A stretch of DNA of 64,000 nucleotides, the filler included, from Stramenopiles sp. TOSAG23-6 (Eukaryota): the NCBI GenBank assembly GCA_900128565.1. It is 17 parts of 17 records of this genome, joined end to end, with 100 filler letters (N's around TTAATTAATTAA, not from the genome) between each part and the next. Parts side by side here need not be neighbours in the genome. Positions count along the whole stretch, not along the records: positions 3,795 to 7,483 come from LT637404.1; 16 more parts are not named here. One strand, 5' to 3'. Below are positions 1 to 64,000 of the stretch, one piece after another. Positions within the stretch are counted from its first letter, which is position 1; each line of letters opens with the position of its first letter. The position numbers were made by a program, and so were the translations under genes. The notes beneath the pieces are model-generated. The model did not search any database and had not been told where the DNA came from. It was given only the letters and a program-made list of their open reading frames with translations.

Positions 1-52
1 ACGAAATTTCGTACCTAACGATTTTTTTTTGAAATATTTTTTCACAATACGT

Positions 53-2923
53 GTTCCGTCACATTTAGTCCGTCCACGTGTAATAAATGATGGTGAAGGA
101 CTTCACAGTCGTCGTACTTCTATCAAAAAGGTAAAAAAGAAAGGAGCTGGTGGTTTAATGGAGGCATTATTTGGTGATTCTCAAATACGCGCAGAAATTG
201 AAGAAGAAATTAATGCAGATTTAGCCTCTGTAGAAGGTATTGCATGGGCAAAGTCGATGGCAAATGCCGCGGTCGCTGCAGTCGCAAGTGCAAAAACAAC
301 AAATTCGCAAACTCAAAAAAACGTAAATGTTGTTGAGATGATAGATAAAAATAATAGACAAACTTCAAATGAACAAACTACAAAAGTAGAATCTAAAAAC
401 ACTAGTTCAAAAAATAATGCCGTTCCCGCTATAGATATAATAAAAAATAAAGTGGAAGTAGTAAAAGAAGAGATAAATGTAAAAAAGAATAATGTAACAA
501 ATAAAATCGATACAACAAATGAAACAATTCAGGAACCTAGGAATAAAATCGATACAACAAATGAAACAAGTCAGGAACCAATTCAGGAAACTAGAAATAA
601 AATCGATACAACAAATGAAACAATTCAGGAACCAATTCAGGAACCTAGGCGACCCATTGTGTTAAAAAGAAAGAAAGTAACTATAAAATTAGGCCAACGG
701 CGTGTCCGTCTATGGGATGTTGCAAAAAGCCGCAAAATTACTTCTGATCAATGGCCAACTGTTAATAAACTATCAGTCTATTTAGATGATCATCCTACAC
801 ATGCTCCTATTTTAGATAGAGAACATCCAGGTTTAGCTTATGATGGTATGCGACATAGTCATGTCCACACTGAGAAATTAATAAAATGTCTACAAGAAGT
901 CAGAGTTGATGAACAAACTGCAGATAAACGTCGGAAAAAAATTCGTGATGCCAAAGCGTCTATATCTCAATCAAAGCAAACAGATGGGCGTAGACGAAAA
1001 AAATACGTGAAAGGTGTGAAGAAACAAAAAGCTTTAGAAAAAGTTCGTTTGTTTTTAAAGGACTTTCCTTTCCCCTCGTATGCTACCACGGCTGATACGG
1101 CAACATTTAACCGTAGTCGGGGTGTTAGGTCACTAATTCGTGCAGGACAGAAGTATAGCTTACAACATAGGAAAGGTGTTTATGCTGGAAAGCAACAAAT
1201 GGATATGAATACACAGTTACCGTACCAACGAATGTCTCAATTGTTTAATCAGCCCATGAATTATATGAATGTCGCAAACTCGTCTGGTCTTATGCCAGGC
1301 GCATGGTGTCAACCAATTGCAGGTGTGGGAAACATGTCTCATTATGGAGGTATGACTATGAGGCAAATGAATATTGGAAATAATGATCCTGGGATGTCTG
1401 GGATGTATTCTCGTCATGCACAATTCCAACAAGGATTATTTGCTCAACAGAAAGCATATCAACAAATGGTGCTCGATTTACAGCGAATGGCAAATCCTCA
1501 TGGACCAACAACGAATACGCCTGAAAATAATAGTCCTACTGATGGTAGTGGAAATGCAATAAATGACTCAGTTGGTGTCGATGGAAATGTTAATAATAGT
1601 ACTCAACAACAACAACAACAACTTCAAAGACAGCAACATTTGTTACTCTATCAAAATCAACTACAGCAACAACAGGCTGCCTTCCAACAGCAAGCTGTTC
1701 AAGCTGCCTTGATTGAAAAAATTCAGCAACAACAGGCTTCACATGCTACTATGATGCACCATCAAGCCGCACAAGCTGCTTTCATAGGTAAGTTACAGCA
1801 ACAACAACAGCAACAGGCGACACAAGCAGCTTTAATTGAAAAAATACAACAACAACAGGACCAGGATGCTTTGGTGAGTTCGAAAAATGCTCCTATGGAG
1901 ACAAATATTAAATCAACGAGTCAAAGTGAGCAACAAGATGCTCTTGAAAAAGTGAAACAACAATCTCTTTCATCAGAAACAAATGTTCCAAAATCTATGA
2001 TTGGTACAAACAATAATCCACAGTTCATTGGAAATAATCAAAATGTTCAAAATGTTCAAAATGTTTTAGCTCTTGAAGGTGCTTTGAGTGCTTCTGTAGA
2101 AAATGCCAAAAACTTTGTTCAAACCGAAAATGAAGATATCATTTCGAGTGGCCATCAGAAAACTACAGAATCTGTAAATGATGGTATTACAAAAGGTAAT
2201 GAAGGTAGTGTAATGGAAAATGTCTCAACCGTGGCAAAACCTACTAATGAGATTATTCCTGATTCTACTGTAAATGAATCATTTAACCCTAACCCTTCTG
2301 CTACTTCTACTGTAAATGAATCATTTAACCCTAACCCTTCTGCTACGATGCCTTCAAATCCAACTCCCTTGATTCCACAAACTTTCAACCCTGGTTTTAA
2401 TGGAATTCCAAATTTGTTTCAAATTCCTGGAAATGTGTCAAATGCTGCGGCAAATTACCAAAGAATGTTGATGCTTTCTATGATGTACAACCCCCAACAA
2501 ATGGCACAAGCCCAGATGTATGCTCATATGCAGCAACAGCAACAGCTACAGCATTTAAAACAGCAACAATTACAGCAGCAGCATATTCAGCAACAGCAAC
2601 AACAGCAATTGAAAGAACATCATTTATTTGAACAGCCAGTAGAAGTACAATCAAAACATATGGATACAGAAACACAAGCTACTGAAAATTCACCTACGAA
2701 TGAAGATAACAAAGATGTTTTACAATCTGAAGACCAAATTGAAAATTCACCTGTACATGAAGAAAATAAAGATATTTCAAAATCTGAAAATTCACTCATA
2801 AATGAAGAAAACAAAGATATTTCAAAATCTGAAAATTCACCTATAAATGAAGAAAATAAAGATATTTCAAAATCAGAAGAAGAGCCACAACAGGAAGAAA
2901 TTATCCAAAAAAACGTAAAATAA
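53..2923 (+). CDS. Terminal exon of a large Q/N-rich protein with a BRK-like domain (CHD7/kismet/BRM-type C-terminus)
   Basis: Long ORF starting after an intron 3' end (AATACGT|GTT at 52/53). GQRRVRLWDVAKSRKITSDQWPTVNKLSVYLDDHPTH resembles the BRK motif; poly-Q tracts follow. Confidence 0.6.
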   Translation, partial: VPSHLVRPRVINDGEGLHSRRTSIKKVKKKGAGGLMEALFGDSQIRAEIEEEINADLASVEGIAWAKSMANAAVAAVASAKTTNSQTQKNVNVVEMIDKNNRQTSNEQTTKVESKNTSSKNNAVPAIDIIKNKVEVVKEEINVKKNNVTNKIDTTNETIQEPRNKIDTTNETSQEPIQETRNKIDTTNETIQEPIQEPRRPIVLKRKKVTIKLGQRRVRLWDVAKSRKITSDQWPTVNKLSVYLDDHPTHAPILDREHPGLAYDGMRHSHVHTEKLIKCLQEVRVDEQTADKRRKKIRDAKASISQSKQTDGRRRKKYVKGVKKQKALEKVRLFLKDFPFPSYATTADTATFNRSRGVRSLIRAGQKYSLQHRKGVYAGKQQMDMNTQLPYQRMSQLFNQPMNYMNVANSSGLMPGAWCQPIAGVGNMSHYGGMTMRQMNIGNNDPGMSGMYSRHAQFQQGLFAQQKAYQQMVLDLQRMANPHGPTTNTPENNSPTDGSGNAINDSVGVDGNVNNSTQQQQQQLQRQQHLLLYQNQLQQQQAAFQQQAVQAALIEKIQQQQASHATMMHHQAAQAAFIGKLQQQQQQQATQAALIEKIQQQQDQDALVSSKNAPMETNIKSTSQSEQQDALEKVKQQSLSSETNVPKSMIGTNNNPQFIGNNQNVQNVQNVLALEGALSASVENAKNFVQTENEDIISSGHQKTTESVNDGITKGNEGSVMENVSTVAKPTNEIIPDSTVNESFNPNPSATSTVNESFNPNPSATMPSNPTPLIPQTFNPGFNGIPNLFQIPGNVSNAAANYQRMLMLSMMYNPQQMAQAQMYAHMQQQQQLQHLKQQQLQQQHIQQQQQQQLKEHHLFEQPVEVQSKHMDTETQATENSPTNEDNKDVLQSEDQIENSPVHEENKDISKSENSLINEENKDISKSENSPINEENKDISKSEEEPQQEEIIQKNVK

Positions 2924-3103
2924 TAATTGTAAGCAGAGTCACTCAAAAAAACGTAAAATAATAATTGTAAGCAGAGTCACTTGAATTTAAATTCAACGTC
3001 ATAATGAAAAAATGATAAATCAAATCAAATGGAATGAGAGTAATAAAGTCCCTTATATAACTTGAATAATAAATTACTCTCAACCGTATAAATCTTTTTA
3101 ATT

Positions 3104-3640
3104 TCAAATATCTTTCCAATAATTTTTTAGAAAATCGCGCATACACTGTACAATATTTGAATGATCTACACTATTGGACGACTCATGGCGCCAAATTACT
3201 GTACCGTTCTTTTTCGAATCGCTTGAATCATTTGATGTCATGGCTATCAGCACATACGAATTATTTATCTGTGATTCATCTAATTCAATTGAAAAAATCA
3301 CATTCCATTTTGATGATTGCAAAGTATGTGGTAAATTCACTCTTAAAAATTTCTTTTCTCGATGCACAAAAACACAATTATTCGCAACACTAATTGAAGA
3401 CTTTTGTGTTTTTTTATCCCATGATGTCCAAATTTTCCTTTTTGAAAGCACAATCATGAGTGCGTGACGTTGTAGCAACTGTAAGCATACAATAATAGAA
3501 CATATTGTGAAAAATAAAAAAAAATAAAAAATCGTTAGATACAGAATTTTCATAGTAAAAATGAAAGAATAAAAATTGAAATAACGTACATGCTCAACGA
3601 GAATAGAATGCAGTTCATTCGTGGATTTCAGGGAGCGTCC
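3104..3640 (-). CDS. 3' exons of an unknown protein (exons 3640-3590 and 3499-3104)
   Basis: Frame is kept after removing family intron 3500-3589; no family recognised. Confidence 0.5.
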   Translation of the reverse strand, partial: GRSLKSTNELHSILVEHVRYFNFYSFIFTMKILYLTIFYFFLFFTICSIIVCLQLLQRHALMIVLSKRKIWTSWDKKTQKSSISVANNCVFVHREKKFLRVNLPHTLQSSKWNVIFSIELDESQINNSYVLIAMTSNDSSDSKKNGTVIWRHESSNSVDHSNIVQCMRDFLKNYWKDI

Positions 3641-3694
3641 ATGTATTTTGGAAAAATATTTGAAAAAAAAAAAACTAAAATTTGTTAGGTACAA

Positions 3695-3794
3695 NNNNNN
3701 NNNNNNNNNNNNNNNNNNNNNNNNNNNNNNNNNNNNNNTTAATTAATTAANNNNNNNNNNNNNNNNNNNNNNNNNNNNNNNNNNNNNNNNNNNN
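3695..3794. other. Artificial contig linker (N44-TTAATTAATTAA-N44); 16 such linkers split the window into 17 contigs
   Basis: Identical 100-nt spacer recurs every ~3.77 kb, and contig length decreases along the window. Confidence 0.98.
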
Positions 3795-3849
3795 TTTGTA
3801 CCTAACAAATTTTTTAAGATTTTTTTTCAAATATTTTTCCAAAATACAT

Positions 3850-6633
3850 GGAGTAAAGAAGGACAAAAACCAATAGCTGCAACTATAGATTTAGGAAAGA
3901 TTCACACAGATGCGCAGAAACAAAGAGAATCAAAAAAGTGGAAAGAAGAACTAAAAAATAAATGGACGAATCGATCACTGATGACATTCAAACTTGGTGT
4001 AATTGGAGGTGAAAATAATAGTTTTAATAGAAAAGATAAAAAATCCAAAAAAAGTCAACATTCAAAATTATTCTCGACATCAAATGAAAAAGATGATAAA
4101 AGTGAAGAAATACAAAACAAAAAAATATTAGATCAGTCTAACCCTCCGAAAAGGATTAAGAATACTTCACTTATTGTACGTTTTTCAAAATTGAATGTTT
4201 TACCTTTTTTTTTTTTTTGGTTTTCGTACGAAATTTTGTACCTAACGATTATTTTCAAAAAAAAAAATATTTTTTCTCAATACTTCAAGAACGAGCAGAT
4301 TTTGGTCTTTGGGGTTCAGATTCATCATTTGAAGAGGCAAAACAGAATAATATATTTGCAACTAGTGGAGACACACATTGGTGGAAGAAAAATGAATCAG
4401 GTGCTAAACATGCCCGGTCAGCTAAAAAACATGCTAAAAAATTAAAACAGTTAAAAAAACAAAATTTTCATACAAAGTATGAAAAACAAAATAAAAGAAA
4501 GAAAAATTTTGAAAATCGAAAAAAAGAAAGACTTGAAAATGAACAGACTATTTTAATGAGTCAAGAAATTGTTGATGAGAATCCTAACCCTAACCCTACG
4601 ATAGAGAATACTTTATCTCTTTCAAATTCTATACAAAATGCTGCTTTAGTGTCTTTATACGCATCATCATATATCACAAGTCACGTACACGAAATATACA
4701 AATGTGTGACAATAAAAGTTGCCGCTTTAGTATCCTCTCTCGCAGTGCATTGTATTACAATAAAAATAGATCCAATTTTACAAGAAATTTCTTGTATAGT
4801 ACAAGAAACTGAAATTGCACGAAAAAATGCAATGTTACTGAAAGAATTGGCAGAAGAAAGAAAAAATCGTACTATAAAAAAAAATCAATCATTAAAAACA
4901 AAAGACTCAAAAGAAGTCATAACTTTAGAAGAAATGCGTAATGATACGTATAGTAATCCTCGTAAACAGCAACATTCAAGTGGTATTAAAGGATCAAAAG
5001 GATCTAACAAAAGAAGAAAAGCAAATAACAGAAGATCACGTGGTTATTCAATTAGCTCGGATACTCCATCAAGAGATCGATCAAATTCTTTAGTGTCTAT
5101 TGCAAACGATATTGAAAAAACACCAACTGTTCCTGTCTTGGTAAGATCTTTGTCTTCTTCTTCTGGAAATTTTCAAAAGTCTGGTAGAAGTCGAACATTT
5201 CTTTCACCTACACCACCAACATACTCGCGCTCTCTATCTACACCATTAGCTACTGCAGAGCTTCGAAGACGAGATGCGTTAGCTCGAAAAGCTGTATTGA
5301 AATCTAGAAANCAGAACAATGTATGTTTTATTTTTTTTTTGTTTTTTTTTTTAAACCGAAAAAAAAAATCGATTTTTTTTTTTTGTATGAAATTTTGTAC
5401 CTAACAAAAAACATGAAAATATTTTCCTAAAATACATGTCAGACGATTATCAAATTCGTCTGCAAGTTCAATTGGTAGTGATTCAACAGAAGAGAGCGAA
5501 ACGGACAGTGGTAGCAATTTATGTCCGGAGACACCTTCTGTAGAATTGTGTAGGTTTTTTCATCATTTTTTTTCCACCAATTTCGAATGTATTTATTTTG
5601 TACGAAATTTTGTACCTAACGAATTAATTTTTTTTTTTTCTTTTCACAATACATTTGGTACAAGTCCTCCAAATCATCCCAATGGATCTCGTGTATATTA
5701 TTCACGTGAATATTTAGAACTTCTCTCGGCTAAAGACAAAATTGATTCGAAACTTAAAAAGCATTCACGAAGGAAGCCAAATGACAAAGCAAATAGACTG
5801 ACCAAGACCCAAGTAAAATTATATAAGAAGCAATCGGTTACGATGAAGAAACAATTAAGTGAAATGAAACAAAGAATGAAATTTGTTAAACTACGCGAGA
5901 CAATGATTGAAGATGGGACGTTTGAGCCAATGGCAGCAGTGCGTCGTCGAAGTCGTAAAGATAGTGAAAGTAGTATCAGAAGTGCCGCAGATGATGAAGT
6001 AGCAGAAATAAATGTAAATATGGTTGTAGCAAAAACACCAACGGAAAAAATTAATACTCCTGAAAATTCTCATGTTGTTTTGTTTATGAAATTTCATGAA
6101 AATTGGTCGTGGCCCATAAACCCTAGTACTAGTCCCTCATATGATGATACCGACACAACTTCTTTTACTTCAAAGAAAAGCGAAAATATGAATGGAATTC
6201 TTGTTGTTGGTTTTTCAGATGGTTCTATTTTATATGTATGTTTTATTTTTTTTTTTTACAAAAAAATCTTTTTTTTTTCGTACGAAATTTTGTACCTAAC
6301 ATTTTTTTTAGATTTGTTTTGAAATATTTTTCCAAAATTCATGGATGTCCAAATTCTGAAGAATCTTTCAAACTAGTACAAACACCTTCGTGGGTTTCAA
6401 AAGATCCGGCGGAAAGAAATATGCGATCACTTGCAGTTATAAATCCAAAAAAAGCCCCTAACCCTAATAAAAATTGCAGTCAAAATTTTAATCCTAAGAC
6501 TAATTCTATTTCACGAAAAATTGTAGCTGGGTATGATACTGTCACACAAATATGGGATGGTGATACTGGAAAACATATTCGATCTGAACGTCGAAATAGA
6601 GCAGTGCTTCTTCATATGTATGTGACAATCAAT

Positions 6634-6671
<38 letters not shown>

Positions 6672-7429
6672 TTTTTTAAAAAAAAAATCCATACGTAAAA
6701 ATTTTTTTTTTTTTTTTTTTTTTCAAAGATATTTTCTAAAAAAAAAATCCATATGTAACAATTTTTTTTTTTTTTTTAATTTTTCTGACAATATCGGGTT
6801 ACAAATGGAAATGAAGTGGCAACTGCAGATGACTCAGGTTTTATATCGATATGGTCAGTATCAAAATCAATACAACAATTAAGTGTACAACTATCATCTC
6901 TTCTGTTAAGCCCAGTAAATGCTGTACCTGTATGTTTTTTTTTTTTTTTCAATTTTTTGTCTACATTTTTTTTTCGTACGGAATGTCGTACCTAACAAAA
7001 AAAATTAAATTTTGAAGAATATTTTTCACAATTCATGATTCGCCACGTAGAAAGAATTCTATGTATAGCCCAGCTCTATATGCTGCGCAACAAATGGAAT
7101 TAAATGGGAGTGATGTGGTTATTAGTGATAGCATGTATGTTTTATTTTTTTTTCAAATTCGATTTTTTTTTTCGTACGAAATTTCGTACCTAACGATTTT
7201 TTTAGATTTTTTTCTAAATATTTTTCCAAAATACATTAGTATAATGGCACTTGGTACAGATTTTCTTATTGCTGGATCTAGTAATGGTCTAGTAGAAATT
7301 TGGAACAAACATGATGGTCGGAGTATATATGTCAATAATTCAGCTCATATAGGAAAAGTCACTTCTATTGGTATGTCAAAATGTTCTGAAGCACGGTTTG
7401 GTAGAGCTGACGAAACAACGACTGTCATA
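3850..7429 (+). CDS. Multi-exon protein with a low-complexity N-terminal part and WD40-like repeats (partial)
   Basis: Eight exons join in one frame when family introns 4176-4285, 5321-5437, 5550-5654, 6236-6342, 6618-6796, 6930-7036 and 7135-7236 are removed. WD-like motifs: VVGFSDGSI, ATADDSGFISIW, IAGSSNGLVEIW. Confidence 0.7.
4176..4285 (+). mobile_element. Non-canonical introner-like intron, GT-TT
   Basis: ATT|GTACGT...GTACCTAAC...AATACTT|CAA; removal joins two ORFs in frame; TT on both sides. Confidence 0.75.
5321..5437 (+). mobile_element. Non-canonical introner-like intron, GT-AT
   Basis: AAT|GTATGT...GTACCTAAC...AATACAT|GTC; frame restored. Confidence 0.8.
6236..6342 (+). mobile_element. 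Non-canonical introner-like intron, GT-AT
   Basis: TAT|GTATGT...AATTCAT|GGA; frame restored. Confidence 0.8.
7135..7236 (+). mobile_element. Non-canonical introner-like intron, GT-AT, consensus-like copy
   Basis: Perfect GTACGAAATTTCGTAC palindrome plus CTAAC; AT|GTATGT...AATACAT|T. Confidence 0.8.
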
Positions 7430-7648
7430 GTATGTTTTATTTTTTTTTCAATTTCGAATTTATTTTTTTTCGTACGAAATTTTNNNNNNNNNNNNNNNNN
7501 NNNNNNNNNNNNNNNNNNNNNNNNNNNTTAATTAATTAANNNNNNNNNNNNNNNNNNNNNNNNNNNNNNNNNNNNNNNNNNNNTTTTTTTTCGTACGAAA
7601 TTTTGTACCTAACAAATTTTACAAAAAAAATATTTTTTCACAATACTT

Positions 7649-10600
7649 GCGTGTTGAAAAACTAAAAGTAAAAAATAATCCTATCCAAACCATGGAAAAG
7701 ATAAAGTCAAAAACTGAAGCGGAATATCAAGTGACTATTGCAACTTTGGAAGAAAAAGTTGACGCATTGGTAAAGACAATAAATGAATCAAAACACAACA
7801 ATAGTGAAAATATGGAATTTACAATGCGAGGGTTACAGGAGAAAATATCAGAATGTAACTCCCTTCAAGATTCAAATTCAAATTTAGAGTTACAAATAAA
7901 AAGATTACAGAATAAGATCAACAACATGAAAATTGTACATGCAAATGAGAAAGAAATAATCAAACAAGATGTACAAACTGAATTTAAAAACTTTCGTACT
8001 CAAACGGAAAATAATGAAACAAGAGCTCGTGGAACTGTCATGTACGTTTTCAAAATTGAATGTAAATGTTTTTGTGTACCAAAATTTGTACCTAAGAAAA
8101 AAATTGAATGTAAAATATTTTTTCACAATACATGTATGTTTTTTTTTTTTTCAATTTCAAATTTAGTTTTTTTTCGTACGAAATTTCGTACCTAACGACT
8201 TTTTAATGATTTCGTGTTTTTTCACAATACATGGAGCTTGAAAAACGTTTAGCTCTTGCTATCAAGAAATATAAACTTGGCGAGGAACGTTATAATGAAA
8301 GTATCAATAAGCAAAACAATCATTTTTTAGAATGTATGTTTTATTTTTTTTCAAATTCGAAGTTTTTTTTCGTACGAAACTTTGTACCTAACAAATTTTA
8401 GTTTTTTTTTTTTCAAATATTTTTCCAAAATACATTATCTTTGAATGCAGATAAAATAATGAAAGAAGCTGCGGCAGATTTACGGTTGAAAAAATTTTCT
8501 GCTTCATCAAGTGACAAAAATAAAGAAGCAAATGTTGAATTTCAAGTGGCTAAATTAAAATTTGCTGTAGCAAAAAAAGAATGCGAAGTTTTATCTCGTT
8601 TGAAATCAATCTATGTAGAATTTCAAGTAAAAAATATAAATAAAGATGATATTGACAATAATATCATTTCTGAAATAAATATGACTACAGAAACGGCAGA
8701 TCAACATATTGAAAAATCAGGAAAATCACAAGAAACTACATCGAATCAAAAATTATGTGTACTTAAAATACAACTTGATAAAGTATTGCAAGAAAAAGAA
8801 GAAATGGAAGAACGATATGAAAATAATATACGTGTATTAAAAGACACAATACGTGAATTATCTATTCCTCCCTGGTTGAGTTGTGTTTTTCCAGATGACT
8901 ATGAAAACAGTAAAACAAAATCGCAAAAATTATCTACTACTACAGGTGTGAATAGCGATAGTACACATACATATTATAACTATGGATCTGGACAAGACAA
9001 TATGAGTCATATAAATGAAGAAAAACTTCCATGTCAAAATTTTGTACCAAAGAAAACTCCCGATGATAAAACACCATACAAAAGTCTTTCTGAACATTTT
9101 AGAATTATATGTCAACGCCAAGCATTTGAAATCGTCAAGATGCGCCAAGGTTTAATAAAAGTGTATAGTGATCACTCAATATCCATAAGGGAATTACAAA
9201 AGATGTTGCATAACAAGAATGAAAAGATAAATCAATTAAATCAAAATTTATTTGAGAAAGAAGAAGAAATTGCTAATTCTAGTCGGAATCTATCGAAAGA
9301 AGATTTTTTAAAACTTGTCCCATTAGGTATTAAAGAAAATGTAGCCATTAGAATGCGTGATTTAAGTTTGATGCTTACACAAATGGAAACATTGAAAAAT
9401 CGCTATGAAAGTCGCGCGGAACAGTTATCATCCTCTATCACGTCCGTCACTGAAACACTTAGCCAAACAGAAAATATGCTTGAAGCAGCTACGCGGAAAA
9501 TAGAAGCACTTCGATTAGCTCTTGCGTTCTCCAATATTCCTGATTCTATGATTTCTCGATTACTCGAAGCAATGGAAACGATGTCAAAAGAATGTAATAC
9601 AAATATTTGTGATTTGCAAACAAATCATCAAGATTTTCTTCTGAATAAGTCGAAAGATATGAGGCCAATCCTAGCTCTTTTAGATACGTTACGTATCGTT
9701 CAACCACGAGGCAAACTTCCTCAGACAGAGTGTATAGATTCATCTTTGTTAAACGAAAGTATGTCTGGGAATAACATTGGAAAGCGTGTTTTTGTTGAAG
9801 AAATGGTAAACAAGGGGAAAAGTAATAAAAACAAGAATATAGAAGATGTATACCATAAGATTACAAAAGGGACAAAAGCGCGTCGACTTCGCGTAGCATA
9901 TTCCATGAATAAAAGTTCAATAGATAATTCTCAAATATCAAATGAAAAGGTTATCAAACATGCAATTGGTAAAAACAAATATCAAAATAATATGGCAGAA
10001 GCAAGAAAAAGTGCTGCAGCATCTGCGACGACATTCGCAAGAGCTAGTCGATGGACTGCAACGAACAACACGAAAAATAAAAAAGCTGAAAGTAAAATAG
10101 GTAATACACATTCATCACAAACACATGTCTCGAAATCTAAATCAAATAAAACATATAGTGATATTTATGATGCTCAAATGTCTACATCAAGGGATACTAT
10201 TATCAATGAAATATCATTAGCAATTCGTCAAATTTCATATCGTGCTGAAGCATTAGAATCATTGCTTATTCAGAGTGAATCAAAACGTTGTAATAGTTTA
10301 GTCTCTTCTGCAACCTCAAAACTAGAGCAAGTTATAGAAAAGATAGCAATTCAACAAGCTGAGTCCGTTGTTAAAACAGATGTATTGAATCGCCTTATAA
10401 ATCAAGTAGATAAATCCTCTGAAATTTTGATGGCACTCTCTGCAGCGGAAGCTCGAGCAGAAGTAGCTGAAAGCGAATTGGAAAAAGTTCGTGAAGCTGA
10501 AAGATTTCGCGCTAATGTTGCAGAAGAAGACAGATCAAAATGTGAACTGAAATTATCATTAAAAGAACGCGAAATGGAAAATTTAAGAATTCAGAATGGA

Positions 10601-10903
10601 CAATTGACTTTATCACTTCAAGAAAGAACAACACAAGTTGCTGTTTTGACGGATGCATCAAATGCATTGAGCGGAGTCCACTCGGAAGATTTATCTCCTT
10701 CAGTCCCACCAAAAATGTCTGAAATATTGGAATCTCACAATGATGAAAGCATACAACAAGTCATTGCTAATCTTACATTGCATGCTTTGAATTCTTCCTC
10801 ACTTGAAAGTAATACAAGGAAAGAAGTATTGTCGCTTCGAATTCAAATTCGTGAATTAATTATTGAACAAGAACAATTAAGAAGAGAAGTTAATAGGTGG
10901 CGC
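7649..10903 (+). CDS. Large coiled-coil protein (partial; exons 7649-8041, 8233-8333, 8436-10903)
   Basis: E/K/L/Q-rich heptad ORFs join in frame after removing introns 8042-8232 and 8334-8435. Confidence 0.7.
8042..8232 (+). mobile_element. Two abutting family introns (8042-8133 and 8134-8232) with no exon between them
   Basis: GTCAT|GTACGT..AATACAT|GTATGT..AATACAT|GGAG; each unit has its own core motif. Confidence 0.8.
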
Positions 10904-11006
10904 GTATGTTTTATATGAATTTCTAATTTAATGGGTTTTTTTCGTACGAAATTTCGTACCTAACAAATTTTAGTTTTTTTTTTTGAAATATTTTTTCATA
11001 ATACAT

Positions 11007-11197
11007 TATTGATAATTCACCGCATGCCTTCGGATACCAATTAGATAATGGAATTCCAATATTAAGCTGGTTTGATGACCAAAATGACACAGAACTGCTC
11101 TCACTCCTTCCATTTCTGGAAAGTTTGCTGCAAGTTGATGATGTCAGGCCACATGTCAGAAATCAATTTCGTCTGTATAAATTTGTGGAAGAAGCAA

Positions 11198-11202
<5 letters not shown>
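11007..11202 (+). CDS. C-terminal exon of a CTD small phosphatase-like (CTDSPL2/SCP family) protein
   Basis: Manual translation [56 protein letters not shown]; not in the ORF track. Confidence 0.8.
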
Positions 11203-11250
<48 letters not shown>

Positions 11251-11432
11251 TAAAAAAAAAAAAAAAAAAAANNNNNNNNNNNNNNNNNNNNNNNNNNNNN
11301 NNNNNNNNNNNNNNNTTAATTAATTAANNNNNNNNNNNNNNNNNNNNNNNNNNNNNNNNNNNNNNNNNNNNTTTTTCGTACGAAATGTTGTACCTAACGA
11401 ATTTTTTTTTGAAATATTTTTCCAAAATACAT

Positions 11433-11760
11433 GAAATCTTTGCTCTCTTATTTTGGAAAGGATACAGAGAAAACCGACACTTGTCCTCCTGGAGAACTAC
11501 GTTTAATTTGTGATATAAGTGGTGGTCGTATTTTTGATGTACTTCAGAATGAAAAAAATAAAATAGTTAGAAAGAAAATTACTGGAATTCATAAAATAAT
11601 AATTTTAATTGGACCTGAAGGTGGCTTTAGTAGTGATGAGGTACAAGCTGCAATAGAGTGTGGCTTTGTCACTGTATCATTAGGTAAAGCACGTCTCCAC
11701 GCAGAAACGGCTGCTATAATAGCTTCAACTTTTGCATCAGATTTTCTTGGAGAGTTATAA
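11433..11760 (+). CDS. rsmE: C-terminal exon of an RsmE-family (SPOUT) rRNA methyltransferase
   Basis: ILIGPEGGFSSDE...VSLGKARLHAETAAI motif. Confidence 0.85.
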
Positions 11761-11978
11761 AAAAAACATAAAATATATAAATAAACTACAGTGTAAGGAA
11801 AAAAAATGAAGTGTACACATTACATACATTGATATTATGATAAACATAAAAAGGTAAAACAAATAATGTTGCATACATTGATATTATGATAAATATAAAA
11901 AGGTAAAACAAATAATGTATTGATATTATGATAAACATAAAAAGGTAAAACAAATAATATTGAAATCTTTAAATTTAT

Positions 11979-23216: not shown

Positions 23217-23930
23217 TCAATTTCTATTTTGTTCTGCTTTAACCCAATTGTAAAATTCTGGGTCTTCTTCATGACTAGTCTTTATATCTATCAAATTCTG
23301 AATATTGTCTTTACCATTTTGTTGTTGATTTGAATATTCATTTAACAGTTTGGAAAATTTATCTGATTTAATAACACACATTTTATCTGATTGGGGTTTT
23401 ATACGGCCAAGGAAACATGTATTTTGGAAAAATATTTGAAAAAAATCTTTAAGTACAAAATTTCGTACGAAAAAAAAATCGAATTTGAAAAAAAAATAAA
23501 ACATACAGCATTTAGCAAAAGACGTTGCAAAAGTTTTTGACTCACGCAAAAATTCATGTTTCATGTAGAAATATTTCGAGCAATATGCTTTGATTGAAGT
23601 TTTAATTTCATATTCTTGTCCATATTTTAGTTCTCTGATATATCTACTTTGTATACTAGCTACTACAGCTGAACTAGGTCCAATAGATGTCGTGTCTCTT
23701 CGATTCTTTAGAATTAGTTCAAAGGCAGAGATTTTTACAAGGTAGTCCCAACGTGCTTGTTCAGCTGCTTCTAAATATCGTGCATTATTCATGTGACCAA
23801 ACATGTCTATATCAAAAAAACGCACTTTGAATAAACGTGTAGTGCTCTCAAGTGGTGATATTTTTCGCTGCCAAAGGGCACGCAGTGTAGTCATAACAGT
23901 GCGACCATAATATGAGAAAATATATCCCAT
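23217..23930 (-). CDS. Thioesterase (4HBT/THEM6-like hotdog fold); family intron at 23417-23506
   Basis: DIDMFGHMNNARY motif. Confidence 0.85.
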   Translation of the reverse strand: MGYIFSYYGRTVMTTLRALWQRKISPLESTTRLFKVRFFDIDMFGHMNNARYLEAAEQARWDYLVKISAFELILKNRRDTTSIGPSSAVVASIQSRYIRELKYGQEYEIKTSIKAYCSKYFYMKHEFLRESKTFATSFAKCCMFYFFFKFDFFFVRNFVLKDFFQIFFQNTCFLGRIKPQSDKMCVIKSDKFSKLLNEYSNQQQNGKDNIQNLIDIKTSHEEDPEFYNWVKAEQNRN

Positions 23931-24306
23931 TTGAAACAAAAATACAATATATTTTACCAGCAAATTATGCAATTATCTCGTGTTGAAAGTCATGGATTGA
24001 AAAAGAAATGGTGATTCTATTCGAGGTGGCGTGGACAAGTGAGTAAAGCTACTACGGTACTCGTGACTAGTGAGTACCAGTATAGGACCTACTAGGTAGC
24101 AAAAGAATCGCAAAAATCACAAAAACCCTAACCCTAATTAATTAGTAGAGATCGCGCATGCAATGACATTGTCAAGTCAAGTCAAGTGAAGTCAAGTCAT
24201 CTGATCTGCATCGCATGACCCCGGCCACATTGTCCACTCCACACACCACGTTCTCTTCTCTTATCATTGCGTCTAGAACAATTTCAATTTCTGGTAGGTC
24301 TTTACA

Positions 24307-24954
24307 ATGTCAGAGTCTAAAACTGCATCCCCCATGGCAAAACTTTTGTTAATGAAGCAATTAAAAGAGTTGAGTTCAGATCCTCCTGAGGGTGTTGAAG
24401 TTTGGTTAGAGGATGATGCTGACTTGTTCAAGTGGAGTTGCAGGTATGTTACAATGTTTAAGTTCACCGTGTCTCCCGTTTTTTCGTCAACATATTTTTC
24501 ATACTCTAAAACATTATATATATATATATATTCTTACTTGTATACAATATTAACATGTATATTAAACACGTACAGTATTATTGGTCCACCTGGTACACCT
24601 TATGAGGGTGGAATATTTACTTGTTTGCTTGAATTCCCGCCAGATTTCCCAAATATGCCTCCAAAAATGATTTTTCAGACCAACATTTGGCACCCAAATA
24701 TCTACAGTGACGGAAGAGTATGTATTAGCATATTACACCCACCAGGAACAGACTCGCATAATCCTGAGGAGCTTGCAGAAGAACGCTGGCGTCCAATTCT
24801 TGGTGTAGAAGCTATCCTAGTATCTGTAATATCTATGCTTGCTGACCCAAATGATAATTCGCCAGCCAACATAGATGCAGCTGTTCAGTGGAGAAAGGAT
24901 CGTGCTGGATATAATAAAGAAGTCAAAAAGTGCGTTGAAAAATCATTATGTTGA
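24307..24954 (+). CDS. Ubiquitin-conjugating enzyme E2 (UBE2G/Ubc7-like) with a canonical GT-AG intron at 24444-24575
   Basis: HPNIYSDGRVCISILHPPG with an acidic-loop insertion; AG|GTATGT...TACAG|T. Confidence 0.93.
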   Translation: MSESKTASPMAKLLLMKQLKELSSDPPEGVEVWLEDDADLFKWSCRYVTMFKFTVSPVFSSTYFSYSKTLYIYIYSYLYTILTCILNTYSIIGPPGTPYEGGIFTCLLEFPPDFPNMPPKMIFQTNIWHPNIYSDGRVCISILHPPGTDSHNPEELAEERWRPILGVEAILVSVISMLADPNDNSPANIDAAVQWRKDRAGYNKEVKKCVEKSLC

Positions 24955-25016
24955 ATATATTTGTTTAAAAAGATAAAATAATGATAATAATACTAATACT
25001 AATAATATTTGACAAA

Positions 25017-25250
25017 TAGCAAAAGACGTTGCAAGAGTTTTTGAATCACGCAAGAAATTAACAATATGCTTTAATTGAAGTTTTCATTTAGATTGAAGTT
25101 TTAATTTCATAGTCTTGTCTATACTTTAGTTCTCTGATATAATAATTATAAATAATATGTCTCACTCTCCGATAGAAAATCACTCAAAATCTATAGTAGT
25201 ATTATGAGAAAATATATACAGTTTGATTATCAAAACAATACAGTAATTTT
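25017..25250 (-). pseudogene. Decayed partial copy of the neighbouring thioesterase gene
   Basis: TAGCAAAAGACGTTGCAA..CACGCAA..ATTGAAGTTTTAATTTCAT..AGTTCTCTGATATA matches 23513-23643 with indels; TATGAGAAAATATAT matches 23911. Confidence 0.7.
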
Positions 25251-25271
25251 ATAGGTAAATATAATCAGCGT

Positions 25272-25411
25272 TTAACAAGTCGACCATACTTTTCTTTCCC
25301 CTTTTTACCTCGGCGTTGTATTCTTACTTCATCAGGTGCTACTTCTTCTTCTTCGCTATCAGAGTACTTCACAGCAATGTCTCCATCATCACAAATCTCA
25401 ATAACAGTTGC
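25272..25411 (-). CDS. Terminal exon with a Tudor-like motif
   Basis: ATVIEICDDGDIAVKYSDSEEEEVAPDEVRI follows an intron end (AATACGT|GCA). Confidence 0.5.
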
Positions 25412-25500
25412 ACGTATTGTGAAAAAATATTTCAAAAAAAAATCGTTAGGTACGAAATTCCGTATGAAAAAATTAAGTTAGAAATTCATATAAAACATAC

Positions 25501-26386
25501 ATGCACGCATCTCTGCTTCTTGTCTTTTGTGATGAGAGTTTCTCATATTTTTTAAACTAACTTTCATTAAAGTCTGGTGCACAGCAGTTCTATTTGCTTC
25601 ATTTTCTCTCACATTTGCCAATTTTAATTCCATATTTTTCTCCTCCAACTTAATCATATAGCATTCCCACTTATTCCACACACGCCATTTCTCTGTACGA
25701 ATCCTTCTACTTACATAAAAAAACATAACCAAAAGAGCCCCTCGTAATTCTAATTGGGATAGTGTCAGACCCATAGCCTCTGCTAACTTTGTAGCTTTTT
25801 GTAGCTGTTGTTGGTGTTTCTCCTTCATTGTACCCACTCTAAGTTGAAAAAGACTCTCTTGCTCTGCTAAAATTCGAGATGTGTTTTCCTTATATTTTTG
25901 TTCTTGGAATTCCAACTGTTTTAAATATTCTTTTTTATTGTTCATAAAACCACGTGCATTCTTCTCTTTTTGAAGCTGAAAACGTTCTTTCCATATTGCA
26001 GATTTCATTGTGTCATATTTACCGAGAATATTTTCAGATTGAAAGTCACTAACGACACTATTATGAGGATTATGAGGTAACGCAGTAGGATTTTGTTGAG
26101 ATGCAGTATGATTTTGTTGAGATGCAGTATGAATTTGATGAGATGCAGTGTGTTTTTGTTGAGATGCAGTGTGCTTTTGATAAGATGCAGTGTGCATTTG
26201 ATGTAATTTCATGTGCCTTTTTTGATGAAAGGGAATGGGTTTGGGTTTTAATGACTTGCCTTCTCCTTCCGAATCTTTCTCTCTCCTCCAACCACGTGCA
26301 CCATAATCTTTCCAATGCGACGTGTGTGAAGGTATAGGTTCCGGTGGAGGTGAAGGTATTGGCGATGTTGATGCTGGTGACATCGG
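25501..26386 (-). CDS. Coiled-coil protein exon with 7-aa HTASQQ repeats (partial)
   Basis: Open frame ending at a GTATGT donor at 25500. Confidence 0.6.
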
Positions 26387-26495
26387 NNNNNNNNNNNNNN
26401 NNNNNNNNNNNNNNNNNNNNNNNNNNNNNNTTAATTAATTAANNNNNNNNNNNNNNNNNNNNNNNNNNNNNNNNNNNNNNNNNNNNAAAAAGTAC

Positions 26496-27226
26496 ATGTA
26501 GATATACATGGGTAATGAATAGGGCGATTTTTCATTGATACGTTGAACAATACCGTCATGCGTCGTTGGCACATAACTACAAAACGTCAATCCCACAGTG
26601 AATGTACCGGCAGATGCGTGTGAGAGGTATGAGAGAGTCATGGCTGTGCCTTGACTATACCCTAGGATACCATAAAATGGTCCTTTTGTGGCCACGACGT
26701 CATCAATTACTGCCAGGGAAGCTGCATCCCAATTTGAATCCTTCGTGTGTGAACCTTTACCACCAGGTGGATCTCTAATCCAGTTAGCAGCAGATGTTTC
26801 TCCCCCTGGTATTGTTCCATCAATTGCATACGGCGCCGTTAGAAAGACAAATTCGTAGGAAGCACCAGCTCTGTTGATTATATCCTGCATACTTTGACGT
26901 AACGCTGGGCCAGTCATTCCTCCACCGTGTAAGCAAAGGATTTTACGACACGGTGGTGAAACACATCCTGTTGTGACTGTACTGCCATGAATTCCTAATG
27001 TGTTACTACTACTACTATCGGAGCTTGCTGCACTCACTGCAATAATTACAATTAGGAGCAACGTCATCAAGGCACAGCATGCAAAGCACTGTCGGTGTTT
27101 TCTTACCGTTTTGATCATCGATTGTGTAAACAAATTTATTCTACTTTNAGATGACACATCTGACTGTGAAGTAACCTCGTTGGTGTTGTCATTAGTAATA
27201 TCTACGACGGGGGCTGATTTCCTCAT
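26496..27226 (-). CDS. FSH1/OVCA2-like serine hydrolase with an N-terminal TM helix (3'-truncated)
   Basis: KILCLHGGG and GPFYGILGYSQG motifs. Confidence 0.85.
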
Positions 27227-27731
27227 TTCAAATTTGAATAAAGGAAAAAAATATTTTTGATGTTATCATAATATATATAGGAATGTTCCTTGGTAATTTT
27301 CAAATTTTTAGTCCGTCCAAAGAAAAAAACGTCAATCGTCAACAAAATTTTTCTTTGGAGTGGTTCGTTCCGCACGAAATAATAATAATAAAAAAAATAT
27401 ATATTTATTTAATATCGTTCAAAAAAGCCATTATTATTATTATTTATTATTTTACTAGGGTTATTTTATATTACAATCTTATTATATTTAGGGTTATATT
27501 ACAATCTTATTATATTTAGGGTTGGGGTTATTTCACTTATTTTTATATTAACAAACCCGTCGTTAAAAAGTATTATAGTATATTAATAAATAGTGGTAGG
27601 TACCGCCGCATCGACTTGTCCTTCAAAGAGCCATCCCACCGCTGAACCAACTCGACTTTTTCCTGATCTTTTAGCACTAGCAGCAATAAGTTTTTCAACT
27701 ACTTCAACATGACCCTTCTCTCTAGCAATCA

Positions 27732-28793
27732 TCAAGCTGCTCTTGTTTGCTTTCGACGATACATAGCTTGAATGCGTACTGCCGCTTCATGTTTACGAAG
27801 TAGTTCAACTACTTTTTTATGACCTCTCAATGAAGCAACATGCAATGGTGTAGCGCCGTCTTTTGCAGCCTTATTGACCTTTGCTTTAGCTTTGAGAAGT
27901 AATTCAACTACTTCAACATGACCTTCAGATGAAGCAAGATGCAATGGGGTATATCCGAGTTTAGTAGCCTGATTGACAACAGCACCACCAGCAATAAGTT
28001 TTTCAACTACTATTGGATGACCATTCTTTGAAGCAACATGCAATGGTGTAGCGCCGTCTTTTGCAGCTAGATTGACATCAATATTCTTCGCTTTGACATC
28101 AATATTCTTCGCTTTGAGAAGTAATTCAACTACTTCAACATGACCTTCAGATGAAGCAATAATCAATGGGGTAATTCCGTCTTTATTAGCATGATTGACA
28201 TCAGCACCACCAGCAATAAGTTTTTCAACTACTATTGGATGACCATTCTTTGAAGCAATAATCAATGGGGTATTTCCGTCTTTATTAGCATGAGAAATAT
28301 TCACCACTTTGAGAAGTTTTTCAATTACTATTGGATGACCATGGGCTGAAGCAATAAACAATGGTGTAAATCCTTTTTTGTTAGCATGATCGACTTCAAT
28401 TTTCTCCACTTTGAGAAGTTCTTCAACTACTATTGGATGACCATAGGCTGAAGCAATATACAACGGGGTATCTTCGTCGTCATCACCCTGATTGACATTA
28501 GCACCATTACCAAGAAGTGCTTTGACAACTTCTGGATGTCCCATCTTTGAAGCAATAATCAATGGTGTAAATCCTTTTTTGTTAGCATGATTGACATCAG
28601 CACCAGCAGCAAGAAGTGCTTCAACTACCATTGGATGACCATTCTTTGAAGCATTATACAATGACCAACGTTTAGCACCTCTAAAAAAACGTTTCACAAA
28701 ACGTTTTTCCTCAACATGTAGAGCATTAGTTGGGTTTACTGCAACTGCGGCAAAAGATACTGCAAATATAAAAATCTTGTTCATGTTGACCAT
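27732..28793 (-). CDS. Ankyrin-repeat protein with a signal-peptide-like N-terminus and an IQ-like C-terminus
   Basis: ~9 G.TPL..AS..GH..VV repeats; AAVRIQAMYRRK. Confidence 0.9.
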   Translation of the reverse strand: MVNMNKIFIFAVSFAAVAVNPTNALHVEEKRFVKRFFRGAKRWSLYNASKNGHPMVVEALLAAGADVNHANKKGFTPLIIASKMGHPEVVKALLGNGANVNQGDDDEDTPLYIASAYGHPIVVEELLKVEKIEVDHANKKGFTPLFIASAHGHPIVIEKLLKVVNISHANKDGNTPLIIASKNGHPIVVEKLIAGGADVNHANKDGITPLIIASSEGHVEVVELLLKAKNIDVKAKNIDVNLAAKDGATPLHVASKNGHPIVVEKLIAGGAVVNQATKLGYTPLHLASSEGHVEVVELLLKAKAKVNKAAKDGATPLHVASLRGHKKVVELLRKHEAAVRIQAMYRRKQTRAA

Positions 28794-29122
28794 TTTACTT
28801 TCTTCTGTAAAGAGTTCAAAGATATGGAAAAGAAATAGGATAATACGTCGAGTAGGCTAGAAGAAAACGTATCCAACTTCTTTCTTCTCTTTGTGTTTTT
28901 GTTTTTTTGTTAAAAACGTATCTTGTTCTTTTTTTTTAACGGTTTTTTTTTTGTTTTTTTACGGATTTCCAATTTCGTGTGTTTACACCAAGTTGTGACA
29001 CAAGTCACACAACTGACTGGTTAGCTATATAAGTAAACGTAATTCTTTATATTCACTCAAACAACAACAATAATACTTTGAACAATTTGTTTTACATAGA
29101 ATTTCTTCAATACTTGATACCA

Positions 29123-29628
29123 ATGTTGCACTTATTTCATCCAGTTCGATTACATCACCGGGTTTTCAAGTGCTTCTTGTTGAGTACGTCAAGTAGTCCA
29201 CCGATAGAGTTAACATCGAGGGCATGTCAGTTGATAGAATCGTGTCCAAAAGATGTGCACATACGTAGGTTTCGTGCACACGGTTGGGACATCTTAGCTG
29301 GTAAAACAGCACATTGTAATGATTGGTTATCTATTGAAGCTTCAAAACGATATCCCTCTGCTCCTTGGTTTCATGTATCGTCACATCCTGGTTCACACGT
29401 TATTGCCCTCCCCATAGAGTCTTCAGTGCCATCTGAACCGTGTAATCCTAAAGTACGAAAGATTGCTGCTGGTATTGCTGCTTATCATAGTAAAATGAGA
29501 CACTCTAAAAAGGTCGTTGTAACATGGACATATTGTAGGGATATTAAAAAGATAAAAAGTACACCTCCAGGTCAGGTTATGTTATCATCTCGGAACGAAG
29601 TATCTGTACAACCAATGAATCCAATCAT
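29123..29628 (+). CDS. NFACT RNA-binding (DUF814) domain protein, first exon
   Basis: ILAGKTAHCNDWLS...WFHVSSHPGSHV...AAYHSK...PPGQV motifs. Confidence 0.8.
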
Positions 29629-29763
29629 GTTTGTTTTATTTTTTATTTTATTTTTTTGGTTAAAAAAAAAAAAAAAAAAAATCGAATTTTTTTTTCATAC
29701 GAAATTTTGTACCTAACAAAATTTTTTAGATTTTTTTTTTTGAAATATTTTTCCAAAATACAT

Positions 29764-30089
29764 ATAAACTTCAAAAAGTTAAAAAAGAAATAAATTCCAC
29801 ATACAAACACTCTACTGGAAACGGTACAGATCTTGAAAATCATAATGAAAATCATAATGAAACTTGGATTGTATGTTGAATTTTTTTTCAATTTTTTTAT
29901 ATAATTTTTTTTTAATTTTTTTTTCGTACGAAATTTCGTACCTAACAAATTTTTTGTTCAAATATTTTTCCAAAATACATGTCGCCAGATCTCTTGAAGA
30001 AGCACAACAAAAAGCAAAGAGTGAATTTAATATTCCTCTAATAAGTGATATTCAAAATGATAATAAGTTAGTATTAGATGGCTATACAT
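29764..30089 (+). CDS. VARS: Two internal exons of valyl-tRNA synthetase (intron 29871-29980)
   Basis: Spliced WI|VARSLEEAQQKAKSEF resembles the ValRS segment that follows the RIPAY motif. Confidence 0.6.
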
Positions 30090-30307
30090 GTATGTTCTTT
30101 TTTTTTTTTTACAAAAAAATTCGATTTTTTTTTTCGTACGAAATTTTGTACCTAACAATTTNNNNNNNNNNNNNNNNNNNNNNNNNNNNNNNNNNNNNNN
30201 NNNNNTTAATTAATTAANNNNNNNNNNNNNNNNNNNNNNNNNNNNNNNNNNNNNNNNNNNNAACAAATTTTAAAAAAAAAAAAATTTAATATTTTTCCAA
30301 AATACAT

Positions 30308-31391
30308 GTCAAGGTCTGATGTAATTTGTCCTATTTTTATAACAAGTAATGTAACTGGACGAGGTGTAACTGATCTTCGTGATTTTTTATCTTTGTTACG
30401 GAAACCACCAACGAAGGAAATTTTTGGGAGTAATCAAAGAAAATCACGAAATCTTGAAAAACTAAAAGCAGAAAAAAGTAATCTTTTGAAAAAAATGAAT
30501 TCTTGTAGTTTGAATGATTCTGTTCTGTCAGCTAATGTTGCAATTGATACAAAGACAAATATGAACAGTGTGAAAAGTACTTTGAAAAGTACTTTGAAAA
30601 AGAAAACGAGTCCTCCACTATCTGCATTTTCTGTTGGAAATAAAAACGAGTTTAATCCACAACCAATTTCAGATGGAACAAATTCTAGTGCTAGTGAAAA
30701 TTCTACTTTAGGCGTTTTTCAAATAGATTCAACATTTAGCGTCGTTGGTGTTGGCTTAGTTGTATCTGGGTCAGTATTTCGTGGAAATTTTACATTAAAT
30801 GATACTGTTATTTTAGGACCTGACAAAGCAGGTCAGTTTGTCCGTGTTGTTATTAGAGGGATTCATTCCAATCGTGTTCCAGTGCCTACTATAGGTGCTG
30901 GTCGTTGTGCTTCTTTTGCTATTCGTTGTGCATCTAAACGAGGTTCTTCGAGATCAATTAGTAGAGACACAATCCGTAAGGGGATGATGTTACTTGATGA
31001 GTCTACACCAAAGGATAAACTATGTGCACGGACATTCGAAGCAGACGTTGTTATNTTACATCACCAATCTACTATTGGAGTTGGCTATGTTCCAGTAATT
31101 CATATAGGATGTGTACGTCAACCTGTTCTAATTACAGAGATTAAGGTTATTGACAAGCGTAAAAAAAGAAAAGTAAATGGAAGTCNTACNATGAATGCAA
31201 ATCTAAATGAACAATCTGTACAATCGACAAGATTGCGTACTGGGGATCGTGCAAAAGTTGTCTTTCAGTTTGTAAATTACGCCGAATATGTTGAATTAGG
31301 TCAGTTATTGTTGTTCAGAGAAGGATCTGCAAAAGGTATGGGTCAAATATCACGTATTATTGAACCGACAGGAACAATCCTGTTGCGATAG
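30308..31391 (+). CDS. GTPBP1/GTPBP2-like translational GTPase, terminal exon
   Basis: PIFITSNVTGRG, FSVVGVGLVVSG, LRTGDRAKVVFQF, LLFREGSAKGMG. Confidence 0.88.
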
Positions 31392-31701
31392 ATTTTTAGA
31401 AGAAAGAATGAAGAAGAGAATGCAGTACTCATGAAAAAGAGTACCTAACAATATATAATGAAAAATGTAGAGGCAATGAACTAAAATAATTTTGTTTTGT
31501 GTATACTANATATAGATATNGAATAGTAATGATATTATAGCTGCTATATATAGATATTGAATAGTAATGATATTATAGCTGCTATATATAGTGTATACTT
31601 AAAATTTATTAGGTACGAAATAATGTATTCCCAATATATTGTACATTGTAATATAAGTAATATAGAATATAATAATTTTTGATTGTTTTATGTTAGAAAA
31701 T

Positions 31702-33845
31702 TTATTTTTCAACATTATTTTCATACCATTGAATTTTCTCTTGCAGAGTTGATATCATCTTTGACTGTTTGTCAGAAGCAACACGAAATCCATTAATTTT
31801 CATATCATGCTCTTTTTTGATGTCTTCAATGTCCTTCGTTTTTTTCTGTATTTCAGATTTCAAAAATGAAATTTCTTTCATATATTTTTCTTTCATTTCG
31901 TCCAATTTTTGAAATGTTTTTTTTTCTTCTTTTCGTTTTAAAATTGCAAAATTTCTCTGAAATTTTAATTTTTCCTCCATAACGCAATTTTGTATTGATT
32001 TATTATTTTCATCAATTGTATTCGATTTCGAAAAATNTGTACCAAATTTTGTAGTTGAGTAATTTTCAATATTTTTTTCAGAGGACGCTATAGCTCTTTT
32101 TCTAGATAATCCAGGTGTTGTAAACCGCAGCGAGGAGTTTGGTGTTGTGACTTGCACATACTTAATATTGTCACTATTACAAGTNACTTCGTGAGNCTGT
32201 TTTTTTATATTTGGTGTTGTTACATTTTCAGGACGTTTCATGATTTCATTGAACTTTTTTTTTGGTGTATACAAACTTACATCATTTACATTATTTTTTT
32301 TATACGAATTTTCATACGAAATTTGATGTTCACTTGTTTTCATAACAGAAACATNTTTTGTACAATTTTGTATAGAACTCATTGCATCAAACTCTCTACG
32401 TGCAAATTCCCAGTCAACTACAAAAAGATCATCATCTATATTATTTCGTGTTTCATTGAAATGTACTGTATTTCGTGTTTCACATGGATTTTGGTACACT
32501 AGAAAATGGTCATTTCCTAAAATAATTCTGTCATTATGAAACAATACAGTAGATGAAAGTTCATTAGTAATTGAATATCCATTGACATATACCACTGCAT
32601 TAGGTGCAGCAAATATTGTCGTTACAAAAACCATTTTATTTTTGTCCAACAAATCAATTTCCTTATTTTTCATGTTTTTTTCAATCAAATCCATTGTCTT
32701 ATTTTTCGTGTTTTTTTCTTCCATCAAATTACCATTTCGACCTGTACCATACATTTCCCTTGCTTCAGAAATAGGTACATGAAAAATTTGTAATACGCAA
32801 TGTTCTGCTAAAATATTTTTGCCAATTAACAAAATGTCAGATTTTGAAGATTTTCGTGTTTTTAGATTTCGTGTTTTTGTGTCCGTTGTCGTAATATGTT
32901 CATGAATTGGTTGAAAATTACTATCACTACCAATACACGTAAATGTACCTAATGGATACTGTAACGATCTTGAAAAGATTGGATCAGGATTTAAATTTAA
33001 TAAAAAAGGAAAAGAATTTTTCAACGAAGAAGTTGTTGGTGACGTCATACTGTCTGGTGACGTCATAGTGTCATTATTTTGTACTACTATATTTTTTTCA
33101 TGTTTTTTTTGAGATGAAATAATTCCTTTTGATACTATTGCATATTCATTAGCCATTGCTATATTGACATTTTCGCTCATCTCAATAATAAGAGCCTCAC
33201 GATCATTTAATGCTTCTCGTAAACGTTGATTTTCTTCTTTCAGTATATTTCGTTTTTCGTGTTTTTCGTATTTTTTATCCAATTTGGAATTTCTATCATT
33301 TAATTTTATTTTCAACTGAAGTATTTCTTGACGTAAATGACGTACTAAAATCATATCATCATTTTCATTCACAGACACACGATTTATGACTTCTTTTGCT
33401 CTTTCTATATAGCGTAACGTATTTAAGGTTTCTTCATAATATATATCTGCAGGGCATATTGTTGCCAACATGAAATTTTGTGAAAATATTTCAAAACATT
33501 TTGATGTTTTTTTGTTAGGTACGAAATGTACTACAAAAAAAAATTTCAATTTTTTTTTACATTAATTTTTTTTGTTTTTTTGTTTTTTTGTTTTTTTGTT
33601 TTTGTTACACATTTGTCTATAAAAATACATATATGAACAACATACATAATTGTTTTTGAATTTCCACCCAATGACTCTTTTAAAAGCCATGTAAGTACAG
33701 AATTTCTATACGGAATAAATGAATTTTTTTTTGTATTTTTAGACGAGAGTGAAAGGATGACGTCACCAAGAGCTGATAATGATTTATTTATACAAACGGC
33801 TTCTTTTGTAGTGCATTGTACTGTATTTCCAGTATTTATACTGAG
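31702..33845 (-). CDS. Kinesin-3-like motor (end of motor domain, FHA-like region, coiled coil); intron at 33470-33645
   Basis: [50 protein letters not shown]. Confidence 0.88.
33470..33645 (-). mobile_element. GT-AT family intron in the kinesin motor domain
   Basis: ATTAT|GTATGT...TTTCAT|GTTG restores KTIMLAT. Confidence 0.85.
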
Positions 33846-34081
33846 AAAATATTGTGCAATAATAATTCTTTGTTAGGTACAATACAAAAATACAAAAATA
33901 CAAAAATACAAAAATACAAAAATACAAAAATACAANNNNNNNNNNNNNNNNNNNNNNNNNNNNNNNNNNNNNNNNNNNNTTAATTAATTAANNNNNNNNN
34001 NNNNNNNNNNNNNNNNNNNNNNNNNNNNNNNNNNNAACAAATTTTAAAAAAAAAAAAATTTAATATTTTTCCAAAATACAT

Positions 34082-35165
34082 GTCAAGGTCTGATGTAATT
34101 TGTCCTATTTTTATAACAAGTAATGTAACTGGACGAGGTGTAACTGATCTTCGTGATTTTTTATCTTTGTTACGGAAACCACCAACGAAGGAAATTTTTG
34201 GGAGTAATCAAAGAAAATCACGAAATCTTGAAAAACTAAAAGCAGAAAAAAGTAATCTTTTGAAAAAAATGAATTCTTGTAGTTTGAATGATTCTGTTCT
34301 GTCAGCTAATGTTGCAATTGATACAAAGACAAATATGAACAGTGTGAAAAGTACTTTGAAAAGTACTTTGAAAAAGAAAACGAGTCCTCCACTATCTGCA
34401 TTTTCTGTTGGAAATAAAAACGAGTTTAATCCACAACCAATTTCAGATGGAACAAATTCTAGTGCTAGTGAAAATTCTACTTTAGGCGTTTTTCAAATAG
34501 ATTCAACATTTAGCGTCGTTGGTGTTGGCTTAGTTGTATCTGGGTCAGTATTTCGTGGAAATTTTACATTAAATGATACTGTTATTTTAGGACCTGACAA
34601 AGCAGGTCAGTTTGTCCGTGTTGTTATTAGAGGGATTCATTCCAATCGTGTTCCAGTGCCTACTATAGGTGCTGGTCGTTGTGCTTCTTTTGCTATTCGT
34701 TGTGCATCTAAACGAGGTTCTTCGAGATCAATTAGTAGAGACACAATCCGTAAGGGGATGATGTTACTTGATGAGTCTACACCAAAGGATAAACTATGTG
34801 CACGGACATTCGAAGCAGACGTTGTTATNTTACATCACCAATCTACTATTGGAGTTGGCTATGTTCCAGTAATTCATATAGGATGTGTACGTCAACCTGT
34901 TCTAATTACAGAGATTAAGGTTATTGACAAGCGTAAAAAAAGAAAAGTAAATGGAAGTCNTACNATGAATGCAAATCTAAATGAACAATCTGTACAATCG
35001 ACAAGATTGCGTACTGGGGATCGTGCAAAAGTTGTCTTTCAGTTTGTAAATTACGCCGAATATGTTGAATTAGGTCAGTTATTGTTGTTCAGAGAAGGAT
35101 CTGCAAAAGGTATGGGTCAAATATCACGTATTATTGAACCGACAGGAACAATCCTGTTGCGATAG
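34082..35165 (+). CDS. GTPBP1/2-like terminal exon (duplicate contig)
   Basis: Identical to 30308-31391. Confidence 0.85.
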
Positions 35166-35475
35166 ATTTTTAGAAGAAAGAATGAAGAAGAGAATGCAGT
35201 ACTCATGAAAAAGAGTACCTAACAATATATAATGAAAAATGTAGAGGCAATGAACTAAAATAATTTTGTTTTGTGTATACTANATATAGATATNGAATAN
35301 TAATGATATTATAGCTGCTATATATAGATATTGAATAGTAATGATATTATAGCTGCTATATATAGTGTATACTTAAAATTTATTAGGTACGAAATAATGT
35401 ATTCCCAATATATTGTACATTGTAATATAAGTAATATAGAATATAATAATTTTTGATTGTTTTATGTTAGAAAAT

Positions 35476-37619
35476 TTATTTTTCAACATTATTTTCATAC
35501 CATTGAATTTTCTCTTGCAGAGTTGATATCATCTTTGACTGTTTGTCAGAAGCAACACGAAATCCATTAATTTTCATATCATGCTCTTTTTTGATGTCTT
35601 CAATGTCCTTCGTTTTTTTCTGTATTTCAGATTTCAAAAATGAAATTTCTTTCATATATTTTTCTTTCATTTCGTCCAATTTTTGAAATGTTTTTTTTTC
35701 TTCTTTTCGTTTTAAAATTGCAAAATTTCTCTGAAATTTTAATTTTTCCTCCATAACGCAATTTTGTATTGATTTATTATTTTCATCAATTGTATTCGAT
35801 TTCGAAAAATNTGTACCAAATTTTGTAGTTGAGTAATTTTCAATATTTTTTTCAGAGGACGCTATAGCTCTTTTTCTAGATAATCCAGGTGTTGTAAACC
35901 GCAGCGAGGAGTTTGGTGTTGTGACTTGCACATACTTAATATTGTCACTATTACAAGTNACTTCGTGAGNCTGTTTTTTTATATTTGGTGTTGTTACATT
36001 TTCAGGACGTTTCATGATTTCATTGAACTTTTTTTTTGGTGTATACAAACTTACATCATTTACATTATTTTTTTTATACGAATTTTCATACGAAATTTGA
36101 TGTTCACTTGTTTTCATAACAGAAACATNTTTTGTACAATTTTGTATAGAACTCATTGCATCAAACTCTCTACGTGCAAATTCCCAGTCAACTACAAAAA
36201 GATCATCATCTATATTATTTCGTGTTTCATTGAAATGTACTGTATTTCGTGTTTCACATGGATTTTGGTACACTAGAAAATGGTCATTTCCTAAAATAAT
36301 TCTGTCATTATGAAACAATACAGTAGATGAAAGTTCATTAGTAATTGAATATCCATTGACATATACCACTGCATTAGGTGCAGCAAATATTGTCGTTACA
36401 AAAACCATTTTATTTTTGTCCAACAAATCAATTTCCTTATTTTTCATGTTTTTTTCAATCAAATCCATTGTCTTATTTTTCGTGTTTTTTTCTTCCATCA
36501 AATTACCATTTCGACCTGTACCATACATTTCCCTTGCTTCAGAAATAGGTACATGAAAAATTTGTAATACGCAATGTTCTGCTAAAATATTTTTGCCAAT
36601 TAACAAAATGTCAGATTTTGAAGATTTTCGTGTTTTTAGATTTCGTGTTTTTGTGTCCGTTGTCGTAATATGTTCATGAATTGGTTGAAAATTACTATCA
36701 CTACCAATACACGTAAATGTACCTAATGGATACTGTAACGATCTTGAAAAGATTGGATCAGGATTTAAATTTAATAAAAAAGGAAAAGAATTTTTCAACG
36801 AAGAAGTTGTTGGTGACGTCATACTGTCTGGTGACGTCATAGTGTCATTATTTTGTACTACTATATTTTTTTCATGTTTTTTTTGAGATGAAATAATTCC
36901 TTTTGATACTATTGCATATTCATTAGCCATTGCTATATTGACATTTTCGCTCATCTCAATAATAAGAGCCTCACGATCATTTAATGCTTCTCGTAAACGT
37001 TGATTTTCTTCTTTCAGTATATTTCGTTTTTCGTGTTTTTCGTATTTTTTATCCAATTTGGAATTTCTATCATTTAATTTTATTTTCAACTGAAGTATTT
37101 CTTGACGTAAATGACGTACTAAAATCATATCATCATTTTCATTCACAGACACACGATTTATGACTTCTTTTGCTCTTTCTATATAGCGTAACGTATTTAA
37201 GGTTTCTTCATAATATATATCTGCAGGGCATATTGTTGCCAACATGAAATTTTGTGAAAATATTTCAAAACATTTTGATGTTTTTTTGTTAGGTACGAAA
37301 TGTACTACAAAAAAAAATTTCAATTTTTTTTTACATTAATTTTTTTTGTTTTTTTGTTTTTTTGTTTTTTTGTTTTTGTTACACATTTGTCTATAAAAAT
37401 ACATATATGAACAACATACATAATTGTTTTTGAATTTCCACCCAATGACTCTTTTAAAAGCCATGTAAGTACAGAATTTCTATACGGAATAAATGAATTT
37501 TTTTTTGTATTTTTAGACGAGAGTGAAAGGATGACGTCACCAAGAGCTGATAATGATTTATTTATACAAACGGCTTCTTTTGTAGTGCATTGTACTGTAT
37601 TTCCAGTATTTATACTGAG
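35476..37619 (-). CDS. Kinesin-3-like protein (duplicate contig)
   Basis: Identical to 31702-33845. Confidence 0.85.
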
Positions 37620-37991
37620 AAAATATTGTGCAATAATAATTCTTTGTTAGGTACAATACAAAAATACAAAAATACAAAAATACAAAAATACAAAAATACA
37701 AAAATACAANNNNNNNNNNNNNNNNNNNNNNNNNNNNNNNNNNNNNNNNNNNNTTAATTAATTAANNNNNNNNNNNNNNNNNNNNNNNNNNNNNNNNNNN
37801 NNNNNNNNNTTAATCCATACAACCGAAAAGCGACAGAAAAGAAACTTGGACAAGATGAATTAAGTAATTCATGTATTTTAGAAAAATATTTCAAAAAAAA
37901 AAAAAATATTTGTTAGGTACAAAATTTCGTACGAAAAAAAAATTCGATTTTTTTTTTTTTTTTTCGGTTAAAAAAAATAAATAAAACATAC

Positions 37992-38663
37992 ATTATTCAT
38001 TTCCCACACTTTACAAGTTTGGTCAAGACTAGATGTATATATACGTGAATGTATAGAATTTGATGTTTTAGATACGTATAGTCCTGTAATAGCAAGGGTG
38101 TGGCCGGTCCAAGTTTGTATTGGTTTGACTTGTGTTGAATTTGCATGATTTGCATGAAAAGAGTGAGAGTTCAAAGAAGAGAATGAGTCGTTAGAAATAA
38201 TATCTAAGAAATCCCATGCATGTAAAATACCATCTTCACCCGTTGATAAAAGAACATGTTCATCAGATGTAAATTGTATACAAGATACAGCCTTATAATG
38301 GGCCTCCCAGACAGATAACAGTTGACCATTCGAAGTATTCCATACATATAACCGTCCAGATGTACCCCCTGCGCATAAATATTCACCGTCTTTTGTGGCT
38401 TGCAAAGGTCCCATACGTTCTGAAGTGACACACTTCATTTGTACACTTTCTTTACCCCAACGATGGAACTGTAATGCAGGTTTATTACCTATAGAAGACA
38501 CAACATAATCTTCCCCAACAACACATATTGAACCACAACGATCAGGGATAGGACTTCCCTTTAAACAGGAAATCATTGTACCAGACTGTGGATCCCATAT
38601 TTGTATGTTTCCCTGATCTTCAGCAGGTAAGGATGCAGATGAGAGAATAACTAATGATGACAT
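37992..38663 (-). CDS. WDR18: WDR18/IPI3-like WD40 protein, first exon
   Basis: GGTSGRLYVW, WEAHYKAVSCIQF, GHTLAITGL, TSSLDQTCKVWE. Confidence 0.82.
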
Positions 38664-38998
38664 TGTCTATAAAAACAAGGAAATAACACTGCTGAAAAAC
38701 ACTTTTGTCAATGAATCTCGTGTGCTGTGCCGTTCGTTGTTGGTGTCGATGACAATACTATGATGTGGAGAAAACTGACTGGATTTTGTACCATTTTTTC
38801 ATACCTAAGAAAATACAAAACTCAATTTACATTCAGTCCAAAAAAAATGACAAAAAATAGTTTTTTGGCTTTTTTAGCTTTTTTGGCTACGTCTTTTTGC
38901 ATACGTAGGCCTACTTACGTATATACTCTACTTTTTAGGTAAGAGGCTTACTAGTACAACACGTGCCCTGCTACTACAAAAACAAAATTGAATAGAAA

Positions 38999-39727
38999 AT
39001 GAGTATTCGACAGTTAGCAATGAGCAAAACATACCATTTGAGTCATGTACTTTTGAAATGTTTCATACTATTGGCACTATTTTTTGACCAGTTAGGAAAA
39101 GTTGCAGCGTCTCATCGACCTCCCACTGGAGGTAGTAAAGCTTACCCAAGACCTTCCTTTCGGACAGAAATAATTGGTAAAGGTATGCAAATCGATGTGG
39201 TTAAAGATTCTCCTGGTTCGATACCATCACATTCTCATGGTTTAAGTATATCACTTCCAGCAGCAGAAAGCTTATTTTCATATCGCGCTCGCAAAGACGA
39301 TGCTTTAGAGGTTAAAGCTTTTGAGTTAAAAGAATACCGTTTCTCTCAAATAAGCAATGTACTTAAATTGAAAGGTATTTTAGAGAATGTTCACCAAATC
39401 CAGTATATTGAACAATACATTAAAAGGATCAGAAATCATGAACGTTTGAAACCTCTGAGTAAAAGTCATAATAGTGAGGGTGAAATGACTCTTGAAGGTT
39501 TGAAAGAATTTCTGAACGTTTTGGAACAACGTAACGAAACTTCATTGCCGCAGAGTGGTATTGAAGTCAAACGTACAACAGTATCGCATCAATCAGAAGC
39601 AGACATCGGTGAAGTAGCTTCTGTGACCGAGGAAAAGGCGCCGGAAAGAGTAAAATATGCTGCTGCTCCTGAACCGTCTGGGGGCACTGGAGAAATGCTA
39701 TTTTCCATGGATGACATGAACGCCTAA
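38999..39727 (+). CDS. Hypothetical protein with a hydrophobic N-terminus
   Basis: Intronless 242-aa ORF; no family recognised. Confidence 0.55.
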   Translation: MSIRQLAMSKTYHLSHVLLKCFILLALFFDQLGKVAASHRPPTGGSKAYPRPSFRTEIIGKGMQIDVVKDSPGSIPSHSHGLSISLPAAESLFSYRARKDDALEVKAFELKEYRFSQISNVLKLKGILENVHQIQYIEQYIKRIRNHERLKPLSKSHNSEGEMTLEGLKEFLNVLEQRNETSLPQSGIEVKRTTVSHQSEADIGEVASVTEEKAPERVKYAAAPEPSGGTGEMLFSMDDMNA

Positions 39728-39945
39728 TCTCTATTTCGTCAATTACTTTGTAACATAAAAAAAGAAAATCAATTACTTTGTAACATAAAAAAAGAAAATA
39801 AAGATAGAATTTCAATGTATGTTTTCTTAGGTTCTTAGGTATTAAAAAAGATATACATTACACACCANATCTTTTATTTCAAAAAAAGAGTCAGCATTTG
39901 TATAAACTTCTTTTGATTATTCTTCTCATAATATCTTTACTTTTA

Positions 39946-41206
39946 TCATTTGACACTCTTCTTCACGTTAAAATCAATATCTGTGCTAGAAGTATCACTA
40001 CTTGCAATATCACTACTTGTAGTTTCAGTCTCATTGCTTGTAGTGTCAATATCAGTACCCTTTTCTTTAGTTGTACTGTTATGACCGATTAGTAATATTA
40101 TCAATAGTCCAATAAATATTAATCCCAAAGACACAAAAAAAAGGACGGTAGTCAGCGGATCCAGACTGTCCAATTCTTTAAACAAAGCTGCACCACCAAG
40201 AGAACCCGAAAGAATGAAGAATGCTTGATATATTGGCGTAATTATAACGGCATCCTATGGTGTACAAAAATATTTTTTTGAATTTTTTTGATTTGTTTTA
40301 ATTTGTATTGTTAGGTACGAGATTTCCTATGAAAAAATAATGTACATTAAAATAAGAATTCTTGGACAAAAACGTACATATCGTCTCAAACCTTCATTGA
40401 GTATTAGTAAACCCCCAAGTCCACTTGTGATTGCAAAAAACAATATGATATAGGTTCGAATATCTTCCCATGGTTTTCCTTTATTTTGTGAAAATATTTA
40501 AAACAGTTTTGATTTTTTTTGAGTATAATTTTTTTGGAAAAAAAAACTGAAATATTTCAGAAATAAAAAAAAATATTGTAATTGAATTGAATTTTGAAAT
40601 TAATGATTGAAAAACATACTCCCAAGTGAAGTAAAGAGTAAAAATGATTTACAAAAATATAAGCTTCCAGAAAAGGCACCACTGATACATCCCCATATAA
40701 TATTTGATAATATTTCAAAAATTAAAACAAACATTGTTAGGTACATATATTTCATAGTACAAAAAAAAATTCAAATGAAAAAAAAATAAAAAAAAATTTC
40801 ATAGTACAAAAAAAAATTCAATGAAAAAAAAAATTCAAATGAAAAAAAAAATTCAAATGAAAAAAAAATCTATAAAAAAAAAAGATTAAACTTTAGGGTT
40901 AGGGTCTTTGGAATAATGAGCACCTACATGCTAACTTTTTGATATTTACTGGAGCCACTTTTGAAGAAATTATCATCACCATTATAAGACAAAATAATAC
41001 AAAGCATAAAATATATATTATGAAACCCTTATCATGATACAGTTCAATAATTTCTTGATATGTGTAGGTTTCGTGATGTTCTTCTGAAGCGACAAGGCTA
41101 AGAAAAATACTTCCAAAAACAACATATATTGTGAAAAAATATTTTGTTTTTACCGAAAAACAAAATTTGTTAGATATGCAATCTTTTCAGACATTTTTTT
41201 TTTAAC

Positions 41207-41258
<52 letters not shown>

Positions 41259-41310
41259 AAAAAATGGATGATGAAAACGTATAATAACATTCCCAATGAC
41301 GTCATATCTA
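39946..41310 (-). CDS. NIPA/DUF803-type Mg2+ transporter-like membrane protein, 3' exons
   Basis: Spliced LNEGLRRY|DAVIITPIYQAFFILSGSLGGAALFKE across intron 40255-40377; upstream exon edges uncertain. Confidence 0.7.
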
Positions 41311-41428
41311 TTCCATGTATTATACAAAAATATTCCAAAATGTAATTTTTTGGTTAGGTACAAACTTTGTTTTATGAAAAAAATAATACTACATTTGAAA
41401 TTGAAAATTATTGAAAACATTGAATACG

Positions 41429-41479
<51 letters not shown>

Positions 41480-41632
41480 NNNNNNNNNNNNNNNNNNNNN
41501 NNNNNNNNNNNNNNNNNNNNNNNTTAATTAATTAANNNNNNNNNNNNNNNNNNNNNNNNNNNNNNNNNNNNNNNNNNNNGGTACAAAATTTCGTACGAAA
41601 AAAAATTCGAATTTGAAAAAAATAAAACATAC

Positions 41633-42037
41633 ATAGTCCTCCTGAACTAATGATAAGATATATTTTTCCCTTTTTGTTTTATTTTTATTTGTAACTTTTG
41701 TGAAAAATACAGAAAACCAAGGCTGTGGCTCTGGTGTTGATTGTTCCGGCTTTCTAAAGTCGCTAGATGTCTCTATAAAAAAATTTGAATCTTTTTTTAA
41801 TTTTTGTGTTTCTGGGAATGCAAAATCAATAGATGCTGTATTTATATTATCAGAAATTCTCTCATTGGATTTTAATTTATCTCTTGTGCTTTTGCTCTTA
41901 TTACTACTTTTTGTTTGAAACATCGAATACATTGGATATCGCTTCAATATTGAAGAAAGGAATATACCGGGTGCTTCTTCATTATTTTTCTCCTTAGTTT
42001 CTACAAATGAGTGAATGAAGAAACCGTGCACTACCAT
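41633..42037 (-). CDS. Hypothetical protein, first exon
   Basis: ORF ending at a family donor (TAT|GTATGT). Confidence 0.5.
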
Positions 42038-42332
42038 TGAAAGATAATCCTATGAATAAAACACTTCGTCAAAACTATTATTACAGGTCAGTGTCTAAAA
42101 TTGCAAATGCAAATTAGCTAACTCAATGTGAATCTTTTAGTTATTTTCTGAACGAGGAGCATTCTACTACTAGCTAGGTACTAAAAATCTACGTGACGGA
42201 ACAACTTGCAAGGGAATTAGAGGAGCAAAGGAGCGTATCAAAAACATCAATTTTCAAATGGTCAATTTTGTCAACTTTGGAATTTGGGCACGTAAAAGTA
42301 AAACAAAAGGGCAATAACTGGACTAAGTTACA

Positions 42333-43736
42333 ATGAATGGCACGGACGATCCTATTACTATTGCGACGCCAAGTACAGGAACACTTGCCAGAAAATCCTC
42401 TAAAATTGAGTGGGCTTCTCGGCCCGATTTATTGAAACAAGCTTTTTTGGTGAAGAATGCTAGTCGTTCCAACACAAATGATATTGGCGGTTCGAGAACA
42501 AACCTACACCTTGGTCTCGGAAAGCCCGTTGTGAGGGATTTACGTGGGCGAGAGATGGCGGCTTATGTTTTGGAGACAGTAATTCTTATAGTCGTTCTAT
42601 CATACATTGGAGTTATGGTTTTTGCCAATAAAATATGTGAGCTGTCATACGGAGCAGATGGGTGTGGTCGTTCACTGGACTATGCACTCGATTATACTTT
42701 ACCTGGTGGTGACACTATGAGAAATGGCACAATTTCACATGAAACGCGCTGGGATGATCCGAGTTATATAAGTGACAGAGCCCGCCTCGTGCGCCGTGCT
42801 TGTTTGTTGGGCATGAACTTGATGGAGTGTGATTTTGGCCGAAGACTTGTCGTTGCGACAATCGGTGGTGCCATCATTGGATTTGAAAGACGCCTTGCCG
42901 ATCGCCCGGCTGGAATACGAACAATGAGTCTCACAGCATTAGGTGCAGCAATTTTTACTTTATGTTCTACGTGGGCATTTATGGCTGGACCGCAGAAATG
43001 GGACGCTTCTAGAATATCAGCTGCGATACCAAGTGGAGTTGGATTTCTTGGAGCTGGTTTGATTTGGAAAGGTACCACAAAAGATGAAGAGCACCATACA
43101 GTCCATGGTCTTACAACTGCGGCTTCGCTTTGGATATCTGCAAGTGTTGGTATAAGTTGTGGCGGTGGACTATACTCTGCCGGAGCAATTGGAGTCGCAC
43201 TTACGCTTATGATATTGAGGTATGGTCCTCGATTGTACCTTGGTCAGTTTGAAGACGATCGCATGGAGCATTTTGAAGATGGCGAAGAGAACCTTTATGA
43301 TTTTGATGCAGATGATGGTGATATACCAGATGATAATAAAGACGGAGAATGGCTATCAGGAAATCATACAGTACTGCCTGTGTCTGAGGAGGAATCAACA
43401 AAAATGTCGTCAAAAGGAGGGAAAGAGATATTGAGAGAGTCTATCGGTAGGCGACGACTTTCTATGAATAATATGCGACATGGGGTACGTAATGGCGGTA
43501 TACGTAGGGATACAGGTCACTGGGTTGATGCAAATGATTTCTTTGCAACACATGATTCTGCTACAGCAAACACAACCCGCAGAGAGTCGCGAAAAAGTCA
43601 GCCCCGAAGAAGCATGAGTATTGGAGGTGAAGGAGATTTTCTATCAAATCAGCCGCGTCGTCGCAGACGATTAAGTAGACGTACAAGCCTTCTCAACAGA
43701 CCCGATCACGCCCATGTTTTTTGTGCCGATACTTGA
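42333..43736 (+). CDS. MgtC/SapB-family membrane protein
   Basis: IGFERRLADRPAGIRTMSL, DASRISAAIPSGVGFLGAG, GLTTAASLW. Confidence 0.9.
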   Translation: MNGTDDPITIATPSTGTLARKSSKIEWASRPDLLKQAFLVKNASRSNTNDIGGSRTNLHLGLGKPVVRDLRGREMAAYVLETVILIVVLSYIGVMVFANKICELSYGADGCGRSLDYALDYTLPGGDTMRNGTISHETRWDDPSYISDRARLVRRACLLGMNLMECDFGRRLVVATIGGAIIGFERRLADRPAGIRTMSLTALGAAIFTLCSTWAFMAGPQKWDASRISAAIPSGVGFLGAGLIWKGTTKDEEHHTVHGLTTAASLWISASVGISCGGGLYSAGAIGVALTLMILRYGPRLYLGQFEDDRMEHFEDGEENLYDFDADDGDIPDDNKDGEWLSGNHTVLPVSEEESTKMSSKGGKEILRESIGRRRLSMNNMRHGVRNGGIRRDTGHWVDANDFFATHDSATANTTRRESRKSQPRRSMSIGGEGDFLSNQPRRRRRLSRRTSLLNRPDHAHVFCADT

Positions 43737-44153
43737 TCAATAAATGATTTTTTAATAATGAGATTGCTCAAATGTTTTCTGGAAATTGTTTATTTTTTTG
43801 AACAAACATTGGGTAAAATGCTTTGACACTTGTACTTCGCAAAACCTCATTTCGTTTCAATTCTCGATATAATAAACCAAATCCAATCAAACCAACAACA
43901 TCAAATACTAACCCAAATGTCCAAAATATTAATTGCTCTTGTGTTCCAGCCCAGAATGAACCGGAATGTTTCGTGGGTTTTTTGTGACTAACTTAAATAA
44001 TGATCTTTATTAAGGAAAGTGTATGATTGGTAGTTTGGCTGGAGTGAATGGCCTCTTTCGCATTCAAATTCAAATATAGACGAAAAACAAGGTATGAAAG
44101 AACTCGAAAAATTGAGAGGAAGTATCAAGGAAAGAGTGAAAAAAAGTAAATAC

Positions 44154-45219
44154 ATCAGCTAAAACACCATATTCATTTTCTCCAAAGCCAAAAACTCTGC
44201 CATCCTTTTTTAATACAAGAGTGAAATATGTACCGGCACTGATGCTCACATTATCATTATTTAAATCAGTGTTCATTACAGGTGATAATCTTTGGTCAAA
44301 TGTGCCATCTCCAAGTTCACCTTCCTTATTCAAACCAAAACTGAATACTTGACCCATATTTTTGTTATTGGGTAACACACAACTTCCATCATCTTGAAGA
44401 GCTTTCGGATCATAATTTAATGCATTTGGATCGGTACAACCAGGTCTTTGTAAATAACCTTTTATAGCCTTTTCCATCACAGTAGCTAAATCATTTATTT
44501 TTGTATCCTCTTCCCATGGAGATTGTAATATCTCAGAAAGTGGAATTGCTTGCACGTTTAAGCATGCAGGGCCACTCATATTTTGAACACTTTTAGCCCA
44601 TTTAACCCAATCCGTTTGAGATTCAATTTCACCACCATGAACAACAATATCACCACCAGTAGTATCCTTTTTATATGTATTATCTACCTCATGATCACTA
44701 TCAATCTTAGTAGAAGCAGTGGCAACTTTTATTTTAAAAGCAATGTTTGCTTGATTTTCAACAAAACTTGATGATTTTTGGTCGACATATTGCATAGAAT
44801 TAAATGATGTTGCAGTCATAGCGCCACCGATAGTACATCGAGTGGTAACATGAGTACCCCATTGATCAAGAAATGCATCGAATTTATGTTTTGTCTCTTG
44901 AGTATAATCAGATGGAAGTCTAGACAACAGTATCTTAAACATTGGCGTGAGACTGAAAAAACCAGGGAATATTTGAATGTCAAGTTGTTGGCACATCGCG
45001 CGAGCTACAGTCACAGTCGTTTCATCGCTTGACATGTATTTTGAAAAAATATTTCAAAAAAAAACTTAAATTTATTAGGTACAAAATTTCGTACGAAAAA
45101 AAAAATCATACAAAAAAAAAGTAAAACATATATCATTGATCTTACATGTTTTGAAGTGTGTGTGTACGCTCCAGAAATATTAGCGAAAGAACCGCCGAAA
45201 CTGACGGTAGAAGTAGTCG
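44154..45219 (-). CDS. MACPF-domain protein followed by an RCC1-like repeat (partial); intron at 45034-45131
   Basis: FLDQWGTHVTTRCTIGG MACPF signature; GCTDPNALNYD..A..DDGSC; FSFGLNKEGELGDG. Confidence 0.8.
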
Positions 45220-45425
45220 ATGTATTGTGAAAAAGATTTTAGAAANNNNNNNNNNNNNNNNNNNNNNNNNNNNNNNNNNNNNNNNNNNNTTAATTAATTA
45301 ANNNNNNNNNNNNNNNNNNNNNNNNNNNNNNNNNNNNNNNNNNNNAAATTCGAAATTTGTTAGGTACAAAATTTTTATAAAAAACCAAAAAAAAAAAAAA
45401 TTTGAAATTCATAATGAAAACGTAC

Positions 45426-46744
45426 AGGAGCCAAATGTGCATTATTTATTTTTCTATTTTGAAATGGACCAAGAGAGGATGAATTTTCTCCATTTGTTGT
45501 TGTTGACATCATTATTGCATTTATTTGATTCATTTTCATTAATTGATCTGTACTATGACATTTGGTATTTTTTATTTGATTCATTTTCATTAATTGATCT
45601 GTACTATGACATTTGGTATTTTTGGTGGTATCTGCTACTACTGTATGATAAATAGGATGTACACACAGTCTTTTTATATCTTTCGTATTTTCAGTATTTT
45701 CAGTATTTTCAGTATTTTTATTTTCAGTATTTTTATTTTCAGTATTTTCAGTATTTTCATCATTTTTATAAGAGCCAGAAAGATTTTGAAAAATATCGAC
45801 TACAACAACTTCATTTGGTTTCATTCCAGTTACACCTACAATCTATAAGTGAAATCATATCGACTTTCAAAATTAGGGTTAGGTGTTAGGGTTCTATATG
45901 TGAAATCATATCGACTTTCAAAATTCGCCAATTAAAAAAAAAAAGAAAAAAGAGAAATTTCGAAATTAGTAAAATATTTATGTTGAAAACGTACAAGCCT
46001 TTTACTTTTTGGTTTTTGACTCGACGTTTTATTCAACGTATTGGGTTCAATGTTTTTGTTTTGATCAAAATTAGGGTTAGGGTTATTAAGTTCAATGTTT
46101 TGATTTTGACCGAGTTCAAAATTATCAAAAACTGATAATGAATTCACAGGAAATCTAGATGGCATTACACATGATATTTCAAGTTCCAAAGATGCAGAAG
46201 AAATAGAGGACGATTTTCGATAACGATACAAACAAACTTTTCCACTTGAGTCACCTAGAATGAGACGATGCTGATGGCTACCAAAACCATCAGATATATT
46301 TGAAATAATTACAGATGTTGTATTTAATGAAAAGCGACTGAGATCTTGGTGAAATATTTCAAAGAGACACTTTGAAGATATCTGGTCTTTAACATCGCGA
46401 ACTTCAAAAATTGTTACACCACCCTCAGCTTCAACCACAACAGCTACATTTCTACCAATATTTAGGGCATCTCCAATAGCTAGGCATGTAATCGTGCCAG
46501 GAACAGAAACAGATAAACCATGTGACCTAGATATAGACGTTGTAGATTCAGGAGATAGTGTATCGTCAAATAGGTCTAAACAGTAATACACAAACAACTG
46601 GCCTCTAGTGTCTCCAATGCAGATTTCGTTAGCTCCATCGTTATCTATATCGGCTACAGCTAGAGCAGCCTGGAATACGTTTCCTGAAAAACGAAGTTTT
46701 TCACGATTACATAGTGCAACTTCCCTGGAAAAAGTAGGTGCCAT
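45426..46744 (-). CDS. ITFG2: ITFG2-like (KICSTOR subunit, FG-GAP repeat) protein, 5' exons; GT-AG intron at 45843-45994
   Basis: ALAVADIDNDGANEICIGDTRGQLFVY and GDALNIGRNVAVVVEAEG. Confidence 0.72.
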
Positions 46745-47164
46745 CACAAGGCCTCGCTATCGTATGTCAAGGAGTAAGATAATTGGAAGAAGGATACTAG
46801 AGCATGACTCGAAAATATAATATTTCGGAAAGTTCGGAAAGACTTGACCTTCCGGAAAGTCTTTCCACTTTTTGACACATAAAATTATAATATATAGCTA
46901 CTAATTTCGCACTAATTTCACACGACACGCGCACGAAATATAAAAAAAAAAGGCAAAGTTCCAAGTTGCCTCGGGGCCTCTCTTTTTTTGATTGATCGCT
47001 CTGTATCTCTGTCTTTCCACTGTCTTTCCACGTAGGCTTCCGAAATCGTGTCAAATTGCCCCACGCCACCTAGCAAACGGTGTAATGTACTTAAAAGTTA
47101 CGTGTAAATCAATATAATAGCCATGTCCGTTATTCTGTAGTGTTGTATTTTCGATTCAATTATA

Positions 47165-48957
47165 ATGGGAAATAGCAGTACACAGCCTAGGTTGCCACTG
47201 TCTCAGGAAGAAATGGTTATGAAACATCTACATGAGTCACTCTCTGTGGAGTGGACAGCAGATTTACGCCATTGGTCGGAACCATTACTAGCTCGCCTTT
47301 GGTATTCAATGCATGTAATCAGTGGTTTAGCTAAAGATATTGATTCTTGTCCACCATTTAAACGGGTTTCTTCAGTTTGGCAGCGTTTTGGTTTCACACA
47401 TGAAGACCCTGGAATACAGCTGCATACAGTTGGTAAGCTCGGACTCGAAAATTTAGTCTACTTCGTGGAACGCTATCCAGGTCGTGCTCGTACATTGGCA
47501 GGCCTGACTCATGAATCGAATGAATCGGATACTGCTTTGGTTTGTTCTCCTTTGATTAAATCAAACAGCTCTTCTGTAAAATTGCCTCCAATGACTAAAG
47601 GTTTAAACTCGGAGAAACTTTTAAAAGTTGAAGCGTCAAAGCCATCAGTGAATGAAGCGTCTCTAGTTAGCGCCAGTGATAATAGTGATGTTATATATAA
47701 GGAATCATCATTTATAGCATCTACAGAAGAACAAGCAAGCTCCCGTATAAAAAAGGGAAATTCGGACTTCTCTACTACATGTGACGTCACCTCAGGAGTT
47801 TCAAAAAAAGATAGCGACGAGATAGGATGTTGTTGGGGTGTTATGGGAGTAGCCGTGACACATGTGACATGTGCGCTCTTTGGCTTATACCGAGGTCAAG
47901 GACTTCAGAAATCTGCAAGGCCTCATTGGACTTTAGCCCACTCGGTGGATAGTTTCCAAACTTTTTTTGTGTTTGTATTTTGTTTAACACATCGAATTTG
48001 GCGGAATTGGATAGATGCCACACAGGCTCAAGCTAAAATTGATGGCATTCCACCCAATTCTTTGTCAATGCAACTATTAATTCAGCAGACTGCAGCTTAT
48101 GCATACAGTTTGCTTCGGAATTGTACTCCTGATACATTATCGATTGATCATTTATGTAAATCCAGTGGTATTGCTCCATGTATGTTTTACTTTTTTTCAA
48201 ATTCGAAATTTTTTTTCGTACGAAATTTTGTACCTAACGAAAAAAAATTTAGTTTTTTTTTCAAATATTTTTCCAAAATACATTAGTCCCTGATGGACCT
48301 TTTACTGAATCACAGTACCGACATTGGAAGAGTTTACTTGATCGAGCATTTGCTGGTATTGGCCAGACGCAAAGACTTTCGGAGCTTGAAATTGGAGCTC
48401 TATTTGGAGAAACTGTAGATAGTATTAAATGGACTCCACCCTCTGAAGTTGTAGTGTTGCGTATGCGCAAAGCACATGAAGAAGATCGTAGTTCATGGAA
48501 TAAGTTAGATCGAACATTTGCTGGTATTGATGGAAACTCTAAATGCTCAGCTACTGAAATAAAAAAGAGATTTCCAAAGATTAGTCTTCGAATTGGATGG
48601 GTGCCTCCCTCTCCTGGACAAGTTCGTCTTATTTTGAAAAAGAATACTCAAGAAGAAATGTCATCTGCATTAGTAGCTGCAACTGCAAATGTTGACATAG
48701 CAAATAACAAAACAATGAAAACAATGAATAAGTTGCACCTATCTACAAGGTCCAAAACGAACGTTCATGAAAACGAAACAATACAAACAAATGAAAACGA
48801 AAAAATACAAAAAAAAAAAGTCTGTAAAGATGTTTCTATGCATAGTAGTACTAGGGACATTATTGAAAACAATGTAAGTGTTAATCAACTTAAAACTGAT
48901 GTATATTCTACTTCAAATTCTGTACAATGTGAATTGAATAATGAACTTTGTAAAAAT
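47165..48957 (+). CDS. ELMO/CED-12-like domain protein with a possible N-myristoylation start (partial); intron at 48180-48283
   Basis: MGNSS start; WQRFGFTHEDP...LGLENLVYF. Confidence 0.6.
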
Positions 48958-49110
48958 GTATGTTTTATTTTTTTTCAAATTTGATTTTTTTTTCGTACGA
49001 AATTTTGTACNNNNNNNNNNNNNNNNNNNNNNNNNNNNNNNNNNNNNNNNNNNNTTAATTAATTAANNNNNNNNNNNNNNNNNNNNNNNNNNNNNNNNNN
49101 NNNNNNNNNN

Positions 49111-64000: not shown

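Follow-up and report, generated by a model that had tools for sequence, protein, structure and literature searches.

The palindrome-CTAAC element that recurs throughout this DNA is probably the branch-site core of a stereotyped family of spliceosomal introns, which have non-AG ends and appear to have spread in the manner of introners. The window, by which we mean the whole 64 kb stretch analysed, comprises 17 short contigs of a draft single-cell-type assembly from an uncultured marine stramenopile, and nearly every intron-like site within it belongs to this family. One ORF of the window shares 98% identity with a CDS that carries the name GSMAST32 in EukProt, a source label that we read as denoting a MAST-3 marine stramenopile; window sequence was found solely in marine runs, four of which held 5-18% of its words.

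Members of the family are 89-135 nt long and share one layout: GTAYGT, T-runs, the core (C)GTACGAAATTTYGTAC-CTAAC, further T-runs and ATATTTTTYCAMAATAC, followed by 2 nt. When up to two mismatches are allowed, GTACGAAATTTYGTAC occurs 37 times in 64 kb against a mean of 0.01 in shuffled sequence (none of 100 shuffles reached 37), and the core copies, oriented by their CTAAC, lie on both strands of the window. There are 33 distinct GTAYGTTT sites, of which 24 are followed by the core and two more are truncated by contig ends; 13 of 32 contig ends fall inside a core. Abundance beyond the window is indicated by two seawater RNA libraries, where core k-mers reach a depth of 2,000-13,000 while exon depth is about 3, and a metagenome scan with a 21-nt core returned one locus, a typical copy with AT/AT flanks (L001). 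The copy at 7135-7236 illustrates the arrangement; here and below a slash marks a cut, and the basis of each entry is given in brackets.

7133-7134, plus strand: AT at the end of the exon, first (5') copy of the 2-nt direct repeat around the element (flank identity test).
7135-7236, plus strand: deduced intron of 102 nt, GTATGT...AATAC (7135-7234) plus AT (reading frame).
7135-7140, plus strand: 5' splice-site hexamer GTATGT (first-six-base counts and GT-AG siblings).
7174-7189, plus strand: 16-nt palindrome GTACGAAATTTCGTAC (37 copies against 0.01 expected).
7190-7194, plus strand: CTAAC branch-site motif (conservation in 52 cores).
7203-7205, plus strand: TAG, an unused AG 12 nt after the branch A (reading frame).
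7216-7234, plus strand: conserved 3' block AAATATTTTTCCAAAATAC, with the AATAC pentamer at its end (alignment of 22 full-length copies).
7235-7236, plus strand: AT, second (3') copy of the direct repeat, with which the intron is deduced to end, CAT/ (terminal-dinucleotide counts).
7238-7239, plus strand: in-frame AG 3 nt past the deduced end, an alternative canonical acceptor in this copy only (AG census).

The sequence-only reading of this locus was correct that a perfect 16-nt palindrome runs directly into CTAAC, the two together containing TACCTAAC, and the oriented copies elsewhere likewise enter CTAAC. It had also singled out a variant able to pair through G-U, GTACGAAATTTTGTAC, which proves to be the commonest form of the palindrome. 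Of the further palindromes that it took to recur, AAATTCGAATTT has a single exact copy, but 17 are found at no more than one mismatch where 2.0 are expected. In alignments of 52 cores and of 22 full-length copies the core is, as had been proposed, conserved above the surrounding T-tracts. Within CTAAC the T and both A residues are invariant across the 52 cores, which were themselves picked by the motif, and conservation of C reaches 90% or more. The right arm of the palindrome is better conserved than the left; in the 22 full-length copies the two arms are equal, with the left-arm TAC, A and AA invariant or nearly so, a near-invariance of which function could be the cause.

These elements behave as introns by several measures. 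They break up conserved coding sequence that is restored by their removal, and all copies tested share the orientation of the flanking ORFs (22 sense, none antisense); the host genes include a WD40 protein, a sterol oxidase fusion, an OGG1-like gene, an ELMO-domain protein and others. The first six bases of the 22 full-length copies are GTATGT in 12 and GTACGT in four, with six other single variants, and 20 of 22 begin with GT. CTAAC occupies the position expected of a branch site, 53-87 nt from GTAYGT and, counted from the presumed branch A, 34-51 nt from the deduced 3' end (median 41) and 32-49 nt from the C of AATAC. In the copy described above we take the branch A to be 7193, by analogy with TACTAAC, which places it 43 nt from the deduced end. 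The interval given earlier, from five copies, was 33-44 nt.

In two conserved genes the exons tile their homologues exactly, which supports the copies being introns. The loci that bear most directly on the splice junctions are as follows.

17002-17101, minus strand: family intron in a fused gene, within its sterol C-4 methyl oxidase (FA_hydroxylase) portion (homologues).
51940-52055, minus strand: family intron in the OGG1-like gene, with unlike flanks GT/TT (homologues).
52175-52285, minus strand: family intron in the OGG1-like gene, between ...LFSLDAF and AVPVDTHVW (homologue alignment).
40255-40377, minus strand: sibling intron with a related core (ATAGGAAATCTCGTACCTAAC) and a canonical GT...AG end (reading frame).
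8042-8232, plus strand: two family introns (8042-8133 and 8134-8232) that abut directly, without an intervening exon (reading frame).

At 17002-17101 the exon junction agrees residue by residue with homologues, which read ...YAGARFHDFHHKNFTGNY unbroken, and no AG lies within 21 nt downstream. Three OGG1-like exons tile four homologues with neither gap nor overlap; at 52175-52285 one split codon remains between the exons in the homologue alignment, and use of the first downstream AG would delete AVPVD. Searches for transcript-derived proteins across the OGG1-like junctions found none at near or longer lengths. The tandem pair reads ...CACAATAC AT GTATGT... at its internal junction, and the frame there needs both elements, with 2 nt each, to be removed. 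Removal of the sibling intron exactly at /GT..AG/ joins the sole long open frames, of 40 and 102 codons, in a gene that may be NIPA-like; Pfam gave no usable match on such short exons.

A census of reading frames shows the same regularity across the family. Among 21 confident introns the frame is kept by removing the element plus 2 nt in 18, its exact length in three (10904, 29629 and, on the minus strand, 25500) and its length plus 1 nt in none (binomial p=1e-6). The WD40-like frame around 7135-7236 is one that is kept on removing the element plus 2 nt, the upstream frame ending ...AGC AT and the downstream frame, from 7237, reading T AGT ATA ATG.... At 10904 the contig may be chimeric: an 838-aa ORF without a Pfam match precedes an unrelated stretch, which by its motifs is probably the C-terminal part of a phosphatase domain.

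What sets the family apart from ordinary U2-type introns is the 3' end. Coding sequence is interrupted and the protein restored on removal, and a GT consensus, a YTRAY-type branch site, a pyrimidine tract and sense orientation are all present, but the terminal AG is not: the last two bases of 22 introns are AT in 17, TT in two, and AA, GT and GC in one each. We considered hidden AG acceptors further downstream and reject them on the AG census of the 22 copies. An in-frame AG occurs within 12 nt downstream in only three of 22 copies, in keeping with the earlier view that the 3' end is not AG; no AG at all is present in the 21 nt downstream of seven, and at none of the three homologue-checked junctions is there a usable one. 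Because of the in-frame AG at 7238-7239, non-AG splicing is unprovable from 7135-7236 alone, and it is the other copies that prove it. AGs between branch site and acceptor are indeed skipped, as had been suggested for the TAG at 7203-7205: one lies 10-22 nt past the branch A in eight of 22 copies, this one included, and an acceptor at 7205 would put TAG (7237-7239) in the exon frame as a stop. The AATAC block does mark the acceptor, since the frame-keeping cut lies a constant 2 nt beyond it in 18 of the 21 confident cases. Pairing between the two intron ends is not the rule, as GTAT/ATAC complementarity is lost, uncompensated, in the copies with AATTC and GTACGT.

The family also carries signs of mobility. 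Many near-identical intron copies lie in unrelated genes, and both tandem and internally duplicated copies are present. The dinucleotides flanking the element are identical at 19 of 28 loci, where 14.1 would be expected (permutation p=0.005), the matched flanks other than AT being TT/TT twice and AA/AA once; introns with unlike flanks include 51940-52055, 52175-52285, 13332-13431, 6930-7036, 29871-29980 and 19697-19832. There is thus a locus-specific 2-nt direct repeat, mostly AT, which we judge with moderate confidence to resemble a 2-bp target-site duplication; given its domination by AT, part of the flank identity could reflect splice-site preference and not duplication. The sole terminal inverted repeat is GTAT...ATAC. 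A foldback element was considered and set aside, because both halves are T-rich on the sense strand and only the 16-nt centre is symmetric. The window contains no autonomous copy or transposase ORF, and a Pfam scan that covered 28 of its long ORFs names no transposase family.

With repeated flanks, the bonds that are cut cannot be told from most junctions. In an alternative placement of the boundaries the 3' cut falls directly after AATAC and the 5' cut 2 nt before GTAYGT, which would make most copies AT-AC introns (/AUGUAUGU...AAUAC/) whose first two bases come from the duplicated AT. The shifted boundaries give an identical mRNA at the 19 of 28 loci with equal flanks, an intron that begins with A and ends with C is a known workable combination (AT-AC introns exist for both spliceosomes), and the GT-AG siblings end ...CACCATAG where the family ends ...CACAATAC, so that the C is aligned with the G of AG. 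A single junction, 51940-52055, separates the two options, through one conserved residue: the upstream exon ends ...KIYDKVG, the G is conserved in four of four homologues, and a cut 2 nt further upstream would yield valine in its place. Two sibling GT-AG introns with the same 5' hexamer keep the frame with a cut exactly at /GT, and the two bases before GTAYGT vary (AT, TT, AA, GT, TG, CT), unlike a 5' splice site. Shifted boundaries consequently seem to us quite improbable. We place the 5' cut at /GT on the strength of the conserved glycine and the two siblings, and the 3' cut then lies 2 nt past AATAC, mostly as CAT/. It is very improbable indeed that the elements are lost at the DNA level instead of being spliced from RNA, as with the short sequences that ciliates eliminate, with one copy of the 2-nt repeat staying behind. 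They are short, AT-rich and dense in coding sequence, and exactly one copy of the direct repeat must remain; no spliced joint was seen among the assembled contigs of four marine runs, and the exon-intron border at 8042 is still intact, unspliced, in one RNA-library contig, although this may be pre-mRNA or carried-over DNA. With an exon depth of about 3, assembled contigs and repeat-induced false joints, the four-run result counts neither for nor against splicing. An exclusively sense orientation (22 to 0), a spliceosomal-type 5' hexamer and branch motif in the correct order and spacing, and siblings with normal GT-AG ends all speak for RNA splicing, and we know of no DNA elimination in stramenopiles.

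The same balance has to be struck for the palindrome itself, which might act as an RNA hairpin, a working part of the intron that presents the branch A or helps to bypass AGs toward a distant non-AG acceptor. The hairpin is the sole consensus structure found by RNAalifold in the 22 full introns, where its U-A, A-U and C-G pairs do not vary and most changes at two further pairs are compatible with pairing (pair 5-12: GC 10, GU 9, AU 2, CU 1; pair 6-11: AU 19, GU 2, AC 1); 33 of 44 distinct cores fold into a stem of at least 4 bp, and the equal conservation of the left arm in full-length copies fits the same idea. The palindrome at 7174-7189 could form a 6-bp hairpin with a 4-nt loop at -6.5 kcal/mol. 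Yet the consensus energy is just -2.3 kcal/mol, the whole intron folds with z = -1.72 (nine of 200 shuffles fold equally well), 18 of 44 rows have A.C as their first pair, and the GTAGTAAAT subfamily disrupts two inner pairs. The stem is broken in many working-looking copies, for example those reading ATAC... or GTAGTAAAT..., and is shorter than 4 bp in 11 of the 44 distinct cores; across all 44, pair 5-12 is GU in 15, GC in 12, AU in eight and other in nine. The covariation check that had been called for shows substitutions without preference for pairing: 79.5% of cells are paired against 79.0% in shuffles (146 of 500 as high), and no pair has changed on both sides, in a test that has low power in so young and similar a family. 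Compensatory change, the mark of a structured RNA, is thus absent, with power limited by the similarity of the copies. The earlier proposal that the hairpin positions the acceptor finds no support on either count, as pairing is not preserved beyond shuffles, an outcome named beforehand as refuting it, and the hairpin-to-acceptor distance (34-51 nt) varies by 17 nt, a spread on which we reject its use as a ruler. Of the wider claim that branch point, structure and AATAC together replace AG recognition, the parts on the branch site and AATAC are supported and the part on the hairpin is not. We see no evidence of selection for pairing; the left arm can close a weak hairpin (-6.5 to 0 kcal/mol), and a working hairpin is in our estimation unlikely. 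Nor do we favour an action of the palindrome in DNA, as a binding or cleavage site of a mobilising enzyme or its relic, with the overlap of the branch site secondary, which appears distinctly unlikely. Perfect dyads with nested restriction-like palindromes, here GTAC and CGTACG, are typical of protein-dimer sites, and the 2-nt repeat, the high copy number, the copies that lie in tandem or are duplicated internally, and an insertion context, C-AT-G, that is weakly palindromic in a visual count of the flanks, are what a mobilised element would show. The palindrome is central, however, not terminal or subterminal, the window lacks a transposase ORF or autonomous copy, and all 22 copies are in gene-sense orientation. 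In degenerate copies the left arm has decayed while the right arm is still conserved, which points to a strand-specific, RNA-level constraint.

Our preferred reading is accordingly that of a spliceosomal intron whose palindrome matters chiefly through its right arm, the upstream part of an extended branch-site motif. In proposing how such introns might work, we suggest that the family spread as an introner, a mobile element that makes an intron at its landing site and leaves a 2-bp target-site duplication. The spliceosome would cut at /GUAYGU and branch at the A of CUAAC, and the second cut would fall 2 nt past AAUAC, yielding mostly CAU/ instead of CAG/. The acceptor would be set by the AAUAC block, neither by AG nor by the distance from the branch site, and the right arm (UUUYGUAC) would lie within an extended recognition sequence, GUACCUAAC, that may be matched by a changed U2 snRNA; an Rfam scan of the window returned one tRNA only and no snRNA. 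The fuller form of this model we put forward tentatively, as something short of an even prospect: that the major spliceosome of this stramenopile lineage uses AAUAC plus 2 nt in place of YAG/ for most introns, that the duplication made by the introner supplies the last two bases, that the second cut is measured from the internal motif independently of the terminal dinucleotide, that the U2 snRNA matching GUACCUAAC has co-evolved with it, and that the family has been overlooked because public gene models translate through it.

The features of the family have analogues in several known systems. U12-type introns, with a 5' site RTATCCTT and a branch-acceptor distance of about 10-20 nt, include an AT-AC class and tolerate non-AG 3' ends; like them, the present introns have conserved 5' and branch sites, GTATGTTT resembling RTATCCTT and TACCTAAC resembling TCCTTAAC. 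They differ in having no CC at +5/+6, in their long T-tracts and in being the main intron type of the window, and we reject a U12-type identity given a 5' site of GTATGTTT or GTACGTTT and a branch-to-end distance of 34-51 nt. Yeast introns, with GTATGT, a strict TACTAAC box and a YAG end, are likewise short and have the same 5' hexamer and a branch box that hardly varies and closes with CTAAC, but here an extra C makes the box GTACCTAAC, the intron does not end in YAG and copies resemble each other over their whole length. Elements that create introns were reportedly described by Huff et al. in 2016, and the non-canonical introns of Fritillaria are said to have been treated by Henriet et al. 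in 2019. A mobile-element origin has been proposed for the Fritillaria introns, whose ends are AG-AC, AG-AT and similar.

The closest parallels, so far as the portions of the published accounts on which we draw extend, are with introners and with two sets of non-canonical introns. Introner elements create introns in Micromonas, Aureococcus, Symbiodinium and Chrysochromulina, among others (Gozashti et al. 2022, PMC9860276). Common to these and to the present family are near-identical short introns in many unrelated genes of a marine protist host, with direct repeats at their borders like target-site duplications, such that the element and one copy are spliced out and the mRNA is unchanged. Some described introners bring their own 5' site and obtain the 3' site through the duplication (PMC9860276), the arrangement that we infer here. 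Those with duplications, in the part of that survey compared, have repeats of 3-9 bp and mostly GY-AG ends (PMC9860276), in contrast to the 2 nt and non-AG ends seen here, and the present family differs from them further in having only a 4-nt inverted terminal repeat and a central, strict branch-site palindrome. In the parasitic dinoflagellate Amoebophrya most introns lack GT-AG and fall into repeated families, and a hairpin has been proposed as a splicing aid (Farhat et al. 2021, PMC7789003). This too is a marine protist, with direct repeats that overlap the exon-intron borders and leave the cut ambiguous, but both intron ends vary, inverted repeats of 8-20 nt pair the ends and the direct repeats are 3-5 nt (PMC7789003). 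Here GTAYGT and CTAAC keep strictly to convention, the departure being confined to the 3' dinucleotide, and the palindrome is internal, beside the branch site, with no part in pairing the ends. Most introns of the larvacean Fritillaria borealis also escape the GT/AG rule, and an adaptation of its major spliceosome has been proposed, by way of duplicated U2AF subunits able to recognise 3' ends other than AG (Soo et al. 2025, 10.1101/2025.08.15.670264). The host in that case is an animal, both ends are non-canonical and no strict branch motif is known, whereas GT is kept in the stramenopile.

We see the family as a variant of introner-type, non-canonical introns. Our literature search found no description of it, though supplements could still mention one. 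The assembly paper uses 'intron' twice, neither time of unusual introns, and the Incisomonas paper does not mention any; 'MAST' is absent from the main texts of two introner surveys and, in a partial list from the supplement of the 2022 survey, appears only within Mastigamoeba. Among the matches listed in a search of the literature for the motif strings, all were unrelated.

If confirmed, these introns would combine a textbook 5' splice site and branch site with a genome-wide replacement of the AG acceptor, which would isolate the question of how the second splicing step finds its site; in the precedents known to us, Amoebophrya, Fritillaria and euglenids, both intron ends are altered together. 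A heterotrophic marine stramenopile would, if this is true, join the lineages whose introns mostly came from a single mobile family. There is also a practical consequence, in that the assembly's public gene models are in error at every family intron, and protein catalogues drawn from these single-cell genomes are affected: the public CDS P0001 reads straight through the intron at 17002-17101, translating it as protein.

On the evidence of reading frames and homologues, the copies of this family are best taken to be introns that end in something other than AG, the piece removed being, by our prediction, the element plus 2 nt. Around the putative intron at 17002-17101 (-), in a gene fusing sterol C-4 methyl oxidase to 3-beta-HSD, the exons join as ...YGGARAH | plus 11 residues, and three homologues (P0002, P0004 and P0007) run through the junction uninterrupted (...YAGARFHDFHHKNFTGNY...). 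The public CDS of the fusion gene, P0001, reads through the intron in a shifted frame, starting inside the oxidase domain; the intron was unrecognised by its annotators, an error that arose because it is a non-AG intron. Three exons of an OGG1-like gene tile four homologues with neither gap nor overlap (alignment A3), and all 22 elements tested for orientation run in the sense direction of the longer open frames beside them. The fusion (FA_hydroxylase with 3-beta-hydroxysteroid dehydrogenase) occupies 15679-17878 (-) as one gene, and the same domain pair is found in many matches, two Amoebophrya proteins among them.

The frame evidence for the 3' end comes from a census in which elements were bounded by the G of GTAYGT and the final base of the AATAC-like pentamer, and long flanking frames were used. 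Among 21 confident introns, frame is restored (mod 3) by removing the element plus 2 nt in 18, plus 1 in none and plus 0 in three (binomial p ~1e-6). The three exceptions lie at 10904, 29629 and 25500 (-); at 10904 the C-terminal part of what we take, from its motifs, to be a phosphatase domain lies downstream of an 838-aa ORF that is unrelated and matches no Pfam family, which suggests that this contig is chimeric. An in-frame AG occurs within 12 nt downstream in only 3 of 22 copies, and 7 of 22 have no AG within 21 nt. The copy on which the sequence-only reading was built, a deduced intron at 7135-7236 (+), is one of those three (AG at 7238-7239), and so proves nothing by itself. Two family introns abut directly at 8042-8232 (+) (...AATAC AT GTATGT...), with zero exon between them and each member fitting the plus-2 rule; the arrangement recurs at another locus in an RNA-library contig, where 7646 is joined to 10904 with AT between the sides.

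Full-length copies (n=22) measure 89-135 nt, with a median of 102.5, and share a common layout.

Layout of the family, 5' to 3'
5' hexamer: GTAYGT (GTATGT 12, GTACGT 4, six single variants; 22 full-length copies)
5' half: T-runs with a loose AAATTCGA motif, after GTAYGT
Core: (C)GTACGAAATTTYGTAC-CTAAC, between two T-run stretches
3' part: further T-runs, then the conserved block ATATTTTTYCAMAATAC

The core follows 24 of the 33 distinct GTAYGTTT sites and 2 others are truncated by contig ends, so nearly all intron-like sites in the window belong to the family. One intron, 45034-45131 (-), has ATATGT as its 5' hexamer and still obeys the plus-2 rule. The 5' half comes in at least three recurrent subtypes (GTATGTTTTATTTTTTTTTCAAATTCGA..., GTATGTTTTATATGAATTTCTAATTTAAT..., GTACGTTTTCATCATGAATTTC...) and the 3' part in two (...CCAAAATAC and ...TTCACAATAC), which suggests several waves of spread.

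In 19 of 28 loci the dinucleotide before GTAYGT is repeated right after AATAC, where 14.1 would be expected (permutation p=0.005); matching pairs are mostly AT/AT, with TT/TT twice and AA/AA once within a locus, and such a within-locus match is the pattern that a 2-bp target-site duplication leaves. As the flanks repeat, the bonds cut cannot be read at most junctions. We favour a predicted 5' cut at |GT with a 3' cut 2 nt past AATAC. A single junction distinguishes the readings: at 51940-52055, with flanks GT/TT, the |GT reading ends the exon as ...KIYDKVG, whose G is conserved in 4 of 4 homologues, where the alternative gives V. Two sibling introns, with related cores and normal AG ends, keep frame only if cut exactly at |GT.

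GT-AG siblings, placed by frame
40255-40377 (-): sibling intron
near 20579 (-): sibling intron

Under the favoured |GT reading the last two intron bases are AT in 17 copies, TT in 2, and AA, GT and GC in one each, and the usual 3' end would be CAU| in the family in place of the CAG| of other eukaryotes.

What marks such an acceptor was earlier proposed to be AATAC together with a palindromic hairpin fused to the branch motif. The palindrome is as described (7174-7189, GTACGAAATTTCGTAC; CTAAC at 7190-7194), and the window's 64 kb hold 37 copies of it at up to 2 mismatches (shuffles give 0.01), which, oriented by CTAAC, lie on both strands. The AATAC block holds up as the constant feature, sitting 2 nt before the cut; the spacing from branch A to acceptor is 34-51 nt, a range that makes hairpin and branch site alike unfit as a ruler. 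Nor do substitutions in the core favour pairing: over 52 cores (44 distinct), 79.5% of cells in the 6-bp stem are paired against 79.0% when shuffled, 146 of 500 shuffles being as high, and no pair is altered on both sides. Pair 1 is A.C in 18 rows, and two inner pairs are disrupted in the GTAGTAAAT subfamily. The 22 full-length copies mostly retain the inner five pairs, and the hairpin, at only -2.3 kcal/mol, is their sole consensus structure; the single-copy values are -6.5 kcal/mol with the perfect palindrome, -4.4 with the G-U form and 0 at the weakest, and the whole intron 7135-7236 folds with z = -1.72. Over 68 motif hits, more information resides in the right arm plus CTAAC than in the left arm, a comparison biased because the hits were chosen by GTACCTAAC. 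We conclude that GUACCUAAC is an extended branch box to which the right arm belongs; the hairpin may have a function, but one that these data do not support. At 60434-60935 (+), six tandem cores spaced 48-190 nt apart share one T/A-rich stretch ending ...CAATAC|AT, which looks like core duplication within one intron.

A U12-type assignment was rejected, the family failing U12-type tests, and our literature search found no description of it. The family behaves like introners (PMC9860276), has non-canonical ends and border repeats in common with those of Amoebophrya (PMC7789003), and resembles Fritillaria (a preprint) in departing from AG genome-wide; what sets it apart from all three is that it keeps strict GTAYGT and CTAAC with the acceptor alone changed, and combines a 2-nt repeat with an internal branch-site palindrome.

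In two seawater RNA libraries, word depth is ~2,200-13,000 in core regions against ~3 in exons, which suggests that the community carries thousands of copies. Contigs from four marine runs showed no spliced joint, at an exon depth of only ~3, and one assembled contig spans an exon-intron border unspliced. Runs containing window sequence are exclusively seawater or marine. The ORF at 15679-17250 (-) is 98% identical to EukProt CDS GSMAST32.ASY1.ANO1.1614.1, and we take the source to be a single-cell assembly from a MAST-3 marine stramenopile, of the type that PMC5778133 describes, the name resting on the source label.

The evidence comes from a single window of short contigs that may be chimeric: 17 of ~3.6-3.7 kb, longest first, joined by N44-TTAATTAATTAA-N44 linkers, so genes adjoining across contig borders are not genome neighbours. 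Of the 32 contig ends, 13 lie within the palindrome/branch core, consistent with assembly having broken off at a high-copy repeat. An Rfam search of the window matched one tRNA and no snRNA. Two contig pairs appear duplicate (30262-33935 / 34036-37709 and 1-3694 / 56631-60288), with the same ORF pattern, identical terminal 40 nt and identical intron copies. Short telomere-like CCCTAA/TTAGGG runs occur in repeated units beside or inside intron-like sequence at ~62830-62920 (+), at ~20740 (-) and at 150-230 of L001, a further copy from a metagenome scan.

An ORF of 469 aa, free of interruptions and carrying an MgtC-family domain, lies at 42327-43736 (+), where the window is richest in GC (0.417 against ~0.30); its contig has family introns towards both ends. 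MgtC is found mainly in bacteria, which makes the ORF a gene-transfer candidate. An ORF at 44070-45053 (-) encodes both a MAC/perforin domain and RCC1 repeats, and the extreme start of one contig (22710-22784, +) carries a tRNA-Phe (GAA) gene.

Follow-up and report, generated by a model that had tools for sequence, protein, structure and literature searches.

Two abutting members of a putative intron-forming element family at one site in a stramenopile gene

Introners are transposon-derived spliceosomal introns found in Micromonas, Aureococcus, Florenciella and dinoflagellates, and the excerpts available to us give a target duplication of 3-9 bp for them (PMC9860276, PMC11282704). In the assembled genome of an uncultured stramenopile we find a family of elements that resembles introners, as these excerpts portray them, in four respects: the element is present in many copies within introns of unrelated genes, its borders carry a target duplication, it brings along some or all of the splice signals, and it reaches a density of about one per kb. 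In contrast to the introners of these excerpts, the family has a 3' end that is the duplicated target (mostly AT) rather than AG, its duplication is only 2 nt rather than 3-9 bp, and its candidate inverted termini are only about 4 nt (GTAT...ATAC). Its host also differs, being seemingly a heterotrophic stramenopile of MAST-3 type. By analogy with these partial accounts, the family element may work like an introner. At one locus two of its members abut, and we refer to this pair as the doublet. No mention of abutting introners was found in the literature searched, and the main texts of two introner surveys contain neither “tandem” nor “nested”; their supplements might hold more. Likewise, the literature searched yielded no account of this family, nor one of non-canonical introns in MAST-3; species lists in the supplements of PMC9860276 and PMC12130899 could name the lineage or the family. 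The accessible part of the MAST single-cell genome paper PMC5778133 uses “intron” twice and “splice” never, and a literature full-text search with family motifs as strings returned unrelated primer matches only.

Transposon-like spliceosomal introns that lack an AG end are known from the Fritillaria larvaceans, where, according to extracts of the sources, the last three bases are pyrimidine-A-pyrimidine (PMC13326754, PMC11282704). The same extracts state that this terminal triplet often recurs just upstream of the intron, that 3' AT is a common class, that a U-rich tract is kept, and that the dominant classes begin with AG (PMC13326754). Compared with the introns of these extracts, the family is alike in its pyrimidine-A-pyrimidine end, with a 3' CAT in 16/21 complete members and CAT or TAT upstream in 9/21, and unlike in its near-perfect GTATGT/GTACGT start (GT in 20/21) and in its host, which is a protist and not a tunicate. 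The likeness is one of convergence, not of membership.

Two further systems resemble the doublet in arrangement. Recursive splicing at zero-length exons (ratchet points) occurs in Drosophila, vertebrates and S. pombe, and the portions of the reports at hand describe AG|GT sites, mostly in very long introns, with an S. pombe case of 336 nt (PMC8605326, bioRxiv 10.1101/226894). As at those sites, a 3' site abuts a 5' site in the doublet (CACAATACAT|GTATGT at 8133/8134), and removal of the upstream part would regenerate a 5' site at the new junction if, as we infer, the doublet is used stepwise. Unlike those sites, the site of the doublet reads CAT|GT within only 191 nt overall, and the cases known from these portions do not derive from two transposon copies. 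Stwintrons, the spliceosomal twin introns of fungi, consist of two introns at one position that are removed by consecutive excisions, and some belong to repeated families of similar sequences, again as given in excerpts (PMC8469720, PMC9024468, PMC12403724). The doublet is similar in that two spliceosomal introns share one gene position and would need consecutive excisions. In the stwintrons of these excerpts, however, one intron sits inside a splice signal of the other, the outer intron, and the order is forced, whereas the units of the doublet are complete and abutting and their order would be free. We therefore rejected a stwintron assignment, as each unit has an uninterrupted 5' site, core and 3' end.

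U12-type AT-AC introns are marked by a 5' /ATATCCTT and a U12 branch motif. Members of the family do read AT...AC if slid by 2 nt, but their 5' end is ATGTATGT and their core TACCTAAC, and we rejected this class as well. In euglenid nonconventional introns a stable pairing joins the intron ends; this candidate was rejected on the folds of five members and of the doublet region, which are not significant.

The host and its putative AT-ended intron family

The window, that is the whole stretch of 64,000 nucleotides that was analysed, is not one stretch of chromosome but 17 contigs of 3.6-3.7 kb in descending order of size, with N44-TTAATTAATTAA-N44 linkers between them; its G+C content is ~30%. 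The doublet lies wholly within a single assembly contig (7584-11271), which is present in DNA runs of a coded organism and in seawater metagenomes, with small parts in metatranscriptomes. For an ORF encoding a 3-beta-hydroxysteroid dehydrogenase at 15682-17001 (-), the closest named match is a public protein (98% identity) with a source label starting with GSMAST32, and the next named matches are from the stramenopiles Triparma, Fibrocapsa and Thalassiosira. Because the closest named protein carries this label and the other matches are stramenopile, the host is probably an uncultured marine stramenopile of the MAST-3 kind, with the label read as denoting that group. On the same grounds we rejected a larvacean of Fritillaria type, which the pyrimidine-A-pyrimidine ends and the 3' AT class had suggested, and a diplonemid. 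An Atlas search for taxonomic affinity was ambiguous, with clusters of Chordata and of Euglenozoa scoring 0.95 alike. The assembly keeps redundant near-identical contigs, and allelic variants appear in it as separate contigs, not as head-to-tail joins. Contig ends often fall inside family copies (for example, at 3694, 3795, 7584, 11372, 15057, 30161, 41580, 49010, 52771 and 56631).

In the window, the core GTACCTAAC (at most one mismatch) has 76 matches against 5.9 expected and a maximum of 13 in 100 shuffles, and the 3' motif CACAATACAT has 33 against 8.7 expected. Searching with a profile built from 21 complete copies gives 59 matches; with two redundant contigs dropped and multi-core matches merged, these represent 53 non-redundant loci in 50,284 bases, a density of about one copy per kb. 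In DNA run X1, 8,089 of 119,919 contigs fall on the 3.7-kb contig of the doublet, nearly all of them on family segments. The core pattern has no match in viral contigs and none in prokaryote genome contigs.

Complete copies, counted over 21 single members, are 89-135 nt long. They begin with GTATGT (12/21), GTACGT (4/21) or near variants, GT being kept in 20/21, and continue with a T-run, often the palindrome TTCGTACGAA, the core GTACCTAAC, a second T-rich stretch and ...AATAC plus 2 nt. AG is the 3' end of none of the 21 and CAT that of 16, while CAT or TAT stands directly upstream of the intron in nine. Given the GTAYGT start, the yeast-like core, the T-runs and the lack of a significant fold, we take the elements to be spliceosomal introns. 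Folding z-scores for five members (-0.17, -0.60, 0.03, -1.72 and -1.85) are not significant, nor is that of the 231-nt doublet region (0.26). Only GTAT...ATAC (4 nt) is consistent as inverted termini, and the folds pair 4 bases at the ends, with z-scores that are not significant.

Reading frames bear on the borders of these introns. Of the copies, 17 are flanked on either side by 30 or more open codons, and in 14 of these exact removal brings the flanking longest frames into phase (chance 1/3, P = 5e-5). For the copy at 17002-17101 (-), exact removal gives a protein that is gaplessly colinear with homologues P0002, P0004 and P0007; the piece removed is GT...AT, or TG...CA or AT...AC if slid by 1-2 bases, and has no GT...AG reading. 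In the public model P0001 this intron is translated as coding sequence, and the upstream half of the protein is missing. From frame phase and this one homologue-checked junction, the elements are predicted to be introns cut exactly at the proposed borders. No spliced contig was found among the assembled contigs of four runs aligned to the doublet contig.

In 15/21 complete members the dinucleotide directly upstream of the intron is identical to the one that ends it (13 AT, one TT and one AA). The repeat reads as a duplicated target rather than a fixed signal, because the TT and AA cases also repeat, and the intron would thus comprise the element (GTAYGT...ATAC) together with a single copy of these 2 nt. 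In these 15 members, which include both units of the doublet, the target context is enriched for C at -3 (7/15) and G at +1 (9/15), against a background of 16%; either an insertion preference or selection for splicing could account for it.

The doublet and its gene

The two abutting members occupy 8042-8232 and lie in a gene for a coiled-coil-like orphan protein, with the following features.

7584..7648, + strand: family intron in the 5' UTR, present only as its 3' part because the contig starts within it; profile positions 29-99
7692..8041, + strand: exon 1 of the coiled-coil-like orphan gene, ATG to ...GTC AT; 152 open codons upstream of the junction
8040..8041, + strand: AT, the exonic copy of the putative 2-nt target
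8042..8133, + strand: family intron 1 (unit 1), 92 nt; GTACGT 8042-8047, core GTACCTAAG 8088-8096, T-run, CACAATACAT 8124-8133
8134..8232, + strand: family intron 2 (unit 2), 99 nt; GTATGT 8134-8139, palindrome TTCGTACGAA, T-run, CACAATACAT 8223-8232
8188-8196, + strand: core of family intron 2, GTACCTAAC
8233..8333, + strand: exon 2, 101 nt; its one open frame is the frame set by removal of 191 nt
8334..8435, + strand: family intron 3, 102 nt
8436..10903, + strand: exon 3, 822 codons from 8438
10904..11006, + strand: family intron 4, 103 nt; a single codon and then two stops come after it

The sequence runs ...GGA ACT GTC AT, GTACGT...CACAATACAT, GTATGT...CACAATACAT, G GAG CTT, with zero bases between the units, and CAT precedes all three junctions (8039-41, 8131-33 and 8230-32). 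By profile search both units are full-length on a profile of ~100 positions (unit 1, positions 15-100, E = 1e-10; unit 2, positions 1-99, E = 5e-14), and the two complete introns back to back of a preliminary description of this locus are thus present in the sequence as described. With the AT repeated, the locus could equally well be described as an AT...AC intron and a GT...AT intron separated by an exon of 2 nt (AT), which yields the same mRNA. A pattern made up of core, 3' end, 5' end and core has a single match in the window and none in 100 shuffles; a looser junction pattern has 17 matches against 11.4 expected, and only the one at 8127-8139 sits between two family copies. All four splice sites of the doublet score at or above the family median: the 5' sites (17.7 and 18.4 bits) exceed those of 15 of the 19 other members, and the 3' sites (both 25.4 bits) exceed all 19. 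The core of unit 1 is the rare variant GTACCTAAG, which ends in G.

Removal of all 191 nt gives GTC ATG GAG, the in-frame joint that the preliminary description had proposed, and the 152 upstream open codons meet 55 downstream ones in phase. When unit 1 alone is removed, stops follow within unit 2, and when unit 2 alone is removed, the frame shifts; the ~970 open codons of the gene exist only when both units are out. Neither a search with exon 1 among longer proteins nor one with exon 3 among proteins of comparable length found a homologue at E <= 0.001, and a Pfam search with the protein found no family. Because the gene is without homologues, the junction is judged by frame only, where agreement by chance has a probability of 1 in 3. 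The inference of the preliminary description, recursive or one-piece removal of the two units, would hold for a functional gene.

Origin and removal of the doublet

We propose that a short non-autonomous, intron-forming mobile element inserts into AT in protein-coding exons. With each element would come a 5' splice site (GTAYGT), the branch-like core GTACCTAAC, a T-run and, as terminus, ...ATAC, and its insertion would duplicate 2 nt of the target, the removed intron being the element plus one target copy. The intron would end in AT (or another target) rather than AG because the removed piece includes that copy. An inserted element would then be flanked on both sides by the target just used, in its C-AT-G context, and a later copy landing in a flanking AT would produce AT-element-AT-element-AT. 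The doublet is very probably such a case of two separate insertions into one AT. Its units are only 54% identical to each other, while unit 2 is 86% identical to the copy at 17002-17101 (-) and unit 1 69% identical to that at 13110-13205 (-), both in other genes, and they represent different sub-types (GTACGTTTTCAAAATTGAATG... versus GTATGT plus a T-run). Because the units are closer to copies elsewhere than to each other, we favour two insertions over a recent tandem duplication or an end-to-end join of alleles. These identities uphold the preliminary description in calling the partners mutually divergent, and the family-wide 2-nt duplication (15/21 complete members) agrees with its account of the AT at all three junctions as a duplicated target; together they make insertion of a second element into the first one's duplicated target the best reading. 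For the two-insertion origin and stepwise removal of the units taken jointly, we put the probability at roughly 0.5.

Other origins have to account for these same comparisons. An in-place tandem duplication of one resident intron followed by divergence would also leave AT at all three junctions, and the compound intron at 14137-14307 (-) looks like one, its halves being identical in their 5' 20 nt and both carrying the rare core variant GTACCTAAT; for the doublet we hold this to be barely credible, since the identity between the partners (54%) is far below that of each unit to copies in other genes (69% and 86%) and the partners belong to different sub-types, GTACGTTTTCAAAATTGAATG... and GTATGT plus T-run. 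The doublet is real in the assembly, and the question is whether its left side (exon 1 and unit 1) and its right side (unit 2 and exon 2) originate from separate loci or alleles that were joined through repeated element ends. Contigs here often terminate within family copies, the assembly retains near-identical redundant contigs, and no independent contig among those listed for four runs crosses 8126-8174, a segment skipped as repeat in the contig alignment. Among the listed contigs of DNA run X1, which are from another assembly, matches cover 7620-8125 and 8175-8357 without differences, and each unit is thereby tied to its own exon. The first of these pieces has 514 letters, of which 506 aligned; if colinear, it would end at 8133, where repeat copies would diverge. 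We regard such a false join as improbable. It would need reads that hold ...ATACAT followed by GTATGT, and the sole open frame of exon 2 is in phase with exon 1, has the same orientation and runs into an exon of 822 codons. Allelic variants appear as separate contigs in this assembly, and units only 54% alike are not alleles of one intron. A join of two alleles, which the preliminary description had named as a finding that would overturn it, is ruled out by this low identity together with the different sub-types of the units.

Under the two-insertion origin, each ~95-nt unit could be cleared by ordinary short-intron splicing, one after the other and in either order. Removal of unit 1 would set the exonic ...CAT before the GTATGT of unit 2, and removal of unit 2 would set the ...ATACAT of unit 1 before the exonic G. 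Each excision would thus recreate a normal family context for the remaining unit, and all routes would lead to the same mRNA. Single-copy size (~100 nt) suggests that each unit is recognised across the intron. We favour successive excisions over one-step removal because all four sites match or beat those of single copies and single copies are ~100 nt. U1 at the inner 5' site and the factors at the 3' site of unit 1 would be expected to overlap on the same CAT.

Two compound family introns of the window weaken the case for stepwise removal, because they keep their flanking frames intact and in phase. That at 14137-14307 (-) has 171 nt and two cores, lacks inner splice sites and lies between frames of 99 and 239 codons; it may have arisen as a doublet long ago or by internal duplication, with later decay of the inner sites. 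The second, at 60653-60952 (+), has 300 nt and four cores, again lacks inner splice sites, and lies between frames of 61 and 29 codons. Long multi-core introns thus seem to be tolerated in one-piece removal. With the same origin, the doublet could then be spliced in one step from the outer 5' site at 8042 through the second core (8188-8196) to the outer 3' end at 8232, unit 1 being merely extra 5' intron sequence. That the two compound introns have outer sites only, with long frames in phase, speaks for this route, as does the rare G-ending variant in the core of unit 1. We nevertheless consider it unlikely, although it is the main rival to stepwise removal: in their fit to the family both inner sites equal or surpass most single members, a splice from 8042 would meet the inner branch core and the inner 3' end first on its way downstream, and all 21 complete single members measure 89-135 nt as against 191 nt for the pair. 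It is highly improbable that the gene is dead or the units stay unspliced, so that no special splicing is called for. The protein has neither a homologue nor a Pfam family, and the sole RNA-library contig listed at the site is unspliced; against this, ~970 codons are open across three exons despite ~30% G+C, where stops are frequent, and RNA-library contigs lie on exon 3, where DNA carry-over is possible. The alignments to the doublet contig comprised assembled contigs of four runs, two of them RNA runs. In both RNA runs exon 1 (7707-7952) is uncovered, and the only RNA-library contig listed at the doublet (X8, record 26) spans 8028-8125 in unspliced form. Among the joints listed for contigs of the four runs, with 8126-8174 skipped as repeat, neither 8041^8134 nor 8133^8233 appears. 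The RNA-contig coverage at the doublet is evidence neither for nor against splicing.

Element saturation and its possible consequences

Bursts of intron gain are at present best explained by introns that transposons create; to our knowledge, the outcome of element saturation is little described. Chance re-insertion predicts 0.55 abutting pairs from 53 loci and the 5,039 AT sites of the unmasked window, and one is observed; by a rough estimate, the expected number would be nearer 2 if the C/G context counts. The doublet is an expected by-product of a very dense family of mobile introns, not a special device, and because one doublet is what saturation leads us to expect, many more are predicted genome-wide. 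Going further, we tentatively suggest, as a rather doubtful possibility, that an unreported intron-forming transposon with non-AG ends fills the genes of this MAST-3-type stramenopile at about one copy per kb. In the same tentative proposal, abutting copies would form a regular class (~1-4% of thousands of introns) because every insertion leaves the preferred target anew on either side of the element, the 3' end would be set by the terminus ATAC and the 2-nt target, and doublets would be spliced successively at a zero-length exon.

If this proposal is true, it would provide natural, transposon-made recursive splicing within very short introns. It would also add a second independent lineage, besides the fritillariid tunicates, in which the major spliceosome routinely accepts non-AG ends, and it would mean that public gene models of the lineage are systematically wrong at family sites. 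An intact doublet indicates that the frame of a gene can survive two insertions at the same site, and with it one can test cleanly whether 3' and 5' sites that share nucleotides are usable for a short-intron spliceosome. The family outweighs the doublet in notability, given the non-AG 3' splice sites that it indicates in a stramenopile and that public models miss. For instance, a family intron explains both the read-through in P0001 and the absence from that model of the upstream half of a fused sterol enzyme. The gene catalogues of this uncultured, ecologically common lineage may be badly truncated through family introns that were missed.

A scan of metagenome contigs for the doublet pattern returned six loci, of which 0/6 are related to the family (G+C 41-49%, other repeats). 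Among contigs of X1, candidate joints 7646>8332 and 7646>8331 occur in 15 and 4 contigs, and in the independent metagenome X3 in 14 and 6. These joints place the last base of a family 3' end (7646) beside AT+GTATGT (8332/8331), with sides of less than 30 letters and possibly letters between, and they are a weak lead towards further doublets.

Introns with more than one core

Three members of the intron-forming mobile element family carry repeated copies of the family core:

14137-14307 (-): compound family intron of 171 nt in a CCHC zinc-knuckle gene, with two family cores
60653-60952 (+): family intron of 300 nt, with four tandem core copies at a spacing of about 50 nt
61539-61640 (+): family intron with two cores

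In the compound intron, the two cores share the rare variant form GTACCTAAT, and a 5' stretch of 20 nt occurs twice. Open frames of 99 and 239 codons flank it in phase, that is, the longest open frames on either side agree after exact removal of the intron. Neither a usable 3' site nor a usable 5' site lies inside it, where the sequence reads ...TTATTTCGAT|ACGTTTT. This intron may be an old doublet (two complete family introns that abut) or may have arisen by internal duplication. The frames that flank the 300-nt intron (61 and 29 codons) are likewise in phase.

Joints that resemble the one in a doublet also occur in assembled contigs of two sequencing runs. Among the assembled contigs of X1, a DNA run, 15 join a family 3' end to the AT+GTATGT of a family 5' end at 7646>8332 and four do so at 7646>8331; the seawater metagenome X3 has equivalent joints in 14 and 6 contigs, respectively. 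These joints may be other doublets elsewhere in the genome, a weak lead because their sides are shorter than 30 letters and the intervening letters, if any, are not known.

Family introns and the genes around them

Other family introns and gene features of the window are as follows:

45034-45131 (-): family member with the 5' end ATATGT in place of GTATGT
15682-17878 (-): fusion gene, fatty-acid-hydroxylase (sterol methyl oxidase-like) plus 3-beta-hydroxysteroid dehydrogenase, with the family intron 17002-17101
42327-43736 (+): ORF with an MgtC-family domain, in surroundings of higher G+C (0.42)
22711-22783 (+): tRNA gene (63 bits, Rfam), at the first bases of its contig

The first of these is a candidate for an intron beginning with A; the open frames around it, of 35 and 320 codons, are in phase. 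The domain fusion of the sterol enzyme gene is common to the homologues P0002, P0004, and P0007. In the public protein model P0001, translation runs on through the family intron, and the model therefore lacks the first (fatty-acid-hydroxylase) domain. The profile search also places a family intron on the contig of the MgtC-family ORF, thus putting a mostly bacterial family in a eukaryotic context. Apart from the tRNA gene, nothing in the whole window matches Rfam.

Contig make-up of the window

The whole window consists of 17 contigs, each of 3.6-3.7 kb and ordered by falling length, with linkers of N44-TTAATTAATTAA-N44 between them (for example, 3695-3794, 7484-7583, and 11272-11371). Many contigs start or end within family copies in the profile search; the assembly thus breaks at this repeat. 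Some contigs are redundant: 30262-33935 and 34036-37709 are identical at 3673 of 3674 positions, and 1-3694 and 56631-60288 represent one locus twice (identity 99.7% and 98.8%), with a 36-nt length difference within a repeat. Both pairs are probably alleles or derive from different cells. Separately, two short telomere-like runs (TTAACCCTAACCCTAAC) lie at about 62840-62900 (+), adjoining and within a family-like element.
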